39,789 bases of DNA from positions 1-39,789 of the forward strand of contig JAFIER010000230.1 of the NCBI GenBank assembly GCA_020832465.1, written 5' to 3'. Origin of the DNA: Bernardetiaceae bacterium (GTDB taxonomy: Bacteria > Bacteroidota > Bacteroidia > Cytophagales > Bernardetiaceae). This document shows, piece after piece, positions 1 to 39,789 of this stretch. How positions within the stretch are numbered: the stretch's first letter is position 1; the number at the start of each line of letters is the position of its first letter. The notes below the pieces were generated by a model, which saw only the letters and a list, made by a program, of their open reading frames with translations, did not search any database and had not been told where the DNA came from. The translations under genes and the position numbers were made by a program.

Positions 1-33
1 CATTTCTCAAAGAAATGTTATTTCTAAGCCCGT

Positions 34-57
34 TTTTCCATAACGCTATGGAAAAAT
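34..57. other. perfect hairpin: 10-bp stem tttttccata / tatggaaaaa with loop acgc
   Basis: Read directly. It lies just beyond the 3' end of the minus-strand CDS 227..955. Bases 1-25 (catttctcaaagaaatgttatttct) are a truncated copy of the palindrome at 16959-16991. Confidence 0.4.
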
Positions 58-226
58 ATTAGTAGTATAACTATTGGTTATCAACGGCTTGATAAGCACT
101 TATTGAAGCGAAAAAAATAACTTCTAGATGCTTTATATACACAAAAGATAGCAGTAAAGTTTCTTTTTAGACATTAAAATCTATCCTATTTCGGCATTAC
201 AAAGAGGATTTCTCCAGCTTAATTCT

Positions 227-955
227 TCAAAAAGCTAGCAGTGTCATACCGATGTGAAAACTTTGTATGGCACAATTACAATCAAGACGTTCGGTTTCGA
301 ATAAAGGGTTAAGTCTGTAGTAAGCAAAAAGTGCAATATTTCCATAGCCTACCCTTGCCTGAATGCCATAGCGAAAGGCTTGGGTATAAAAGTCATCTCT
401 GACTCGCACTTTGGGTGCACCTTTGTATTTGATTTTGCTACGTGCACCTATTTGGTAGCCCAATTTTGCGCCTAAGCCTACTCTAAATTCTCGCCCTTTG
501 ATGGGTGTGTGATAATGCAATTCAATAGGTACTTCAATAAAATCTAACGCTAATTTGGTTTTGCTTATATCAAAAATATCTTCAATTTCGGGAAAAACAA
601 GTTGCTCGCCTGCCTTTTCAATAGTGCGCAGCCTATCGAAGCGATAATTTTCAAACGAAAAACCTACACCAGGTAGCAGTTCAAAATGCTCCGAGACCTT
701 GACCTGCCCCAAATAAGCTAATGAAAATCCTACAGAAGGCATCTGAATGCGCACCTGCTCTGTATCCTGCCCGCGCCAACCATTGATACCAAAATCAAAA
801 ATTAAATAACCAGGCAGAATTTCTTCATAACTATGCTGACGCATAGATTGCGCCTCGGCAGCGTGGAGGCAAAGCAAGTGCGTTATTCCAACTATGCAGA
901 GCAATCTGAAAATATAAGCGTTCAATATTTTTGATAGGTATATAGAAATCATCAT
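227..955 (-). CDS. outer-membrane beta-barrel (porin-like) protein, 242 aa
   Basis: N-terminal hydrophobic signal-like segment. The body has alternating hydrophobic/aromatic beta-strand periodicity (GYQIGA, RVGYGNIALFAYYRL) and ends in F, as in Bacteroidetes OMP beta-barrels. No enzymatic motif. Confidence 0.45.
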   Translation of the reverse strand: MMISIYLSKILNAYIFRLLCIVGITHLLCLHAAEAQSMRQHSYEEILPGYLIFDFGINGWRGQDTEQVRIQMPSVGFSLAYLGQVKVSEHFELLPGVGFSFENYRFDRLRTIEKAGEQLVFPEIEDIFDISKTKLALDFIEVPIELHYHTPIKGREFRVGLGAKLGYQIGARSKIKYKGAPKVRVRDDFYTQAFRYGIQARVGYGNIALFAYYRLNPLFETERLDCNCAIQSFHIGMTLLAF

Positions 956-1083
956 AATTTGTTTTTTGTAGGTGATAAAAATCAGAATGCTCGTTAAAAA
1001 GTTATGATCAAGACTCCACTCCCTACTTCTTAATTATGCTATGCGCGCGCAGTAGGGAGCAGGAGTAAAAAGTAAACTAAATA

Positions 1084-2997
1084 TCAAAAATGCAAAAAAG
1101 CCTCTTTGCTATTGGCATAAAGTTTAGCATTGATAGCCGCAAACTTATCAGCTGCACTGCGTCTAAAAAAGGCGTTGCTCGAGTAGCGTCCTGAGGATAA
1201 GAAATACATCTGCTCGTTTTCCGTGAGCATTTCAAAGTAATCATTTTCTGCATCTTTACCAATAAAGAAATTATCATAATTGATAATCACATTAAACTTT
1301 TTACCAATTTCATCAAAAATCATACGCACTTGTTGCTTAAAATGTTTTACATCGGCAGCCGTATAAAGGTCTATACCTTCTAAGTTCATAAAAAGCAAAT
1401 TTTTATCCGCCTCATAATGGCATCGCGATTTCATATCGAGCACTTCTTCCCTTCTCAGGCCAAGTAATGCAGGCTCAAATATGCGTGCGTCCATGAGTTT
1501 TAAATTATCAGAAATAATGGGTACAAACCCCATTTTATCTAAAATATCTTTTTGCAAATCTATACCTGGTGCAATTTCTATGAGTTCCATACCCTTTTCA
1601 GTCAATTTAAAAACAGCTCTTTCTGTAATGTAATACACTGTTTGTGCCCTTTCCGTGGCATACTTACCGCTGTATGTAATTTGTGAAACTTTAGATAAAA
1701 ATTTACAATTTTCAGTATCCTTGATAATATGCAATTTACCATCTCTGACTTCAAATTGAGCTTTTGTAGTAAAAGTTCCCAAGAAATATACTGATTTTGC
1801 ATTTTGACTGATATTGATAAAGCCTCCAGCGCCCGCAAGTCTATCGTGAAAACGACTTACATTGACATTGCCCTCACCGTCGGCTTCTGCCATACCGAGA
1901 AAGGCTTGGTCTAAGCCCCCTCCGTCATAAAAATCAAATTGTGATGGTTGTGGAATAATTGCATCGGCATTGGCTACGGCCCCAAAACTAAGCCCGGCTG
2001 CGGGTATCCCACCAATGCCACCAGGCTCTACAGTAAGTGTGATATAATCTAAAATATTCTCTTCTTTTGCTACCGAAGCTACCCCTTCGGGCATACCAAT
2101 ACCGAGGTTTACAATGGCATTGATTTTAAGAAACATAGCCGCTCTGCGGGCAATAATTTTACGCTCATCGAGGGCTATATTGGGTATAGATGAATCGGGA
2201 ATGCGAATATCTCCAGTATAAGCTGGATTGTAAGGCTCTGCAAAGGTTTGGTCGTGGTGCTCGGGCGGTGCAACTACAATTGCATCGACAAGAATCCCCG
2301 GAATGACTACCATTTGTGGATTCTGACGCTGCCTTGTTGTTATACGCTCTACCTGCACAATAACTACCCCACCAGAGTTCTTTACGGCTTGCGCCGCTGC
2401 AAGCGAATCCAGAATAAGAGCCTCTTTTTCCATTGTAATATTTCCTTCGGGATCAGCCGTTGTACCACGTAACAAGGCAATTTGTATTGGAAAAGTTTTA
2501 TAAAAAAGATAGGTATCGCCTTCAATATCAATACGTTTTACAAGGTCTTCTGTTGTTTTTGTATTGATTTTTCCACCCTCAAGGGCTGGATCTACAAAAG
2601 TATGCAATCCGACTTTGCTAATCAGCCCGGGTTTGCCTGCTGCAATATCCCTAAAAAGTTGGCTAATAATTCCTTGTGGGAGATTATAGGCTTCAATTTT
2701 ATTTTGAAGGGCTAGTTTACCAATTTTGGGCGCAAGCCCAAAATGCCCTCCAATCACACGGCGCAGCAAGCCTTCGTGCGCAAAATGATTCAAACCACGC
2801 ATTTTGCCATCGCCTTGCCCGGCAGCATACACCAAACTTAACTGCTTGGGGGCGGCCGTCTGAACAAATCGCTCCTCGAGCGCAACTGCTAAATGCTCGG
2901 CAAAACCCGCACCAATAAAACCGCCTACAAGGACGGTATCGCCATCTTTTATCAATTCTACGGCATCTTGAGCCGATACTATTTTGTTGCGTAACAT
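1084..2997 (-). CDS. acyl-CoA:acetate/3-ketoacid CoA-transferase family protein (YdiF-like), 637 aa
   Basis: The N-terminal 520 aa are colinear with YdiF-type CoA transferases (DGDTVLVGGFIGAGFAEHL; LSLVYAAGQGDG; EAYNLPQGIISQLFRDIAAGKPG; VDPALEGGKIN; ALLRGTTADPEGN). An extra ~110-aa C-terminal extension is not recognised. Confidence 0.7.
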   Translation of the reverse strand: MLRNKIVSAQDAVELIKDGDTVLVGGFIGAGFAEHLAVALEERFVQTAAPKQLSLVYAAGQGDGKMRGLNHFAHEGLLRRVIGGHFGLAPKIGKLALQNKIEAYNLPQGIISQLFRDIAAGKPGLISKVGLHTFVDPALEGGKINTKTTEDLVKRIDIEGDTYLFYKTFPIQIALLRGTTADPEGNITMEKEALILDSLAAAQAVKNSGGVVIVQVERITTRQRQNPQMVVIPGILVDAIVVAPPEHHDQTFAEPYNPAYTGDIRIPDSSIPNIALDERKIIARRAAMFLKINAIVNLGIGMPEGVASVAKEENILDYITLTVEPGGIGGIPAAGLSFGAVANADAIIPQPSQFDFYDGGGLDQAFLGMAEADGEGNVNVSRFHDRLAGAGGFINISQNAKSVYFLGTFTTKAQFEVRDGKLHIIKDTENCKFLSKVSQITYSGKYATERAQTVYYITERAVFKLTEKGMELIEIAPGIDLQKDILDKMGFVPIISDNLKLMDARIFEPALLGLRREEVLDMKSRCHYEADKNLLFMNLEGIDLYTAADVKHFKQQVRMIFDEIGKKFNVIINYDNFFIGKDAENDYFEMLTENEQMYFLSSGRYSSNAFFRRSAADKFAAINAKLYANSKEAFLHF

Positions 2998-3293
2998 AAT
3001 TTACTCGCTGTATTTAAGGGTGTTTGTTTTCTGTAGAATAAACCTACTTTAAAACTACTGATTTTTTTTCTAAATACAGTGTAGTGGTGCATAAATTAAG
3101 AGTTTTTGAGTTATTCATCATAAAGTTCAAAGGCTGTAAATTGTTTTAAGTCAGTTAGCTTGGAAATTTACACCAAAAAGTTAAAATTTGTTTTGAAATA
3201 AAAAAATAACTTTGTACCTTGATCTTACGTTTTGATTTATAACGCCATAACTCGAATATTTAACCATTCATTAGCAACGTGCAAAAAGCGGTG

Positions 3294-3308
3294 TTGATAT
3301 CATATCAA
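3294..3308. promoter_or_regulatory. perfect 15-bp palindrome ttgatatCatatcaa 31 bp upstream of the SIR2-like gene start
   Basis: Read directly (7-bp arms around a central C). Placed in the 340-bp intergenic region where a promoter or operator for the 3339-7557 cluster would sit. Confidence 0.3.
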
Positions 3309-3338
3309 AAAACTAAGTATCTTAACTAACTAAACCCC

Positions 3339-4289
3339 ATGCCCGTACCAGATTATATTTTGGATAACATCATAGATAGCATTACCCATGGGAGCTGTAT
3401 CCTTATATTGGGTTCGGAGTTTCAGCAGCCACTCAAAGCGGAGCTGCTTACTTATTTGGGCTATCCCGAGAATAAAAATATTGAGTACCACGATGGTGAT
3501 TTTTTTTATTTCCAAGATAAGGCAAAGCTCACTGTAAAGAATCGCATAGGCAAGCGCATTCAGGGTTTTTATAACGAACATGAAATTCCTGATTTGTATA
3601 AAAAATTAGCGCGCATTCCCTTTGCGAGCTATGTATCACTCAACCCCGATATTTTACTTAATCGGGCTTTTGATGCCTTAGCTTTTGATTATGAGTTTGC
3701 ATATTACTGCAAAGGCGTAGCTATGAACGTCCCCGTAGAGCAACTTTTACCCGATAAGCCTTTGATTTACAACCTTATGGGGAGTATCAATAACTATGGT
3801 TCTATGATACTCACGCAGGAGGATTCTTACGACTATTTGATGTCTGTTTTAGATGAGTATAAATTTGATGACGGCTTAAAACAAAATCTTAGAAATATGG
3901 AAAATATTGTATTTTTAGGGGTTTCTTTTGACCGCTGGTATTTTAAGTTTTTAATCAAACTTTTGGGCATACAAGGCATAGAGCAGTTTGCTTTTGGCAA
4001 ATACGAAAACCTCGATAACGCCTCCAAACTTTTTTGCGAAAGCCACTTAGATATTACTTTTATCGATGACAATGTCGAGGAGTTTGTAGATGTGCTTCTC
4101 GAGCGTTGTGCAGAAGACGAAGTAGAACTAAGAAAACCCCTGCGCTTAGAAGAAATGATAGAAAAACTCAACTTTTTAAGGGAAGAGGAAGCTATTACCT
4201 CAGACCTAACTAAAAAATTTGAGCTCAAACAGCGCATTCCTGAGTTGGAGAGACAAATAGACGATCTTCGTACCCAAATAAATAGTTAA
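3339..4289 (+). CDS. SIR2-like (SIR2_2/ThsA-type) domain protein with C-terminal coiled coil, 316 aa
   Basis: A Rossmann-like start GSCILILGSEF. A block YVSLNPDILLNRAF resembles the TTNYD..LE motif. LIYNLMGSINNYGSMILTQEDSYDYL resembles KLHGS....lTe.DY. VFLGVSFDRWYF resembles the fIGYSl.D motif. The last ~60 aa are a heptad-rich charged helix (LRLEEMIEKLNFLREEE...ELERQIDDLRTQI). Confidence 0.5.
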   Translation: MPVPDYILDNIIDSITHGSCILILGSEFQQPLKAELLTYLGYPENKNIEYHDGDFFYFQDKAKLTVKNRIGKRIQGFYNEHEIPDLYKKLARIPFASYVSLNPDILLNRAFDALAFDYEFAYYCKGVAMNVPVEQLLPDKPLIYNLMGSINNYGSMILTQEDSYDYLMSVLDEYKFDDGLKQNLRNMENIVFLGVSFDRWYFKFLIKLLGIQGIEQFAFGKYENLDNASKLFCESHLDITFIDDNVEEFVDVLLERCAEDEVELRKPLRLEEMIEKLNFLREEEAITSDLTKKFELKQRIPELERQIDDLRTQINS

Positions 4290-4294
4290 AATTT

Positions 4295-5938
4295 ATGAAA
4301 TCTCGTTACCCTGGCGCAAACTCTTTTCAAGAGGACGATAGTCCGCTTTTCTTTGGGCGCGATAAAGATATTCGAACGCTCTCAAGCCGCATTCTAAGTA
4401 ATACGATTACCGTTTTGCATAGCAAATCTGGGCTAGGCAAAACATCTCTTTTACAAGCTGGCGTGCTCCCGCGCATTACAAAACAAAAGGATTTTCTAAT
4501 TATCAAAATTCGCTTAGGTGCAGCAGATTCAAGTGGCTCGCTGCCGCCTTTGCAAACCTTACAGCAAGCCATACCCAAAGAATCTACCTGGGCTGACGAA
4601 ATGCTCGATGACTCCCTCTGGAGTAGCATTAAAAAGCTCGAGCTTATGGGCAAACACAAAATTATTGTTGTTATAGATCAATTTGAAGAGCTTTTTAGCT
4701 ATCAAGAACAGGATATTATACATTTTAAAAATGGTATTGCTGAAATGATTAGCGAAAATATCCCAATCCGATTGCAAGAACCTATCAATGCTGCCTTAGA
4801 TGCCGATGAAGAAAATGAAGATGAAAACGAAGACCTCGAGCTGCTTTTTATGCCCGCTGATATCAAGATAGTTTTTGCTATTCGTTCAGATAAATTTAGC
4901 CTTTTGGGTAGAATCGCTGATAAAATTCCGACACTATTACGAAATCAATACGAATTGCAAGCCTTAGACAAAAAGGGCGCAAAAGATGCTATACTCAAAC
5001 CCGCTAATGCAGAAGGTGATTTTTACTCCGCACCTTTTGTTTATACAGAGGACGCTGTAAGTAAAATTTTGAAATACCTCACAGATAGCGATACACAACC
5101 CATAGAATCTACGCAGCTACAAATTCTTTGCGATAAAATCGAAAAACTACAACTCAAAGAAGTAAAAGTAGAAGACATTCCTGATTTTGAAGACATATTT
5201 TCAGATTTTTACTACGATACGCTCGAGCTTATAGAAGAGAGCGAACGCCTCGCTGTAAAGCGTTTTGTAGAAAACGAACTGGTAAAAAAAGGACAGCGCA
5301 TCTCACTAGATCGCAACGTATGTGAAGAGTTCGTAACGGATAAGCATCTTAGTATCCTTGTCAATGCACACCTTGTAAGAGAAGAACGCAATAATTTAGG
5401 AGGTACAAACTACGAACTAGCCCACGATACGCTACTTAGCCCTATTATCAAATCTAAAGAAATTCAAAAAGCTGAAGACGATAGACGTGCGCAAGCACAA
5501 AAACTCAAAGAAGCGGAAGCACTAGCCGAAAAAGAACGTGCGGAGTTGGCAAAAGCCCAAAAGCAAGTGCGAACCGTAAGACGTGCCCTAATTTTTGCCG
5601 TAGTCATGCTTGTGCTCGCTTTTGCAGGATTAGGCTATGCCCTTATCAAAGAAAAAGAAGCACGTTTGGCAAATAAAGATGCCAAAGAACAACGCGATTT
5701 TGCTAAATCAAAAGAAAAAGAAGCACTTGAAGCACTTGCAAAATTTCAAGAAGAGCAAGCCGCAAAAGAAAAATTTACCTTTGATGCACTTAAAAAACGA
5801 GCTAGTACTATTATCGACGCAGGAGGTTGCCCCGATGACCTCCTCCGAGAAATGAAAGAAATAACCGAAAACCACCCCGAAAAAAAACAATTAGAAAAAG
5901 AAACTTATGAACTTAAAACACGCTCAAAATGTCCGTAA
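4295..5938 (+). CDS. STAND/AAA+-type P-loop NTPase with C-terminal coiled coil and a single transmembrane helix, 547 aa
   Basis: FFGRDKDIRTL precedes Walker A HSKSGLGKTSLLQAG. Walker B is KIIVVIDQFEELF (hhhhDQFEE type). A long helical domain follows, then a charged coiled coil (AEDDRRAQAQKLKEAEALAEKERAELAKAQKQ). One hydrophobic helix ALIFAVVMLVLAFAGLGYALI is followed by a ~95-aa K/E-rich tail. The gene starts 6 bp after the SIR2-like gene and overlaps the next gene by 10 bp. Confidence 0.6.
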   Translation: MKSRYPGANSFQEDDSPLFFGRDKDIRTLSSRILSNTITVLHSKSGLGKTSLLQAGVLPRITKQKDFLIIKIRLGAADSSGSLPPLQTLQQAIPKESTWADEMLDDSLWSSIKKLELMGKHKIIVVIDQFEELFSYQEQDIIHFKNGIAEMISENIPIRLQEPINAALDADEENEDENEDLELLFMPADIKIVFAIRSDKFSLLGRIADKIPTLLRNQYELQALDKKGAKDAILKPANAEGDFYSAPFVYTEDAVSKILKYLTDSDTQPIESTQLQILCDKIEKLQLKEVKVEDIPDFEDIFSDFYYDTLELIEESERLAVKRFVENELVKKGQRISLDRNVCEEFVTDKHLSILVNAHLVREERNNLGGTNYELAHDTLLSPIIKSKEIQKAEDDRRAQAQKLKEAEALAEKERAELAKAQKQVRTVRRALIFAVVMLVLAFAGLGYALIKEKEARLANKDAKEQRDFAKSKEKEALEALAKFQEEQAAKEKFTFDALKKRASTIIDAGGCPDDLLREMKEITENHPEKKQLEKETYELKTRSKCP

Positions 5939-7557
5939 AAAATGTAATCAAAAGTATATTGCTACTACTCATTATATGCAACTCAAGCTTTTATCAAGCG
6001 CAGGCGCAGAGTAGCTACCAAGAAGCAATACAGCAAGGCGATGATGCCTTCAAAAAAGGAGAGTTCAAAAAAGCGATGCAAAAATACTTCGCCGCCGAAG
6101 CCTTCGAGCCTTCTAAAAGAAGTATAGTGCAAAGCAAAATTACGAGGGTCTTTGATAAGGTCGATGGTTTGCGAGAGCAAGCCCTACAAGCTGAAAAGCG
6201 AGCACGAGACTCCGAAGCCGATGCAATCAAAAACCTTGAACGTGCCTTGAAAGTGAGTTACGGTACGTATTTTTATGAAAATAGGTTTGCACCCGCTTAT
6301 AACTCAATAAATTTTCCTACAAATGGCTACCTCGGAAAATGCTATTTTATGGATAAATACGGCGACTTTGTGCCTAAACTCAAACTTTGGGAAGCTATTA
6401 TCAAAAGTTTTGGTAATGTGAATGGTAATGATTTTTTTATCGCTGATTATGCTATTGTCAAGAAAGAAAATGAACTTGTGTATTTATTGGATACGCTCGG
6501 AAATACGTTTTTTTATTATAACAATGAACCAAATAGCGAAAATAAACAACTTGCAGAAGTGCTTATCTTGAAGGGAAATGAAAATATAGAAGCGTTTAAT
6601 AATCAAATAGATGCAAATAAAGCACTTAAAGCACTCTTTTTAACGCCTAATGGTTTCGAAAATATCAATATAAATTTGTCAGAACGCATCGAGACACTTA
6701 CTGATTTGACAGATTTTATATCCCTTAATATAAATCTTGGCGCACTGCCCGAGAGTTTTACCAAACTCAAAAATCTTCGCAAAATCGATATTTATGCTTC
6801 AGATTTAAGCCATTTGCCCACAGGGTTTGATGCCTTAGAAAATATAATGGTTCTGAGCCTTACCGAGAACAAATTTCAAACTTTTCCAGAGGATTTGTAC
6901 CGTCTTAACAAACTCGAAGCACTGGACATTTCATATAACCAAATTGAGCACATCAACTGGTCGAATCTTGATTTGCCCAATTTGCATGAACTTAATTTGA
7001 GTTTTAATCGCCTCAATACGATTGCACCCGAAATAGGCAAATTGACAACACTGCGAAGCCTAGACCTCAGTAATAATCGTTTCGAAAAACTCCCTCAAAG
7101 CATACAAAAACTCACAAAACTCAAAGCATTTTATAACAACTTCCATAATTTTGAGCAAATACCACAATCTCTATTTGCGCTATCTAATTTAGAAACACTT
7201 GGACTCTCGAGAGGAAAAATTCAGGCTATACCTAACGAAATCAGCAAACTCAAAAATCTGAAAAACCTCAACCTATCTATGAATACCATTGAAAAAATAT
7301 CGCCGAATATCCAAACACTCAAATCGCTCATCGCTTTGAATCTGGCATTCAATAAAATAGAAAAACTACCAAACGAAATAGGAAAATTAGAAAGCCTGCG
7401 CATCTTAGAACTCGATGGCAATAAGCTCACCACAATACCCAAAGGTCTCTCACAACTCAAAAACCTTAAAGTACTTAGCCTTACGGATAATCCAATCCCC
7501 TACGAAGAGCAAGAAAAAATTCGTAAGATGCTACCCAATACTGAAATTAAATTTTGA
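5929..7557 (+). CDS. secreted leucine-rich-repeat (LRR) protein with N-terminal helical (TPR-like) region, 542 aa
   Basis: Signal peptide (ILLLLIICNSSFYQAQAQ). About 12 tandem 22-24-aa LRR units (LxxLxxLxLxxNxIxxIP, e.g. LEALDISYNQIEHI, LHELNLSFNRLNTIAPEI, LRSLDLSNNRFEKLPQSI). Confidence 0.8.
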   Translation: MSVKNVIKSILLLLIICNSSFYQAQAQSSYQEAIQQGDDAFKKGEFKKAMQKYFAAEAFEPSKRSIVQSKITRVFDKVDGLREQALQAEKRARDSEADAIKNLERALKVSYGTYFYENRFAPAYNSINFPTNGYLGKCYFMDKYGDFVPKLKLWEAIIKSFGNVNGNDFFIADYAIVKKENELVYLLDTLGNTFFYYNNEPNSENKQLAEVLILKGNENIEAFNNQIDANKALKALFLTPNGFENININLSERIETLTDLTDFISLNINLGALPESFTKLKNLRKIDIYASDLSHLPTGFDALENIMVLSLTENKFQTFPEDLYRLNKLEALDISYNQIEHINWSNLDLPNLHELNLSFNRLNTIAPEIGKLTTLRSLDLSNNRFEKLPQSIQKLTKLKAFYNNFHNFEQIPQSLFALSNLETLGLSRGKIQAIPNEISKLKNLKNLNLSMNTIEKISPNIQTLKSLIALNLAFNKIEKLPNEIGKLESLRILELDGNKLTTIPKGLSQLKNLKVLSLTDNPIPYEEQEKIRKMLPNTEIKF

Positions 7558-7577
7558 TAAATGACTGATACCTTCAA

Positions 7578-7608
7578 AACTCACAGTTTTCCAAAAAAAC
7601 TGTGAGTT
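7578..7608. terminator. hairpin aactcacagtt-(9-nt loop)-aactgtgagtt, 21 bp after the LRR gene stop
   Basis: Perfect 11-bp stem read directly. No U-tract follows. Member of the GAACT(A/C)ACA palindrome family. Confidence 0.35.
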
Positions 7609-7723
7609 ATAACCTGCCAACCCCGTTGAAAAATGTAGTATATTTTGAAGCGGTTATGCTACGAAACTAAATTTTCACCCTAGCTCCTGCTGATGCGCAT
7701 CGAGAATAAAAGAGAAGACTCTT

Positions 7724-8296
7724 ATGTTTGAATCTACAAATTTTGAAATAGAAAAGGACAGAAATACAATTTTAATTAAGCGTCAGTGGTTTAGAGTAGA
7801 GCATATACTCATCGCATTGGTAGCTTTAGCTTGGAATGGATTTATGTTTTTTTGGATTTTTATGTTTTTTAAAAGCAATGCTGAAACAAAAATAATAGTT
7901 TTTATGACTGTTGCCGCTACTATGCACATATTGATTGGTTGGTTCATGGCTTACTACTCGCTCTGTGCTTTTTTTAATAAGACTTATATACGGCTTACAA
8001 AGCACAAACTAAGTATAAAACACGAACCACTACCCTCTTGGCAAAAAAATATCGATATCGATGTATCAAAAATCAAGTATTTCTGGGTAAAAAGCGGTAT
8101 TTCAAAAAATATAGAACAAAGCAGTTCTCAAAAACCCGTTTATTATCTGTACAATTTGTGGTGTATGGATACAAATCAAAAAACTTACAAACTTATAAGC
8201 TATATTCACACAAAAAAATCGCCTGAACCCTTAGAAAAAATAAAACAAGAAATGGAGCAGTTTTTAGCATGTCATAAAACACAAAAATTAGACTGA
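7724..8296 (+). CDS. small membrane protein, two TM helices then a possible bacterial PH (bPH_2/DUF304-like) domain, 190 aa
   Basis: Two hydrophobic helices (ILIALVALAWNGFMFFWIFMFF; IIVFMTVAATMHILIGWFMAYY) are followed by YIRLTKHKLSIKHEPLP...IDVSKIKYFWV. This resembles the Y.iT..R....G......iPL..I motif of membrane bPH proteins. Weak. Confidence 0.35.
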   Translation: MFESTNFEIEKDRNTILIKRQWFRVEHILIALVALAWNGFMFFWIFMFFKSNAETKIIVFMTVAATMHILIGWFMAYYSLCAFFNKTYIRLTKHKLSIKHEPLPSWQKNIDIDVSKIKYFWVKSGISKNIEQSSSQKPVYYLYNLWCMDTNQKTYKLISYIHTKKSPEPLEKIKQEMEQFLACHKTQKLD

Positions 8297-8502
8297 TGAT
8301 ATTCCAAAGCAAAGAAAGAAAAAAATTATAGCTTTTTTTGGGGGGGAGGGGGCTGCATTATCTTATCAAATCTTCCAAAAGAATAATCGCATAAATTTGC
8401 TTTTTTTGAGGGGAGTTTGTATTATTGATTTTGTTTGGAACGGTGCGTGGAGATGAGTGCCATTTTAGAAAAAATAACCTATAATGAATTATTGGACTGA
8501 AC

Positions 8503-8656
8503 GGGTGTACGTCAAGTTGGTAAATCAACTTAGATAGTTTAAGCCTTCACAGTTTTTTAAGCTGTAGCCCGAAGCTCCAGCTTCGGAAGTGGCTTATAAC
8601 GAAGCTGGAGCTTCGTACTACAGGCAGTAAAAATTTAGCAAAATTGTCGTACACCC
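8503..8656. repeat. MITE-like palindromic element, copy 1 (154 bp)
   Basis: Termini gggtgtacg...cgtacaccc form a perfect 9-bp inverted repeat. Interior holds a 16-bp stem cgaagctccagcttcg / cgaagctggagcttcg (8570-8585 / 8600-8615). Ends (tcaagttggtaaatc ... ttagcaaaattgtcgtacacccg) are shared with the copy at 17910-17989. Confidence 0.55.
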
Positions 8657-8866
8657 GACTGAACTGAGCATAGAATAAGATATTCGTGGCAACAATAAAA
8701 TGTATCGAGACATCACGACCAAGTACAAAGATTATAACATCATGAGTGCGTTGGTTTTGAGAGAATTTTTGTATCAGGTTTAAAAATATCAATAATGAAA
8801 TACTATCTACATAGATTTATTCAAGAAAAACTGCAAAGCGTTACCGATAATAACGCTTACTTATTT

Positions 8867-10084
8867 ACTGAAGTTACGCAGAAAGACTTCTTATAAATAT
8901 ATTTAAATCTATTTATGTATTTTATGCGGCTAATGCTTCGCCTATGGGTGTAGCTACTTGCAGACGCATATCGGAAACCTCGCGCCAAGCATTTTTTAGC
9001 GCATTTATGTATATTTTACGTTTGAGTGCATAATGATTATGACCTAATCGCTTAGACAAACACTCCCAGTCAAATGTAGCGTAAAGTACTGCAAAACAAT
9101 GATTTATCTGTGTTCTTATACTATGAGCAGGTGATTTACCATAGTTAAAGTTGGTTTTAATACTGCGATGATGTTCCTCTACTTTCCACCGTTTTTGATA
9201 GATTGTAGTCATTGCCTCGTAAGAAAGGGATAGTTCGTTACTCACAAGATAGATAATGCCCTGACTTGAGTCCTTGTTTGTAAAGACTTGTTGGCAAAGA
9301 CGTAGCGGAAAAGCTACCCCCTTTACATACACATCATAGACACTTCCCTCTTCTAACGGTAACGAATCTACCCTTTCATATCTTCCAGCTTTTTTGTCCT
9401 CTAAACTTAAAGCAACCCCATGATTGTCGTTAAGAGGCAGAACAAACTTTAAATTTAAATCATTCAAATGCAGCATGTTAGCCTTCCCATTATACCAACT
9501 ATCAGCAAGTACAAAGTCAATGGCAAGTTGATTGCTTACGCTTTGCGATACAATACGTCTAAATTTGTCATTTTTTGTTTCGCTACTTTTTCGCTTCTGC
9601 TTACCTGTTTTTTTATCCTTAATAATCTGGTCTTTGATAACAAAATCAAAAGATACAGGAATGCTATAATCAGACACATAATAAAGTGCGCTAACCTGAT
9701 TAATGCCCTTAAGACAACGTCTTTTACTGTGATCAAAGTGCCAAGCTATTAAACCATTGACCTTTGAATGGGCTTTTTCTTGAATATGATCATCAATAAT
9801 CAGTAATTTTAAATCCGTAGTCTGTGCACTTAGCCGGCGTACCGTAGGCTTAACCAGCTGCCATAAGTCTTTACCTGTGTAATCACGGGCAGATAAAAAA
9901 CGTGTGCACTTATCATGTGATATTTCATTATCGGTAAGAGCCGATAAGTTCGTTGCAGTCGCCTGATTAAAAGCAACTTGCAAAAATTGCGAATAAATAG
10001 CCAACATTTTTTTGTCCATAATCACAAATTTACGTAAATTGCACCTATATAGCAAAAAAAAAATGCGTAGTGCGTAACTTCAGT
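8867..10084 (-). mobile_element. IS4-family insertion sequence (1218 bp), apparently intact
   Basis: Perfect 14-bp terminal inverted repeats ACTGAAGTTACGCA at 8867-8880 and 10071-10084 (reverse complement). Flanked by 5-bp direct repeat TATTT (8862-8866 and 10085-10089). Encloses one transposase ORF. Confidence 0.7.
8922..10055 (-). CDS. DDE transposase, IS4 family, 377 aa
   Basis: DDE-type layout with candidate catalytic Asp residues (LLIIDDH; VLADSWY). C-terminal YREK signature YQKRWKVEEHHRSIKT typical of the IS4 family. Confidence 0.7.
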   Translation of the reverse strand: MLYRCNLRKFVIMDKKMLAIYSQFLQVAFNQATATNLSALTDNEISHDKCTRFLSARDYTGKDLWQLVKPTVRRLSAQTTDLKLLIIDDHIQEKAHSKVNGLIAWHFDHSKRRCLKGINQVSALYYVSDYSIPVSFDFVIKDQIIKDKKTGKQKRKSSETKNDKFRRIVSQSVSNQLAIDFVLADSWYNGKANMLHLNDLNLKFVLPLNDNHGVALSLEDKKAGRYERVDSLPLEEGSVYDVYVKGVAFPLRLCQQVFTNKDSSQGIIYLVSNELSLSYEAMTTIYQKRWKVEEHHRSIKTNFNYGKSPAHSIRTQINHCFAVLYATFDWECLSKRLGHNHYALKRKIYINALKNAWREVSDMRLQVATPIGEALAA

Positions 10085-10131
10085 TATTTATTCTTTGGAT
10101 TTGTAACCAAGAAATTGATAATCAAGGGAAA

Positions 10132-12840
10132 TTGAGTAAAAATATTAAAGATAAGTTGGAAAAATCTTTTGATATAAGTTTCTTAAATTTTAATAAAATC
10201 GCTTACAGATTATTGATTTCTACTGCATCTGTGTCTTTCGAAAATACGAGTATTAATTTTGATAATTTAAAGCTAAATTCTGTTCAAATCAAAAACTTTA
10301 AAGGTTTTAAGGAGTGTGGAGCAGATGATAGAGGTTGTAAAATTGATATTCACAAAAATAAAACTATCATTTTTGCACCCAATGGAGGAGGTAAAACTTC
10401 TTTTTGTGAGGCTTTAGAATATAAATTAACAGGAGAAATAAAAGAGGCGAAAAGACGTGGATATGGCAAAAATCTAAACTCTTACTTTGAGAACTCTGAT
10501 AACAACGAAGTTATAAATCTGTTTAATGACAGTTTTGATAATCTTTCAGAGTCTGACAAAGAATATTTTAAAACTTGTTTTATTGAGAAAAACCGTATTC
10601 AAGAATTTGCTCTTTTAGGCTCAAAAGATACTGATACCAAAGAAAAAGATGTAATTGCTATTCTTTTTGGTTTGGAAGATTTACTTGAATTGACAACAAG
10701 ATTTGTGCAGCCCACAAGTTTTAAAATTGAACAAAAGAATACAGCCCAAGAAAAGTTAAAAAATTTGGAAAACACAAATACTAAGAACCTTACAAAGCAA
10801 AAAACAAGAACAAGCGACATTTCAAGCAAGAAAAAAGAAGTCTGTACCCTTTTTTCTTTACAAGAAATAGACTATGGAACAGAACTTTACAACCAAAAAA
10901 AACAAGATTTACAAAGTACCATCAGTGAATTAGAAAAATTAGTAAAACCTGATTCTAACAAACCTTTACAATATCATTCCAAAAATGATATTATGCAATC
11001 TTGTACTGATGTTCAAACTTTGTTTCGTGAATATCAAACCTTACAATCAGAACTAAATCAACAAAAGCAGAATGTAGATTTTAAAAATTTGTATAACGCA
11101 ATCAATGAATTTTCAAATCGCAATCTAAGTGCTTGCCCTGCTTGTGATACACCATTGAACAAAGTAGTTCGTAATCCTTTTGAAAAAGCATCAAAAGAGT
11201 TAGAAAATTTGAAAGAAATCAGTGAGAAGAGTACAAAACTCGAACAACAACTAAATAATATTTTATCAAAATATAACGACATCATAAAACTATTTCTAAA
11301 TACCTGTCACTCTAATCTCAAGGATAATAAAATGTCAAATGTAGATATGAGTAACAAAATCACGAGTTTGAGCGATATATTAGGAAACGATAAAAACAAT
11401 CCTGAAAAACAACTTGAACTTACTATTCAAGTTTGCGAATATGTTTTATCAAACCCTATTCCTTCTGAACTTGAATCTTATTTTACTCAATTAGAAAAAA
11501 TCCAAAAAGAACAAGTTGAAAAACAAAGTAGTATTCAAAGCAATCAACAAAAATTAGATCAAGCAAAAGGAAAAAGTAAAGAAGTAGATTTGCTAGAAAG
11601 ACAGTTAAAGGAGTTTGAAGATGAGTTAATTCAAATTAACGATGCTCTTACTCATTATCAATCTCAAAAGTCTGCTTTGCAAATTGAAGTTAAAAAAGAG
11701 AATCAGTTTAATACTTTTCTAAATCAAGTTCAAAGTGCATACAAAAATTTTTATAAAGACTTGCTAAACTTTAAATCAAAGGTAGAAGAACAAAATTTTG
11801 ACGGTATTCAAGATACTGCAACAAAATATTATCAGGCTATCAACAAACACGATACTGATGCAGAGCAAATAAAAAAAATTAAGTTTGTGAAAGAAGGAGA
11901 TAACTACCGAATTAAACTCATACTAAAAAATAACACCCAAGAACAAGATGCTTTTGCTTGTTTGAGTGAAGGACATACTCGTGCATTAGGGCTTTCTTTG
12001 ATGTTAGCCGTAGCCAAAGATAAACCATTTTTTATTTTTGATGACGTGGTAAATGCGATTGATACAGAACATAGGGCGAATATTATTGAAATGATTTTTA
12101 ATGATAAAACTCTTAAAAAAAAGCAGATGATTATAACTACTCATGATAGACTTTTCTGGGAAAGGTTTTGTAACGAGTCGTCAAAACGGAACACCAACAA
12201 TTATTCAAGTTATCTATTTACCACTTCTAAAAATTGTGGTGTATCGCATAAGTCTTATAATGTTGCTTTTGAAGCTAAGATTCAACAAGCCTTAAACGAT
12301 TTTGATATTAGGCAAGCATTGGTTTATTGCCGTATATGGTTCGAAACTATGGCTAAAGATTTCTGTATTAAAGAAAAAAAGAAAGCTGAAGGATATGTTT
12401 CAGAAAAAGGGGGAACTAAATATATAAATATAAGTATTGAAAGTATTTATAAAATACTTGAAAATCATTTTAGTACAAACCCTAATCAGAATTTAACGAA
12501 CTTACGAAGTAAATTTTCTTTTACGGCTCAAAATCAAGAAGCCCACGCGTTTTCAGAACACAACTACAATTTTATTCATTCTCAAACAAGTATAGAAGTC
12601 CAAGAAATTTTCAACTGGTTGAAAGAATTGAATTTTGATTTATTTGCAACCCCAAATGAAAAGAAAATTAGAGAAATTCAAGTTGACATTAAAAAAATTG
12701 AAGAAAAATTAGAAAAGTGTAACAGTCGTCTGTTATATACCAAAGAGGAAACAGAAAGACAAAGTAAAACAGAGGAAAAAGCGAATCTTGAAACGCAACT
12801 TCAAGAAAAACAAACAGAACTAAATCAATTAAATCAATGA
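10132..12840 (+). CDS. Rad50/SbcC-like SMC-type ATPase with zinc hook, 902 aa
   Basis: Walker A FAPNGGGKTSFCEAL. Coiled-coil arms of ~250 aa with CPAC (LSACPACDTPL) midway between Walker A and the signature motif (LSEGHTRALGLSL). Walker B FIFDDVVNAID. D/H-loop MIITTHD. ~230-aa C-terminal extension ends in a coiled coil. The ORF track begins at a TTG, 48 bp after the IS end, so the true start is uncertain. Confidence 0.65.
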   Translation: MSKNIKDKLEKSFDISFLNFNKIAYRLLISTASVSFENTSINFDNLKLNSVQIKNFKGFKECGADDRGCKIDIHKNKTIIFAPNGGGKTSFCEALEYKLTGEIKEAKRRGYGKNLNSYFENSDNNEVINLFNDSFDNLSESDKEYFKTCFIEKNRIQEFALLGSKDTDTKEKDVIAILFGLEDLLELTTRFVQPTSFKIEQKNTAQEKLKNLENTNTKNLTKQKTRTSDISSKKKEVCTLFSLQEIDYGTELYNQKKQDLQSTISELEKLVKPDSNKPLQYHSKNDIMQSCTDVQTLFREYQTLQSELNQQKQNVDFKNLYNAINEFSNRNLSACPACDTPLNKVVRNPFEKASKELENLKEISEKSTKLEQQLNNILSKYNDIIKLFLNTCHSNLKDNKMSNVDMSNKITSLSDILGNDKNNPEKQLELTIQVCEYVLSNPIPSELESYFTQLEKIQKEQVEKQSSIQSNQQKLDQAKGKSKEVDLLERQLKEFEDELIQINDALTHYQSQKSALQIEVKKENQFNTFLNQVQSAYKNFYKDLLNFKSKVEEQNFDGIQDTATKYYQAINKHDTDAEQIKKIKFVKEGDNYRIKLILKNNTQEQDAFACLSEGHTRALGLSLMLAVAKDKPFFIFDDVVNAIDTEHRANIIEMIFNDKTLKKKQMIITTHDRLFWERFCNESSKRNTNNYSSYLFTTSKNCGVSHKSYNVAFEAKIQQALNDFDIRQALVYCRIWFETMAKDFCIKEKKKAEGYVSEKGGTKYINISIESIYKILENHFSTNPNQNLTNLRSKFSFTAQNQEAHAFSEHNYNFIHSQTSIEVQEIFNWLKELNFDLFATPNEKKIREIQVDIKKIEEKLEKCNSRLLYTKEETERQSKTEEKANLETQLQEKQTELNQLNQ

Positions 12841-12895
12841 CAATACCCCACCTCCACAAAAAATCCGAAACCGAAATCTACGCTCAAATAAACGC

Positions 12896-13186
12896 ATGCA
12901 AGATATTTGGGTAATGAAAGACCCACAATATCCGTCGTATCCAACAGAAAAAAATGCCGATGTATTGGATTTAATTATCAAAACCTCTTCAAATCCAAAT
13001 AGTTATGTATTAGACTGCTTTTGCGGTTCGGGAACAACTTTGAAATCTGCACAACTTTTAGGCAGAAATTGGATAGGCATAGACCAATCCGAACAGGCAA
13101 TTAAAGTAAGTGCAAAAAAATTAGACAGCATTTCAAGAGACATATTTACGCCTAAGCCCATTTATGAAAAAATAACGCTATTTTAG
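12896..13186 (+). pseudogene. C-terminal fragment of a beta-class (N6/N4) DNA methyltransferase, 96 codons
   Basis: Contains only motif I and the C-terminal helix: VLDCFCGSGTTLKSAQLLGRNWIGIDQSEQAIKVSAKKL. The full Mod at 18949-21525 has [39 protein letters not shown]. No DPPY region; an in-frame stop lies 66 bp upstream. Confidence 0.6.
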
Positions 13187-13313
13187 AAGTGATGTGGGGA
13201 ATGATCGTGAATATCAAAAAATATCCACAAAATTTACATCAATGCTCACATTCCCCACCAAACACTAAAAACAACTCTTCATCAACACTCCAAAACCAAG
13301 TTATAAATAGGTT

Positions 13314-15245
13314 TTAAAGATTCGCCTCTCCGATTTTACGCACTTTTAAGCGGTCTTGAATCTCGTCGAGAATAGCTGGATCGTCAATCGTCGAGGGGGT
13401 TTGAAAGTCTTCACCATCGGCAATATGTCGCATAACTTTACGCAATATTTTTCCCGAACGGGTTTTGGGAAGTCGCTCCACGATGCTGATGCGCTTGAAG
13501 CAGGCTACAGCTCCGATTTTTTCTCTTATCAAATGGACTAAATCCTTCTCAAGTGCTTCTTCGCTCATATCCTTACTTTCGTTTTTGAGTACGATAAGCC
13601 CGACGGGCACCTGCCCCTTAAGGCTGTCTGCAATTCCGATAACAGCACATTCGGCGACAGCCTTATGCCCTGCCACGATTTCTTCCATCTCGCCCGTAGA
13701 AAGCCTATGCCCCGAGACATTGATTACATCATCTATACGCCCCATGATGTAAAAATAATTATCCTCATCGCGATAGCCCCCATCACCAGCCAAGTAATAG
13801 CCTTCGTATCGCTTGAGATAAGCATCTACGAAGCGTTCGTTGTTTTGCCAAAGCGTGCAAAGCGTACCAGGCGGGAGCGGGAGTTTGATAGCGATGGCGC
13901 CCTCCTCGTTCGGACCGAGTACATTGCCCATAGGATCTAACACCTCGACTTGATAGCCCGGCACGGGCAAAGCCGAAGAGCCTATTTTGATTTCTTTGAG
14001 CTCAATACCGGCAGGATTAGCAAGCATAGCCCAACCCGATTCGGTTTGCCACCAATGGTCTATAACAGGAATTTTGAGTTTTTCTAAACTCCACTCGAGC
14101 GTAGCAGGGTCGCAGCGTTCTCCAGCTACAAAAAGCGTACGCAATGAAGATATATCGTACTTTTTGATAAGCTCGCCTTCGGCATCTTCTTTTCGTATGG
14201 CACGAATCGCCGTCGGTGCTGTAAACATCACACTCACTTTATGCTCTTCTATCATACGCCAAAATGTGCCCGCATCAGGTGTGCGTATCGGCTTGCCTTC
14301 GAAAAGTACGGTCGTACAACCCGAAATCAAAGGAGAATATACAATATAAGAATGCCCCACAACCCAGCCGACATCAGAAGCTGCCCAAAAAACTTCGCCG
14401 GGCTTAGCACCATAAATTTTATCCATACTAAATCGCATCGCCACAGCATGACCGCCATTATCACGGACAATACCTTTGGGCTTACCCGTCGTACCTGATG
14501 TATAAATGATATAAAGTGGGTGAGTGCTCTCGACGGGCACAGGATCAACGGGCTGCGCCTGCGCTACTGCACTTGCCCAATCTTTATACAAATCCTCGCC
14601 CTCGATAGACTGCGGGTAAGTCTCTCGTTCAAAAAACAAAATTGCCGTAGGCTTGTGCTCTGCTTGTGCGACAGCTTTATCTAAAAGCGGTTTGTAGGGA
14701 ATGACTTTATCAAACTCAATACCACAAGAAGCAGAGAGCAACACCTTAGGTTGTGCATCATCAATCCTCACGGCTAACTCATGCGGCGCAAAGCCCCCAA
14801 AAACTACAGAGTGAATAGCTCCAAGCCGTGCGCAGGCCAGCATAGCCATAGCAGCCTGTGGCATCATAGGCATATAAATTACGACCCTATCCCCTTTTTC
14901 AACGCCCATACTTTTCAGTACGCCCGCAAGGCGTGCTACTTCATCTCGAAGTTCACGAAAAGTATATTGCATTTTTACGCCTGAGGCGGGCGAATCATAA
15001 ATCAAGGCTAACTGCTCAGCACGCCCATTTTCTATATGATAATCCAAGGCTAAATAAGAAGTATTGAGCATACCACCCTCATACCATTGCGCATAGCCGT
15101 GTGTGTTCTGACTTAAAATTTGCTTGGGAAATTCATACCAAGCTATTTTTTCGGCTTCATTACGCCAAAAATCTTCTGGATTTTGAATGCTTTGCTGATA
15201 AACCTCCTGATAGGTAGCGGTTACCTCTGTGTTTGATGTACTCAT
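13314..15245 (-). CDS. prpE: propionyl-CoA synthetase (AMP-forming acyl-CoA synthetase, PrpE-like), 643 aa
   Basis: Full-length colinearity with PrpE/Acs. YQQSIQNPEDFW. AMP-binding motif YTSGTTGKPKG. VVFGGFAPHELAVRIDDAQPKVL. DDVINVSGHRL. LPKTRSGKILRK. The C-terminal STIDDPAILDEIQ tail is PrpE-like rather than Acs-like. Confidence 0.8.
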   Translation of the reverse strand: MSTSNTEVTATYQEVYQQSIQNPEDFWRNEAEKIAWYEFPKQILSQNTHGYAQWYEGGMLNTSYLALDYHIENGRAEQLALIYDSPASGVKMQYTFRELRDEVARLAGVLKSMGVEKGDRVVIYMPMMPQAAMAMLACARLGAIHSVVFGGFAPHELAVRIDDAQPKVLLSASCGIEFDKVIPYKPLLDKAVAQAEHKPTAILFFERETYPQSIEGEDLYKDWASAVAQAQPVDPVPVESTHPLYIIYTSGTTGKPKGIVRDNGGHAVAMRFSMDKIYGAKPGEVFWAASDVGWVVGHSYIVYSPLISGCTTVLFEGKPIRTPDAGTFWRMIEEHKVSVMFTAPTAIRAIRKEDAEGELIKKYDISSLRTLFVAGERCDPATLEWSLEKLKIPVIDHWWQTESGWAMLANPAGIELKEIKIGSSALPVPGYQVEVLDPMGNVLGPNEEGAIAIKLPLPPGTLCTLWQNNERFVDAYLKRYEGYYLAGDGGYRDEDNYFYIMGRIDDVINVSGHRLSTGEMEEIVAGHKAVAECAVIGIADSLKGQVPVGLIVLKNESKDMSEEALEKDLVHLIREKIGAVACFKRISIVERLPKTRSGKILRKVMRHIADGEDFQTPSTIDDPAILDEIQDRLKVRKIGEANL

Positions 15246-15477
15246 TTGTGAAAATATGTTTTATTGTAATTTAATTTGCAGATTGGTTATTTTTTAAGCG
15301 AAATCTATGGAAAATGATTACTTTCATAAAATTACAAATATATTTGCATATATGCTAAATCTTTTTAAATTTTTATCGTTTTTTTTTGCTTTGGGTTTGC
15401 TAAAAGCCCCCCTAAGGTACTAAAAACAAAATAAGTATCACAATCAAAATACACTTCAAACAAAACCCCTTTAAATC

Positions 15478-16959
15478 ATGCCACTTCTTATGCGCTTTAT
15501 TACAAAATTATCGCTGACCTTGATTTTTATTTTGAGTAGCCAGCTGCTCACACTCATGGCACAGCCTGCAACTTATGCACTGACTCGCCCCTTCGCTCAA
15601 ACAGACCTCGTAGAAGCCTATGAAGGACTCGAGAAACCCTTTAATATCTCCGTAAATATTCAGTTTACAGTCTGGCAACTCAAAGGAGATACAAGAGCAA
15701 AAAACCTCGCAAATGAAAAACAAAAAGAAGATAGCCTATTAGCTACTTTTCCAAAAGAGAGTTATGAAGTCCGATATTTTAACTTAACGCAAGATAAAAA
15801 TGTAGATATAGAAACCCGAAAAGCATTTCTCTATGACTGGATAAATCAAACCGCAGAAGCCGAACAAACAGCACAATGGCTCACACAAATGGCAGATTAT
15901 TTATATCAAAATGCTGATATTGAACGTGCAAAACGACTAAATACCAAAGCATTGCAAAAAAATAATCAGTATATCCCAGCCCTAAGACTTCAAATACAAT
16001 TAGATTTTGAAAGCCAGTATATCAGTAGCGTATTAGAAAATGCCGAAAAAATACTCAATATCGCTCCTGGCGATAAAGATGCCTTGCTATTCCAGCTACA
16101 AATACAAACTCTCATGAAATTCATGATGGAAGGCGAAGCCACCTATACAATAAACGAAAGTTACATCAAACAAGCCATTGAAAAATACCCAAAAGAACCC
16201 TATTACAAAAACTTGCAAAATGCCATTCAAACTTTTGCTTTATTTTACGAAGTCATAGCAGAAGTCTTTGGAAATGATGACAAAAATGAAAATGATGATG
16301 ATTTTAATATCAAACAACTCAAAAAAGTGAGCAGCAAGCATCAAACACAACTCGATGAGTTGAAAAGCTATTTCCAAAAACGCAACAAAAAAGAACTCGC
16401 TGAAAATGGAGTAGGGGATAATATACTCGGATTTCTTAGCTTTTTAGAAGGAAACGCCAAGCAAGCCACTAAACACTACCAAAAAGCACTAAAAAAAGAC
16501 CCCGAAATTATAGATGCCTATAACAGCCTCGCTTTTATTGCATACAGCGAATCCCAATACCCCCAAGCCATTCAATACATTGAAGATAAAATAAAAGCAA
16601 CTCAAAACGCTAACGAAGATGATTACTTACTCTTAATAGGTTTGGCTTACGAAATGCAAAACCAAAAACAAATGTTTGAGTATATCCAAAAAGCCCAAAA
16701 AGCATATCCGCAATCGCTCGAGTTGCTTACCGTATTTGCTCAAATGGAAGCCGAATTTGCAGACTTAGATAAGGCTCTGACCTACATCAAAAATGCCGAA
16801 GAAATAAGTACCCAAAATAGCAGGCTACAACACCTCAAAGGCATTTTGTATCTCCGAAAGGGCAATGCCGAAGAGGCACATTTTGCGCTCCAAAGTGCTA
16901 TGCTTATGGACAATGAAGCAGCACACGAACTACTCAAAAAATGGATTGTAAAAAAATGA
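15478..16959 (+). CDS. tetratricopeptide-repeat protein with N-terminal signal peptide, 493 aa
   Basis: Hydrophobic N-terminus (LSLTLIFILSSQLLTLMA). Several TPR-like 34-aa units (e.g. AKQATKHYQKALKKDPEIIDAYNSLAFIAY; NAEEAHFALQSAMLMD). Confidence 0.65.
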   Translation: MPLLMRFITKLSLTLIFILSSQLLTLMAQPATYALTRPFAQTDLVEAYEGLEKPFNISVNIQFTVWQLKGDTRAKNLANEKQKEDSLLATFPKESYEVRYFNLTQDKNVDIETRKAFLYDWINQTAEAEQTAQWLTQMADYLYQNADIERAKRLNTKALQKNNQYIPALRLQIQLDFESQYISSVLENAEKILNIAPGDKDALLFQLQIQTLMKFMMEGEATYTINESYIKQAIEKYPKEPYYKNLQNAIQTFALFYEVIAEVFGNDDKNENDDDFNIKQLKKVSSKHQTQLDELKSYFQKRNKKELAENGVGDNILGFLSFLEGNAKQATKHYQKALKKDPEIIDAYNSLAFIAYSESQYPQAIQYIEDKIKATQNANEDDYLLLIGLAYEMQNQKQMFEYIQKAQKAYPQSLELLTVFAQMEAEFADLDKALTYIKNAEEISTQNSRLQHLKGILYLRKGNAEEAHFALQSAMLMDNEAAHELLKKWIVKK

Positions 16960-16991
16960 GAACTAACATTTCTCAAAGAAATGTTAGTTCT
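16959..16991. terminator. perfect palindrome gaactaacatttc-tcaaa-gaaatgttagttc immediately after the TPR gene stop
   Basis: 13-14 bp perfect stem, 5-nt loop, starting at the last base of the stop codon. No U-tract. Confidence 0.4.
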
Positions 16992-17217
16992 GTTACGTGG
17001 TGTCAGATACTTATATTTTACAGCACTTTTTAGGTGTGTTTGGTGAGGACTCCAAACAGGGCGAGAGCACACCCCAAAGAATAAAAGATGATTGCATAGC
17101 ACCGAGTAACGACGTAGATTTATTATACAGGCTAAAAATTTGGAAATCTACATAAAAATTTGCTTTTTTGCTGTAGCAATGCTTTTATGGGTGTAGGACA
17201 ATTTTGCTAAATAAACC

Positions 17218-17252
17218 CAGAACTAACAGTTTTCGAAAAACTGTTAGTTCTG
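17218..17252. repeat. perfect palindrome cagaactaacagtttt-cga-aaaactgttagttctg (16-bp stem)
   Basis: Read directly. Shares the GAACTAACA stem with 16959-16991. Sits in the 370-bp intergenic region upstream of 17331. Confidence 0.45.
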
Positions 17253-17330
17253 AAACTATTTAAGCCGATTTAACAACCTGACGTACACCCCCGTTTTTAT
17301 TTCTATTCAATCCATTACAAAATAAAATCC

Positions 17331-17825
17331 ATGAACCTACAACAAAAATGCTTTACTTTGGGCTTTATCCTGCTCACAAGTCTGATGCTATGGGGTTGCG
17401 CACAAGAGCGTAAAGAAGTAGCCCAAGAAGAAACTTCGGAAAGTGCGGAGACCCAGAGTGAAGCAAAAAAAACAAACTTTCCAAACAAAAAAAGTGAACT
17501 CTCGCTCCTGATGCGAAGCATGTGGGATTCGCTCGATAACATGCGTGAAGATATTCAAAACGAAAGAAAAATATCTGATTTGCGTGCAATGTTCAAAGGC
17601 ATTCATACCGCCACACCTACTGACGAGCATACAAAAACAGAGGTTTACGAACCCCTTGCGGTAGCTTTTAATCAAAATTTGGAAAAATTATACGAAGCCG
17701 AAGGCAAAGATATGCAACTCAAAGCCTATAATCTTCTCGTCGAAAGTTGTATGACTTGCCACGAGCAACAGTGCCCAGGTCCGATGAGCAAAATTCGAAA
17801 ACTTTATGTAAAAAACGAGGACTAA
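17331..17825 (+). CDS. small lipoprotein with a single CxxCH motif (putative c-type cytochrome-like), 164 aa
   Basis: Lipobox LMLWGC after a hydrophobic signal. Single CMTCH heme-binding-type motif near the C-terminus. Otherwise charged and helical. Confidence 0.45.
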   Translation: MNLQQKCFTLGFILLTSLMLWGCAQERKEVAQEETSESAETQSEAKKTNFPNKKSELSLLMRSMWDSLDNMREDIQNERKISDLRAMFKGIHTATPTDEHTKTEVYEPLAVAFNQNLEKLYEAEGKDMQLKAYNLLVESCMTCHEQQCPGPMSKIRKLYVKNED

Positions 17826-17909
17826 ACACTGATTTATTTGATTGAGTGTTAAACTTTCTTAGTTTCAAACTTTAAGCCCCTTTTAAGGGTTCGTAAGATA
17901 GGTAAAATT

Positions 17910-17989
17910 GGGCGAACCTCAAGTTGGTAAATCGATTAAATTATCGAGATAACATTTCTAAACCAAGTTAGCAAAGTTATCGTACGCCC
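17910..17989. repeat. MITE-like palindromic element, copy 2 (80 bp, shorter interior)
   Basis: gggcgaacctcaagttggtaaatc ... ttagcaaagttatcgtacgcccg. Same termini as copy 1, with compensatory change in the terminal stem (gggTg/cAccc becomes gggCg/cGccc). Confidence 0.5.
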
Positions 17990-18032
17990 GTAAGATGGCA
18001 CAATTCCGATAAATACAAAAATTATCCATATT

Positions 18033-18677
18033 ATGATAGAACTCAAATCTGCTTCCTTCATTATCATTGCGCTGACGGCTGTGGTCAGTATTTGGTGCTT
18101 TTCGCGCCCCGAGTTGAAAGCGAAATTGCTTATGAATCCGTACCGTACGGTGCACAATAAGCAGTGGTATCGCAGTATCAGTTCGGCATTTGTGCACGGC
18201 GATTATATGCACCTCTTTTTCAATCTTTTTACCTTCTTTTTCTTTGGCTATCAAGTGGAGCGGGTCTTTCAATACGCTTTTGGTGGCGAGCTTGTGGGTT
18301 CGCTGGTTTTTGCATTTATGTATTTGATGGCTGTCATCGTATCGGATTTGCCTACGGTTATCAAGCACAAAGACCAGATTTATTATAACTCTTTGGGTGC
18401 ATCGGGTGGCGTTTCGGCAGTGGTTTTTGCTTTTATCGTATTTGCGCCTACGCAGCCGATTTGTCTTTTTGCTGTGCTTTGCCTCCCCGGCTTTGTGCTC
18501 GGCGGTTTGTACTTGATTTATTCCTATTATCAAAGCAAAGGCTCATCGGATAATATCAACCACTCGGCACACCTTTGGGGTGCGCTTTTTGGATTTTTAT
18601 TTGCGGGTATTTTCGTACCCAACGGATTTGCCATGTTTTTTGATGCCCTTATAAATTGGGATTTTCAGATTTTTTAA
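18033..18677 (+). CDS. rhomboid-family intramembrane serine protease, 214 aa
   Basis: Six hydrophobic helices. HGDYMHLFFNLF (TM2 motif). Catalytic GASGGVSAVV (GxSG) and downstream HSAHLWGALFG (catalytic His). Confidence 0.85.
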   Translation: MIELKSASFIIIALTAVVSIWCFSRPELKAKLLMNPYRTVHNKQWYRSISSAFVHGDYMHLFFNLFTFFFFGYQVERVFQYAFGGELVGSLVFAFMYLMAVIVSDLPTVIKHKDQIYYNSLGASGGVSAVVFAFIVFAPTQPICLFAVLCLPGFVLGGLYLIYSYYQSKGSSDNINHSAHLWGALFGFLFAGIFVPNGFAMFFDALINWDFQIF

Positions 18678-18696
18678 TCGCCGTAGTTTTTTTCTC

Positions 18697-18875
18697 TTTG
18701 TCTGAATCAGGATTTACAGGATTTTGGGATTGGCAGGATTGAAAACCCTTCCCCTGTGTGATTTTGTCTGAATCAGGATTTACAAGATTTTGGGATTGGT
18801 AGGATTGAAAACCCTTCCCCCGTGTGATTTTGTCTGAATCAGGATTTACAGGATTTTGGGATTGGCAGGATTGAA
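18697..18875. repeat. tandem array (~2.7 x 66 bp) of the AGGATT-rich repeat tttgtctgaatcaggatttacaggattttgggattggcaggattgaaaacccttcccc
   Basis: Unit starts at 18697, 18763 and 18829 (period 66). Followed by hairpin cgattggcag/ctgccaatcg (18884-18915). Lies between the rhomboid gene and the mod gene 3' ends. Confidence 0.8.
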
Positions 18876-18948
18876 GAAGGGAACGATTGGCAGGGGCAGA
18901 GACCACTGCCAATCGTGAATGTAAAAAAATACCACACTTGCAGTTATT

Positions 18949-21525
18949 TTATGTAGCACTATCAATTGAGCCTATATCTATAATTTTGGTGCTCTCCTCT
19001 CCAAACTGACTCACAATCCGAATCGCAATTTTTTGATTAGGACTTTTGACTTCAATAGGATGAGATTGATAACCGTACAGACGGTCAAAAGCCTCTTCAT
19101 CAATTTCTATTTTTAACGTAGCTTCGAGCTTTTTCTTTGTACTTTCTTTGGCTAAGTTATCTAAGCCTCTACGCCAGTTTTTGAATGCGTCTTTATCGCC
19201 ACCGCAAAAGAATATCTGCCTAACGATAAAGCTGCTGCCATCATAATCATCATCGACCATCCAATAAGCAATATCGTGTAAGTCTCGCGCTTTAACTTCA
19301 TCTCTGATAGGGTCGTAAATATCTAAACCCTTGACTTCTACAAAAACACCTGTCTCGTCTTTTTTCAGGTCAATATCTGGCTCACCAATCGTTACAAAAC
19401 TTGCAGCTGACTTAGCAGGTTTCTTTTTCAAACCTTCTTGTAATAAATCATCGTGTATGCGGACTTTTGTAACTTCAAAAGTACCTACACTTTTCGTGTA
19501 CTGACCGCTTTCAATATCGCTTTCAAAGCTAAAACCTAAAATAATCAACCAATTCGCATCACCACGTTGGCGACACTCTTTAATTGAATCGTTTACTAAC
19601 TTCCTACTCACCGTACCAAACTTAGGTCCGATATGAAAATAGGCTTTCTCTTCACCTTTATCTGTAATGTAGAAACCCTCTGCATGTAAGGCTTCGCCAG
19701 ATAAAACCTCCACAGAACGAAAAACAACTTGCTCGTTTTTTCTGCCATTTTTGATGCCCGCACTTAGCAAATGTTCTTTGATAACCGCCTCGAAATTTTC
19801 ATTGGTTTCTAACTTCAAACGGTCATTATCTAACTCATCAGGGCTTGTAGGTTCAAAGTTTTGTAAAGTTTCTACTGTAAAAGGACCACTTACGCGAAGC
19901 ACCTTTTTGTCTATCTCGGGCTGATCGTAAAGCGTCTCCGTAGCAGGTGGCTCGTCGTTTGCCAATGCTTTAAGCGTGATATGCGGTACGGTTTTGTACA
20001 CAAAACCATGACGTATGTCCTCGTTTTGAGTATCGTAAAGCTTATAATAAGGATATACTGCCGTCATCAAACGCTGCTTGGCTATGTTCAAAGCTATCCG
20101 ACTCGTATCGATAGTGATCCAACGCCTACCCCACTGCTCCGCAACATAAGCCGTCGTACCACTCCCACAAGTAGGATCTAAAACCAAATCGCCCGGATCA
20201 GAAGTCATGAGTAAACATTTCATTATAGCTTTCTCATTTGTTTGGACTACATAAACTTTTGAGCTACTAAAACTCTGCTTTGTGTCTGACCAATGATTTG
20301 TTATTTCTGTAACAGGAAAATCATCTAAATATCTTTTATACATAATTGAACGCCCTGTTTTTAGTATTCTATCTTTTTCAGCCAGATTATCCATGCCCTC
20401 TTTTGTTGTTGACCAGTGCCTATTTGATGATGGTCTATAAACTTGACCATCAAACTTAAATTCAAAAGAACCTTTTTGAGACCATCCTGAACTTCTTAAA
20501 TCTCCTATGGCAAATACTTTTGCTCCATCAGGTATAAGTCGTTTGTCTAAAAACTCCTCTTTGGTTACATTGCGTACAGTACCATTAGGAAGCTCAAGCC
20601 ACTTGTAATTACTACCTATCTCCTTATCCATAAATAGTTTTCTCGATTTTAAGTCATCAACAGACTTAGCATACCAGATAATATAGTCTGATGTTGAAGA
20701 TAAAGTTTTAGTTGAAAAACTTGTGGTTGTCTCAAAACTTATCAAACTCACAAAATTTCCACTTCCAAATACTTCGTCCATTATATTTCTCACCAGATGC
20801 ACATTTTCGTCAGAAATTTGTACGAAGCAGGAGCCCGTTTTGTTGAGTAGTTCTTTGGCGATGAGCAGTCGGTCTCTCAGGTAGGATAGGTATGAGTGGA
20901 TACCGAGTTCCCAAGTGTCTCTGAATGCTTTGATTTGTTCGGGTTCTGCGGTGAGTGCATCGTCTTTTCCGTCGGCGACATTTCTGTCACCCATTTTGAC
21001 TTGCCAGTTTCCGCCATATTTTATGCCATAAGGAGGGTCTATGTATATGGTTTGAACTTGCCCTGCCATACCTTCTCTTTCGAGTAGGCTTGCCATGACG
21101 AGGTGGCTATCTCCTTGAATGAGTCTGTTTGTCCAGCCGTTTTTGTGTTGGTAATACTCTGATATTTTATCGAGTTCGTCTTTCTCGAGGGCATTTCCAA
21201 AAAGTTCATTGGTATCAAAGAGTTCTTTTTGGTCGCTTTCTTTTATTTTATATAGGTTTTGTATCAGGGTTTCGGGTGCAACATGTTCGTGTCGGTATAG
21301 GCTTCTTATATCTATACTGAGCGCGTCCTCTCGGTCGTCGTTTCCGTATTTGTTGAGCCAAAAGAGTTCTGGGTCTTTTCCTCGGTGCACAATAGGATTT
21401 TTGGGGATTTCGATTTTGTTGCTTCCGTTTTGCACTTTGTCATTCGCATCTTCATATCCAGCTTCTTCTTTGCTTGGGATATGTGAGCGTTGGCTATTTG
21501 TATGCTTTGTGGATTGTACTTTCAT
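18949..21525 (-). CDS. mod: Type III restriction-modification DNA methyltransferase (Mod, N6-adenine, beta class), 858 aa
   Basis: Motif [18 protein letters not shown] precedes motif [28 protein letters not shown] (permuted beta-class order). Start is 2 bp after the res stop. ~390-aa C-terminal extension after motif I. Confidence 0.8.
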
Positions 21526-21527
21526 TG

Positions 21528-24500
21528 TTATATACTTTGAATTTTTTCGGTTAATTGATTTCTGATATTTCTGATGTCATTTGCAATTTCGATAAAATGC
21601 CATTCGTGGTATTGGTATTTATCTTTGAGTGCATTGGCGGCGGGCAGCCATCGGTTTTCGACAAACCATTTTTTTTCGTCTTTATCTTGACTAAAACCAC
21701 TAATTTCGATAATAAGGTTTTTGAAGATTTTGGGATTTTGTTTAGATTTTACTTTGACGATAAAATCTGGGAAATATTTTTTGTCCTCTCCATCTTTTTT
21801 GTAAGGGATTGCAAAATCTAAGAAATCATTTTTTACATAAGCGATTACATTATCGAGTTCTTCTAAGGTTTTGGCACAAACTCCTTCCCATGTACTATCC
21901 ATAACGACATAATTAACGTGGCTTTTTTGTGTGGCATAGACTTCCCGTGTTGTGTTTCCGTTTACATATCTCGTACTGCCAAATGGATTGTAGTTGTTGA
22001 ATACGGGTTTGATAAACTCGATGGTATTTCGTTGAGTATTTATACCTCTTATAATGTGATCTACGGCTTTTTTGTGCTCATGAAAATAGAGTGTTTTTTT
22101 GAAATAAGGTTCACGATTAAGCACTGTAATTTTATGGTTGTACCATTCGGTTACTATACCTTTTAGTGTAGCAAATTTTTGAAATTCGGGTTCTCCTTCG
22201 TCATTACTAAAATGATATTTCATAAGCTCCACCGTAAGTTTGAAGATAATTTCTTGGTCTCGCTTTTCTAAGACATCGGCGAGTTGTATTGTTTCTTGTT
22301 TTGCAGAGACTGCGCTTTGCATTGTAGTTACTTTGGGTACTTTTGAGCCGTCGATTTCATAATTTTCTAAATTCGCAAAGTCGTGCGTGAGCGGTGCTTC
22401 TAAGTTTTCGGTTCTGTATGCAATAATATTTGGGAATGTAATTTCCATTTCCTGCTCTCTTTCCACAAGTGCATTGATATGGTGCATGTTTACGGGCTTT
22501 ACAACAGTATTCGTTTGTCCTGCTTTAAACATATTGAAAGGTACGCCTATAATGTGTGCATACTCTGGGGGGAATTTTTGAATGACAATTTTTCTTTTGT
22601 CATCTGTGGGGTTTCCGTCTTTATCATATCCTTGCAAAAAGTAATTGACTCTTCTTAATGCTCTTCCTGCTACTTGCTCGCAAAGTAGCTGTGAGCCAAA
22701 GGCACGCAGCCCCATGATGTGTGTAACGGTATTGGCGTCCCAGCCTTCGGTAAGCATAGATACAGAAACGACGCATCTTATATGTGCGCCTAATTTATTT
22801 GTCTGCCCTACTGTATTTACGACTTCACGCAATATTTCAGCATCGGATATTTTTTCTGTGCTTCCTTGCCCGTGCATGCGTGCATAGTCTTTTTTAAACT
22901 CTTCGATTTCTTTAGCAAAGATTTTTTTAAACTCTTTATTGATTTGTTCACCGTTTTCTAGTGCATCGCTATCAATAAGCAATGTAGGCGGTTTTTTTCG
23001 GGGTTTTGTTGTATCGGGGTCATAATTAGAAAATAAATCTTTTGCACCTACTTGAATATGCGTACCTCCCTCTCTATCAGTATATTCATATCCAGCGATG
23101 TATTTATATACTTCTTTGGATACGCTGGTATTATTACAGACTACAATAAATACAGGCGGTGTAGAAAATAAGGACACCCCGTCTTCTTGTATACTTCTTA
23201 CTCCTTTGTCGTATTTTACGTAATGTGAGTAAAACTGCTCTAAGGCATTTTTTACAAGTGCGGGTATTTTAGGTGCTTCTTCTCTAAACCTATCTCCTTT
23301 TGCTTTTGCTTCTGCTTTTCGTTTGCTTACACCTTTTTTGGGAAGTTCTTTTTTGACATGTTCATACAGGTTTTTGAGCACCGGCTTATCTATACTCTGA
23401 GTATCGTCAGTCTCTGGCATAAATGGAATTTTGACAAGTCCACTTTCTATTGCCTCCACTAAACCAAAGTCTGATACTACCCATGGAAACAAACTATAAG
23501 CCGTATAGCCCGAGCCATTTAGGTAATAGGGGGTAGCGGAGAGGTCATAGACCGCCTGCATTTTGAATTTTTGCGCAATATTGCGCAAACCGCTGAACCA
23601 GACGGCTGCTTTAGCATTTTCATCACCTTCATTATCGGTAGTTTTACTTTTAGACTTAGGTAGGTAGCAATGATGTGCCTCGTCGTTTAGTACTAAAAGT
23701 CGGCTTCCTGTTTTAAATTTTCCCAAGACACGCTTTACTACTTGCGAAAAACCTTCTTTATTATCTGTATCTATTTTTTCTCCTTTGATATTTGTTTTTC
23801 CGTCAAATGGAGTTTTTTTATTGCCTTGAAGTATTTTAGGTTCAAAGCTATGATAATTCGTAATGATTAGCCTTGCATTGAGATTTTGCAAGCGAGAAGT
23901 CATATTTGAAGGTACTAATCCTCGTATATAATAGTAATCTTCTCTATTATGTGTATGATTTTGATTATCAACAAATAGTACATTCAACCTGCTTTTGATA
24001 GTGATACCGGGAGCTACCACTAAAAAGTAATCTGCAAAGCGAGTATCATTTCTGTATTCTTGTCTGTTGAAATAGTGGTAACAAATTAAACAAGCCATAA
24101 CAACAGTTTTACCACTTCCTGTAGCCATTTTGAAAGCTATTCTAGGCAGTTGGTCTTCTGTATTTTTACTTACTGTTTGCTGTCCTTTACGTAAAAGGTT
24201 TAGAATATGTTGCCCTGGATTTGATTTCTCTGCTACTTCGTTAAACCATATCGCAGTTTCTATAGCCTCACGTTGTGCAAAAAACAGCTTTTTTACGGCA
24301 TGCCTTTCAGGATTATTAAACCAAAAGTTCAAAAGTTGCTTTGAAATTCTTGTTGTGTTGGGATAGCTACTAGCTCGCCACGCTCCTACCTCTTTTCTAC
24401 ACAGATTTACGATATGTTCTTCTTGACTACCAGCACTTTCATTCCATTCAAATATTTCTTTGCCTCCTTTTCGCTTAGTTGGCGCAACAGGAGTACTTTC

Positions 24501-24638
24501 TTTGAATATTCGTCGTCCTTTTCTGATTTCCGTATAGTCTAAGCTACCGTCACTATCAGTGCTATAATATAAAAGAGGTTCATCGTACGGACTATTTAAT
24601 ATCGGATTATCTTTGTTTGCAGTTTCTACTAAATTCAT
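21528..24638 (-). CDS. res: Type III restriction enzyme Res subunit (SF2 helicase + PD-(D/E)xK nuclease), 1036 aa
   Basis: Q-motif [10 protein letters not shown]. Motif [12 protein letters not shown]. Motif [12 protein letters not shown]. Motif III LSATPY. Motif [12 protein letters not shown]-terminal nuclease-like PDFIVKV...IIEISG. Confidence 0.8.
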
Positions 24639-24790
24639 ATAGTCAATGTTATTAAATTATGATTTCACTGTGCAAGATAAAAAATATTGATATTAAAAAC
24701 TATTTTAAGTCATACTTTTTATCGCAAACAATATTTATTCGTATACACACAAATAAGAACATAAATATATTTCTATACGTTTCTCTGCAA

Positions 24791-24880
24791 TTTTCCAGAA
24801 AGCGTCTGGAAAATTGGGTATTCACCTGAAAAGTTCCTGTCTGAATTTGCCAGAAAGCGTCTGGCAATTTGGGTATTTGA
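24791..24880. promoter_or_regulatory. two direct 35-bp repeats, each containing a 6-bp-arm hairpin (tccagaaagcgtctgga; gccagaaagcgtctggc), 150-240 bp upstream of res
   Basis: Repeats at 24791-24825 and 24846-24880. Arms differ by a compensatory pair (t..a versus g..c). Located in the res/mod promoter region on the minus strand. Confidence 0.35.
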
Positions 24881-25091
24881 GAAACAACAAACGCATATTT
24901 TGCAGATTACTACAAGGGCATCGTTCACCAAGCGTACTGCTTGTGTACGCGCCTGCGTGTGGATAGCTACAATGTCGCTTATAAGCGTTTCTAAGTGATT
25001 TTCTATTGTCATTGTACGCACTTTTGATTTTAAATAGTGCTGCGTGGCAATATAAGGATTTTTTGTTTTTTTACGTAAAATTTAAGTGCTT

Positions 25092-25143
25092 TTTGTCTGT
25101 CTGAATCAGGATTTACGGGATTTTGGGATTGGCAGGATTAGAA
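25092..25143. repeat. single copy of the AGGATT-rich repeat (tttgtctgtctgaatcaggatttacgggattttgggattggcaggatta)
   Basis: About 90% identical to the units at 18697-18875. Lies between the res promoter region and the 3' end of the DUF1016 gene. Confidence 0.75.
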
Positions 25144-25239
25144 ATTCACTCACAGGGTCTTCGACTACTGGTAGGGATTTCTCCTCACCGACGACTGTGT
25201 GGTTGCTTGTGGCGATACCGTAGTGTTTGTTCTATAACT

Positions 25240-26337
25240 TCATCGCTTCCGAAGTTCTTTCAAAATAAAATTCTGCAATTCCTCTTCCGTAGGCAGTTGG
25301 ATTTTGTATTTCGAGATAAACATTTCGTTGCCTTGTGTGGGTAGGGTGTAGCGTGCCAAAGCCTCGTTTTTATCTGTAACCAACAAAATCCCAATAGGCG
25401 GATTGTCGGTTTCTTCTTTGATTTCGGCTTGGTAGTAGTTGAGATAGGTTTGCAGTTGGGCAATGTGTCCCGCTTGCATTTTATCTACTTTGAGTTCTAT
25501 TAAGATGTGGCATTTGAGCAAACGATGGTAAAAAACCAAATCTATAAAAAAATATTCTTCGCCTATCAAAATGCGCTTCTGCCTTGCCTCAAAACAAAAA
25601 CCATTGCCGAGTTCCAAAATAAAGTCTTGTAAGTGGGCAAGCAAGGCACTTTCCAAATCATTTTCATCAAAGGCTTGCTGTGGGCTTAGTCCCAAAAACT
25701 CAAAAACATACATATCCTTAATGGCATCTTGTGGCGTTTGTACGGCGATGGTTTGTTTTATTTTCTCAAAACTCAAGTCTTTATCCGCAGATAACCCCAA
25801 ACGCTGATAAGAAAGTGTATTGATTTGTCTTTGCAACTCCCGCACCGAAGGTGTAGTTTTGAGGGTAAGCATTTCGTAGTAACGGCGTTCTTTGGGATTT
25901 TCTATCGTCATCAAAATGGAAAGATGCGTAAATGAAATCCGTTGCAACAATAGCCTCGTATAATCAATTTCTTGATTTTCAGTATTTTGTAATTCGACCA
26001 TCACTGATGGTCGAATTGAGATAGGCAATAAAAATTGCTCTTGGACAAGTACCTGCCCTAAAAGTGGATAGGTTTGATAAAACTTTCTAAACCTTTTCAA
26101 ATGCGTAGCACTATTCAAACCCTTGATGGTTTTGAGTTCCTTGGCTAAGGTCGTAAAAAGTTTTGCGCCATACTTGGCTCTATCTTGCCCGTTTTGTTCA
26201 TACTCAACAATATACGCTCCGACGCACCAATTCCGAATCGTGAGCGACTGATTGATGCTTTGAGCGGCTCGGGCTTGCAGCTCGGCGTGAGTTTGAGTGA
26301 TGCTTTGTAGTAGATCGGCGAATTGCATAGACATCAT
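25240..26337 (-). CDS. DUF1016/YhcG-like PD-(D/E)xK nuclease family protein, 365 aa
   Basis: N-terminal helical YhcG-type domain. C-terminal nuclease core EFLGLSPQQAFDENDLESALLAHLQDFILELGNGFCFEARQKRI...FFIDLVFYHRLLKCHILIELKV (D...E.K). 63 bp downstream of and co-directional with 26401-29775. Confidence 0.7.
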   Translation of the reverse strand: MMSMQFADLLQSITQTHAELQARAAQSINQSLTIRNWCVGAYIVEYEQNGQDRAKYGAKLFTTLAKELKTIKGLNSATHLKRFRKFYQTYPLLGQVLVQEQFLLPISIRPSVMVELQNTENQEIDYTRLLLQRISFTHLSILMTIENPKERRYYEMLTLKTTPSVRELQRQINTLSYQRLGLSADKDLSFEKIKQTIAVQTPQDAIKDMYVFEFLGLSPQQAFDENDLESALLAHLQDFILELGNGFCFEARQKRILIGEEYFFIDLVFYHRLLKCHILIELKVDKMQAGHIAQLQTYLNYYQAEIKEETDNPPIGILLVTDKNEALARYTLPTQGNEMFISKYKIQLPTEEELQNFILKELRKR

Positions 26338-26400
26338 TACACCCTAAGCAGCTTGAAGATACTTAGGGTGTGAGATTTATAGATTTTAAAAATTAGTTTT

Positions 26401-29400
26401 CTACAAAATTTCCTTCAATTTTTGTACGCTATCATCTTGCACAAAATAGTTCATGTGATGGCAAGGAATATCGTAAATGACGGGTTTGTTTTTGCCACAA
26501 TCTTTGATGTCATCTACCAAAACAGCAATATCATTGGGCTTATTAGAGCTGACTAAATTGCCCATGCCCGCCATGACTTTCTCTACAATTTTTTCCATTG
26601 CCGTAGGATTTTCAGGCACAAAATCTTGTACATTGCCCGCCAAAATCAAATAAGGAATACCGCCCTCGCTGCCTTCGTCCTTGTTCAAACGGCGCAAAAA
26701 CTCGGACTCTTTGCCCATTTGTTCGAGCGTAACAAAAAGCGCCTTGCTCTGCTTGAGCGCACCTATAAGCCCCGCTGCCGAAAGCACTATGCCAAAGGGC
26801 GCAAGCAAATTCGCACCCAAGCCCATTGCCAAAATGGCAAACTTGCGGTACTGCTCAATTTTACCAAAAACAGAACCCGCATTCGGCGTGCCACACATAA
26901 TCAAACGATTCACAAAAGCACTACCCCCGCGCTGCTCAATCATATAACGAGAAACCAATCCGCCCATAGAATGTGCCACAATATCAACTTTTTTATCCGC
27001 CGAAATGCCGATGCTTTCATATTGCAAACCGTCTTTATACACCTCCGAATCGCCCACCAAAAGCCGCTTAAACTGATAAGCAATTTCGTTGATTTCGGTG
27101 TTCAGATTTTCATAATCAAAAGTCATAATCAAATCGTATCTGCCTGCTTTGACAAACTCATGACCCAAAACTGCCATCTCGGACGTATTGCCGATAATGC
27201 CGTGAACAAAAAGCAAAATCTTTTCGGCTTTAGCCACTCGCGCAGCCACTTCTTTGCGGTCTTCCACGTAAATGGGTTTGCCTGCTTCGTCATAATCAAT
27301 GGCGCAGAGTTTGAAAAAGCCCGTCGGTGGCATTTTCGTGAGCTTCGAGCTGACTTTATACAAACAAAACTTCAATGCCCTACCGAGGCTACGGCTCGAA
27401 GAAGATGTTTCAGGGAGATTTTGAATTTCCACAACTGAAGGGTCTTCTTCATTTGAGATGCCGATAGGAATGAGCGTATCACCATCGAGCGCCATCGGAA
27501 GCATTATTTCATCTTCATTTAAAAGCCCTTGATTCATTTTGAGACGAAGCGGATTTGTTTCACTTACGTCGCCTTGAATATTAGTGAGGCTAATCACTTC
27601 TTTGGCTTGAGTGCTTCGGCTCGAGCCGCTACTCAAAGATTGGAGCTGTAGCGAGTCATCGGCAATCCAATTTTTCCAACGTTTAGTACTCTTATCATTT
27701 AAACCCCGACCGCTGCTGCTTACGCTGCCAAAGGCTACTTGCGCCTCCACGCTATCGTGCGCCAGCACTTCAAAACCTTCAAACTTTGTGTTTTGAGTTT
27801 TTGAGATTTTGTCTTCATTTTTCAAAAGTTTTACGCCTACGTTGCGCACTGTCCAATCCTCAATTTTGAACGGAGAAGCGGCATTGTTTGCCTGCTGTCC
27901 GAAGCGACTGCCGACGGATTTGTAGCGTACGTTCAAGCTAAAATTATCTTGCGTCAGCACGTCGGGGTTGGTGCGTGTCGTGCTTATCAAAAACTTAAAT
28001 AACAAATCCGATTCGCTATCCTGCTCCTGCCCTTGCATAAAATTCAGTCCGTTTTTATCATCATAAATCAAAACTTCTTCATTTTTAGGCACAGGTACAT
28101 TATTGAGTTTGTAGATGCCGTAAAGCGGCGAAACTGCCAGTAGCGCAATATGCAACTCTGCCTCGTGTAGGTTTTTTACGTGGATTTTGCAAGGCAAGCC
28201 CAAGAAATTACCACGGCGGTCTTTGTCCAACAAAAACTCGAGGTCTTCGGAGCTATTGATATTATAGGACTCCCACTCACGATTGCGATAAAACTCGAAG
28301 CGCATCGGTAGGTCGCTGTCGCGAATTTCGGTATGCGGGTTTTTAATATCACGGAGGCGTTCCCAGCGTTGAATTTTGGCGAGGAGTTCGTTCCAATAGG
28401 GGGCGGGTTCGCGCCCAGCGGCGATGATTTTGTTCGAGAGGCGATGCACGAGTTCGTACACACCATCAGCATTTCGCACCAAAAAATAATCGGCTTCGGC
28501 TTGGCTTCGCGCTATGGCTACGGATAGCCCCGCCGTGAGTGCTTCGGGCTTAGCCATATCAGTATAAAACGAAAACACCGCCTGTGGAATGAAGGCATTG
28601 AGCGTAGCGGTATAGGTTTTTTCGGGGTCTAATTTATCTTCATTTTCTACCTTCATCAAAAAGGTATTGTCTATGAAAGTTTCATCGATTTGCGCTTCGG
28701 CAACTTTGTTTTTTCCCGAAAGGATGTCGACTTTTACGGTTCGGTCGTTCGCCTCTCTATCTACCAGTGGCATGCCGTGCAAAGCACCAGCTTTGATTTG
28801 CCATTTCTTTTCAGAAAAATAGACTTCCCATTCATCTTTGCGGTCGTCATTGGCAGTGCCTCTGAGGAAAGTTTTATAGACGGATTCGTTTCCGTAGGCA
28901 TCGACTTGTGGGGTCTGGCTGTTATCGATTTGTTTGATACGGGTTTGAATGCGCTCGAAAAGTCTGCCATAGCTCAAATTTGAAGATTCATTTTCTAAAA
29001 TATCGAGCAGTACGGTCGAGAAAAGCCCACGGTTTTCTTTGGTTTCCCAAGCTACCTGGGTATTGCTGCACGCCGAAAGTGTGATGTGGGGGGCAGCAGG
29101 GATTTCGATTTTGCCCGTATTTTTGAGCTGTTGAGCGTAGTATCCATCGGCATAATCCTCGATTTTACGGTTGTTGCCGTCTTTTTCGGCTTGGCGTTTT
29201 TTGCCGAGTTTGGCATTGCGTGTGCCCGAGCCAGAGTGGCAGCAGTCCAAAGAAACGGCAATATGAGGCTGATTTTGAGCGACTTCTTGAATCAGCACCG
29301 CCAATTCTTTGTCGGCTAAATCCATACCGCCCGGCTCTCGGCTATCGTAGCAAACGAGGGTTTCGTTTTTCTTTTCGGGAAAAAATTGATGAAATTCTAC

Positions 29401-29668
29401 GGGCGAACTCTCCCGTGAGCCGTGTCCACTAAAATGAAAAAAGGCGGTATCGCCCTGCTTGGCTCGGGCGAGGTGTTTTCTGAATCCTGCAATAATGGCA
29501 GCACGTGTAGCCTCTGCGTTGATAAGCACTTGGAGTTCTAACTCTTCGCTACTAAAGCGTTTTTGGAGTAGGGCTTGCATAGCTTGGGCATCAGCAGCGC
29601 AACCATTGAGCGGACTGACGGATTTGTAGTTGTCAATTCCGACGATAAAGGCAAAAATTTTAGCCATA
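26401..29668 (-). CDS. caspase-like (peptidase C14) domain fused to C-terminal alpha/beta-hydrolase (lipase/esterase-type) domain; 1089 aa from MAKIFAFIVGIDNY, or 1124 aa from the upstream ATG at 29775
   Basis: Caspase His/Cys dyad: FFHFSGHGS and LDCCHSGSG (DxCHSG metacaspase/orthocaspase signature). C-terminal hydrolase: oxyanion-type LLFVHGIIGNTSEM. Nucleophile elbow VDIVAHSMGGLVSRY (GxSxG). ~600-aa central region not recognised. Confidence 0.7.
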
Positions 29669-30140
29669 ATTTCTAAGGGGGTAAGAATTAAGTTAAGTTT
29701 TTGTGTACAATAGTTTTTTGTACGTAAAAAGAGGGGTTGGCGTTGTGTTTTTTTTGGATTGATTGCAACCGTCAAGAGGCTACCAATATGTAGTCCCTAA
29801 CGGGGCAAAAATGAACCTTTGCATCTGTAGCTACCAAGGTATACACCACCCCTCCCTCTTGGAACGTAGATACTCGATTTTCTCGAATAGTAAGTGCTTA
29901 GATTTGCTCATGATTCAACATAATTTTAAAGGTTATTAAGATTCCGAATTTACGAAACTTATGTGGATAAAGCAAAATTTATATAATTCTCATCTGAGCC
30001 AGAACCTTCTGCTTCAAGCTGCTGTAACTAAATACTCCTGCCTCAGTATTTAGCAACAGATATTACTTAAAAATTTTGATTACGCTAAAAAAACATAGAA
30101 AAAATTAGTAAAATTCGCAAAATTAGATTATATTTACACG

Positions 30141-30620
30141 GTGAAATGCGTTTTTTCAGATCGCAAATACCGTTTATTTACACTCGTTCAAAAACAACTA
30201 ATTGACTATTATATGATTACGGAAGTTGATAACAAATACTGGACTATTCAATACGACGAAGCCAATCAAATCATTCTTTGTGAATGGAAGGCAGAAGCGG
30301 AAGAATTAAATGATGAGTTATTTAAATCTGAAATGCGTGGGTATGCAGACATCGTAGAGAAATATCGTGCGCCTAAATTATTGCTCAATACACGCATTGG
30401 TTCTTATGCTCTCGCCCCAGATATACAAGAATGGGTAGCCACTGAAATAGCACCTCGCACCATGGGCGCAGGGCAGCGCAAAATGGCAATTATTCTTTCT
30501 GATAATTTGTTTGCACAAGTTTCAGTAGAGCAAATGTTGGAAGAAGGCGATATGCCGACCCTTATGCAACAGTATTTTGATGATAAGGAAGAAGCATTTG
30601 CTTGGCTGTGCGAAGACTAA
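30141..30620 (+). CDS. hypothetical protein, 159 aa (likely true start at MITEVDNKY)
   Basis: ORF only. Mixed alpha/beta-looking, acidic C-terminus, no motif recognised. Confidence 0.35.
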   Translation: MKCVFSDRKYRLFTLVQKQLIDYYMITEVDNKYWTIQYDEANQIILCEWKAEAEELNDELFKSEMRGYADIVEKYRAPKLLLNTRIGSYALAPDIQEWVATEIAPRTMGAGQRKMAIILSDNLFAQVSVEQMLEEGDMPTLMQQYFDDKEEAFAWLCED

Positions 30621-31098
30621 AAGCATCGCTTTTTTACATATTCTAACAAGCAGAGACCTTAGTAAAATCATTGCTAAGGTCTCTCTTTGCTTATAACAAG
30701 AATTATCATAGCTTCAACTTTTATGATCTTAGGTAGCAAATCAAATGAGCTAATGTTTGTTAATAGGTTGTGAAAAAGCCGTGCATTTTATATTGATGCG
30801 GTAGCGTACTCTCATACCCCAAAACGTGTCCTCTCGCCGTGTTTGTTATCTTCAGCAAATACCAAAGTATGTAGTTTTGAAATGTAGCCGAAAAAAGTTA
30901 TTTTGAAAGTTACTATAAAAGTGTGTAAAACTCCGAGCTAAAGTGTTATAAAAAGTCAATTTTTTTGATTAGCTTTGCATTTTAGAAATACTCACGCCTT
31001 TCTGAAGGCTTTATTGCATATTATCAGATTTAGGCATAATAATTTTATTAGTTTTGCTAAGGCTCGAGTTTGAATTTTAATAAAACAAAAGTATTGTA

Positions 31099-31659
31099 TT
31101 GTATATGATTTACCCAATAGTAGCTTACGGCTATCCCGTATTGCGCAAAAGAGCGGAGGATATTCCCAATGATGGTTCTGTAGATGTCAAAACTTTGAGT
31201 GAAAATATGTTTGAAACAATGTACGCCGCGCATGGGGTTGGGCTGGCTGGTCCTCAGATCGGATTAGCTAAGCGCATTTTTGTCGTAGATGGCGCAGCTA
31301 TGGATCCTGATTTAAAGGATTTTAAACAGGTTTTTATCAATGCAGAGTTGCTCGAAGAGGAGGGTGAAGCCTGGGGTTTTGAAGAGGGTTGCTTGAGCAT
31401 TCCACATATTAGAGAAGAGGTTTTTCGTCAGCCTAAGATTAAGATTCGTTTTTTTGATGAAAATTGGAAAGCACACGAAAAAGTTTATGAAGGTATAGCC
31501 GCCCGCATCGTACAACATGAGTACGACCATATAGAGGGTATTCTTTTCACCGATCACGTAGGGGGCTTGCGTAAGCAATTGCTCAAGACTAAGTTGGATA
31601 AAATTAGCAAAGGCAAAATTACAGTGGACTACCGTATGGCTTTTCCAAAGAAAAAATAA
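31099..31659 (+). CDS. def: peptide deformylase, 186 aa
   Basis: All three PDF motifs: GVGLAGPQIG, EGCLSIP, QHEYDHIEG (HExxH). Confidence 0.9.
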   Translation: MYMIYPIVAYGYPVLRKRAEDIPNDGSVDVKTLSENMFETMYAAHGVGLAGPQIGLAKRIFVVDGAAMDPDLKDFKQVFINAELLEEEGEAWGFEEGCLSIPHIREEVFRQPKIKIRFFDENWKAHEKVYEGIAARIVQHEYDHIEGILFTDHVGGLRKQLLKTKLDKISKGKITVDYRMAFPKKK

Positions 31660-31663
31660 AACT

Positions 31664-32638
31664 ATGATAAGCACAAAAAAAATTATCATTTTAGGGCTAT
31701 TAGTCATTGTTTTGAGTTTTTTTCATTTTGTAGAAGCACAGCGTATCGGTACAGGATTTTTGTTTCGTCCAGGTGTACATGCAGGGGCTGAATTTCTGCC
31801 CCCGACGCGCCTATCTGACAGTACAAATTTTGCTATGAGCCGTTATTATGCCAATTTTGTTGTGCCTATAGGGGGTAAAGTAGGTTTGGATATCAAAAAC
31901 TTGAGCCTTACGGCAACCCAGTCCTTTCTGACTATCAATGCAGGAGTACGCCGTCCGCAGGTAGATTATTTATTAGATGATGCCTTACTTTATAACCTCT
32001 CTTTGGGTATTACAGGTGTGAAAGCAGGGCTTTTTAAAGGTGTTTGGTTTTATACTGCCAATGTAGGCTTTGTTCAAGAAAGTAGTAGCCTAAGCGAACT
32101 TCACCCTTTTGGTATTGCTGCCTTAGCCAAGGTAAAAGTACGTGGCATACACAAACACGATATTTATGGTGCTGCGGTGCTTTATCAGTATCGCCGTTTT
32201 TTGCCCGTTCCGATTTTTGGCCTTAATCGCAAGCTATCTAAAAAGGTTTTTATGCAATTACTACTTCCCGTTTCGACGAATTTTACATATAAATTCAACA
32301 AAAAATTTAGCGTAGATTGGCTCACTGCTATTGCCAATTTCCGCACGGGCGTACGCACTAATCCCGCTTTTGCACTGCCGCCCGAAGCTGTAATGAATCC
32401 ATTAAATATGAACTACACACAAATCAAATCCGCACTGATAGCGAATATAGATTTGAGCAAAAGAGTAGTTTTGCAAGTAGAGGGTGGTTTGTCCTTTTTT
32501 CGTAACCTCTACCTGCTCGAAGGCAATAACGAGTATGTGCGTAGTACATTACCGGCAACGCCTTATTTAGGTGCATCATTTCGTATAGATATGGGCAAAT
32601 CCCTAATTGGCTCTCAACTTTTTGGTAATGATTTTTAG
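31664..32638 (+). CDS. hypothetical outer-membrane beta-barrel protein with signal peptide, 324 aa
   Basis: Signal peptide ILGLLVIVLSFFHFVEAQ. Amphipathic beta-strand pattern throughout. C-terminal ...FGNDF (aromatic terminus). Starts 5 bp after def. Confidence 0.45.
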   Translation: MISTKKIIILGLLVIVLSFFHFVEAQRIGTGFLFRPGVHAGAEFLPPTRLSDSTNFAMSRYYANFVVPIGGKVGLDIKNLSLTATQSFLTINAGVRRPQVDYLLDDALLYNLSLGITGVKAGLFKGVWFYTANVGFVQESSSLSELHPFGIAALAKVKVRGIHKHDIYGAAVLYQYRRFLPVPIFGLNRKLSKKVFMQLLLPVSTNFTYKFNKKFSVDWLTAIANFRTGVRTNPAFALPPEAVMNPLNMNYTQIKSALIANIDLSKRVVLQVEGGLSFFRNLYLLEGNNEYVRSTLPATPYLGASFRIDMGKSLIGSQLFGNDF

Positions 32639-32659
32639 TGCGTTTGCAGAAAAGTTCTA

Positions 32660-32694
32660 AAGAACTCACAGTGCTGGCAGCACTATGAGTTCTT
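32660..32694. terminator. hairpin aagaactcacagtgct-ggc-agcactatgagttctt between convergent genes
   Basis: 16-bp stem with one mismatch. Shares the GAACTCACA stem sequence with 7578-7608. Lies between 31664-32638 (+) and 32729-33967 (-). Confidence 0.4.
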
Positions 32695-32728
32695 TAAAAT
32701 TCTTTAAAACTTTTTACTTTCGCTACAG

Positions 32729-33967
32729 CTACTCTGGCAGGTAGAAAAGTCTGCTCATTTTTTCGGGTATCAAAATTTCTTGTGCAATATCCATCAAGAT
32801 TTTGGTTTCTATTTGCTCGATGCGTTCGAAAATATCTTGCATAGATAAATAAGGCTCCCCCGTAACAAGAGTTTTGCCAATGCCGAGCATTGTAGAGGAG
32901 TTGCTCTCTGCCCCCATAGCAATTTGTCCCATGAGTTGCTGTTTGGCAGTATGAAGTTGAATACTACCCAGCGGCACTTCACATAATTTTTTCAATTCTT
33001 TCTCAATGAGTTGTAGGCTTTTACCTAAATTTTTACTCTCTGTGGCGAAGTTGATAGTTGTGTATCCTACATCGCTAAAAGCGACATAAGAGGCATCGAC
33101 CCCATAAACAAGTCCGTGCCGTTCTCTTAAAATCATATTCAAGCGGGAGTTAAGCCCACTACCGCCAAGTAGATTGACAAGCATCATAAAAGGAATGAGT
33201 TTGTCTGTATCTGCAATAGAATAAGAAGGCAAACCAAGTACGGCATGCGATTGAGAAACAGGGCGATACACAATATGCTCTTGAGGCTGGTACTCGGCTG
33301 GGGGTAAACGCAACCTGCAACAAGTGCGAGGCGGGACATCTTTGATGTATTTTTCTACAATTTTTTTTACTGTTTTAAAATCCTGTGGAGAGACTACGGA
33401 GAGCACAAGCCTTTCTGTATCGAGGTGTTTCTCTATAAAATGTATAAAATCTTGCTTTTGAAACCGCTTTACGCTTTCTACCGTACCTAATATTTGCCTA
33501 CCGAGTGGGTGCTTGCCAAAAAATACTTCATCAAATTCATCATCAATGGCATCAGAGGGGTTGTCTCTATACATAGCCATTTCTTCTAAAATAACGCTTC
33601 TTTCCTTTTCTATTTCGCGCTCTGGAAAAATAGATTCGAACGTAATATCGCAAATAATATCTATTGCACGCTCTAAGTGTCGCTCGAGGACGGAGGCATA
33701 AAAGCAGATATGCTCTTTAGTTGTAAAGGCATTGAGATCACCACCGACGGCATCTATTCTATTTGAAATATGAAAAGCACGACGTTTTTTTGTACCTTTA
33801 AAAGCCATGTGTTCCCAAAAATGAGCCAAGCCTACTTCTTCTTCCTCTTCATCACGGCTACCGATATCCAAAACAATACCACAATGCGCTATTTGCGTAT
33901 GCAATGCTTGCTTATGGATTAAGCGAATACCATTCGCAAACTCATAAATAGAAAAATCTTCGTTCAT
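32729..33967 (-). CDS. M16-family (pitrilysin/insulinase-like) zinc peptidase, 412 aa
   Basis: Inverted zinc-binding motif HFWEHMAFKGT (HxxEH) near the N-terminus, with downstream Glu-rich region (ILEEM). Length and layout fit an M16 peptidase unit. Confidence 0.8.
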   Translation of the reverse strand: MNEDFSIYEFANGIRLIHKQALHTQIAHCGIVLDIGSRDEEEEEVGLAHFWEHMAFKGTKKRRAFHISNRIDAVGGDLNAFTTKEHICFYASVLERHLERAIDIICDITFESIFPEREIEKERSVILEEMAMYRDNPSDAIDDEFDEVFFGKHPLGRQILGTVESVKRFQKQDFIHFIEKHLDTERLVLSVVSPQDFKTVKKIVEKYIKDVPPRTCCRLRLPPAEYQPQEHIVYRPVSQSHAVLGLPSYSIADTDKLIPFMMLVNLLGGSGLNSRLNMILRERHGLVYGVDASYVAFSDVGYTTINFATESKNLGKSLQLIEKELKKLCEVPLGSIQLHTAKQQLMGQIAMGAESNSSTMLGIGKTLVTGEPYLSMQDIFERIEQIETKILMDIAQEILIPEKMSRLFYLPE

Positions 33968-34143
33968 AATATTATTTGAGTAGATGTACTGCTGTTTTTT
34001 ATCGTATAATCAACACAAAAAAAAGATTAATGTTGTATTTTTCATAGCAAAGATTTTTAAAAATTTTTGCTATGAAAAATAAAGCTGTAGATTAGCAGGC
34101 CAAGCAATCTTTACGTGCCAATATATTTTAAAAATTACTTTGC

Positions 34144-35319
34144 TTATTTTGTATCGATAAGTCCTCTTCCACTTTTCTTAATTTCTCCTGTGCTAAGTAG
34201 TTGTTCGGACATTTTATTAAGTACGCCATTAATAAATTCTCGGCTTTTGGGTGTGCTTAGGCTTTTAGCCAAATCTATATATTCATTGATAGTTACTTTG
34301 ATAGGAATACTTGGAAAATATACCATTTCTGTAACAGCCATGAGTAGAATAATTTTATCTATAAAAGCTACCCTTGATATATCCCAATTTACAAGCGAAT
34401 CTGCAATAATAGCAGAATATCTCAGTCTATTGGCTATAGTATTTGTAAAAAGTTCGTCGAAAAATATTCTATCTTCGTCCCAGTTTCGCGAGAGTTCAAA
34501 AATTTCTACGGGTTGTGGTTTTTCGAGGTCGAGGGCTTTGATTGTTTTGAGGGCAAGGGTTCTCAAAATGCTACGATTTTCTTGCCAGTTTAGGTCATGC
34601 TCTTCGAAATAGTCTTGTACAAACTCATTTCTAAACAAAAAGTCCCTTACAAGTTCTACGAGGAACTCTTGTTCCTCTTCAGGAGTATCTTCTGTAGGCT
34701 TTGTGATATATTTTTGATAAAACTCTTCTTGTTCGAGTTTTCGGAATGCACGCCTTACGAAATCTTTATCCCAATCAGAAACGAGTTTATCGAGAGTAGG
34801 GTTTTCGCTCAGTTTTTTAACGAGTTTGTTTTCTACAAACTTGAGTTCTTTTTTGAACGTAACACTTTCTAAAAGTTGTTTTTTATGGCGTTTTTCGTAT
34901 AGACTATGCTCGTGAAAATCAGCCATTTCTCTTATAAGCCTTAGTATTTGCAAGTATCTATCATGTAGCTCATCTGCTTCTTCGAGCATATATTTTCTAT
35001 AATTATCCTTATCTTTTTGGCATAGATTGCGATAATATATGATAGCTTCTTTTGCAATAGTAAGGTCTTTGGGTTTGGCTTCTGCAATATTTTCACCTTG
35101 TTGTTGCGCCTCGTTGAGGTAATTGAGTTTGAATACCGTTTGTGCGGCTTTCTCACCAGCGATTAGCTCTTCGGCGGGTATGGGTGTCATCGCATTGAGG
35201 TCGGGTTGATAGGCTTCTGCAATATACTCTAAGGCTAATTGATAATTAGCTTCTAAGGCTTGCTCATAAGCATATACAGCTTTTAAGGTCTTGAGTCGTA
35301 GGATTCTGCGATTTAGCAT
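34144..35319 (-). CDS. nusB: transcription antitermination factor NusB (long Bacteroidetes-type form), 391 aa
   Basis: N-terminus MLNRRILRLKTLKAVYAY and C-terminal NusB core INEYIDLAKSLSTPKSREFINGVLNKMSEQL...IKKSGRGLID. Confidence 0.65.
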   Translation of the reverse strand: MLNRRILRLKTLKAVYAYEQALEANYQLALEYIAEAYQPDLNAMTPIPAEELIAGEKAAQTVFKLNYLNEAQQQGENIAEAKPKDLTIAKEAIIYYRNLCQKDKDNYRKYMLEEADELHDRYLQILRLIREMADFHEHSLYEKRHKKQLLESVTFKKELKFVENKLVKKLSENPTLDKLVSDWDKDFVRRAFRKLEQEEFYQKYITKPTEDTPEEEQEFLVELVRDFLFRNEFVQDYFEEHDLNWQENRSILRTLALKTIKALDLEKPQPVEIFELSRNWDEDRIFFDELFTNTIANRLRYSAIIADSLVNWDISRVAFIDKIILLMAVTEMVYFPSIPIKVTINEYIDLAKSLSTPKSREFINGVLNKMSEQLLSTGEIKKSGRGLIDTK

Positions 35320-35529
35320 AAGCGCAATGGTATAGAACGTTTTTTTCTTGTCAAATTTGTAAAGAACTGCAAAACTACATTTTTTTTTTGAATCGTAAAA
35401 ATATAGATTGCGATTTTTTGTGTTTTATATCTAAAAAACTCTGACAAAGCCTGAGCGTATTCCTTAGTATTTCAATATGAAGAAATACTTATATACTTTG
35501 TTTTTGTACGTTTACAACCACTAAATGCA

Positions 35530-35730
35530 CTAATTACTGTCTTGACAAAACTTATCATAAGCGTCTGTTTTCATTATATCAATTTTATAATTCTCACTAT
35601 CTGTTTTTATAATCATTACGCTATCAAAACCAAGTTTATCTAATTTTTCAATCGTCGCCAGCTCGCCTTCTGAGAGCTGTAGAACTCTCCGTAAAAGCCA
35701 ATCAGAAAGTGCTTTATTGGGGTTTGTCAT
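35530..35730 (-). CDS. small hypothetical protein, 66 aa, third gene of the DUF3883 operon
   Basis: ORF starts 7 bp after the upstream ORF. No motif. Confidence 0.35.
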   Translation of the reverse strand: MTNPNKALSDWLLRRVLQLSEGELATIEKLDKLGFDSVMIIKTDSENYKIDIMKTDAYDKFCQDSN

Positions 35731-35736
35731 TAATGC

Positions 35737-36006
35737 CTACCCATTTTCGATATAATCAAAAATAAAATCGCTTAACTGTTCAAATTCTTCATCATGTTTC
35801 AGTATTATTCTTGAAGAAAGTTTACTTACCCAAGCTTGAATTTCTGCCTTTGAGCTAAGATTGGATAAAAACTTAAAATTTGGATTTTCTATCTCAAAGT
35901 TTCCTAAATAATTTAAAATATCGCCTTTGAAAGTGTCTGCATAACTTTCTATATCTCGGTCTAAATACTCTTCTAAATACGATATTTTTTCAGCCAAGCT
36001 TAACAT
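35737..36006 (-). CDS. small acidic hypothetical protein, 89 aa
   Basis: Overlaps the upstream DUF3883 gene by 7 bp (translational coupling). No motif. Confidence 0.4.
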   Translation of the reverse strand: MLSLAEKISYLEEYLDRDIESYADTFKGDILNYLGNFEIENPNFKFLSNLSSKAEIQAWVSKLSSRIILKHDEEFEQLSDFIFDYIENG

Positions 36007-36782
36007 ATATCCGAAATTAAATGATACTCTTTTTTTTGTTTTGGTTTAATAATTTTCTCGATAAACTTCAAATTTTTAATAGGATTCTCAATTAGCAAAA
36101 AAGTTGGCAAGTCATTTAGATTTAGAACCACAGAAACGACATAATTTTGCTTATATTTAGAAGCCATTTTAAACTCTTTTTCAGTTAATCTGAACTTGCC
36201 TTTTTTCTCACGAATGCCTTTGACTTCCGCCAAATAGGTGCTATCATTTACATTGATTTGAAAATCATACCCATCTCCAAACAATCTGGCATCTTCTAAA
36301 GTGCCATTTTTAAATATCTCGAGAGAGTCAAAATTATTCATAAAATACAATTCAGCTTCTAATCCTGTTTTTTGTAATTTTTTAAATCTTGATTTTACAA
36401 TAGGCGTTACATCAGCAGAAATACTTTTTATCTTATAATTTTTTCTCAAATAGAGTTTTACAATATTAGCATAGCTTTTTGCCGACTCTTTTCCAAAAAG
36501 ATTATCTATTAAATGCTTTCTATGAATATAGGCATCTCCCTTCTGCCACCAACCTTTTCTTCCGTTATTTGGAAAAAAAGGATCGAATAAATCCATTCTA
36601 TTCTTGACCACACTACCCGTTTTGACAATTCCAATTTCAACAAAATAGTTAAAAAAGTCAGTTTTTGTAGTAAAGCCAAATTCTTGAATAAATTCAATAT
36701 CAAACTTAGATAATCCATAACCAAGCAAATTCAAAATTTCATAGTTTTGATGTTTGCTGCTTTCTTGTTTCATAGAGTACAA
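36000..36782 (-). CDS. DUF3883-like (restriction-endonuclease-fold) domain protein, 260 aa
   Basis: C-terminal half GLEAELYFMNNF...GDGYDFQINVNDSTYLAEVKGI...FRLTEKEFKMASKYKQNYVVSVVLNL matches the DUF3883 pattern (G.eaE / GyDf.i / EVKg / lt.nE..A / Y.v.vV.n). Confidence 0.6.
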   Translation of the reverse strand: MYSMKQESSKHQNYEILNLLGYGLSKFDIEFIQEFGFTTKTDFFNYFVEIGIVKTGSVVKNRMDLFDPFFPNNGRKGWWQKGDAYIHRKHLIDNLFGKESAKSYANIVKLYLRKNYKIKSISADVTPIVKSRFKKLQKTGLEAELYFMNNFDSLEIFKNGTLEDARLFGDGYDFQINVNDSTYLAEVKGIREKKGKFRLTEKEFKMASKYKQNYVVSVVLNLNDLPTFLLIENPIKNLKFIEKIIKPKQKKEYHLISDIC

Positions 36783-36918
36783 TTAAGTGTGGATTTTTTA
36801 CTTCTGATTCACTTACAGACTAAGCAAATATACATACAAAAATCAAAAATGCAAAGCAATGACAAAAAAAACTCTGACAAAATTTTAAAATCTTGTCAGA
36901 GTTTTGAGTGAATAGTTT

Positions 36919-39396
36919 TTAACTTTTGCTTGGTGCATTGCCAAGGGCTGAGGTTTGAATAGCAGACTCGAGGGCTGTGCCTTTGAGCATATTGGCAAAT
37001 ACATCGGCGACGCTTTTGCCACCTAAGATAGAGAGCGGTGCCATGCTTTCAGCCATTTTAGCCGCTAAGGCACGGTCGCTGAAGTTTTGAAGGGCAGCTA
37101 CTAAATCCGGAGATATAGCCTCTGCTTTGCTCACTACTGCCTGCACTTCACCTTTGAGCTCTTCTAAGCGCAATTGCATCTGTTGCTCTGCAATAGCTAT
37201 ATCGATATCACTAACCGCTTTACGGCTCTCAAGGCGAGCGCTATTGATTTGAATCTGTAAATCCGCTTCTTTTTGTTCGCCCTCCAATTCTTTTTGGCGA
37301 CTTTCAATCGTCGAAGTAATGCGTGTCAGACTTAACTCAAGCTCTTTTTTCAACATCTCAATTTGCAAATCACGCTCCTCTTGCTTAGTTTTGGCACGCT
37401 CCTCAGCGATTTTTCTATCAATATCTTCGCTCTCTTTGATAAAAGAAAACTCCTGTCGCTTTGCTTGTAATGCTAATTTACGCCTTACTTCATTGTGCTG
37501 CGCTTCAGAAAGTATCGTGGAAATATCGTGATTCATAATATCTACACCGATGACCTCCACATCGTACACAAACATATTATTCTCTTCAAAAAAACGACCT
37601 TTTCTTTTACCATCTTCTGCCGACTGCTCGCCGAGTATGATATTGCGAATAATCGCAATGGCATCGCCATAAAAATCCGCTACATTATATTTTTTGCTCG
37701 AGTTGCGCAACACAGAACGCAGGTGGTCTGTCAAAAACTTGACGTAATTCTCCACATTAAACCACTTTTCGGGCTCTTTGATAAAATCTACCCGATAAGA
37801 TAAACGAACATCTATAGGGCAAAAATCCGCCGTCTCGATAGATACAATATCCGAAATTTGATTGTGCAAAGAACGCAAATATACGGTTTGAAGTACGTTT
37901 ACATCAGATTTCGGTGTGCCCGTAGAGAGGTCGACGACCCCCAAAATCTCATCGTACTCAAGGTTATACGTCTGCGGTCCGACAATCACTTTGCGTTCAC
38001 CTGTTTTGTTTACGACCAGCACCGCATAGCCCGTCCATACCTCAACCGTAACTGCCCCTTCATATTTTGTATCGAGAGTAACAGTGCGCGGTTTTGTAAA
38101 ATTATTATCCCTTACAAAGTCATCACCACCAATGCCCTCGGCTACATTTTGCGACCTTGAGGGCGAAGCTATTTTTTTGGTACGTACAACCTCCTTATCT
38201 TCTATAAAAAGGTCATCTTTGCCCTCCTCCAAAGCCGCGCGGCGCAACTGCCGATTGAAAGCCAATACTTCTTCGTTGCCAGGATACCATAACTTGGCTT
38301 GCTTTTCGGTCAGAATACGGCGCACAATGACCGCCTCTCGAGGGTCAGGTAAAAACATACAAGGACCTTTTTGCAATGCAATTTGCCCTGTGTTACGATT
38401 TAGAAAATAACGACCTTCGCCTTTGGGAATCGCTACGGCGTAATAAATCTCTTGCTTTCCATAGCGAATCAGTGCATGCTCAGGGCGTGGAAAATAAATT
38501 CGCTGCTCTTTGCCCGTTATAAAAAGCTCATCACCAATGTTGTATGCTTTATCGCCTTCTTGGTAAGCCGTAATTACTTTTACATAAATACCGCTAATTT
38601 CATTGAGCTCAATCGCTTTAAACTTGCGAAAACCATCTTTGACTACAAAAGTCTCCGTAGGCTCAGGAAAAACAACCGCCGGCCCCTCGATAAATCTTTT
38701 GTTGCCATTCTCATCTAACAAAATGCAATACTCCAACCGCTCGAGCGTAACGGCATCGCGCACATAATTGCCATTTTTATCGGGCACGACCTCCATACCT
38801 GTCGGAGGAATATAAAACGAAATATGAGTGCCTTTGATAATAAGCTGCTGACCCGTAGTAAAAGTAGGACTATCGCTTTCGCCGACAAGACTTGTATCTT
38901 TACCCCCTTCACTCGCCACATTAGACTGCTTCTTGACTACGGCATTTTCCCAGTTTTTGCGTGCCTGCTCCTCGTCATAAATCCGCACCACCAAATATTG
39001 ATTAGAGCGCAACTGATGACCCGGAATAATGCGTACCATCTGACCAGGCCAAAGCGCAAAAAAGGTCGGACCTGGTAGATTCACTTTCCGTCCAATATCG
39101 AGCTGTGAAATGCTATTAGATGTAGCTTCTTTCGGTTGCTTGGCATCATGGGCAGGATTTTTCAATACAATGTACCAGCCCTCGGGAGCTGTAGCAAAGG
39201 TTTGTATAGACTCTTCTAAAGAGCAAATACAAAACTGCTTTTTGTGGGAATCAAAATATACGGGTTTGTCCGTATTTGCCAAACTTGTTTTGTAAGGACC
39301 TACATAAGTGTTGATATGTCCTTTCGTTTGGTCAGAAATAAAAGCAAATTCGTTGGGGGCGAGTACTAAATCTCGCTCGCGGCTTGAGTCTGACAT
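36919..39396 (-). CDS. major vault protein (MVP) homologue, 825 aa
   Basis: N-terminal repeat LVLAPNEFAFISDQTKGHINTYVGPYKTSL parallels the first eukaryotic MVP repeat [29 protein letters not shown]. Several further ~55-aa beta-rich repeats. Shoulder-like segment IETADFCPIDVRLSYRVDF (cf. [21 protein letters not shown]). Long C-terminal cap-helix-like coiled coil (EERAKTKQEERDLQIEMLKKELE...). Confidence 0.7.
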   Translation of the reverse strand: MSDSSRERDLVLAPNEFAFISDQTKGHINTYVGPYKTSLANTDKPVYFDSHKKQFCICSLEESIQTFATAPEGWYIVLKNPAHDAKQPKEATSNSISQLDIGRKVNLPGPTFFALWPGQMVRIIPGHQLRSNQYLVVRIYDEEQARKNWENAVVKKQSNVASEGGKDTSLVGESDSPTFTTGQQLIIKGTHISFYIPPTGMEVVPDKNGNYVRDAVTLERLEYCILLDENGNKRFIEGPAVVFPEPTETFVVKDGFRKFKAIELNEISGIYVKVITAYQEGDKAYNIGDELFITGKEQRIYFPRPEHALIRYGKQEIYYAVAIPKGEGRYFLNRNTGQIALQKGPCMFLPDPREAVIVRRILTEKQAKLWYPGNEEVLAFNRQLRRAALEEGKDDLFIEDKEVVRTKKIASPSRSQNVAEGIGGDDFVRDNNFTKPRTVTLDTKYEGAVTVEVWTGYAVLVVNKTGERKVIVGPQTYNLEYDEILGVVDLSTGTPKSDVNVLQTVYLRSLHNQISDIVSIETADFCPIDVRLSYRVDFIKEPEKWFNVENYVKFLTDHLRSVLRNSSKKYNVADFYGDAIAIIRNIILGEQSAEDGKRKGRFFEENNMFVYDVEVIGVDIMNHDISTILSEAQHNEVRRKLALQAKRQEFSFIKESEDIDRKIAEERAKTKQEERDLQIEMLKKELELSLTRITSTIESRQKELEGEQKEADLQIQINSARLESRKAVSDIDIAIAEQQMQLRLEELKGEVQAVVSKAEAISPDLVAALQNFSDRALAAKMAESMAPLSILGGKSVADVFANMLKGTALESAIQTSALGNAPSKS

Positions 39397-39513
39397 ATTG
39401 TTTTGTGTTTAAGCGTGTGATAATACGAAAAAATAAGAAATTGTAAATCTTACACTAAGTGTATATCTTGAATACGCAAAAAGTAAACCCTGGGTTGCTA
39501 TATTTTTATTTTT

Positions 39514-39789
39514 TTTGTCTGAATCAGGATTTACAAGATTTTAGGATTTACAGGATTAAATTATAAAAGCCCATTTATCCCATCCTTGAAAAGGTGGGGA
39601 GCTTTGGAAATCCTTTTTTTGTCTGAATCAGGATTTACAGGATTTTAGGATTTACAGGATTTGATTATAACCGCCCCTTTATCAACTCCTTGAAAAGGTG
39701 GGGAGATTTAGAAAGCCTTTTTTTGTCTGAATCATGATTTGCAGGATTAAATTATAACCGCCCCTTTTATCCCCTCCTTGAAAAGGTGG
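39514..39789. repeat. tandem array (>=2.6 x 104 bp) of a longer variant of the AGGATT-rich repeat, truncated by the window end
   Basis: Units begin at 39514, 39618 and 39722. Each holds tttgtctgaatcaggatttaca(a/g)gatttt(a/g)ggatt plus a hairpin-like tcccatccttgaaaaggtgggga segment. Confidence 0.8.

Follow-up and report, generated by a model that had tools for sequence, protein, structure and literature searches.

The window analysed here, 39,789 nucleotides of a contig from a Bernardetiaceae MAG, contains three co-directional open reading frames on the + strand, hereafter A, B and C (Table 1), in an operon-like packing: 5 nt separate the stop codon of A (TAA, 4287-4289) from the ATG of B, and the ATG of C precedes the stop codon of B (5936-5938), resulting in a 10-nt overlap. 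The original prediction had correctly described the genes as co-directional, lying nearly end to end and overlapping by 10 bp; the gap given there as 6 bp measures 5 nt, and the start of the trio at 3294 was wrong, the frame from that position meeting a TAA at 3330-3332 ahead of the ATG with which A begins. In NCBI, A is labelled 'SIR2 family protein' and B is JJT94_14775.

Table 1. Genes, domains and motifs of the trio (positions in the window).
Feature	Position	Strand	Basis
Gene A, SIR2-like, 316 aa	3339..4289	+	ORF, Pfam SIR2_2, AlphaFold/Foldseek
SIR2-fold domain of A, aa 1-262	3339..4124	+	17-sequence alignment, profile alignment to ThsA 8wc0
C-terminal helical hairpin/coiled coil of A, aa 270-315	4146..4283	+	DSSP helices 270-286, 290-315
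Gene B, single-pass membrane nSTAND1 NTPase (predicted), 547 aa	4295..5938	+	Pfam, AlphaFold, Foldseek
NBD + helical domain + winged helix of B, cytoplasmic (predicted), aa 1-375	4295..5419	+	secondary structure, fold matches
Walker A, aa 43-51, SKSGLGKTS	4421..4447	+	S45, G46, G48, K49, S51 invariant, 47 sequences
Walker B, aa 123-132, IIVVIDQFEE	4661..4690	+	D128, Q129, E131, E132 invariant, 47 sequences
ELAHDTL motif, aa 374-380	5414..5434	+	E374, H377, D378, L380 invariant
Charged coiled-coil-like stalk, cytoplasmic (predicted), aa 378-432	5426..5590	+	part of continuous 130-residue helix
TM helix of B, aa 433-451, IFAVVMLVLAFAGLGYALI	5591..5647	+	Kyte-Doolittle 19-mer score 2.6
Extracytoplasmic tail of B (predicted), aa 452-547, coiled coil + helical hairpin	5648..5935	+	helices 514-526, 530-543
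Gene C, exported LRR sensor protein (predicted), 542 aa	5929..7557	+	ORF, LRR Pfam matches
Signal peptide, aa 1-26, predicted cleavage after AQA26	5929..6006	+	read from sequence
Conserved N-terminal module, aa 27-105, TPR-like hairpin QGDDAFKKGEFKKAMQKYFAAEAFEPSK + coiled coil	6007..6243	+	family search
WG-repeat-like beta domain, aa 112-200, 'YFYENRFAPAY...YFMDKYGD'	6262..6528	+	alignment with P0005
LRR solenoid, 12 repeats x 23 aa, aa 260-535	6706..7533	+	LRR_8 E=4.6e-35, LRR_14 E=5.9e-29, 23-aa periodicity

The SIR2_2-type domain with a C-terminal coiled coil that had been proposed for A was recovered, with a Pfam SIR2_2 match that exceeds the curated cut-off (E=1.5e-7) and a helical C-terminus in the AlphaFold model (pLDDT 80.9), whose best Foldseek matches were the SIR2 domains of ThsA, DSR2 and KomC (E=4e-9). 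Among PADLOC profiles, A matched LmuA(SIR2) (E=1.5e-7) and ThsA (E=1.5e-5). The pocket is nonetheless non-canonical. Profile alignment of the A clade with ThsA (8wc0) set TTNYD against sLtPD and YKMHG against YNLxG, and at the position of ThsA H152 all 17 clade members carry M, L, F or V (M147 in A), while the position of ThsA N112 is T in most of them and N in the window protein (N102, in SLNPD). The GAGxS Gly-rich loop is reduced or degenerate in the clade; P141-L-I-Y-N145-x-x-G148 is invariant, Y144-N145 sharing a strand face with the lost His, two residues ahead of it, and so is Y166. Since the clade lacks the catalytic His, NAD+ depletion by A is doubtful, and with it the earlier reading of A as a SIR2-type NADase effector. 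Homologues of A carry EAD11 (PF19964), EAD7 (PF19960) or TIR where the window protein has its hairpin; EAD11 was not detectable in the tail of A (hhalign probability 0.2%), nor was any EAD found on A or at the N-terminus of B.

B had been described as a P-loop NTPase with a DQFEE-type Walker B and a coiled coil, which the data bear out: it matched Pfam nSTAND1 (PF20703) across aa 5-409 (E=8.9e-29), 73 homologues were found, and both Walker motifs, together with R197/D199, are invariant in 47 homologues. Its assignment to the STAND NTPases was right but too general, the family being nSTAND1. The AlphaFold model (pLDDT 89.7) matched ORC/Cdc6, NLRC4, ZAR1, CED-4 and the NRC1 NB-ARC in Foldseek. 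The invariant H377-D378 resembles the MHD motif of NB-ARC/STAND switches, and together with the Walker motifs, R197/D199 and the fold shared with NLRC4, ZAR1 and CED-4 it lets us predict that B is switch-competent.

A hydropathy scan detected neither a signal peptide nor a TM helix at the N-terminus of B. The single TM helix at aa 433-451, absent from the earlier reading, lies within one unbroken helix that spans aa 378-508 in the AlphaFold model, and its position is shared by 57 of the first 61 homologues (P0001-P0061) and by every neighbour locus. Five K/R residues flank it on each side, so that the positive-inside rule gives no orientation; a single-pass, N-in/C-out topology is predicted as the most likely one. 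Because the helix follows the NTPase module, the 96-aa tail would be placed outside the cytoplasm, as is the LRR protein, and the secretion of the sensor is thereby accounted for. The tail contains C512 and C546 (GGCP...SKCP), and the Cys pair recurs with a (Y/H)PDS-type hairpin motif (HPE in the window) in P0004, P0011, L011 and L012; these pairs and those in the N-terminal modules of relatives fit an oxidising compartment. In fused homologues, LRR, FGE-sulfatase, peptidoglycan-binding OmpA, WD40 or TPR domains follow the TM helix.

For C, both earlier claims held, namely a long LRR array and a sensor-like protein predicted to be secreted. The signal peptide has K4 and K8 in its n-region, ILLLLII as h-region and AQA at 24-26, and a hydrophobic stretch was present at the equivalent N-terminus of 116 of 150 family representatives. 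The module that follows defines a family of 298 cluster representatives at E<=1e-3 (128 at E<=1e-10), its motif lying constantly ~44 aa from the N-terminus, and we propose that it docks on the B tail. The beta domain of C aligns with the stretch of the fused homologue P0005 that comes right behind its TM helix; in that protein the WG-like domain and the LRR of C immediately follow the helix. The equivalent region of the third gene of L008 matched WG_beta_rep (E=2e-10). Over its full length C shares 27% identity with the third gene of L003.

Neighbourhood conservation, when checked across genomes, confirmed the trio as a co-conserved unit: the arrangement recurs in at least 12 additional independent loci, one of them on a plasmid of the cultured Haliscomenobacter hydrossis DSM 1100, and the hosts belong to filamentous Bacteroidota (Bernardetiaceae, Saprospiraceae, Haliscomenobacter). 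Homologues of A lie directly 5' of TM-nSTAND1 genes in L001, L002, L003, L005, L006, L007 (split), L008, L012, L013 and L014. The second gene is constant. The first is SIR2-like in 11 loci, with C-terminal EAD7, EAD11 or TIR among them, and in L009 and L011 an unrelated family of ~695 aa takes its place; the third combines the conserved secreted N-terminal module with a variable sensor, LRR in 57 and WD40 in 14 of the 113 proteins scanned, and FGE/C-type-lectin in 3 of 150. A third gene with a signal peptide lies downstream in all eight 'short-tail' NTPase loci with a readable downstream gene (window, L001, L003, L005, L008, L009, L011, L012), and it belongs to the N-terminal module family in seven, the N-terminal region in L012 being related but distinct and Cys-containing. 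In some loci NTPase and sensor form one polypeptide, the sensor starting shortly behind the TM helix, and such loci have no separate third gene.

In L001 and L005 a diversity-generating retroelement (DGR) hypermutates the sensor: its target is the FGE domain of the third gene, VR/TR mismatches fall on TR adenines in 22/22 and 22/23 cases, respectively, and RT and HRDC genes adjoin the targets. Near the window system neither a DGR nor a phage gene was found; the trio sits in a small island, flanked by housekeeping genes, that also carries an IS element, an LmuB-like ATPase, a type III R-M system and a caspase protein. Phage records yielded no homologue, which is neutral for the interpretation. 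With its constant second gene and exchangeable neighbours, the arrangement shows the constant core and variable periphery typical of conflict systems (Kaur et al., 2020, 2021).

As no PADLOC model recognises B or C, the trio is not a named defence system, and to this extent the original prediction stands; the kind of system, however, has already been predicted. Kaur, Iyer, Burroughs and Aravind, who named nSTAND1 (Kaur et al., 2021; eLife, PMC8195603, section 7), assigned it to effector/EAD - STAND - FGS/repeat 'antigen receptor' conflict systems, and their supplementary table lists 'nSTAND1+TM' architectures (x412), with nSTAND1+TM+BetaPropeller, +TPR and +FGS in the supplement. With those systems (nSTAND1, NACHT, MNS) the trio shares the nSTAND1 family and the logic of a variable effector, a constant NTP switch and a variable ligand-binding domain; its relatives use EAD7/EAD11, FGS domains and DGRs exactly as they do, enrichment in multicellular-type bacteria is common to both, and those systems, too, are predicted. 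In contrast, the trio distributes the modules over three polypeptides, its LRR sensor is predicted to be Sec-exported and has its own conserved N-terminal module, and neither its SIR2-like effector nor the N-terminus of its NTPase has a detectable EAD. The main text of that paper is silent on membrane topology and on SIR2 partners of nSTAND1, and the strings nSTAND1+TM+LRR, SIR2+EAD11, SIR2+EAD7 and SIR2+nSTAND1 are absent from its supplementary tables. A split secreted sensor that has this N-terminal module and a SIR2-like partner appears to be undescribed. We know of no experiment on any nSTAND1 system.

The kinship formerly suggested with 'ternary' systems does not hold, as these are MoxR-vWA-VMAP/iSTAND (Kaur et al., 2020), and the Avs and Thoeris-like patterns then invoked are analogies only, the defining features of both being absent. 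Avs5 (SIR2-STAND; EfAvs5, PMC11897194) likewise joins a SIR2-fold output, a STAND NTPase and a C-terminal sensor, and defence by EfAvs5 needs the Walker motifs; yet Avs5 is a single polypeptide that stays in the cytoplasm, detects phage proteins there and makes filaments, whereas the trio consists of three proteins, with the NTPase in the membrane, the sensor extracytoplasmic (both predicted) and the His position hydrophobic, and no PADLOC Avs model matches B. Thoeris ThsA, a SIR2-SLOG NADase, is the closest solved structure to A (Foldseek E=4e-9), with the TTNYD and xHG strands alignable, but identity is ~15% and A lacks SLOG, a ThsB/TIR signal generator and the catalytic His. L001 and L005 resemble the DGR-diversified STAND/ternary 'antigen sensors' of Dore et al. 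(2024; PNAS, PMC10907252) in their C-type-lectin/FGE target, adenine-specific VR/TR, RT and accessory gene adjoining an nSTAND1 NTPase. That study also predicts some periplasmic DGR targets; its DGR 6 has nSTAND1 and CLec on one protein, predicted to be cytoplasmic, whereas L001 and L005 have the target on a secreted protein of its own, partnering a TM NTPase, and the window has an LRR and no DGR. Toll-like receptors and plant LRR receptor-like proteins, and bacterial NACHT proteins with TM regions (Kibby et al., 2023; bioRxiv 10.1101/2022.07.19.500537), were also compared. The outline of the receptors is similar (extracellular LRR, single TM helix, cytoplasmic death or signalling module), but their cytoplasmic part is not homologous and the NTPase is nSTAND1, not NACHT; this too is analogy only.

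On balance, we consider it probable that the trio forms a STAND ('NLR-like') receptor, split over several proteins and spanning the membrane, by which an outside signal reaches the cytoplasm in a putative abortive defence, the immune role being suggested by the architecture and by the predictions of one paper (Kaur et al., 2021). C would be exported by Sec, its N-terminal TPR/coiled-coil module would dock on the 96-aa extracytoplasmic tail of B, and in the periplasm its 12-repeat solenoid may bind a ligand that is foreign or danger-associated. The NBD-HD-WHD switch of B, with intact Walker A/B and the MHD-like His-Asp, would be joined to this tail by one membrane-crossing helix; ligand engagement, transmitted through the stalk, would release NTP-dependent oligomerisation of the nSTAND1 module. 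Such oligomerisation upon release is established STAND biology. The oligomer would then recruit or activate A as the cytoplasmic SIR2-like output, the likely outcome being growth arrest or cell death, i.e., abortive defence in a filamentous, multicellular-type host.

The weakest step is A, which may either consume NAD+ via its non-canonical pocket or act as an adaptor, since in relatives its C-terminal position holds EAD7, EAD11 or TIR. It is possible, if rather unlikely, that within the same receptor A is a catalytically dead adaptor or regulator, or binds NAD or a nucleotide as ligand; it would then bind the activated NTPase and relay through its C-terminal tail to other effectors. The substitutions at the H152 and N112 positions and the degenerate Gly-rich loop are consistent with this, as is a SIR2-like domain that stays constant while its C-terminal partner alternates between EAD11, EAD7 and TIR. 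In L002 a CHAT protease bearing the same EAD7 adjoins the SIR2-like-EAD7 protein, and as the NTPase itself has no EAD, this pair connects the two effectors; EAD11 also occurs on other systems of the same genome, the LRR-AP-GTPase-COR proteins of Haliscomenobacter, so that SIR2-like-EAD11 proteins may work for other systems as well. Nevertheless, A retains N102, and a pocket conserved as strongly as Y144-N145 and Y166 indicate is unusual for a dead enzyme. Activity was also retained in the EfAvs5 SIR2 without the His, though Asn (Asn180) replaces it there (PMC11897194). Moreover, an adaptor would have no obvious partner to recruit in the window, since A has no EAD/TIR and the operon no second effector gene.

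Another reading, which we regard as improbable, has the trio serve signalling at the envelope or between cells in filamentous gliding bacteria instead of anti-invader immunity. A STAND switch would then stand in for a histidine kinase, and the role might be kin/contact recognition, programmed cell death during development or the sensing of envelope damage. The extracytoplasmic sensors, including the peptidoglycan-binding OmpA-like fusion (P0039), the multicellular habit of the hosts, the lack of a known phage-derived trigger and the position of several loci among housekeeping genes would suit it. However, the DGR hypermutation in L001/L005 points to an open-ended, fast-changing ligand set, the outputs are death-type effectors (SIR2-like, TIR, CHAT), the first gene is swapped between families, and plasmid carriage and IS and R-M neighbours are marks of conflict systems. 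That the genes are mere neighbours, with C a secreted LRR adhesin or internalin-like protein and A the LmuA partner of the LmuB-like ATPase at 10132-12840, in a Lamassu system split by an IS element, is very improbable. The PADLOC match of A to LmuA, that of the ATPase to LmuB (E=3.6e-14), the IS element between the two and the matches of LRR proteins to type III effector and adhesin models would agree with it, but the LmuA and ThsA matches reflect the common SIR2 fold only, and the fusion and neighbourhood data already contradict it: A and B adjoin, with few-nt gaps or overlaps, in 10 other loci without LmuB, P0005 combines the NTPase and the domains of C in one polypeptide, and N-terminal module genes lie 3' of TM-nSTAND1 genes in 7/8 readable short-tail loci. 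Read as a split receptor, the trio looks like an outside-in alarm, with a predicted secreted LRR sensor, a predicted membrane-spanning STAND ATPase as switch and a SIR2-like protein predicted to act in the cytoplasm.

The original prediction of three co-directional, closely packed genes was borne out by the open reading frames and by profile searches. In the Bernardetiaceae (Cytophagales, Bacteroidota) metagenome-assembled genome (MAG) from which the window derives, they form a compact 4.2-kb operon, its packing read directly from the sequence, for a SIR2-like protein (A), an nSTAND1 NTPase (B) and an exported LRR protein (C). The predicted 10-bp overlap stood, with the ATG of C at 5929 overlapping the end of B (stop codon 5936-5938) by 10 nt, while the predicted 6-bp gap reads 5 nt, from the TAA of A (4287-4289) to the ATG of B; the proposed left boundary at 3294 was rejected because that frame meets an in-frame TAA at 3330. 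Scans of 2900-8900 for sigma-70 promoters and terminators did no better than shuffles (13 vs 17.4 expected and 6 vs 5.4, respectively). The element TAACTTTG, 125 nt 5' of the A start, matches the Bacteroidetes -7 promoter motif TAnnTTTG, and this motif is not significant in the window (2 found vs 2.75 expected).

Between the two metabolic genes flanking the trio region there are also a non-conserved ORF with two transmembrane (TM) helices, a DDE transposase and a low-GC LmuB-like SMC ATPase; farther along the window follow a type III R-M pair, a YhcG nuclease and a caspase/alpha-beta-hydrolase protein, and the setting is that of a modest defence island. The 2-TM ORF had no Pfam, PADLOC or NCBIfam match and shows no relationship to the gene behind the sensor of locus L003; it was accordingly rejected as a fourth conserved gene and probably lies outside the trio unit. 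The LmuB-like ORF, an orphan with no LmuA-type gene adjoining, occupies a markedly AT-rich stretch (GC 0.28-0.31 vs about 0.38) directly after the transposase and may be a Lamassu-like system broken by the insertion sequence (IS), or another SMC-based system. The pairing of caspase and alpha/beta-hydrolase has been noted in conflict systems (Kaur et al., 2020).

Features of the window discussed in the text
Feature	Position	Strand	Description
CoA-transferase gene	1084-2997	-	One flank of the trio region
TAACTTTG	3207-3214	+	Match to TAnnTTTG
A	3339-4289	+	ORF, 316 aa; NCBI label 'SIR2 family protein'
B	4295-5938	+	ORF, 547 aa; identical to NCBI 'hypothetical protein JJT94_14775'
C	5929-7557	+	ORF, 542 aa
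2-TM ORF	7724-8296	+	190 aa, two predicted TM helices; 167 nt downstream of C
DDE transposase (IS)	8922-10055	-	
LmuB-like SMC/Rad50-type ATPase	10132-12840	+	902 aa; PADLOC LmuB E=3.6e-14; AAA_23, AAA_21, SMC_N
Acetyl-CoA synthetase gene	13314-15245	-	Other flank of the trio region
Type III R-M pair	18949-24638	-	N6_N4 methylase, 858 aa; ResIII helicase, 1036 aa, with weakly TnsA-like endonuclease C-terminus
YhcG/DUF1016 nuclease	25240-26337	-	PDDEXK nuclease, after the type III R-M pair
Caspase/alpha-beta-hydrolase protein	26401-29775	-	1124 aa; N-terminal Peptidase_C14 (E=1.4e-26), C-terminal alpha/beta-hydrolase (DUF7379/DUF676)

Neighbourhood conservation, proposed as a check on the cluster, was found across the related loci tabulated below. 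A genome-contig scan with a single sequence returned L001 only, and the neighbourhoods come mostly from exact-protein look-ups. Judged by these comparisons, the three genes are one unit. A signal-peptide gene follows the NTPase in all eight loci that carry an NTPase lacking a fused sensor and have a readable downstream gene, and in seven of these eight its product belongs to the family defined by the N-terminal region of C (N-module); the WD40 proteins of Haliscomenobacter hydrossis (L012) have a related yet distinct Cys-containing N-terminal region. Loci with a fused NTPase have no separate signal-peptide gene 3. The gene-1 proteins of L009 (2202-4289) and L011 (2-1228), 37% identical to each other over 393 aa, had no Pfam match and constitute a candidate new effector family for these systems. 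In L001 a REP-associated tyrosine transposase gene (Y1_Tnp-like, 3790-4407) lies between NTPase and sensor genes, with REP-like palindromic repeats at 4402-4455 and 7433-7531, and in L010 a Y1_Tnp gene (1-333) sits directly upstream of an N-module LRR gene. A patatin-like phospholipase gene of L013 (5145-5900), about 1.1 kb upstream of the corresponding trio there, may provide an extra effector of that locus.

Gene order in homologous loci
Locus	Source	Gene 1	NTPase gene	Gene 3
L001	Cytophagaceae MAG	SIR2-like	TM-nSTAND1	Secreted FGE-sulfatase protein behind inserted RAYT transposase
L002	MAG	CHAT-EAD7, then SIR2-like-EAD7	Fused nSTAND1-TM-LRR (P0005)	None
L003	Metagenome	SIR2-like	TM-nSTAND1	Secreted LRR protein, 1021 aa
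L005	Saprospiraceae MAG	SIR2-like-EAD11	TM-nSTAND1	Secreted FGE protein, then HRDC + reverse transcriptase
L006	MAG	SIR2-like-EAD11	TM-nSTAND1	Contig ends
L007	Metagenome	Split SIR2-like	Fused nSTAND1-TM-FGE (P0013)	None
L008	MAG	SIR2-like	TM-nSTAND1	Secreted WG-repeat + LRR protein, 1088 aa
L009, L011	Ferruginibacter; from C N-module homologues	~695-aa family unrelated to SIR2-like, directly 5' of TM-nSTAND1	TM-nSTAND1	Secreted LRR protein
L012	Haliscomenobacter hydrossis DSM 1100 pHALHY02, cultured-strain plasmid	SIR2 family protein WP_013769005	TM-nSTAND1 WP_013769006	Two secreted WD40 proteins, WP_013769007 and WP_013769008
L013	From SIR2-like homologues	SIR2-like-TIR	TM-nSTAND1	Secreted protein, 461 aa
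L014, L015	From SIR2-like homologues	SIR2-like-EAD11	Fused nSTAND1-TM-WD40	

The P-loop NTPase anticipated in B proved to be nSTAND1 (PF20703; E=8.9e-29, 101.7 bits vs a curated cut-off of 27.1), the match covering aa 5-409 and profile positions 2-369 of 379, with STAND architecture: the nucleotide-binding domain (NBD), with its Walker A/B motifs, is followed by a helical domain and then by a winged helix in which a His is conserved. Across 47 sequences the Walker A residues G46, G48, K49 and S51 (GxGK[T]S), the Walker B residues D128, Q129, E131 and E132 (DQFEE), R197/D199 and the MHD-like H377-D378 are invariant. A confident AlphaFold model built from 47 homologues (pLDDT 89.7) places the NBD, helical domain and winged helix in aa 1-375, followed by a single unbroken helix (aa 378-508) that would cross the membrane and by a small helical hairpin (514-543) carrying C512 and C546; the cytoplasmic part matched ORC/Cdc6, NLRC4, ZAR1, CED-4 and the NRC1 NB-ARC domain in Foldseek. 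Since its motifs are invariant and its predicted fold is of the STAND type, B looks like a competent STAND switch.

What had been overlooked is that B carries one strong hydrophobic helix, IFAVVMLVLAFAGLGYALI (aa 433-451, Kyte-Doolittle 2.6). A TM helix occupies the same site in 57 of the first 61 homologues (P0001-P0061), and two of the remaining four are short and may be truncated. B has no signal peptide, and with a single TM helix this would place the 430-aa NTPase module in the cytoplasm and hence the last 96 residues outside it. The predicted N-in/C-out topology rests on this absence, on the fusions found in relatives and on the signal peptide of C; the positive-inside rule gave no orientation for the helix, with five K/R on either side. 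The end of the tail, a GGCP...(Y/H)PDS...CP hairpin with its Cys pair, recurs in the homologues P0004 and P0011 and in L011 and L012, the window protein having HPE. Several gene-3 N-modules have Cys pairs of their own, and the pairs on both partners would fit an oxidising compartment.

The long LRR array on a secreted protein, as originally described, was likewise recovered in C: an LRR_8 match (E=4.6e-35) with 12 repeats of 23 aa stands behind a predicted, typical Sec signal peptide (K4 and K8, ILLLLII, AQA at 24-26). The first ~105 residues are much better conserved than the remainder; behind the signal peptide they comprise a hairpin of TPR-like type, 'QGDDAFKKGEFKKAMQKYFAAEAFEPSK', and a coiled coil. 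A word-indexed search of 5.8 billion proteins with the first 270 aa of C (5929-6738) returned 0 matches and missed C itself too; such an index may lose short or compositionally biased queries. Exhaustive HMMER for the N-terminus, run on 1.84 billion cluster representatives, recovered 298 proteins with a threshold of E<=1e-3 (128 with E<=1e-10), the motif being constantly about 44 residues from the N-terminus. The domains attached to this module are diverse, comprising LRRs (57/113 proteins scanned), WD40 propellers (14/113) and FGE domains (3/150).

The fused relatives bear on where these domains lie. Just after its TM helix, P0005, the fused NTPase of L002, has a region that can be aligned to the WG-like beta domain of C ('YFYDDKFALAY...YFINKQGD' in P0005, 'YFYENRFAPAY...YFMDKYGD' in C) and continues into an LRR array, so that WG-like and LRR domains, fused behind the TM helix or carried by a signal-peptide protein, would lie outside the cytoplasm either way. 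Further fusions behind the TM helix of B homologues are FGE-sulfatase, a peptidoglycan-binding OmpA-like domain, WD40 and TPR. The gene for the secreted FGE protein ends, at its 3' side, in a DGR variable repeat in both L005 and L001. This repeat shares 83% identity with a template repeat adjoining the reverse transcriptase, and 22/23 (L005) and 22/22 (L001) of the mismatches are on template adenines. The window operon contains no reverse transcriptase and no template/variable repeat pair, and an LRR array occupies the sensor position. On this evidence the variable domain of gene 3 is predicted to behave as a receptor.

As to the nature of the effector, the predicted SIR2_2-type domain of A was recovered by both profile search (E=1.5e-7, above the Pfam cut-off) and structure prediction (pLDDT 80.9), the top Foldseek matches being ThsA (E=4e-9), DSR2 and KomC, with probability 1.0; judged by the model, the SIR2 fold is certain. 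When solved structures were searched by sequence, A alone had no relevant match, and a 17-sequence profile of its clade reached ThsA (E=0.0023). The original reading of A as a SIR2 NADase effector holds for the fold and is doubtful for the activity. In the profile alignment ThsA TTNYD corresponds to 's-L-t-P-D', where the N112 equivalent is mostly T but is retained as N102 in the window protein, and YKMHG corresponds to an invariant 'Y-N-L-x-G', where the equivalent of H152 is M147 in A and M, L, F or V in 17/17 sequences; the GAGxS loop has shrunk to 'LG'. The catalytic inventory of the clade, as aligned, is non-canonical, and the residues at the two sites make an adaptor or regulator, instead of a canonical NADase, a serious rival. 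EfAvs5 is an active SIR2 NADase with Asn at the His position (PMC11897194), so the His is not strictly essential; even so, a hydrophobic residue in its place is unusual. The invariance of N145, Y144 and Y166 makes a decayed pocket less likely and speaks against the adaptor. Canonical NAD+ depletion by A thus appears possible from the alignments, our expectation leaning somewhat against it.

The C-terminus behind the SIR2-like domain is a swap site, occupied by EAD11 in most homologues, EAD7 in L002, TIR in P0079, P0082 and P0089, and a ~50-aa helical hairpin in A. The tail of A was tried as an EAD11 and rejected, hhalign of an eight-sequence EAD11 alignment against aa 257-316 giving a probability of 0.2%; a relaxed Pfam search of the tail yielded coiled-coil noise only. 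The supplement of Kaur et al. (2021) lists LRR-AP-GTPase-COR-EAD11 proteins on plasmid DNA of H. hydrossis DSM 1100 (Halhy_6666), a hint that STAND and AP-GTPase systems could have SIR2-like-EAD11 proteins in common.

With A as either enzyme or adaptor, the route of the signal may be sketched. C would dock via its N-module onto the coiled coil and hairpin that make up the tail of B outside the cytoplasm, and the binding of a periplasmic ligand would be relayed along the trans-membrane helix; the nSTAND1 module would oligomerise upon NTP binding, as in other STAND proteins, and A would be recruited or activated, leading to arrest or death. We put forward, tentatively and with more doubt than belief, that a periplasmic sensor (a soluble LRR, WD40 or DGR-hypermutated lectin) docking on a single-pass STAND NTPase is a bacterial counterpart of Toll-like/LRR-receptor-like immune receptors. 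Such a receptor would recognise invaders (phage ejection proteins, predatory bacteria or delivered toxins) in the periplasm, whether or not they go on to enter the cytoplasm, and would pass the signal through the inner membrane to death effectors of the SIR2-like or TIR type. No B homologues were found in phage records.

The trio belongs to a predicted kind of system, and earlier papers already contain both its class and its TM architecture. Kaur et al. (2021) gave nSTAND1 its name and set it among effector/EAD-STAND-FGS systems with DGRs, predicted as immune receptors of multicellular bacteria. Their supplementary table contains 'nSTAND1+TM' 412 times, with nSTAND1+TM+BetaPropeller 278, nSTAND1+TM+TPR 22 and nSTAND1+TM+FGS 4 times, so that the membrane-anchored architecture is catalogued there and goes without discussion in the main text. 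The strings nSTAND1+TM+LRR, SIR2+EAD11, SIR2+EAD7 and SIR2+nSTAND1 are absent from the supplementary tables, the Haliscomenobacter locus was not found in the nSTAND1 file, and EAD11 in the relevant sense had no mention in the main-text literature searched. TM-containing bacterial NACHT proteins have been suggested to sense periplasmic signals (Kibby et al.), and a role as hypermutating sensors of antigens has been proposed for DGR-targeted C-type-lectin/FGE domains joined to STAND NTPases (Kaur et al., 2021; Dore et al., 2024).

Within this class the trio differs in several respects. The systems of Kaur et al. (2021) carry an effector/EAD at the NTPase N-terminus, with matching EAD-effector genes, both absent in the trio: the nSTAND1 match of B starts at residue 5, leaving no N-terminal domain, while relatives have EAD7 or EAD11 on the SIR2-like protein and none on the NTPase, and A has no detectable EAD. 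Their FGS or repeat domain is C-terminal in the NTPase polypeptide, whereas the trio has its LRR array on an exported protein of its own, the same-polypeptide sensor being present in fused relatives: P0005 (LRR), P0007, P0013 and P0031 (FGE) and the L014 gene (WD40). DGRs, frequent in those systems, are lacking at the trio and present in L001 and L005.

The trio does not belong to the ternary, Avs or Thoeris systems, to which it was likened originally, nor to Lamassu. MoxR-vWA ternary systems combine a MoxR AAA+ ATPase with a vWA protein and, as third component, VMAP or iSTAND (Kaur et al., 2020), and neither A, B, C nor their neighbours matched MoxR, vWA or VMAP. Avs joins N-terminal effector, central STAND and C-terminal TPR-like sensor in one polypeptide (Gao et al., 2022), unlike three proteins and a TM helix, and no PADLOC Avs model matched B at E<=0.1. 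Thoeris pairs ThsA (SIR2 or TM plus SLOG/Macro sensor) with a TIR protein, ThsB, while the operon of the trio lacks both a SLOG domain and a TIR gene, the ThsA profile match in A being weak and confined to the SIR2 part (E=1.5e-5). In Lamassu the LmuA effector adjoins LmuB, an SMC-like ATPase (+/- LmuC), whereas the LmuB-like ORF lies 5.8 kb from A, beyond B, C, the 2-TM ORF and the IS; A as its LmuA was rejected, since 10 loci keep the A-B linkage and have no LmuB. Neither B nor C is covered by a PADLOC v2 model, and the view that no named system has this arrangement was upheld. The wider interpretation is supported in part; the class of conflict system had already been predicted, and we infer every functional step. 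Three things appear to be new: a split form whose sensor is Sec-exported, the size of the N-module family as a whole group of its own, and the linkage to a SIR2-like clade devoid of the His.

To our knowledge, all characterised bacterial STAND/NLR-like defence proteins (Avs, bNACHT, CARD-NLR-type) sense their triggers in the cytoplasm. A STAND switch with its sensor beyond the inner membrane would, if true, mean that bacteria also use outside-in, receptor-type immune surveillance, structurally parallel to the TLRs of animals and the LRR receptors of plants, and with an exported, exchangeable sensor that in relatives is hypermutated by a DGR. The trio offers a concrete and testable case of such signalling, with a homologous operon in the cultured H. 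hydrossis DSM 1100 and a candidate docking pair in the B tail and the C N-module, while the SIR2-like clade with its altered pocket is of interest for its chemistry. If its role turns out to lie in envelope signalling, the trio would all the same provide the first demonstrated bacterial case of a STAND NTPase acting as a transmembrane receptor. If the immune reading is true, the N-module family, with at least 298 clusters at 50% identity, would represent an unrecognised repertoire of exchangeable extracellular immune sensors in Bacteroidota.

Follow-up and report, generated by a model that had tools for sequence, protein, structure and literature searches.

A putative split, membrane-spanning NLR-like receptor encoded by an nSTAND1 operon of a Bernardetiaceae bacterium

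Can an NTPase of an immune-type family, set in the inner membrane, serve a sensor that lies on the other side of it, and is such an arrangement a peculiarity of a single genome? The question is raised by three open reading frames, all on the forward strand, found in a 39,789-nucleotide stretch of DNA from a Bernardetiaceae bacterium (contig JAFIER010000230.1, assembly GCA_020832465.1; the whole stretch analysed is called the window). They occupy positions 3339-4289 (316 aa), 4295-5938 (547 aa) and 5929-7557 (542 aa), and the second and third share 10 nt of overlap. These genes, encoding a SIR2-like protein, an NTPase and a leucine-rich repeat (LRR) protein, form one three-gene operon in which the SIR2-like gene comes first, and a hairpin downstream possibly marks its end; the intrinsic-terminator scan did not call this hairpin, and a T run is absent. 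The analysis of related loci revealed a SIR2-like gene immediately upstream of the NTPase gene in 57 of the 77 assessable genome loci, with open reading frames called by a crude longest-ORF procedure. The surroundings in the window are those of a defence island, with a type III restriction-modification system, a PDDEXK nuclease, a caspase-hydrolase and an LmuB-like ATPase, which together with the partners of the family suggests an anti-invader or cell-suicide role. This defence role is unproven, since PADLOC has no model for either the NTPase or the LRR protein.

The NTPase and its membrane helix

The features of the NTPase gene and of the operon end are the following:

4295..5938 (+), nSTAND1 NTPase, 547 aa, predicted single-pass inner-membrane protein, N-in/C-out (Pfam and AlphaFold2, AF2)
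4418..4447 (+), Walker A motif HSKSGLGKTS, aa 42-51 (S45, G46, G48, K49 and S51 invariant in 39 homologues)
4664..4690 (+), Walker B motif IVVIDQFEE, aa 124-132 (D128, Q129, E131 and E132 invariant)
5426..5818 (+), continuous predicted helix, aa 378-508, 131 residues (DSSP of the AF2 model)
5585..5647 (+), putative transmembrane (TM) helix ALIFAVVMLVLAFAGLGYALI, aa 431-451 (19-residue Kyte-Doolittle window, Hessa sum and family conservation)
5648..5935 (+), predicted extracytoplasmic tail, aa 452-547, 96 aa
5828..5935 (+), terminal helical hairpin CPDDLLREMKEITENHPEKKQLEKETYELKTRSKCP (AF2 helices 514-525 and 530-543)
7578..7608 (+), hairpin with a 13-bp stem, 20 nt 3' of the LRR stop codon (RNAfold -16.5 kcal/mol)

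The nSTAND1 family was assigned by Pfam over aa 5-409 with 101.7 bits (cut-off 27.1), and structure comparison of the AF2 model (pLDDT 89.3) revealed a fold resembling those of Cdc6/Orc1, NLRC4, CED-4, Apaf-1 and plant NLRs. In this model a globular STAND module (aa 1-377) is followed by the single unbroken helix and then by the terminal hairpin. The helix comprises a cytoplasmic stalk of about 53 residues, the TM segment and a periplasmic stalk of about 57 residues, and its hydrophobic stretch is free, unpacked against the globular domain. The one strongly hydrophobic helix of the original prediction was found as described: ALIFAVVMLVLAFAGLGYALI is the sole 19-residue Kyte-Doolittle peak of the protein (value 2.6), with a simple sum of about -2.5 kcal/mol on the Hessa scale. 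Within 15 residues on either side, K+R is tied (5 vs 5), and only the net charge of +4 vs +1 favours an N-in orientation. The tail, predicted as about 95 aa and rich in K and E, has 96 aa with 23 K+R and 22 D+E, and its two Cys residues (512 and 546) lie at the two ends of CPDDLLREMKEITENHPEKKQLEKETYELKTRSKCP, which makes this hairpin a candidate for a disulfide staple and docking surface. The TM and signal-peptide calls given here rest on the analysis's own heuristics.

A total of 73 homologues of the NTPase were collected, and exactly one TM helix was found at the equivalent place in 64 of the 69 complete ones used for the count, with one-TM members in Bacteroidota, Proteobacteria, Acidobacteriota, Verrucomicrobiota and Mycolicibacterium; the relatives belong mostly to Saprospiraceae, Lewinellaceae, Chitinophagales and Bernardetiaceae. 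Across the family the TM sequence varies while hydrophobicity is kept, the uncharged core has a median of 22 residues, and K/R is higher on the N flank in 113 of 121 homologues (5.9 vs 3.2 K/R, Wilcoxon p 1e-20). This family-wide conservation and positive-inside bias support the predicted single-pass topology, in which the ATPase module would be inside the cell and the tail outside, with the inner membrane crossed once.

In most of these relatives a sensor is fused downstream of the TM helix, and the split form is a minority. The domains beyond the helix include WD40, TPR, MORN, LRR, FGE-sulfatase/CLec and, in one relative, OmpA, a family that binds peptidoglycan; they are typical sensor or envelope classes. 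The topology had been called unusual, a view that does not hold within this clade, since the helix occurs in nearly every nSTAND1 relative and most of them carry a repeat sensor in cis after it. TM-type bacterial STAND proteins sensing periplasmic signals have been briefly suggested before (Kibby et al., preprint 10.1101/2022.07.19.500537; Dore et al., PMC10907252).

The LRR partner and its coupling to the NTPase

The features of the LRR gene are the following:

5929..7557 (+), secreted LRR partner, 542 aa (Pfam, signal peptide and homologues)
5929..6006 (+), Sec/SPase I signal peptide MSVKNVIKSILLLLIICNSSFYQAQA, Gln at +1 (sequence pattern and Q-rule)
6007..6228 (+), mature N-terminal helical 'hp' module QSSYQEAIQQGDDAFKKGEFKKAMQKYFAAEAFEPSK..., then a coiled-coil stretch (conservation)
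6250..6528 (+), WG-repeat-like beta domain, YFYENRFAPAY ... YFMDKYGDFVPKLKLW ... YLLDTLGN (motif resemblance)
6691..7518 (+), about 11-12 leucine-rich repeat units (Pfam LRR_8, LRR_14 and LRR_4)

The LRR_8 match reaches 119.6 bits. The protein begins, as anticipated, with a signal peptide, and position 5929 is the earliest possible start codon after the upstream in-frame stop. The sequence MSVKNVIKSILLLLIICNSSFYQAQA, directly followed by QSS, has an n-region with two Lys, a 9-residue h-region and an AxA site before the Gln, in line with the Bacteroidetes Q-rule of Gln at +1 of the signal peptidase site (PMC5837995, PMC10653852). The best 19-residue window of the protein gives +5 kcal/mol (simple Hessa-scale sum), too polar for a membrane anchor, which fits a cleaved signal peptide and not a signal anchor. 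With the N-terminal 262 aa, 298 representative homologues were found; a signal-peptide-like N-terminus is present in 125 of 150 partner homologues, and [AGS]Q stands directly before the conserved mature motif in 108 of 111. Chance is ruled out because both this N-terminus and the one-TM architecture of the NTPase homologues are conserved, and neither the TM helix nor the signal peptide is peculiar to this genome. The hp module, located directly after the signal peptide, is better conserved than any other part of the partner proteins and shows weak similarity to TPR_11 (E 0.036); it was found only in split systems, being missing from fused ones. The WG-like domain is kept in partners, nSTAND1 fusions and TIR fusions; it has no significant match in Pfam and is named by motif resemblance only.

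That the NTPase and LRR genes are functionally coupled, as had been predicted, is supported by synteny from both sides, by Rosetta-stone fusions and by the covariation of tail and partner subtypes. Among split-type relatives the tail has 74-117 aa in 36 of 38, and NTPases with such short tails precede genes for secreted proteins that carry the hp module after the signal peptide. When the search was started from the partner, a one-TM nSTAND1 was located immediately upstream in 40 of the 47 assessable loci, and all 40 of these partners have a hydrophobic N-terminus. Some partners may act alone or in trans, because in the other 7 of the 47 loci no NTPase lies directly upstream. Tandem arrays of variable partners behind a single NTPase are also found in relatives. 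Six partner-side loci are fusions without the hp module, and the fusion P0005, nSTAND1-TM-coiled coil-WG-like-LRR, aligns to aa 82-373 of the window LRR protein (E 4e-17). There are also TIR-TM-WG-like-LRR fusion proteins with N flanks rich in R/K, and in both nSTAND1 and TIR fusions the WG-like/LRR sensor sits beyond the TM helix.

Tail classes correspond one-to-one to hp classes, and Cys counts are 0 or 2 both in tails and in hp modules. A downstream gene bearing a signal peptide was found for 7 of 12 short-tail vs 5 of 53 long-tail NTPases in the genome set (Fisher p 6e-4), and a Cys pair is present in the tail at 11 loci and in the partner at 12, never in both (Fisher p 0.0014); several loci are closely related, which makes these p-values optimistic, and the covariation of adjacent genes can reflect co-inheritance. 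A GGCP...HPDS...C motif is conserved in the tails of relatives, and 31 of 38 tails carry the O-glycosylation sequon of Bacteroidota, with 6.9 expected from shuffles; the HPDS/O-glycosylation motif is absent from the window NTPase tail. As sequence features, the paired Cys and the sequon enrichment hint at an oxidising compartment for the tail and the hp module.

The SIR2-like protein and the proposed receptor

The features of the first gene are the following:

3339..4289 (+), SIR2-like protein, 316 aa, cytoplasmic (Pfam SIR2_2, 32 bits, cut-off 24.5, E 1.5e-7)
3768..3782 (+), YNLMG motif, with Met147 where canonical SIR2 proteins have the catalytic His (HMMER alignment of the family profile to ThsA 6lhx/8bto)

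This protein has no hydrophobic segment. The best PDB matches of its AF2 model (pLDDT 80.9) in Foldseek were the SIR2 domains of the defence NADases Thoeris ThsA, DSR2 and KomC (E 4e-9 to 1e-6, TM about 0.5), and a profile match to ThsA was weak (E 9e-4). The equivalent of YNLMG in ThsA is KMHGD, which contains H152. While H152 of ThsA, H171 of DSR2 and H146 of KomC are catalytic, the position is Met or another hydrophobic residue throughout the window family (all 16 and all 27 aligned relatives), and, unlike those NADases, the window protein has no SLOG or other ligand-sensing domain. The Rossmann Gly and the Asp of the N-x-D motif are kept in the family; the Asn is present in the window protein and missing from most relatives. 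Thus, of the SIR2 effector originally proposed, the ThsA/DSR2-like fold was recovered, whereas a NADase output through NAD+ depletion is doubtful because the canonical catalytic His is absent. With that residue lacking and the Asn unconserved in the family, the window has no obviously competent cytoplasmic effector, and the SIR2-like protein may be a non-canonical enzyme or an adaptor. Its C-terminal helices (aa 270-315), in the earlier proposal a coiled coil that might pair with one of the NTPase, occupy the place of EAD7 (PF19960), PF19964 or TIR in relatives, and the window protein lacks the EAD of relatives. Effectors in relatives include TIR domains joined to the SIR2-like protein, products of CHAT-EAD7 genes and chains of the TIR-TM-LRR type.

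Within the nSTAND1 conflict-system family, the operon probably specifies an NLR-like receptor that is split and spans the membrane. In this receptor the NTPase would be inserted in the inner membrane, its ATPase module facing the cytoplasm, and would extend a long helix into the periplasm with a Cys-stapled hairpin at its end. The LRR protein would leave the cytoplasm by the Sec route and lose its signal peptide to signal peptidase I, as the conservation of that peptide and the Q-rule indicate, and its hp module probably docks non-covalently on the NTPase tail, standing in for the covalent link of fused relatives; this docking is suggested by the fusions, the synteny and the subtype covariation. 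By analogy with STAND/NLR proteins, an envelope ligand bound by the WG-like/LRR module could shift the state or oligomerisation of the stalks, and the signal would cross via the TM helix and lead to NTP-dependent STAND switching. The activated NTPase would then work through the co-translated SIR2-like protein, and in relatives the EAD or TIR modules on such proteins may recruit or provide effectors. There is good computational support for a receptor-like arrangement that works from the outside in. In the earlier proposal of sensing relayed to a cytoplasmic NTPase, the topology, signal peptide and coupling are supported, and we infer the relay, the docking and the ligand.

Other readings and related systems

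There is a modest chance that the same TM receptor is not anti-phage. In filamentous or multicellular Bacteroidota it would then signal damage to the envelope, toxins of competitors or contact between self and non-self, and its report would enter a decision on programmed cell death or development. The enrichment of nSTAND1 and related conflict systems in multicellular bacteria (PMC8195603, PMC7159879), the families to which the relatives largely belong and the lack of a known defence model for NTPase and partner are in its favour; the defence-island neighbourhood and the EAD, CHAT and TIR partners, typical of counter-invader systems, are against it.

Somewhat less likely, the system could work inside-out, with the NTPase detecting a cytoplasmic event, possibly using the SIR2-like protein, which lacks the His, to sense a nucleotide or NAD derivative, and with the periplasmic LRR/WD40/TPR module as output, e.g. 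in envelope remodelling, receptor masking, adhesion or kin recognition. A SIR2-like protein without the canonical His may bind and not cleave, the window offers no other cytoplasmic effector, and LRR proteins can be structural or adhesive. However, the post-TM domains are of classes serving as sensors in STAND/NLR proteins, among them FGE-sulfatase/CLec domains, which are DGR targets in relatives (PMC8195603, PMC10907252); relatives bring in evident cytoplasmic effectors, and the tandem arrays of variable partners behind a single NTPase agree with sensors that are interchangeable.

It is improbable that the LRR protein works independently, as a secreted or surface protein that is a neighbour only, with the tail a mere anchor and the NTPase a sensor of cytoplasm or membrane. 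Partner loci without an adjacent NTPase, one partner homologue adjoining a transposase fragment and the abundance of signal-peptide LRR proteins in Bacteroidota (generic NCBIfam LRR matches) would agree with this, but the gene overlap, the synteny from both directions, the WG-like/LRR module fused behind the TM helix in relatives and an hp module present only with a split sensor, in classes matching those of the tail, argue for coupling. A wholly cytoplasmic system, with the helix not membrane-spanning (e.g. oligomer-buried) and the LRR N-terminus no signal peptide, is assumed for characterised STAND proteins and agrees with the description of nSTAND1 FGS sensors as intracellular by Kaur et al. 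(PMC8195603), but is very improbable given the hydrophobicity, uncharged core, sequence-independent conservation and charge bias of the helix, its free position in the AF2 model, the SPase I and Q-rule patterns of partner N-termini, the paired Cys, the sequons and the OmpA domain after the helix of one relative.

For the split receptor favoured here, the closest known systems are the nSTAND1 conflict systems (Kaur, Iyer, Burroughs and Aravind 2021, eLife; PMC8195603; PF20703), which share the NTPase family and the logic of an effector or EAD plus a variable repeat or lectin sensor; the window's relatives carry FGE-sulfatase/CLec sensors and EAD7-bearing effectors. Sensors are treated as intracellular in that paper, whose searched text does not discuss a TM helix; here, in contrast, NTPase and sensor are as a rule separated by a TM helix, the sensor of the window is secreted as a protein of its own and brings a predicted docking module, and the NTPase lacks an N-terminal EAD. 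Avs families and bNACHT proteins are alike in the P-loop STAND core, the Cdc6/NLR-like fold, repeat-type sensors and immune-type partners, but are soluble single chains with N-terminal effectors that sense phage proteins in the cytoplasm, and none has been shown to work with a sensor in trans. The DGR-diversified STAND-CLec 'antigen sensors' (Dore et al. 2024, PMC10907252) also combine nSTAND1/NACHT with a C-terminal ligand-binding domain, and some of these targets are predicted to be periplasmic or to bear signal peptides; the window, however, has no DGR, its sensor is LRR and not CLec, and a split sensor with a docking module is undescribed there. One relative has a DGR reverse transcriptase and an FGE-sulfatase gene nearby.

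Toll-like receptors and plant LRR receptor-like proteins with their co-receptors likewise have an LRR ectodomain, a single TM helix and a cytoplasmic immune module, and in them a signalling subunit holds the ligand-binding one without a covalent bond; the TIR-TM-WG-like-LRR relatives bring the parallel closer. This is analogy only, because homology is limited to generic LRR and TIR folds, the cytoplasmic domain of the window protein is N-terminal (inverted) and the transducer is a STAND NTPase. In this operon, a sensor outside the cell appears to be connected to an immune-type switch within it.

The operon and its neighbourhood

The window is a contig from the metagenome-assembled genome of a member of the Bernardetiaceae (Bacteroidota). 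Three tightly packed genes on its + strand form an operon, in which the first and second genes are separated by 5 nt and the second and third overlap by 10 nt.

Genes of the operon
3339-4289, + strand: SIR2-like protein, 316 aa, Pfam SIR2_2
4295-5938, + strand: NTPase, 547 aa, Pfam nSTAND1 at aa 5-409 (101.7 bits)
5929-7557, + strand: LRR protein (the partner), 542 aa, several Pfam LRR families

The NTPase is identical to JJT94_14775. A hairpin with a 13-bp stem is located 20 nt past the last stop codon of the operon (7557) and was not called by the terminator scan; a scan for sigma-70 promoters gave fewer sites than were found in shuffled sequences. In PADLOC-DB v2 no model matched the NTPase or the LRR protein, and the SIR2-like protein showed weak matches only, to the SIR2 parts of LmuA and ThsA. 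The ORF at 7724-8296 (+ strand, 190 aa, two TM helices) was considered as another component of the system and rejected, since it matched nothing in Pfam, PADLOC or NCBIfam, nor by tblastn in any fetched locus; it is set off from the LRR gene by the hairpin and 166 nt, and it is probably unrelated to the operon. The surroundings fit a defence-island setting, with restriction-modification, nuclease, caspase-hydrolase, LmuB-like ATPase and IS4 transposase genes.

Genes around the operon
8922-10055, - strand: IS4-type transposase ORF, named from its translation, between the LmuB-like gene and the operon
10132-12840, + strand: SMC/Rad50-like ATPase, 902 aa, matching PADLOC LmuB (Lamassu) models (E 4e-14)
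18949-21525 (N6_N4_Mtase) and 21528-24638 (ResIII), - strand: type III restriction-modification pair
25240-26337, - strand: YhcG-type PDDEXK nuclease
26401-29775, - strand: caspase (Peptidase_C14) and alpha/beta-hydrolase protein, 1124 aa

No LmuA-like gene was recognised beside the LmuB-like ATPase. The shoulder domain of the major vault protein (MVP_shoulder, E 2e-26) and vault repeats, a combination uncommon in bacteria, were matched in an 825-aa protein (36919-39396, - strand).

Fold and predicted membrane topology of the NTPase

By profile, motifs and fold the NTPase is a member of the nSTAND1 family. The match to PF20703 (101.7 bits, cut-off 27.1) aligns aa 5-409 to profile positions 2-369 of 379, Walker A (GLGKTS) and Walker B (DQFEE) are intact, and residues S45, G46, G48, K49, S51, D128, Q129, E131 and E132 were invariant in 39 sequences. 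The AlphaFold2 model, obtained from an alignment of 39 homologues (pLDDT 89.3), consists of a globular part (aa 1-377), an unbroken helix (aa 378-508) into which the hydrophobic stretch falls, and, at the C-terminal end, a helical hairpin. The globular part presents an AAA+/Cdc6-Orc-like core with helical and winged-helix domains, and its Foldseek matches included Cdc6/Orc1, NLRC4, CED-4, Apaf-1 and the plant NLRs ZAR1 and NRC (E 1e-9 to 1e-5). Most relatives of this NTPase carry their sensor in cis. In the window protein no C-terminal sensor of repeat or lectin type is present in the chain, which ends in a 96-aa tail (aa 452-547) past the TM helix, and the LRR sensor is encoded by a separate gene.

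The single TM helix followed by a tail that had been described in the original prediction was confirmed by hydrophobicity and by conservation in the family. The helix (aa 431-451) is the sole hydrophobic peak of the protein (2.6 in a 19-residue Kyte-Doolittle window), and a simple sum over the Hessa insertion scale was about -2.5 kcal/mol. The tail contains 23 K+R, 22 D+E and two Cys residues (512 and 546). Among 73 sequence homologues, nearly all the full-length ones have one hydrophobic helix, located at aa 430-480, in which hydrophobicity is conserved and sequence is not. Scanning a single genome of each species gave 80 loci, and by heuristic calls exactly one TM helix was present in 64 of the 69 complete NTPase ORFs of this set. 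In the family the uncharged core of the helix has a median length of 22 residues. The topology had been regarded as unusual; it is the typical arrangement of this nSTAND1 clade.

The charge distribution around the helix was also analysed. In 121 single-TM homologues the 15-residue flanks contained on average 5.9 K/R before the helix versus 3.2 after it, and the N-terminal flank was the richer in 113 of the 121 (Wilcoxon p 1e-20). The family follows the positive-inside rule with the N-terminus inside; the window member, with K+R of 5 versus 5 and a net charge of +4 versus +1 on the N- and C-terminal sides, is ambiguous by itself and agrees with the rule weakly at best. An ATPase requires cytoplasmic ATP and a single helix places the two ends of a protein on opposite sides of the membrane, and therefore the part after the helix is predicted to be extracytoplasmic. 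The NTPase is very probably a single-pass, N-in protein with an extracytoplasmic tail. In relatives, WD40 domains follow the helix in 17 of 60 long tails; TPR, MORN, LRR and FGE-sulfatase/CLec domains also occur there, and an OmpA-family domain was seen in a single case.

The LRR partner and its likely coupling to the NTPase

The signal peptide that had been proposed for the LRR protein was upheld. The ORF begins at the first possible start codon, and its N-terminus shows n, h and c regions (MSVKNVIK, SILLLLIIC and NSSFYQAQA, followed by QSS) with small residues at -3 and -1, the segment being too short and too polar to anchor the protein in the membrane. The Gln at +1 of the window protein agrees with the 'Q-rule' described for signal peptidase I substrates of Bacteroidetes (PMC5837995, PMC10653852). 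When cluster representatives were searched exhaustively with the N-terminal 262 aa of the protein, 298 matched, almost all of them aligned from their own N-terminus. According to heuristic calls, a signal-peptide-like start was found in 125 of 150 partner homologues, and in 108 of 111 the residues just ahead of the conserved motif of the mature protein are [AGS]Q. A lipoprotein reading of the LLIIC-N stretch was considered and judged the less likely one, as Ile at -1 is by inspection unfavourable in a lipobox and relatives share Ala-Gln as consensus.

The mature N-terminus is strongly conserved in the family (NYxEAIQQGDxAFxxGxYKxAINKYFAAEAFDPSKK...) and belongs to a helical module of about 75 residues, hereafter hp, followed by a coiled-coil stretch, a WG-repeat-like (WG-like) domain named by motif resemblance, and then LRRs or other domains. 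In the window partner LRR_8 matched with 119.6 bits over 6 stretches, and ten matches to tandem LxxLxLxxNxL units extend from aa 233 to 523; with regard to a possible T9SS cargo, Pfam matched nothing but LRRs in the C-terminus. One homologue (P0081) lies on a 2-kb contig, adjoining a transposase fragment, an uninformative context.

Synteny was examined from both sides. On the NTPase side, the genes that follow NTPases with short tails (74-117 aa) encode products that start with signal peptides, and a downstream gene of this kind was present in 7 of 12 short-tail versus 5 of 53 long-tail loci of the genome set (Fisher p 6e-4). Starting from the partner, with its motifs as the only seeds, a scan of metagenomes gave 79 loci. 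A one-TM nSTAND1 gene ends directly before the partner gene in 40 of the 47 loci of split type, those that encode the sensor as a separate, signal-peptide-bearing protein, that had enough upstream sequence; the tails were 74-117 aa long in 36 of 38 cases, and all 40 NTPase-linked partners had a hydrophobic N-terminus. Six more loci encode nSTAND1-TM-WG-like-LRR fusions, all of them without the hp module. In one fusion (P0005) the part beyond the TM helix could be aligned with the window LRR protein over aa 82-373 of the latter (E 4e-17). Because hp occurs exactly where the covalent link is missing, it is read as a putative docking adaptor for the NTPase tail.

Cysteines and sequons were also considered. 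Tails and hp modules have, with few exceptions, either 0 or 2 Cys residues, and the pair brackets a helical hairpin. With statistics that are optimistic, owing to the co-inheritance of neighbouring genes and the close relationship of several loci, the pair was located in the tail at 11 loci, in the hp of the partner at 12, in neither at 8 and in both at none (Fisher p 0.0014; L089-L163), tail sequence classes corresponded one-to-one with hp classes, and the O-glycosylation sequon of Bacteroidota, D[ST][AILVMT], occurred in 31 of 38 tails (split-type loci L089-L164), the shuffle expectation being 6.9. In most cases the sequon is part of a conserved HPDS[IVL] loop, and its density in tails is four times that of the cytoplasmic part. 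The window belongs to the type with the Cys pair in the tail (C512 and C546; tail hairpin region 5828-5935), and its tail (HPEK) has no D[ST][AILVMT] sequon. Such patterns are consistent with an oxidising, glycosylating compartment and with cognate tail-partner pairs.

Behind a single NTPase gene, partner paralogues are arrayed in tandem, two to four of them, at about 17 loci; the window has one partner. Tandem hp-module partners with differing C-terminal parts were observed in L087-L165 (e.g. L091:1680-8758, L154:4730-11485 and L145:3013-8665), and the tandem paralogues look like interchangeable sensor subunits.

Other arrangements were seen among the fetched loci. Four metagenome loci (L098:6416-8467, L134:2137-3885, L139:1405-2838 and L103:1815-3695) encode TIR-TM-WG-like-LRR single chains, with an N-terminal TIR, one TM helix rich in R/K on the TIR side, and a WG-like domain and LRRs as in the window partner. 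These chains are predicted to have the TIR inside and the LRRs outside, an inverted Toll-like-receptor layout of which no bacterial description was found in the literature searched. In L085, a cluster with an RVT_1 reverse transcriptase, an HRDC protein and an FGE-sulfatase gene (5160-7250, - strand) follows a short-tail nSTAND1 operon on its downstream side, at a distance of about 1.6 kb, and it is likely a diversity-generating retroelement.

The SIR2-like companion and the proposed receptor

In 57 of 77 assessable loci of the genome set, the gene immediately preceding that of the NTPase encodes a homologue of the SIR2-like protein, and the two often overlap by 4 nt. The window protein matches SIR2_2 (PF13289) with 32 bits (cut-off 24.5), and the best Foldseek matches of its model (pLDDT 80.9) were the SIR2 domains of ThsA, DSR2 and KomC, three defence NADases. 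A search of PDB sequences with a 10-sequence profile gave no SIR2 match, and a 16-sequence profile reached ThsA. In the HMMER alignment, TTNYD of ThsA (N112) lies opposite s-l-t-p-D of the family and SLNPD of the window protein (N102); the Asn is mostly replaced by Thr, Met, Ile or Ser in relatives, whereas the window protein keeps it. KMHGD of ThsA (H152; H171 in DSR2) lies opposite YNllG, which is YNLMG in the window (Met147; 3768-3782). The position of the catalytic His is hydrophobic in all the SIR2-like relatives, and no conserved His was found at any position of the family alignments. The matched PDB entries include His mutants of DSR2 and KomC in NAD+-bound form. Since the canonical catalytic His is missing in the family, a canonical NADase mechanism is unlikely, and the protein may be a pseudoenzyme, a non-canonical enzyme with new chemistry, or an adaptor between the NTPase and an effector.

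Some SIR2-like relatives are extended by EAD7 (PF19960), PF19964 or TIR, and some loci add a CHAT-EAD7 gene. In close relatives, SIR2-like proteins ending in EAD7 were found together with an upstream CHAT-EAD7 or EAD7-alone gene (L081:3943-6026, L084:3518-5630 and L085:256-1939). The window protein ends in two C-terminal helices only, with no detectable EAD, PF19964 or TIR. An EACC1 module at this C-terminus was ruled out, EACC1 being a TM-containing constant component that is paired with caspases (Kaur et al. 2020).

These data bear on the original reading of the operon as a receptor-like arrangement with a SIR2 effector, whose topology and coupling are favoured by the N-in bias, the synteny and the fusions, and whose SIR2 output is disfavoured by the absence of the catalytic His. 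In the mechanism proposed here, the LRR protein would be exported and its hp module would dock on the Cys-stapled tail hairpin and stalk. A ligand-induced change would then be relayed through the 131-residue helix and reach the STAND module, which would switch in an NTP-dependent manner, with output via the SIR2-like protein. On balance, this complete outside-in, docked-sensor mechanism is more likely than not, and its triggers may as well be non-phage cues as phages.

The definition of nSTAND1 comes from Kaur et al. (PMC8195603), who describe its FGS sensors as intracellular; the passages of that paper matched by a term search contain no discussion of a TM helix or a signal peptide. CLec domains have been predicted to be periplasmic for some targets of diversity-generating retroelements (Dore et al.), so periplasmic sensing by STAND proteins is already in the literature as a brief remark. 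In the literature searched, of incomplete coverage, no description was found of the near-universal single TM helix in this nSTAND1 clade, of a secreted sensor that is split off and has a docking module of its own, of tandem partner arrays or of a His-less SIR2-like companion; for transmembrane STAND/NLR proteins or a SIR2-STAND-periplasm arrangement it gave brief remarks at most, a weak absence at such coverage. To our knowledge, all the characterised bacterial STAND/NLR-like immune proteins sense their trigger in the cytoplasm.

It is tentatively suggested, as a possibility held with some doubt, that this nSTAND1 clade could comprise transmembrane pattern-recognition receptors sensing periplasmic invaders or damage, ahead of entry into the cytoplasm or in its absence. 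In Bacteroidota it would have acquired a plug-in design, with secreted, swappable sensors, often arrayed in tandem, whose common docking module fits the periplasmic tail of a single membrane-spanning NTPase, and the same sensor module would also be wired across the membrane to TIR domains. As part of this clade-wide reading, such receptors might by analogy be a bacterial counterpart of Toll-like receptors and of plant receptor/co-receptor pairs. The split form is a natural case of modular receptor assembly and a tractable one, with a small tail, a putative docking module of about 75 residues and sensor subunits that can be swapped or deleted, and the His-less SIR2-like protein conserved beside most such NTPases would represent either new chemistry or an adaptor. 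If the clade does read the periplasm via its membrane helix, bacteria would use an NLR-type switch as a surface receptor, and the question would be which envelope-stage cue is read: injection machinery, lysis proteins, toxins or neighbouring cells.

Follow-up and report, generated by a model that had tools for sequence, protein, structure and literature searches.

The gene studied here, hereafter called T, encodes a single polypeptide in which an N-terminal caspase-like protease, an array of Ig-like domains and a C-terminal lipase-like α/β-hydrolase follow one another. The catalytic residues of both enzymes are invariant, Arg residues are conserved in loops preceding the hydrolase, and its homologues are linked to, and occasionally fused with, nSTAND1 NTPases. 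On balance we favor the view of T as a cytoplasmic module that unites protease and effector in a single chain and would act as a latent effector of cell death (abortive infection), of the type found in STAND-NTPase conflict systems. The protease would be specific for Arg/Lys and cleave the loops, the hydrolase would act on lipids, and the protein would be toxic and serve in defense. The pairing of a caspase with an α/β-hydrolase was first noted by Kaur 2020 (PMC7159879) and is known as two genes. In LcCaspase/LcHydrolase from Lysobacter capsici the hydrolase is a zymogen that becomes toxic upon cleavage at R|G (Evans, 10.1101/2025.11.14.688446). The fusion had previously appeared only in a catalogue.

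The window, i.e. the whole stretch of 39,789 nucleotides of Bernardetiaceae DNA that was analyzed and to which all positions refer, contains T as follows.

26401 to 29667, minus strand: whole gene T, coding for the 1088-residue caspase / Ig-like / α/β-hydrolase protein, with an identical NCBI record
29665 to 29667, minus strand: start codon ATG
26401 to 26403, minus strand: stop codon TAG
29668 to 29775, minus strand: upstream extension of 36 codons from a TTG, probably untranslated

The open reading frame reported in a preliminary description of this DNA (26401 to 29775, minus strand, 1124 residues from a TTG) was present exactly as claimed. Its suggestion of a start at an internal Met also held, albeit at position 29667 and not 29668: a protein identical to T in NCBI ('caspase family protein [Bernardetiaceae bacterium]') has 1088 residues and therefore begins there. 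Homologue alignments start at the same Met and the extension is absent from the NCBI model as well. Around T, scans for sigma-70 promoters and intrinsic terminators found sites no more frequent than in shuffles. The GC content of T (0.44-0.46) was higher than that of its flanks, with equally high stretches elsewhere in the window.

The protease domain comprises the following features.

28882 to 29667, minus strand: Peptidase C14 domain of metacaspase/orthocaspase type, residues 1-262, assigned by Pfam, alignment and Foldseek
29422 to 29424, minus strand: catalytic H82
29239 to 29241, minus strand: catalytic C143
Residues C23, D26, S80 and D141: S1 pocket of the caspase domain
29167 to 29229, minus strand: flexible segment directly 3' of the catalytic Cys, residues 147-167, recognized by conservation and low pLDDT

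All motifs quoted in the preliminary description were found and their codon coordinates verified: FHFSGHGS (H82) and DCCHSG (C143) in the protease, VHGIIG (H822-G823) and AHSMGG (S900) in the hydrolase. In a Pfam profile search, residues 5-257 matched Peptidase_C14 (PF00656) with an E-value of 1.3e-26 and 94.2 bits against a cutoff of 21.4, and phmmer matched the domain to TbMCA2 at 1.4e-8. In the structure model of T (pLDDT 80), the caspase domain was predicted with a pLDDT above 90, and its best Foldseek matches were AtMC9, AtMC4, GSU0716 and MALT1 (E down to 5e-12, probability 1.00). Profiles, solved metacaspases and Foldseek thus agree on the claimed caspase-like domain. Variation of the His/Cys dyad among homologues had been named as an argument against such a fold; H82 and C143 are kept in 50/50 of them.

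C23, D26, S80 and D141 align with C92, D95, S156 and D211 of TbMCA2, which we take to be its S1 pocket for a basic P1 residue. The two acidic residues, D26 and D141, are retained throughout the homologues (50/50), and such an acidic pocket points to Arg/Lys specificity at P1, as in metacaspases and orthocaspases. T has its caspase-hemoglobinase fold and its acidic S1 pocket in common with metacaspases and MALT1 (TbMCA2 4af8, AtMC9 8a53, AtMC4 6w8s, GSU0716 3bij), and likewise the DxCHSG motif and the His-Cys dyad. In the caspase-Ig3 structure of MALT1 (4i1p), too, an Ig-like domain comes after the caspase domain. T differs from eukaryotic metacaspases by the absence of a p10-type C-terminal region, and from the group as a whole by its further Ig-like domains, its hydrolase and three invariant or near-invariant Arg right after the catalytic Cys. 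These last (R150 and R167 invariant, R158 as 48 Arg and 2 Lys) make residues 147-167 a candidate autoprocessing linker, which may be the equivalent of the p20/p10 linker. With the NCBIfam model NF047832 (EACC1-associated caspase) T scored 43.6 bits, under the cutoff of 140, and no EACC1 gene was found near it.

At the other end of the protein, the hydrolase shows the following features.

26404 to 27330, minus strand: lipase-like α/β-hydrolase (DUF7379/DUF676/PGAP1), residues 780-1088, assigned by profiles, structure matches and conservation
27199 to 27204, minus strand: oxyanion motif H822-G823
26968 to 26970, minus strand: S900
26530 to 26532, minus strand: D1046
26455 to 26457, minus strand: H1071
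26743 to 26847, minus strand: hydrophobic insertion at the lid position, residues 941-975 (RKFAILAMGLGANLLAPFGIVLSAAGLIGALKQSK), of low pLDDT

The claimed C-terminal hydrolase with HG and a GxSxG elbow was borne out by profile matches above the curated cutoffs, to DUF7379 (2.8e-11, 44.1 against 33), DUF676 (2.6e-8, 34.1 against 20.3) and PGAP1 (4.6e-6, 27.0 against 24.3). Among homologues, H822-G823 and AHSMGG (S900, G902, G903) are invariant. Doubt would have attached to a domain lacking a Ser-Asp-His triad; in the sequence alignment S900, D1046 and H1071, the putative triad, are invariant and in canonical order. The alternative acid, D1012, varies among homologues and is replaced by N in the window protein.

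Searched against solved structures (PDB), the hydrolase profile matched only lipases and phospholipases, down to 4e-7. At E<=0.01 its 28 matches were a lipase, phospholipase, esterase or generic α/β-hydrolase, with one unnamed, and 0 were proteases. Family I lipases (Bacillus LipA 1i6w; Burkholderia/Pseudomonas 1ys1 and 1tah; the putative lipase 7x2p; PlaB 6zth) have in common with T the HG oxyanion motif, the A-H-S-M-G-G elbow, a GTPxxGS strand and, topologically, the place of the lid. Unlike these enzymes, T has no secretion signal. Its sequence aligns with theirs over the N-terminal half only, through HG, AHSMGG and GTPN up to the insert at the lid position; the half carrying Asp and His lies beyond this insertion, which is longer in T and more hydrophobic than any other segment of the family. 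This similarity to lipases suggests a lipid substrate. The enzyme might instead cut another ester, thioester or peptide bond, as in lipoprotein deacylation or on cell-wall substituents, and kill other than by membrane lysis. Sub-threshold matches to Palm_thioest, LCAT and BioG would fit such activities, as would the muramidase, chitinase-like or PG-binding genes at some homologue loci and the fact that HHpred also matched LcHydrolase to oligopeptidases (10.1101/2025.11.14.688446). We nevertheless consider this unlikely, since the significant solved-structure matches are all true lipases or phospholipases, the AHSMGG elbow is identical in Bacillus LipA and it is at the lid position that the hydrophobicity of the family peaks.

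Between the two enzymes lie the following features.

27388 to 28881, minus strand: middle region, residues 263-760, Ig-like β-sandwich domains and one long helix (residues 422-440)
27391 to 27906, minus strand: stretch with four conserved Arg in low-confidence loops, candidate cleavage sites
27904 to 27906, minus strand: R588
27706 to 27708, minus strand: R654
27616 to 27618, minus strand: R684
27391 to 27393, minus strand: R759

The preliminary description had left about 600 residues unassigned here. An unassigned stretch indeed exists, although it is about 500-520 residues long (263 to about 780), and in residues 263-760 neither an enzymatic fold nor a Pfam family was found. Structure prediction, the suggested remedy, resolved it as an array of Ig-like domains. 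Across the protein, conserved basic residues were about 8-fold enriched in low-pLDDT loops (7/19 within 79/1088 residues; Fisher p = 2e-4). The conserved Arg at 588, 654, 684 and 759, in the family often part of an [S/T]-R-[G/S] motif, all precede the hydrolase core, whose own loops contained no conserved Arg. Family members contain on average 2.8 copies of [ST]R[GS] per protein against 0.8 in shuffles; T itself fits the strict motif at only 2/5 sites and has the Arg at 5/5. Because these Arg are conserved and sit in flexible loops, they suggest cutting by an Arg-specific caspase, which would free a membrane-damaging lipase.

The protease and the hydrolase could also each attack their own targets once switched on, for example by oligomerization, with no proteolytic release and with the Ig-like region as a mere scaffold or interaction platform. 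Both active sites are intact and invariant, caspase-like proteases without an effector are able to defend alone, and short paralogues consist of the caspase and part of the middle region with the hydrolase missing. A 2020 review also reads orthocaspases of cyanobacteria with an 'abhydrolase' accessory domain (Osc7112_0662, Cri9333_0714 and Nos7107_1322) as having 'dual specificity' (PMC7475262). That catalogue gives no context, cleavage-site or structural analysis. Its three proteins combine, like T, an N-terminal C14 with a C-terminal α/β-hydrolase and, compared by architecture, likely belong to the same family; the 'transmembrane' prediction made for two of them (PMC7475262) probably reflects a hydrophobic lid segment as in T. 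Independent action of the two enzymes would, however, leave unexplained why near-invariant Arg matching the predicted P1 preference occur in otherwise poorly conserved, disordered loops, and it runs contrary to zymogen activation, the logic experimentally shown for the closest system. We therefore rate it as rather improbable.

That closest system, LcCaspase/LcHydrolase, resembles T, as far as its published description allows comparison, in combining a caspase-superfamily protease with an α/β-hydrolase nearest to lipases. Both have an Arg-directed motif, R|G in the one and [S/T]-R-[G/S] in the T family, and both are associated with STAND NTPase and β-propeller sensors and with a death-effector logic. 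LcHydrolase, however, is a separate protein of about 300 residues that is cut twice within its own fold, and its protease is fused to the sensor (10.1101/2025.11.14.688446). T, in contrast, is one chain of 1088 residues with about 500 residues of Ig-like domains between protease and hydrolase; its conserved Arg precede the hydrolase core instead of forming two R|G sites inside the fold; and in its family the sensor, where there is one, has a gene of its own. Since the loops of the hydrolase core lack conserved Arg, the published double-cut mechanism cannot simply be carried over to T. The earlier idea of a possible protease-activated lipase agrees with the conserved Arg loops of T and with this two-gene precedent.

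The T family has more than 1,800 homologues, is widespread and keeps a fixed architecture. Among the best 150 of 1448 relatives of the C-terminal module, nearly all with lengths of about 1,080-1,130 residues, the module occurs only as the C-terminus of this architecture. No naturally split module was found among them, and the two short representatives examined proved to be contig-edge fragments. Two unannotated genes 3' of CHAT genes at one homologue locus (L086) were rejected as stand-alone hydrolases of the type described by Evans because they have neither a GxSxG motif nor HMM similarity.

Genomic context was counted over loci flanked on either side by 5 kb or more of sequence, 47 without the window and 48 with it. 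An nSTAND1 NTPase lay within 10 kb at 37/47 loci (window excluded); with the window counted, it was downstream, on the same strand and within three genes at 25/48, and a second CHAT or caspase protease was present at 28/48. Over all loci, 23 of the nSTAND1 neighbors bear an N-terminal caspase, and the CHAT neighbors often carry EAD11. A Nostoc plasmid protein of 3057 residues unites T, a second caspase, nSTAND1 and a Peripla_BP_6 ligand-binding domain in a single chain, and another protein, P0201 (2973 residues), has the same layout by reading of its sequence. Some cyanobacteria thus have the whole set as one protein of about 3,000 residues. Homologues also occur on conjugative plasmids or have integrase or R-M genes as neighbors.

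In the window, T adjoins a YhcG/PDC-S02 nuclease gene (downstream) and a Type III R-M system, and the PADLOC 'caspase' model matched it at 1e-35. As the YhcG neighbor has no counterpart at any homologue locus, there is no conserved T-YhcG pairing. No sensor domain was found in T, no second caspase-superfamily protease near it in the window and no EAD adaptor in T or in the SIR2 protein of the window. The nearest nSTAND1 (4295 to 5938) is about 20.5 kb away. The marks of an nSTAND1/EAD-type conflict system (Kaur 2021), which in its nSTAND1 adjacency most family loci display, are thus lacking around T in the window. A SIR2-nSTAND1-LRR trio in the window can be named only in passing as a candidate cognate sensor: about 19-20.5 kb with housekeeping genes separate it from T, and the EAD11 adaptor of its relatives is missing. 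The best relatives of this trio adjoin T homologues at two loci (L021, L015).

This setting bears on two further explanations. T might be an orthocaspase with a physiological role, in developmental or stress cell death or in protein or lipid turnover of filamentous or multicellular bacteria, its position in a defense island being a coincidence. The family is indeed most frequent in lineages such as filamentous cyanobacteria, Saprospiraceae/Chitinophagales and Planctomycetota, close relatives of T sit among housekeeping genes, and orthocaspases have been discussed for cyanobacterial programmed cell death (PMC7475262). The strong linkage, sometimes fusion, to nSTAND1/CHAT/EAD11 conflict-system genes, the carriage on plasmids, the integrase neighbors and the R-M and PDC-S02 genes adjoining T make us regard such a role as distinctly unlikely. 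Alternatively, the window copy might be an orphaned, nonfunctional remnant of a larger nSTAND1/CHAT system: it has no adjacent partner, as opposed to 42/47 other loci with one within 10 kb, and a transposase and compositionally odd DNA occur elsewhere in the window. This we give very little credence, since T has its full length and has lost none of the invariant residues, and its closest relatives (43-45% identity) are likewise solo in unrelated contexts, which suggests a maintained stand-alone clade and not decay.

For the favored latent effector we propose that T is kept inactive until its own caspase is switched on by induced proximity or until an activated partner protease (CHAT or a caspase-nSTAND1 sensor) acts on it. 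The N-terminal protease would cut after Arg/Lys, cleavage at the Arg loops would free or unmask the hydrolase, and the latter would attack membrane lipids and cause cell death. In most genomes the trigger would be an adjacent nSTAND1 sensor together with a second protease. As T stands alone inside its defense island, the window copy, like its solo closest relatives, would need self-activation or a trigger in trans.

CHAT, often with EAD11, or caspase-nSTAND1 beside T at many loci suggests an initiator/executioner arrangement. The SAVED-CHAT to PCaspase proteolytic cascade of type III-B CRISPR/CBASS (Steens, 10.1101/2023.06.23.546230) likewise has two caspase-superfamily proteases encoded together, as at many T loci. 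In the T family, however, the sensor is a STAND NTPase and not cOA/SAVED, and T bears its own lipase-like effector; the window differs in that a second protease was not found nearby. A bolder version, which we put forward only tentatively, places the T family at the executioner level of a bacterial pathway resembling the apoptosome. A sensor of the nSTAND1-WD40 type (or with LRR or a ligand-binding domain) would oligomerize and activate an initiator CHAT or caspase, which would cut T at the Arg loops and unleash both executioner caspase and membrane lipase; the solo clade would be a self-triggering single-gene form with the Ig-like array as sensor.

Protease-gated death effectors have only just been recognized as a dominant logic of bacterial immunity. 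The T family places protease, putative pro-region and hydrolase in one polypeptide and, in the clade of the window, does so without a partner gene, making it a compact single-gene test system for a caspase that would license a lipase-like toxin. C143, S900 and R588/R654/R684/R759 are the residues to mutate for these predictions. The tight linkage and occasional fusion to caspase-nSTAND1 sensors also make the family a tractable bacterial model in which an NLR-like ATPase would stand above two tiers of caspases. If the apoptosome-like version is true, the pathway would parallel, in prokaryotes, the sequence from Apaf-1 through caspase-9 to caspase-3, with the killing enzyme inside the executioner.

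The open reading frame claimed at 26401-29775 (-) was present, with a TTG start and 1124 codons, and all motifs quoted in the preliminary description were found in it, the codons of the key residues being confirmed directly. The suggested internal methionine start also held, the first in-frame ATG being residue 37, but it is located at 29667 (codon 29665-29667) and not at 29668, one base off. Since a public record identical from this Met onward (1088 aa, 'caspase family protein [Bernardetiaceae bacterium]') and the alignments of homologues begin there, we adopted the 1088-aa numbering for the protein, called T hereafter (26401-29667, (-)). An antisense ORF of 270 aa at 26626-27438 (+), wholly within the gene, was rejected as a gene and attributed to a shadow ORF of the long coding region.

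The caspase fold proposed for the N-terminus was borne out by profile search, Peptidase_C14 covering aa 5-257 (Pfam, E 1.3e-26, above the curated threshold). The dyad H82/C143 was invariant when 50 full-length homologues sharing 31-45% identity were aligned. The PADLOC 'caspase' model matched at 1e-35; the score for the NCBIfam 'caspase, EACC1-associated type' was far under its cutoff. Top structural matches of an AlphaFold2 model of full T (mean pLDDT 80, pTM 0.60) were metacaspases 9 and 4, bacterial GSU0716 and MALT1. By sequence, the domain matched T. brucei MCA2 at 1.4e-8, T residues C23, D26, S80 and D141 aligning to MCA2 C92, D95, S156 and D211, which we take to be the basic-P1 pocket. 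Because these residues align and D26 and D141 are invariant across the family, an Arg/Lys-specific protease is the best reading as a prediction.

A lipase/esterase-type C-terminus had likewise been proposed, and at aa ~813-955 DUF7379 (2.8e-11), DUF676 (2.6e-8) and PGAP1 (4.6e-6) all exceeded their curated Pfam thresholds. In the same 50 homologues the oxyanion H822-G823, the elbow S900-x-G902-G903, D1046 and H1071 were invariant. Since position 1012, the canonical site of a post-beta7 acid, is variable in the family and Asn in the window protein, D1046 is likely the acid of the triad. In the AlphaFold2 model the C-terminus matched a Bacillus lipase. A profile restricted to the hydrolase domain, searched against solved structures, retrieved lipases and phospholipases, alpha/beta hydrolases with generic names and a single unnamed protein, but neither a protease nor any other class of enzyme; matches included 7x2p (4e-7), B. 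subtilis LipA (about 1e-6), Burkholderia/Pseudomonas lipases (about 1e-5), BlEst2 and PlaB. The alignments to lipases span the HG motif, A-H-S-M-G-G and GTPN. Right behind GTPN lies the most hydrophobic segment of T (aa 943-972), of low model confidence, at the place where family I.2 lipases have their lid.

Residues 263-760 matched no Pfam family and had no sequence relative among PDB entries. Modelled separately, they gave a confident structure (pLDDT 84.9, pTM 0.82) in which beta-sandwich domains are accompanied by a single long helix. The model of full T had six low-confidence segments, five of which contain a highly conserved Arg; the sixth, the lid insert at 955-974, has none.

Conserved Arg of T, conservation in the 50 homologues and low-confidence segment
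R150, 50/50, segment 146-151
R588, K/R in 43/50, segment 584-601
R654, K/R in 49/50, segment 652-660
R684, K/R in 46/50, segment 682-685
R759, K/R in 50/50, segment 754-775

Seven of the 19 conserved basic positions fell inside the 79 low-confidence residues, an enrichment of ~8-fold (Fisher p = 2e-4). Across the family the usual context of these loop Arg is [S/T]-R-[G/S], a tripeptide found 2.8 times per protein versus 0.8 in shuffled sequences. T of the window keeps Arg at all five sites, with the strict context at two only, both SRS (684 and 759). Short paralogues of 620-734 aa (L027 7997-9859, L073 13831-15843, L066 4985-7105 and L058 1307-3511 in the homologue loci), most of them near or adjoining a full-length T, comprise the caspase and about the first 325-360 positions, or two thirds, of the middle region, without hydrolase. 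Their termination close to the R588 loop supports a division of T into two modules, a protease-Ig module followed by a pro-region with the hydrolase.

A word-indexed search returned 1,866 homologues, the best 120 of which measure ~1,060-1,145 aa and all carry the same two Pfam domains. When aa 590-1088 alone were searched exhaustively against 1.84 billion representatives, 1,448 relatives were found (476 at E <= 1e-30), and among the matches listed nearly all were ~1,080-1,130 aa long with this module at the C-terminus. The short matches inspected were contig-edge fragments and were rejected as stand-alone forms. Across 85 loci, no further protein was found with the middle or hydrolase modules. 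Genome matches, at least 457, came from Bacteroidota, Cyanobacteria, Planctomycetota, Proteobacteria, Acidobacteriota and Chloroflexota, and conjugative plasmids of Nostoc and Rhizobium bear full-length copies.

Neighbours were clustered over 84 loci and counted in the 48 with at least 5 kb on either flank; Pfam identified the clusters as nSTAND1 (with or without WD40) and CHAT. An nSTAND1 NTPase occurred in 38/48 loci including the window, where it is ~20.5 kb from T (37/47 without the window), and at 25 of the 48 it lay at most three genes downstream of T, in the same orientation. CHAT proteases were present in 16/48, another caspase in 14/48 and any second protease in 28/48. The N-terminus of 23 nSTAND1 neighbours matched a caspase HMM built from the T family. 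EAD11-tagged CHAT and SIR2 as well as MoxR-vWA-type genes appeared at individual loci. In WP_104910174 of Nostoc plasmid pNLP1 (L094 3491-12664; 3,057 aa), T is fused to a second caspase, to nSTAND1 and to a ligand-binding domain of the Peripla_BP_6 type, all within a single chain; P0201 (2,973 aa), as read from its sequence, is arranged in the same way. These two proteins constitute gene-fusion evidence for T working together with caspase-nSTAND1 sensors. Other homologues were P0121 (1739 aa, 44% identical to T of the window), with an N-terminal extension of ~640 aa that is LRR-like by eye, and P0131 (1404 aa), with a short-chain-dehydrogenase-like C-terminal tail.

Features of the window around T
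3339-4289 (+), SIR2_2 protein
4295-5938 (+), nSTAND1 NTPase
5929-7557 (+), LRR protein, forming a STAND/NLR-like module with the two preceding genes
8922-10055 (-), DDE transposase
10132-12840 (+), 902-aa SMC/LmuB-like ATPase
18949-21525 (-), Type III R-M Mod
21528-24638 (-), Type III R-M Res, with a weak C-terminal TnsA-like endonuclease signal under the Pfam cutoff
24773-25021 (-), 82-aa ORF, by eye a DUF1016 N-terminal fragment
25240-26337 (-), YhcG/DUF1016 PD-(D/E)xK nuclease, PADLOC candidate system PDC-S02 (1.6e-115)
30141-30620 (+), 159 aa, divergent upstream of T, sub-threshold SpoIIAA-like (STAS) match (E 0.005)
36000-36782 (-), NOV_C-domain protein
36919-39396 (-), 825-aa bacterial protein homologous to the major vault protein of eukaryotes, MVP_shoulder (2e-26) and Vault_3

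In the window T is solo, none of the adjoining genes encoding CHAT, a caspase or nSTAND1. Its closest relatives (43-45% identity: P0002, P0003 and locus L004) are also solo, in unrelated neighbourhoods; relatives at 37-38% lie within CHAT/nSTAND1 clusters. The YhcG nuclease starts 63 nt past the T stop on the same strand, followed further downstream by the Type III R-M pair; a small ORF and a peptide deformylase gene are divergent upstream. The 82-aa ORF is perhaps a remnant of a second YhcG/DUF1016 copy. Within the spacer between T and YhcG (26338-26400, (-)) is an inverted repeat of 9 bp without mismatches (CACCCTAAG ... CTTAGGGTG), which stops 2 nt short of the YhcG ATG with no T-run after it and was not called in a terminator scan. 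Among all 84 loci, the best relatives of the window SIR2 and nSTAND1 adjoin T homologues (L021 and L015). A link of the SIR2/nSTAND1/LRR trio to T is nevertheless unproven, since ~19-20.5 kb with housekeeping genes separate them and the window SIR2 lacks the EAD11 adaptor that its relatives carry. The transposase adjoins the SMC/LmuB-like ATPase, for which no Lamassu partner genes were identified; the two genes (8922-12840) lie in a region whose GC content is only 28-31% and which looks like inserted foreign DNA. The NOV_C gene adjoins that of the major vault protein homologue.

The best-supported reading is that T would be a protease-gated lipase, of which we infer cleavage, specificity, substrate and toxicity alike. 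Cleavage at the conserved Arg loops by an Arg-specific caspase domain, supplied either by T itself or by a CHAT or caspase-nSTAND1 partner, would release the C-terminal hydrolase or unmask it. Its hydrophobic lid suggests a membrane target. In the two-gene LcCaspase/LcHydrolase module, LcHydrolase was shown experimentally to undergo cleavage behind two Arg (R|G), and to be toxic only once cleaved (10.1101/2025.11.14.688446). The gating proposed for T would share this logic of a protease activating a hydrolase, and would also be compatible with the known CHAT-to-PCaspase cascade (10.1101/2023.06.23.546230). In T, however, protease and hydrolase are fused, an Ig-like spacer is present, and the conserved Arg lie before the hydrolase core, whereas in LcHydrolase they lie inside it. 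The published double-cut mechanism is therefore not simply transferable.

Kaur et al. 2020 described the caspase domains of these conflict systems as always accompanied by a neighbouring alpha/beta-hydrolase gene (PMC7159879), Kaur et al. 2021 defined nSTAND1 and EADs (PMC8195603), and Evans et al. 2025 characterised the two-gene caspase/hydrolase module (10.1101/2025.11.14.688446). Three orthocaspases of cyanobacteria that contain an 'abhydrolase' domain are listed in a 2020 review, which interprets them as 'dual specificity' (PMC7475262). No paper on DUF7379 or on C14 + DUF676 was found, and the fused family is thus catalogued yet uncharacterised. New here, from computation, are the Ig-like array and the conserved Arg loops of T, the near-obligate fusion of caspase and hydrolase in its family, the systematic linkage of this family to nSTAND1 or a second protease, and the putative solo clade.

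Follow-up and report, generated by a model that had tools for sequence, protein, structure and literature searches.

In the 39.8-kb stretch of Bernardetiaceae DNA analysed here (39,789 nt, hereafter the window), three closely packed open reading frames, ORF1, ORF2 and ORF3, lie on the minus strand at positions 35530-36782, and the tight packing and 7-nt overlap between the first two (ATGTTAA) described in the first-pass annotation are both present. We placed the start of ORF1 at the ATG at 36773, which yields a protein of 257 aa (36000-36773), and discarded the TTG at 36782, from which 260 aa had been read, as both the aligned family and the NCBI gene call indicate. ORF2 (35737-36006, minus strand) encodes 89 aa and is followed, after its TAG and the intervening GCATTA, by ORF3; the spacing is 6 nt instead of the 7 previously given, so that ORF3 shares the frame of ORF2. 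Together with the two codons preceding its ATG, ORF3 constitutes a pseudogene stump at 35530-35736. On the same strand, a 92-nt leader (36774-36865) precedes ORF1, and an 81-nt trailer with an 8-bp-stem hairpin (35449-35529) follows the stump. The leader contains a promoter-like site, read from the sequence as TTTG (36852-36855), N19 and TATATTTG (36825-36832), and a promoter flag covers 36855-36827. TTTG/TAnnTTTG is the Bacteroidota promoter consensus, and the island is predicted to carry a promoter of its own of this type. An Rfam search of the block for non-coding RNA returned terminator-hairpin noise only. The island is bounded by two exact minus-strand copies of the 16-mer TTTGTCAGAGTTTTTT, at 36866-36881 (upstream boundary) and 35433-35448 (downstream boundary), and the intrinsic terminator hairpin of the MVP-homologue gene lies at 36868-36905 on the minus strand, with a 17-pair stem followed by a T-run. 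Read on the coding strand, the block is downstream of the MVP homologue, separated from it by this terminator, and not upstream as had been stated.

Judging from its domain content, ORF1 is a genuine PF13020/DUF3883 PD-(D/E)xK nuclease. The DUF3883 assignment proposed earlier was borne out by a profile search, in which PF13020 (NOV_C, formerly DUF3883) matched aa 143-230 (E=2e-16; 60.2 bits, above the Pfam gathering threshold of 22.1) over positions 1-90 of its 91, and the GDGYDFQ, AEVKG and TEKEF motifs are all found in ORF1. The protein is basic (pI 9.4); its N-terminal domain (aa ~11-113) is helical, and the nuclease domain makes up the C-terminal part. We surveyed 84 related ORF1 loci, and the catalytic residues (E139, E141, D167, D170, E183 and K185) were invariant in 84 of 84 homologues, with one E183D. 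Identity remains at 64-80% across Bacteroidota, Campylobacterota, Acinetobacter, Thioploca, Patescibacteria and others, and the family comprises more than 1,900 clusters and 315 species genomes in at least seven phyla. The N-terminal domain (~130 residues) showed no recognisable homologue and no fold match, and no modified-base reader (PUA, DUF3427, SRA or similar) was detected in ORF1, the structural neighbours of which include a PD-(D/E)xK homing endonuclease. Carriage by phages or plasmids was considered and set aside: there was no phage match, and the plasmid relatives numbered only two, at 28-30% identity. For a toxin-immunity or abortive-infection label, no toxin-antitoxin (TA), Abi or PADLOC match was obtained other than the nuclease domain shared with TmtA. 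From these features, ORF1 would act as an active stand-alone restriction-type DNase, defensive or selfish, with the helical N-terminal domain presumably recognising DNA.

ORF2 is a real, conserved partner gene that is translationally coupled to ORF1, and the two form a conserved two-gene unit. Its product is acidic (pI 4.3) and is modelled as a five-helix bundle (pLDDT 91). An ORF2-type partner with the same ATGTTAA overlap occurs in 61 of the 84 loci, the overlap being retained across phyla, while the same slot holds a Zn-ribbon ORF in 15 loci and a third type of 85 aa in two, so that some small partner lies downstream of ORF1 in 78 of 84. In the remaining six, ORF1 is full-length and retains every catalytic residue but no partner gene lies downstream, which weakens the case for ORF2 as an indispensable antitoxin; an antidote for these six may be encoded elsewhere. 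A word-index homology search with ORF2 alone gave only two proteins, and an exhaustive representative search was required to recover the family, which contains 85 stand-alone cluster representatives. Of the two proteins ORF2 is the faster-evolving, at 36-60% identity against 64-80% for ORF1. Its predicted fold resembles only generic AAA+ lid bundles, and comparison with known immunity and antitoxin proteins revealed similarity in neither sequence nor fold; a colicin-immunity-like fold was rejected after fold comparison gave no support. ORF2 would be made through translational coupling to ORF1 at the overlap and may bind ORF1 stoichiometrically and modulate it, our guess being that it most likely restrains or directs the nuclease, with the Zn-ribbon or third small protein probably substituting for it elsewhere.

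ORF3 is an intact 66-aa frame with an ATG, and its product is acidic (pI 4.7), as had been noted correctly for both small proteins. The accompanying remark on the absence of motifs is wrong for ORF3, which matches the C-terminal 63 positions (313-375 of 376) of the PADLOC model REase_II PDLC03479 with E=1.2e-24. The homology reaches upstream past the ATG up to the ORF2 stop: full-length relatives read ...AKVCQDNSKALMTNPNKALSDWLL..., the window retains 'AL' ahead of the ORF3 ATG, and 'KALMTNPNKALSDWLL' is continuous between the stump and its relatives. These full-length relatives are PDLC03479 endonucleases with a C-terminal PF20731 B3-like half, paired with a C5 methyltransferase; for the endonuclease (R) of locus L012, PDLC03479 is matched with E=1e-186 and PF20731 at residues 219-334 of 362. 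The stump corresponds to the last ~68 codons (~residues 295-362) of the 362-codon L012 R frame, tblastn of L012 R against the window aligns residues 287-353 of 362 at 76%, and the first ~290 codons of the R gene are deleted in the window. ORF3, whose start corresponds to about residue 297 of L012 R, holds only ~40 of the ~116 B3-like domain residues; searched alone against Pfam it gave no match, and the complete B3-like pseudobarrel with N- and C-arms (PF20731, ~131 positions) is absent. R remnants of varied lengths abut the ORF2 stop in 22 loci, starting at codons 143 to 310 at loci other than this one, and several contain internal stops (as in L071 and L080) while that of L010 has no ATG. 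By this homology, ORF3 is the 3' stump of an NgoFVII-type (B3-like, NgoFVII_C) Type II restriction endonuclease gene and not a partner gene, and it is probably non-functional; of the two small ORFs for which conservation had been in question, only ORF2 is conserved (61 of 84 loci, 85 representatives), ORF3 not as a gene. An ORF2-ORF3 fusion or stop-codon read-through was also considered and rejected, since the R remnant is in the frame of ORF2 at only 4 of ~14 truncated loci, which is approximately chance. In L010 and L011, where ORF3 is likewise in the ORF2 frame, the called genes show Q or W in place of the stop, and ORF3-type stumps are repeatedly annotated in public databases as 86-276-aa "hypothetical proteins".

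The wider context of ORF1 is that of a restriction-modification (R-M) operon. At the fuller loci the gene order is C5-methyltransferase (M), DUF3883 ORF1, ORF2 and R, as in L012, where M covers positions 7-370 of its 407-position model and R covers 31-374 of 376; the same order recurs with a second R subfamily (L034/L035-type) that is 31% identical to the L012 type. This conserved placement in two R subfamilies could mean that ORF1-ORF2 was once integral to an R-M system. An M remnant is present in 30 loci, and in all 30 both M and R are clipped at the junctions and the M remnant ends no more than 33 nt from the ORF1 ATG. At every cassette-bearing locus, M stops short of the last ~37 model positions and has no motif X, and R has neither its first ~30 positions nor a start codon. 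The breakpoints vary, with M 3' ends at 58, 97, 175, 189, 206, 270, 295, 358, 368, 376 and 387 and R starts from 1 to 310, and always abut the ORF1 start or the ORF2 stop, the cassette ends being constant; identical breakpoints turn up in separate ORF1 clades. The left junction shows microhomology (TTTAAATTT / AAAnTT), and a hairpin repeat lies directly 3' of ORF2 in the fuller loci. R sequence is entirely absent in 47 of the 84 loci, and in 47 or more loci without M or R, ORF1 is intact, 64-80% identical and invariant in its catalytic residues. At L013, a locus without the cassette, the C-terminus of M is canonical and the slot is occupied by a different ORF of 105 aa; the cassette itself decays in L097. 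In these data, the M-R family appears almost only as wreckage around the cassette. The leader and trailer of the island showed no homology to other loci, the sequences that flank M or R there included, and the PDB contained no sequence-level relatives of ORF1, ORF2 or R. In the window itself, tblastn with the L012 C5-methyltransferase detected no C5-methyltransferase across the whole 39.8 kb, and of the endonuclease gene only model positions 313-375 of 376 remain. From these comparisons, ORF1-ORF2 is the conserved core of a cassette between a C5 methyltransferase and an R gene, with neighbours that are clipped or progressively deleted; here M is gone and R reduced to a stump, leaving a two-gene module in an R-M wreck.

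The island spans 1,417 nt (35449-36865) and is AT-rich, with a GC content of 29.7% against 38.3% for the window and 43.9% for the MVP gene. The 16-nt repeat that flanks it derives from the terminator of the MVP gene, whose 3' arm and T-tract are the source of the duplicated target; elsewhere in the window TTTGTCAGAGTTTTTT occurs only in the hairpin's own other arm, and none of 300 shuffles reached a 16-nt repeat. Flanking repeats are longer at other loci (L019, 35 nt; L085, 27 nt; L072, 19 nt, or ~41 nt with one mismatch), and that of L014 was discounted, lying in a locally repetitive region. The repeat in the window is T-rich and terminator-derived, which leaves convergence a small chance of accounting for it. 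The island contains no integrase or transposase and no terminal inverted repeats. Since exact-protein look-ups with the NusB-like and MVP proteins found no empty-site allele, and a metagenome scan for an empty site yielded a single MVP relative (40% identity, in a high-GC organism), insertion is deduced from the repeat and the composition only. The low GC, the predicted promoter and the origin of the repeat in the MVP terminator point to a horizontally acquired insertion that is unrelated to MVP. Of the neighbourhood, for which a conservation check had been suggested, the MVP homologue is not shared: no other ORF1 locus contains an MVP gene, the context there being R-M, and a functional link to the MVP homologue was rejected on this ground and on that of the strong terminator between them.

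Taken together, we consider it probable that the locus is an acquired island carrying a DUF3883 nuclease, a small modulator and a dead R stump. The three-gene operon proposed in the first pass, with a DUF3883 toxin nuclease and, in ORF2 and ORF3, two functional small acidic proteins for immunity or modulation in a toxin-immunity or abortive-infection module, would fit the close spacing, the overlapping gene ends, the acidic character of both small ORFs, the intact 66-codon frame of ORF3 with its ATG, and the recurrence of ORF3-like tails 3' of ORF2 elsewhere. It is nevertheless highly improbable, as ORF3 corresponds to the C-terminal ~18% of an endonuclease family of 376 aa, with homology upstream of its ATG and only about a third of the B3-like residues, R remnants start variously and often out of frame, without an ATG or with stops, and more than half of the ORF1 loci are devoid of R sequence; the toxin-immunity notion further finds no TA, Abi or PADLOC counterpart beyond the TmtA nuclease domain. 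Restricted to two genes, the idea becomes that of a type II TA-like addiction pair in which ORF1 is a lethal DNase and ORF2 its indispensable proteic antitoxin, and the pair would outlive the decaying flanking R-M genes because of addiction. The basic and acidic partners (pI 9.4 and 4.3), their translational coupling, the presence of a partner in 78 of 84 loci, the faster evolution of ORF2 and the fact that about half of the loci keep the pair but neither M nor R are consistent with such a pair. The six loci with a full-length catalytic ORF1 and no downstream partner argue against it, as do the interchangeability of three unrelated partner families, the lack of a TA or PADLOC match, the dissimilarity of the ORF2 fold to known antitoxins and immunity proteins, and the decay of the cassette itself in L097, and we regard it as unlikely.

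Two further readings give the R-M genes a larger part. ORF1 and ORF2 could be components of a four-gene R-M system (M, DUF3883, small protein and B3-type R) that is dead in the window, where they would be non-functional leftovers not yet degraded. The order recurs with both R subfamilies, and NgoAVII/CglI-type R-proteins, which have the same B3 domain, require a second, separately encoded subunit (PMC4267653, PMC4267654); however, M and R are incomplete at every cassette-bearing locus, ORF1 stays intact and catalytically invariant where both are missing, and the cassette-free L013 combines a canonical M C-terminus with another ORF in the slot, which makes this reading quite improbable. Alternatively, ORF1 might be a nuclease of the homing or transposition type, moving its own cassette into this particular R-M operon and disrupting M and R, with the nested deletions as its footprints. 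Such an activity would account for constant cassette ends beside variable M 3' and R 5' breakpoints flush with ORF1 or ORF2, the same breakpoints in different ORF1 clades, the cross-phylum spread and the homing endonuclease among the structural neighbours, but microhomology and the hairpin repeat can account for deletion hotspots without element-encoded activity, terminal inverted repeats are absent, the target duplications vary in length as is typical of R-M-style illegitimate insertion, and there is no close relative on phages or plasmids; we rate its chances as slim. The bolder proposal, to which we likewise give little credence, is that the cassette is an undescribed selfish nuclease element that specifically colonises and thereby destroys one Type II R-M operon family (C5-MTase and B3-type REase), removing motif X of the methyltransferase and the start of the endonuclease in each copy, generates the nested deletions flush with its ends by its own PD-(D/E)xK nuclease (in a homing-like, transposition-like or methyl-directed attack on the resident system), and then passes from phylum to phylum, taking along R-M debris, for example the ORF3 stump. 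If the cassette does cause the wreckage, this would be a new type of conflict, in which selfish elements related to defence oppose one another.

Under the preferred reading of an acquired island, the terminator that follows the MVP homologue would have been the site of insertion, with a target duplication of 16 nt, and the module is best read, from sequence comparison, as a candidate autonomous, mobile restriction-type nuclease plus small modulator. The analysis corrects the annotation, since only two of the three "genes" stand and the third is a pseudogene stump. It also defines a family of two genes, widespread and uncharacterised, in which a compact DUF3883 nuclease is combined with interchangeable small partners and the breakpoints of neighbouring genes abut the cassette with unusual regularity. 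As a candidate for a new minimal module of restriction or defence, the ORF1-ORF2 pair is tractable.

Among known systems, DUF3883 provides the catalytic domain in modification-dependent restriction endonucleases that have been characterised, some of which adjoin C5 methyltransferase and Type II nuclease genes (Lutz et al. 2019, PMC6765204). The Type IV enzymes YenY4I and the McaZI-like DUF3427-DUF3883 fusions share with ORF1 the C-terminal PD-(D/E)xK family PF13020 and are stand-alone or defence-island genes, whereas ORF1 has no PUA, DUF3427 or SRA reader, is much smaller at 257 aa and has a coupled partner; the window holds neither the intact methyltransferase nor the intact endonuclease of a Type II system. 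Tiamat TmtA has the DUF3883 nuclease domain in common with ORF1 (E 7e-10 to 1e-8, over the C-terminal ~100 positions), but its models span 1,063-1,782 positions with large N-terminal regions, and ORF1, at 257 aa and without the N-terminal ATPase-type regions, matches the terminal segment only. The arrangement recalls colicin DNase-Im and type II TA pairs in that a basic nuclease is followed by a coupled, small, acidic, helical and faster-evolving protein, and differs from them in having no Im or antitoxin similarity and no secretion or delivery domain, and in keeping ORF1 without a partner at 6 of 84 loci, against the expectation for a TA pair that an intact toxin gene always has its antidote gene beside it. 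Finally, R-M gene complexes are known as insertions accompanied by long target duplications of variable length (Furuta, Abe & Kobayashi 2010, PMC2853133). The present island resembles these in its low GC, its patchy distribution and the directly repeated host sequence at its two ends (16 nt in the window; 19-41 nt at L019, L072 and L085), although its repeat is shorter than the 30-bp criterion used there and the inserted unit is a nuclease pair with R-M debris and not a complete R-M system.

Three minus-strand ORFs were listed at 35530-36782, in line with the tightly packed genes described in the first-pass annotation. ORF1, which encodes the DUF3883 nuclease, was listed from a TTG at 36782 (260 aa), and we place its start at the ATG at 36773 (36000-36773, minus strand), from which more than 1,900 homologues of 252-257 aa align and at which the NCBI call for this Bernardetiaceae MAG contig also begins. 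ORF2 (35737-36006, minus strand, 89 aa) overlaps the stop of ORF1 with its start (ATGTTAA), and ORF3 (35530-35730, minus strand, 66 aa) follows a TAG and 6 nt in the frame of ORF2. The predicted pI is basic for ORF1 (9.4) and acidic for ORF2 (4.3) and ORF3 (4.7). A Pfam search upheld the domain proposed for ORF1, as PF13020 (NOV_C, formerly DUF3883) covered residues 143-230 well over threshold (E = 2e-16). This domain has been placed in the PD-(D/E)xK superfamily (PMC3424549) and supplies the catalytic function of modification-dependent restriction enzymes that have been characterised; genes for a C5 methyltransferase and Type II nucleases lie beside some of them (PMC6765204). Residues E139, E141, D167, D170, E183 and K185 were the same in all 84 homologues, apart from one E183D. 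In the AlphaFold2 model (pLDDT 68), a flexible linker joins a helical N-terminal domain (residues 11-113) to an alpha/beta core; Foldseek gave only weak PD-(D/E)xK matches, and the N-terminal domain had no match in Pfam or in further homology and structure searches. We infer that ORF1 is an active restriction-type DNase working on its own.

To survey the partners of ORF1, we compared 84 related loci (from 80 species-representative genomes and some others). An ORF2 homologue with the same overlap was present at 61 loci (48 as the only partner, 5 alongside a Zn-ribbon ORF, and 8 divergent copies spotted by eye), which bears out the proposed translational coupling of this small protein. ORF1 was followed at 15 loci by a CxxC...CxxC Zn-ribbon ORF of 61-63 aa, and at two by a third, unrelated 85-aa ORF (L018:1113-1370 and L068, the latter beginning 4 nt ahead of the ORF1 stop; MLINGYKISKNILVRKKEIK...), which occupies the place of ORF2 and shares its ATG-TAA overlap. 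The remaining six loci had no partner, and their ORF1 was full-length with all catalytic residues kept. An exhaustive HMMER search with ORF2 recovered 85 cluster representatives, nearly all stand-alone proteins of 82-92 aa, and its predicted structure is a confident five-helix bundle (pLDDT 91, pTM 0.80). Identity among relatives was 36-60% for ORF2 versus 64-80% for ORF1. ORF2 is thus a real partner, and the nuclease with its coupled small protein forms a conserved two-gene core; ORF2 and its alternatives may bind and modulate ORF1.

ORF3, previously taken for a second small gene without motifs, proved to be something else. It matched positions 313-375 of 376 in the PADLOC model REase_II PDLC03479 (E = 1.2e-24), the family of R, an NgoFVII-type Type II restriction endonuclease gene with a B3-like domain. 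Longer R-family proteins read ...AKVCQDNSKALMTNPNKALSDWLL... across this boundary, and because in the window the "AL" codons survive after the ORF2 stop, just ahead of the ORF3 ATG, that ATG corresponds to an internal Met of the family. In the 362-codon R frame of L012, the fullest related locus (PDLC03479, E = 1e-186; PF20731 at residues 219-334), ORF3 corresponds to about residues 295-362; it keeps the tail and some 40 domain residues, lacking the N-arm, judged against the described anatomy of the B3-like domain (PMC4267654), and the nuclease domain. R remnants at 22 other loci began at widely varying codons (143 to 310), in most cases flush with the ORF2 stop and in any frame, some carrying stops or lacking an ATG; R sequence was absent at 47 of the 84 loci. 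The R-tail "proteins" P0055, P0015 and P0091, chosen independently of ORF1, adjoin the ORF1-ORF2 cassette or its wreck, and none of the best 120 tail matches exceeded 276 aa, versus 376 positions in the family model. ORF3 therefore reads as a dead stump of R. Public gene calls at two loci (P0026 in L010, P0019 in L011) join ORF2 to the R tail as artificial "fusion proteins", which arise from an in-frame stop read as Q or W under alternative genetic codes.

The fullest locus, L012, runs from a C5 methyltransferase gene (M) through the DUF3883 gene and ORF2 to a hairpin repeat of about 85 nt and R. Even this M matches PADLOC MTase_II PDLC03272 over no more than positions 7-370 of 407 and ends ...LYMQAS*, versus the M of cassette-free L013, which runs on through ...LYMQAGNSVTTTLIERIANQIIKIL* (motif X); the L012 R spans just 31-374 of the 376 model positions and lacks a start codon. 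Where an M remnant adjoined the cassette, it ended no more than 33 nt from the start codon of ORF1 (30 of 30 loci), at codons 58, 97, 175, 189, 206, 266/270, 295, 358, 368, 376 and 387, and Campylobacterota loci had additional tiny M stubs (by eye). The ancestral setting was a restriction-modification (R-M) system, with both neighbours clipped. The M-ORF1 junction is mostly (T)TTAAATTTGTTGCTTAAnnnATG, which includes TAAATTTG, a match to TAnnTTTG, the Bacteroidota -7 promoter consensus. Microhomology to this motif was found at M breakpoints ("FKFI" at codon 97, "ENVKNLV" at 206, "DFKF" at 270 and "RKLT" at 358), and the same breakpoints recurred in separate ORF1 clades. The conserved non-coding hairpin repeat (CCCCGATTGCAGTGGAAATCCTTTTTTG...CAAAAAAGATTGnAACG...AGCGGGAAATAGCTCC) lies directly 3' of ORF2 in fuller loci (copies include L033:2487-2604, L030:8037-8124 and 9276-9355, and L012:2435-2513). 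L030 has a copy on either side of R, and the sister locus L044, which lacks R, keeps the repeat; it was not found in the window. The repeat may be a REP/MITE-like recombination substrate, and given the breakpoint microhomology, hairpin-stimulated and microhomology-based deletion can explain much of the clipping. Single-step, internal-only M deletions were absent among the loci surveyed, the internal M deletion of L017 lying on top of a flush one.

Several further features were seen around these genes. Cassette-free L013 has frameshifts in both M and R and, between them, an unrelated 105-aa ORF (5178-5495) without a family match. A second R subfamily (L034:8010-9239, L035:7999-9231), about 31% identical to the L012 type under the same PADLOC model, occupies the same position after an ORF1 plus Zn-ribbon cassette, its start apparently intact (...GDMIPYLDSKF...) and the upstream M cut at codon 175 or 368. 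Several loci (L001/L020 at 346-765, L017 and L088) have, next to the cassette, a gene for the very-short-patch repair endonuclease Vsr, which fits a 5-methylcytosine-related neighbourhood.

ORF1 relatives at 64-80% identity occurred in Flavobacteriia, Cytophagia, Sphingobacteriia, Bacteroidales, Campylobacterota, Acinetobacter/Moraxellaceae, Thioploca, Patescibacteria, Victivallales, Zixibacteria and Treponemataceae, with ORF1 matches in 315 species genomes in total; sequenced phages and plasmids yielded no close relative. The earlier observation was partly confirmed and its interpretation partly supported: of the proposed nuclease with two small partner genes, ORF1 and ORF2 stand as the core and ORF3 drops out. 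The suggested toxin-immunity layout holds as far as a nuclease with a coupled small protein, but a strict toxin-antitoxin pair is weakened by the intact ORF1 copies without a partner. The position between M and R could instead make ORF1 and ORF2 integral R-M subunits, but M and R are clipped throughout and many loci lack both, which weakens this reading. That the cassette itself invades and erodes this R-M family seems improbable to us. The moderate interest of the pair lies in the breadth of the family, in small partners that can replace one another and in how regularly the flanking R-M genes are destroyed.

The window copy lies between two genes of other kinds. On one side (36919-39396, minus strand) a bacterial gene encodes an 825-aa homologue of the major vault protein of eukaryotes (MVP; PF11978 MVP_shoulder, E = 2e-26; PF17795 Vault_3, E = 8e-8; Band_7, weak). 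A very strong terminator hairpin comes after this gene, and the sole metagenomic relative retrieved for its protein, in L096, is 40% identical; on the other (34144-35319, minus strand) is a 391-aa NusB-family protein, with the NusB domain only at residues 253-371 and an N-terminal extension of about 250 aa without a domain match. An exact 16-mer, TTTGTCAGAGTTTTTT, occurs at 36866-36881, where it makes up the 3' arm plus the T-tract of the MVP terminator (17-bp stem), and again at 35433-35448; shuffled flanks reached 16 nt in 0 of 300 trials (maximum 14). GC content is 29.7% in the enclosed 1,417 nt (35449-36865), compared to 38.3% across the window, 43.9% in the MVP gene and 36.6% in nusB. The 92-nt leader contains a promoter-like TTTG-N19-TATATTTG, read from sequence, about 50 nt 5' of the ORF1 ATG, so the island could be transcribed past the MVP terminator. 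Longer repeats (35 nt in L019, 27 nt in L085) each bracket a minimal 1.24-1.26-kb ORF1-ORF2 unit, and that in L072 spans about 41 nt with one mismatch. Exact look-ups of the MVP and NusB-like proteins and a metagenome scan gave no allele with an empty site. The window copy was acquired horizontally, probably as an insertion.

We conclude that ORF1-ORF2 is an uncharacterised pair, a DUF3883 restriction-type nuclease with its small partner, probably delivered by R-M-style insertion. Among known defence systems, the only PADLOC matches of ORF1 fell in the C-terminal segment (~100 positions) of the Tiamat TmtA models; the nuclease domain is common to both, whereas the TmtA models are far larger. 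Genes of Type I-IV R-M systems are known to insert with long, variable target duplications and without a recombinase gene (PMC2853133), and the island in the window probably arrived in the same way.

Follow-up and report, generated by a model that had tools for sequence, protein, structure and literature searches.

A bacterial homologue of the major vault protein encoded by a stand-alone gene of a Bernardetiaceae bacterium

The rat vault is a closed barrel that consists of two half-shells, each with the major vault protein (MVP) in 39 copies. The N-terminus makes the contact between the two halves, and assembly of the eukaryotic protein is driven by its cap helix. For forty years, the function of vaults has remained an open question. 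The SPFH/Band-7 cage proteins (HflK/C, QmcA, stomatin, prohibitin, flotillin and erlin) have 250–430 aa and are anchored in the membrane. Eukaryotic MVP alone self-assembles into vaults (10.1101/2023.11.10.566534). Asgard archaea have MVP homologues, only ten of which are known; they are reported to have five repeats, and their assembly was only modelled (Nat Microbiol 2026, PMC12962969). Among bacteria, homologues were described for Microscilla marina (A1ZGE7), Saprospira grandis (H6L4P8) and Flexibacter (Bernardetia) litoralis (I4AHY9) (Daly et al. 2013, PMC3762200; Sokolskyi 2019, bioRxiv 10.1101/872010), and still in 2026 MVP was said to occur in "few bacteria" (PMC12962969). We found no published vault-like particles of bacteria and no experimental papers on bacterial vaults, although the homologues were already known in 2013.

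The window analyzed here is a stretch of 39,789 nt from a Bernardetiaceae bacterium (contig JAFIER010000230.1). Its minus strand harbors a complete gene at 36919..39396, which in the ORF listing extends from ATG to stop (stop codon at 36919–36921) and encodes 825 aa. The start codon fits the family consensus MxxxNRERDLVLAPNEY. The identical protein is present at NCBI as JJT94_14895, "MAG: hypothetical protein" [Bernardetiaceae bacterium]. A preliminary description of this DNA had proposed a bacterial MVP homologue colinear with the eukaryotic protein, and the order of repeats, shoulder and cap helix was confirmed by Pfam, phmmer, a family profile and fold comparison. The peptides quoted in support were found at residues 10–39 (LVLAPNEFAFISDQTKGHINTYVGPYKTSL) and 520–538 (IETADFCPIDVRLSYRVDF).

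A profile search for vault domains, as suggested earlier, gave two matches above the Pfam cut-offs. MVP_shoulder (PF11978) matched residues 512–621 with 92.8 bits (cut-off 25, E=2e-26, profile positions 3–117 of 118), and Vault_3 matched residues 461–507 with 32.8 bits (cut-off 28.8, E=8e-8). Both domains were found in all relatives of the family that were compared (42/42). The search of the 825-aa protein against the MVP chains of the PDB by phmmer resulted in 3e-10, and the family profile matched rat and human MVP with E=1e-24 across residues 459–770 and, weakly, a second time at residues 217–349. With residues 1–216 the profile retrieved no MVP chain from the PDB even at E≤10, and this part of the bacterial protein is without detectable sequence similarity to eukaryotic MVP. 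The likeness of N-terminal motifs that had been pointed out (LVLAPNEF... and IRIPPYHY...) is, therefore, one of the fold only and is not borne out by sequence statistics. NCBIfam gave nothing informative. Judging from these sequence comparisons, we concluded that the protein is a genuine member of the MVP family, with a similarity far beyond chance.

The protein is a further sequence of an already published bacterial family. The homologue of Microscilla marina has the same architecture and 56% identity over 99% of the length of the Bernardetiaceae protein, and 56% identity was also seen for the locus of Saprospira grandis DSM 2844. The published homologues of Cytophagales and Saprospiraceae share the Pfam signature of Vault_3 and MVP_shoulder, with or without Band_7; in our protein Band_7 reached 16.1 bits and remained under the cut-off of 23.6. 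The source of the published homologue from Flexibacter (now Bernardetia) litoralis even belongs to the same family as our organism, and the novelty implied before was overstated (PMC3762200; bioRxiv 10.1101/872010); the protein from the Bernardetiaceae MAG adds a new sequence, that of an uncultured organism. The view that bacterial homologues are sporadic also went too far. Clustering of the family at 90% identity gave at least 6863 clusters, 1290 representatives were counted at 50%, and 265 stretches with family members were found in a collection with one genome per species. Both in size and in taxonomic breadth, the bacterial homologues go far beyond the "few bacteria" mentioned in 2026 (PMC12962969).

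The closest relatives of the Bernardetiaceae protein are just 60–62% identical, and identity was 55–61% across every bacterial lineage sampled. The N-terminus, the glycines and prolines of the repeats and the shoulder are invariant within the family, and N-terminal residues 6–48 are very highly conserved. The alignments point to strong purifying selection, which fits constraint by many subunit contacts. In a rough NJ tree the relatives grouped largely by bacterial lineage. The Bernardetiaceae protein was placed with two Cytophagales MAG proteins, apart from the other Bernardetiaceae entry.

Structure prediction with 42 close homologues gave a pLDDT of 54.8 and an unusable N-terminal half. With a deeper alignment of 119 sequences the mean pLDDT was 84, and this model was used here. 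The prediction, which had also been suggested in the preliminary description, matched MVP folds: Foldseek returned rabbit, human and rat MVP with E=1e-34 and murine R1–R7 with about 1e-14, and MVP-type repeat domains were present N-terminal to the shoulder. Residues 9–361 (38314..39372, minus strand, as for all following parts of the gene) are predicted to form six beta-rich repeat modules with a G-x6-G(P) signature in each, namely R1 (residues 9–57), R2 (58–118), R3 (119–210), R4 (211–255), R5 (256–312) and R6 (313–361). A disordered insert is located inside R3 at residues 157–183. A further insert at residues 363–448 (38053..38310) is poorly conserved (0.17–0.21), and the secondary structure of the model comprises short helices (364–370, 375–390 and 400–410) and a disordered loop, with pLDDT <50 at residues 412–430. 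The family-invariant R429, which aligns with R437 of rat MVP, is located in this insert. The last repeat module at residues 449–498 (37903..38052) carries Vault_3, was aligned to residues 466–519 of rat MVP and corresponds to MVP repeat R9; it closes with an invariant S-T-G-T-P-K loop (S491, P495, K496). Profile similarity from module to module was weak, with at most 21% probability in hhalign between the slices of the module alignment.

The shoulder domain at residues 499–622 (37531..37902) has a predicted alpha/beta fold of the SPFH/Band-7 type, and its fold-level kinship with SPFH proteins is real, as known for MVP. The cap helix at residues 623–758 (37123..37530) was one unbroken helix of 136 residues in both models and aligned with the cap-helix region of rat MVP as far as residue 810. 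It is the least conserved ordered part of the protein (0.35) and has only moderate pLDDT. A coiled coil of about 180 aa resembling the cap helix had been described before; the long cap helix was recovered, but its unbroken part is limited to these 136 residues, and beyond them the model has shorter helices up to about residue 816. The C-terminal segment at residues 759–825 (36922..37122) contains short helices and the conserved motif SPDLxAALQ...PLSILGG. Its helices at residues 765–816 were predicted with low pLDDT, and the C-terminal invariant columns among the 42 closest relatives extend from K757 to S795. By its position, the segment would equate to the cap ring of MVP.

Compared to eukaryotic MVP (rat, human; PDB 4V60, 4HL8, 7PKZ, 9BW5), the bacterial protein showed 12–19% identity in structural alignments. 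The model suggests about seven beta-repeat modules, while rat MVP has nine, and the cap helix of 136 residues compares to about 155 residues in eukaryotic MVP. Going by their description, the Asgard homologues, which are also prokaryotic, likewise combine repeats, shoulder and cap helix and have fewer repeats than rat MVP; they are only ten in number with five repeats, whereas the bacterial family is far larger, with about seven modules as read from the model. Since the Asgard homologues have fewer repeats too, nine repeats are a vertebrate trait and not a trait of the whole family (PMC12962969).

The NAD+/ADP-ribose pocket of human MVP is composed of R437, R504, K506, R507, P508, H509, R511, L517, D521, F522, W545, P565 and K573 (PMC12280208). 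Of these 13 residues, 2 were kept when the protein was aligned to rat MVP with HMMER, R437 (R429 in the bacterial protein) and K506 (K496); near R429 the alignment falls in a low-confidence loop. The other positions read T494, S497, D498, N500, L502, R508, N512, Q513, V536, E549 and D557. Within the bacterial family, R429 and K496 show little or no variation. As far as the alignment indicates, the human pocket is mostly not conserved in the bacterial homologue.

Eukaryotic vaults have TEP1, PARP4 and vault RNA, while the scans of the window revealed none of them with the bacterial gene. The Pfam scan covered the ORFs of 120 aa or more, except 31099–31659 and three overlapping opposite-strand ORFs, and in addition an 89-aa ORF. 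No TEP1-like (TROVE/NACHT/WD40) or PARP4-like (PARP/vWA) partner was present among these ORFs, in agreement with what had been noted from the sequence. A vault-RNA-like ncRNA nearby, which had been proposed as something to look for, was not detected either: no Rfam match to vault RNA (RF00006) or its kin was obtained at the gathering score across the window. At E≤1 the region 33900–39789 gave nothing relevant, just a chance miRNA match on the terminator-like hairpin described below, and eight related loci contained two tRNAs and no vault or Y RNA.

The terminator scan revealed a terminator-like hairpin at 36868..36905 (minus strand; 17-bp stem, 4-nt loop, T-run). It begins 14 nt past the stop codon of the MVP gene and lies between this gene and a DUF3883/NOV_C gene (36000–36782) with a small overlapping ORF. 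Upstream of the MVP start codon, an intergenic region (39397..39509, minus strand) extends to a repeat array at 39510–39789. A sigma-70-like match in this region (TTTACA-16-TATTAT at 39447–39420) is weak promoter evidence, and the TAnnTTTG motif of the Bacteroidetes type is absent from 39397..39509. The DUF3883 gene and the 89-aa ORF form a pair with a GC content of 0.29 and are compositionally foreign, while the MVP gene (0.44) resembles the housekeeping genes of the window. Close relatives of the DUF3883 protein, with 72–80% identity, come from records named Flavobacterium and Empedobacter. The two genes form a module of their own, which was also found in Flavobacterium pectinovorum. In none of 80 related loci did a tblastn search with the neighbors from the window find the pair beside MVP. 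When all ORFs located up to 6 kb from MVP in these 80 loci were clustered de novo, no neighbor recurred, and the best cluster, a generic ABC transporter, was limited to 7 loci. The MVP gene is a stand-alone unit without a conserved gene partner.

These data bear on the idea that the MVP homologue serves a conflict or defense system together with the adjacent nuclease-like DUF3883 gene. The DUF3883 gene and the repeat array, on which the preliminary description had based a possible conflict-related role, are indeed present, and the DUF3883/NOV_C protein matches the C-terminal domain, and no other part, of the TmtA models of PADLOC. The window also contains several defense-like genes (SIR2-STAND-LRR, a methylase with a ResIII helicase, a YhcG nuclease and a caspase-domain protein), and TEP1, a component of the vault, was recently shown to act as a TIR-like NADase with kinship to a bacterial defense protein (10.64898/2026.05.01.722283). 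However, the MVP homologue matched no model of PADLOC-DB v2, genes for NusB, an M16 peptidase and a deformylase lie between it and the defense-like genes, and the hairpin, the difference in GC content and the missing linkage of the independent DUF3883 pair all speak against such a role, which we consider very improbable. A defense island was rejected as an explanation after neither tblastn of the neighbors nor ORF clustering revealed linkage in the 80 related loci. Just as improbable is that the gene codes for a structural protein of a mobile element or phage, or that it came from a eukaryote by recent transfer or contamination, instead of being a resident bacterial gene. Phage MVPs were reported (10.1101/2023.11.10.566534), three huge "uncultured phage" records (LR756500, LR756501, LR756503) contain full-length homologues with 42–43% identity over 99% of the query, and a giant-virus protein matched the full-length model. 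While these proteins are encoded on viral genomes, the Bernardetiaceae gene is located among chromosomal housekeeping genes, and its protein had no PHROG match. Pfam scans of the window revealed no phage structural gene, and the sole mobile-element gene, a DDE transposase at 8922–10055, is about 27 kb away. The host-like composition of the gene and the grouping of its relatives by lineage also argue for a resident gene. With rat MVP from the PDB, even the best alignments reach just 12–19% identity, which excludes that the gene is of recent eukaryotic origin or a contaminant, and the contig carries bacterial NusB, deformylase and restriction-modification genes. Contamination by eukaryotic DNA was rejected on gene context, composition and this low identity. 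Carriage on a plasmid was considered as well, and no plasmid match was found.

The protein could also form a single ring or dome of the SPFH type on the inner face of the cytoplasmic membrane, like HflK/C, flotillin, stomatin/QmcA or prohibitin, instead of a free closed vault of two halves, and would then organize or shield membrane proteins. However, the MVP homologue has no transmembrane segment or hydrophobic anchor (maximum KD19 1.07), and about 500 residues of MVP-type repeats, which SPFH cage proteins lack, occupy the position of their anchor. The strongly conserved N-terminus would also be better suited to a contact between two halves. We consider a membrane ring unlikely. On balance, we regard the MVP homologue as probably a stand-alone, self-assembling cytoplasmic cage protein of a bacterial branch of the MVP family. 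The missing membrane segment, the MVP domains in 42 of 42 relatives, the fold matches of the model to MVP, the strong conservation, the self-assembly of eukaryotic MVP alone, the host-like composition, and the gene's own downstream terminator-like hairpin together with the absence of a recurrent neighbor are in favor of such a cage. The poorly conserved cap helix with its moderate pLDDT, residues 1–216 without MVP sequence similarity, about seven instead of nine repeats, only 2 of 13 pocket residues, the lack of a counterpart of TEP1, PARP4 or vault RNA in the scans and the lack of published bacterial particles are points against it.

By homology with eukaryotic MVP and the SPFH cage proteins, many copies of the protein may associate laterally, with their cap helices bundled into a dome and the shoulder and repeat modules as the wall. 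The product would be a homo-oligomeric cytoplasmic cage, large and hollow. Its barrel would be shorter than that of the eukaryotic vault because of the lower number of repeat modules. The conserved residues 6–48 may be the contact between two half-shells, and any cargo would be encoded elsewhere than next to the MVP gene. Only tentatively do we propose the more specific form, a genuine closed nanocompartment of two halves that resembles the vault, is shorter with about seven modules, assembles from a single gene product and takes up cargo encoded elsewhere.

The present results leave the knowledge of function unchanged. A genetically tractable bacterial counterpart would help with the question of vault function, and a bacterial cage, if it exists, would be a tractable system to learn what vaults are for. 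In that case, the broad spread in bacteria would suggest that the eukaryotic vault originated in bacteria, and the basic shoulder-pocket residues R429 and K496 could be traces of an ancestral nucleotide-binding site. The carrier lineages are mostly filamentous, gliding or predatory and include Cytophagales, Saprospiraceae, Myxococcota, Desulfonema, Chloroflexota, Riflebacteria and Sericytochromatia.

The MVP gene is an ATG-to-stop ORF of 825 codons (36919..39396, minus strand), and its start codon was consistent with the family consensus beginning MxxxNRERDLVLAPNEY. The identical protein is found in NCBI as 'hypothetical protein' of a Bernardetiaceae MAG. Both peptides quoted in the preliminary description were present, at residues 10-39 and 520-538. 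Pfam profiles placed MVP_shoulder on residues 512-621 (E=2e-26, 92.8 bits versus a cut-off of 25) and Vault_3 on residues 461-507 (E=8e-8, 32.8 bits versus 28.8); Band_7 stayed below the Pfam cut-off. The two MVP-family domains occurred together in 42 of 42 close relatives scanned. When all PDB sequences were searched by phmmer, the only significant matches were MVP chains (about 3e-10), with residues 340-767 aligned to rat MVP 350-808 and an IETAD motif common to both. The family profile matched PDB MVP at 1e-24 for residues 459-770, and in a second, weak stretch residues 217-349 were aligned to rat MVP 274-407. These results bore out the assignment as a bacterial major vault protein (MVP) homologue, and the claim of homology holds. 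The family profile of residues 1-216 matched no MVP chain of the PDB even at E<=10, and the earlier comparison of N-terminal motifs with MVP is therefore not backed by sequence statistics; its only support came from the fold match.

An initial AlphaFold prediction from 42 close homologues gave a pLDDT of 54.8 and was poor outside the shoulder and the helix. Widening the alignment to 119 sequences, with identities as low as about 40%, resulted in a model with a mean pLDDT of 84 and a pTM of 0.64, and pLDDT was above 90 at residues 10-410 and 445-620. In Foldseek against the PDB the top matches were the MVPs of rabbit, human and rat (E=1e-34 to 1e-26), followed by crystal structures of the murine repeats R1-R7 (about 1e-14, TM 0.55-0.57 on the target); SPFH cage proteins ranked below both. 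According to the DSSP string of the model, six beta modules (residues 9-361) are followed by a poorly conserved, partly helical and disordered insert of 86 residues (363-448), a seventh beta module that is the Vault_3 match and the counterpart of rat R9 (449-498), the shoulder (499-622), a single continuous helix (623-758) and short C-terminal helices up to about residue 816. The model thus suggests about seven repeat modules as compared to nine in rat MVP, a count that the weak module-versus-module profile comparisons cannot prove. No hydrophobic segment was found in the protein (maximum 19-residue Kyte-Doolittle mean of 1.07), which therefore lacks a membrane anchor.

A word-indexed search retrieved at least 6863 clusters at 90% identity (E<=1e-5), a lower bound since scoring was limited to the 8000 candidates with the most shared words. 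The best relatives showed 60-62% identity, and many relatives are already named 'major vault protein' by JGI. Among 50%-identity representatives, searched exhaustively with HMMER, 1290 proteins matched at E<=1e-3, and 632 still did so at E<=1e-30. By scanning one genome per species we obtained 265 MVP-encoding stretches and retained 80. These were from Cytophagales, Microscillaceae, Saprospiraceae, Aureispira and Bacteroidales, from Desulfonema and Desulfococcaceae, from Myxococcota, from Anaerolineae and Caldilineae, from Riflebacteria and Ozemobacteraceae, from Sericytochromatia, and from Moduliflexus-like bacteria. Across these lineages, identity with the window protein varied little (55-60%). 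In a rough neighbour-joining tree, which is only indicative, most sequences sorted by lineage, Chloroflexota were intermixed with Desulfonema and Moduliflexus, and the window protein paired with two Cytophagales MAGs, apart from the other Bernardetiaceae entry. Three 'uncultured phage' records that carry no annotation (462-735 kb), LR756500.1 (20958-23387), LR756501.1 and LR756503.1 (17194-19599), also encode full-length homologues (42-43% identity, 99% of the query). A Harvfovirus 'prohibitin domain' protein of 802 aa matched the full-length model in Foldseek (E=3e-13).

Flexibacter litoralis, now Bernardetia litoralis, belongs to the same family as the source MAG. Bacterial MVP homologues have been described in this species, in Microscilla marina, Saprospira grandis, Herpetosiphon, Corallococcus and Plesiocystis (Daly et al. 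2013, PMC3762200), and a 2019 preprint analysed them and remarked on a link with gliding bacteria (10.1101/872010). Phage versions were covered by a 2023 preprint (10.1101/2023.11.10.566534), and a 2026 paper, which reported five-repeat versions from Asgard archaea, still spoke of 'only a few Bacteria' (PMC12962969). The window protein is a new member of this described family. We found no demonstration of a bacterial vault particle in the literature. The question whether vaults are formed by bacterial MVPs is a genuine one, but the window makes it no more testable than do the cultivated species of the literature.

Downstream of the MVP gene (39396 to 36919), the minus strand carries, in this order, a terminator-like hairpin with a 17-bp stem and a T-run (36905 to 36868), a DUF3883/NOV_C gene of 257-260 aa (36782 to 36000), an overlapping ORF of 89 codons (36006 to 35737), NusB (34144-35319) and an M16 peptidase. 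The NusB homologue has 391 aa with the NusB domain on residues 253-371 only, and its N-terminal extension of about 250 residues gave no significant family match. GC content was 0.29 in the DUF3883 gene and its small partner; the MVP gene had 0.44 and the window 0.38. Conservation within the DUF3883 family is very tight, and relatives named from Flavobacterium and Empedobacter are 72-80% identical. In Flavobacterium pectinovorum a Vsr-like gene precedes the DUF3883 gene, and a homologue of the small ORF, also of 89 aa (51% identity, E=4e-29), comes after it, with no MVP nearby. The pair at 35737-36782 looks like a horizontally acquired nuclease-like module.

These neighbours had been taken as a hint of a conflict-related role. 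In the 80 related loci, neither the DUF3883 gene nor its partner ever adjoined the MVP homologue, and when all neighbours up to 6 kb away were clustered de novo, no family occurred in more than 7 of these loci. No PADLOC or PHROGs model matched the MVP homologue. The MVP gene is therefore a stand-alone unit without a conserved partner and its adjacency to the DUF3883 module is incidental; the suggested role lost its support, and we consider a function in defence highly improbable. A mobile-element origin is given similarly little credence. The domain scan covered ORFs of 120 aa or more, except 31099-31659 and three overlapping opposite-strand ORFs, and the 89-aa ORF. It revealed no TROVE, NACHT/WD40, PARP or vWA domain, in agreement with the earlier statement that no TEP1- or VPARP-like partner is visible. 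The proposed search for vault-RNA-like ncRNA was negative: Rfam detected no family, including vault RNA and Y RNA, in the window, and only two tRNAs in eight related loci.

Eukaryotic MVP alone self-assembles, and in all SPFH relatives known to us from structures, the closed domes are built by the shoulder-plus-helix unit. Because of its homology to both, the most likely behaviour of the protein would be side-by-side self-association into a large hollow cage, which we regard as moderately probable. Conservation is strong in the bacterial family: the helix varies, while the N-terminus, the shoulder and the glycines and prolines of the repeats hardly change. This pattern is consistent with a protein that makes many contacts between subunits. 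The N-terminus, being invariant, would be apt for a contact between two halves resembling that of rat vaults, and a barrel of about seven modules would be shorter. A one-sided, membrane-apposed dome like those of SPFH proteins is unlikely, as the protein has no membrane anchor. Thirteen residues line the human NAD+/ADP-ribose pocket (PMC12280208), and in the alignment to rat MVP only two have identical counterparts (R437 to R429, K506 to K496), both invariant or nearly so across the bacterial family. Judged from sequence, conservation does not extend to the human pocket as such; the equivalent loop may form a different ligand site.

An interspersed repeat with the core CAGGATTTACAGGATT had 9 matches in the window versus 0.02 expected, at 39510-39789, 18697-18875 and 25107-25122. 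A 104-bp tandem array (at least 2.3 copies) lies upstream of the MVP gene and extends into the contig end, and a 66-bp array (2.7 copies) lies at 18697-18875. The repeat is not peculiar to the MVP locus; probably it recurs between genes throughout the genome and caused the assembly to break. Adjacent SIR2_2-domain, nSTAND1 NTPase and leucine-rich-repeat genes (3339-7557, plus strand) look like a candidate STAND-type defence operon. Its domain logic of NADase-type domain, STAND ATPase and repeats is reminiscent of TEP1; the MVP gene is 30 kb away, with no demonstrated link. A run of conflict-type genes (18949-29775, minus strand) encodes an N6/N4 DNA methylase (858 aa), a ResIII helicase (1036 aa) that matches, close to its C-terminus and below threshold, a TnsA-like nuclease, a YhcG PDDEXK/DUF1016 protein, and a protein of 1124 aa with caspase (Peptidase_C14) and DUF676/DUF7379 esterase domains. 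A DDE transposase adjoining a 902-aa SMC/AAA_23/AAA_21-type ATPase (8922-12840), in the lowest-GC stretch of the window (0.29-0.30), is probably a mobile or defence-related insertion.
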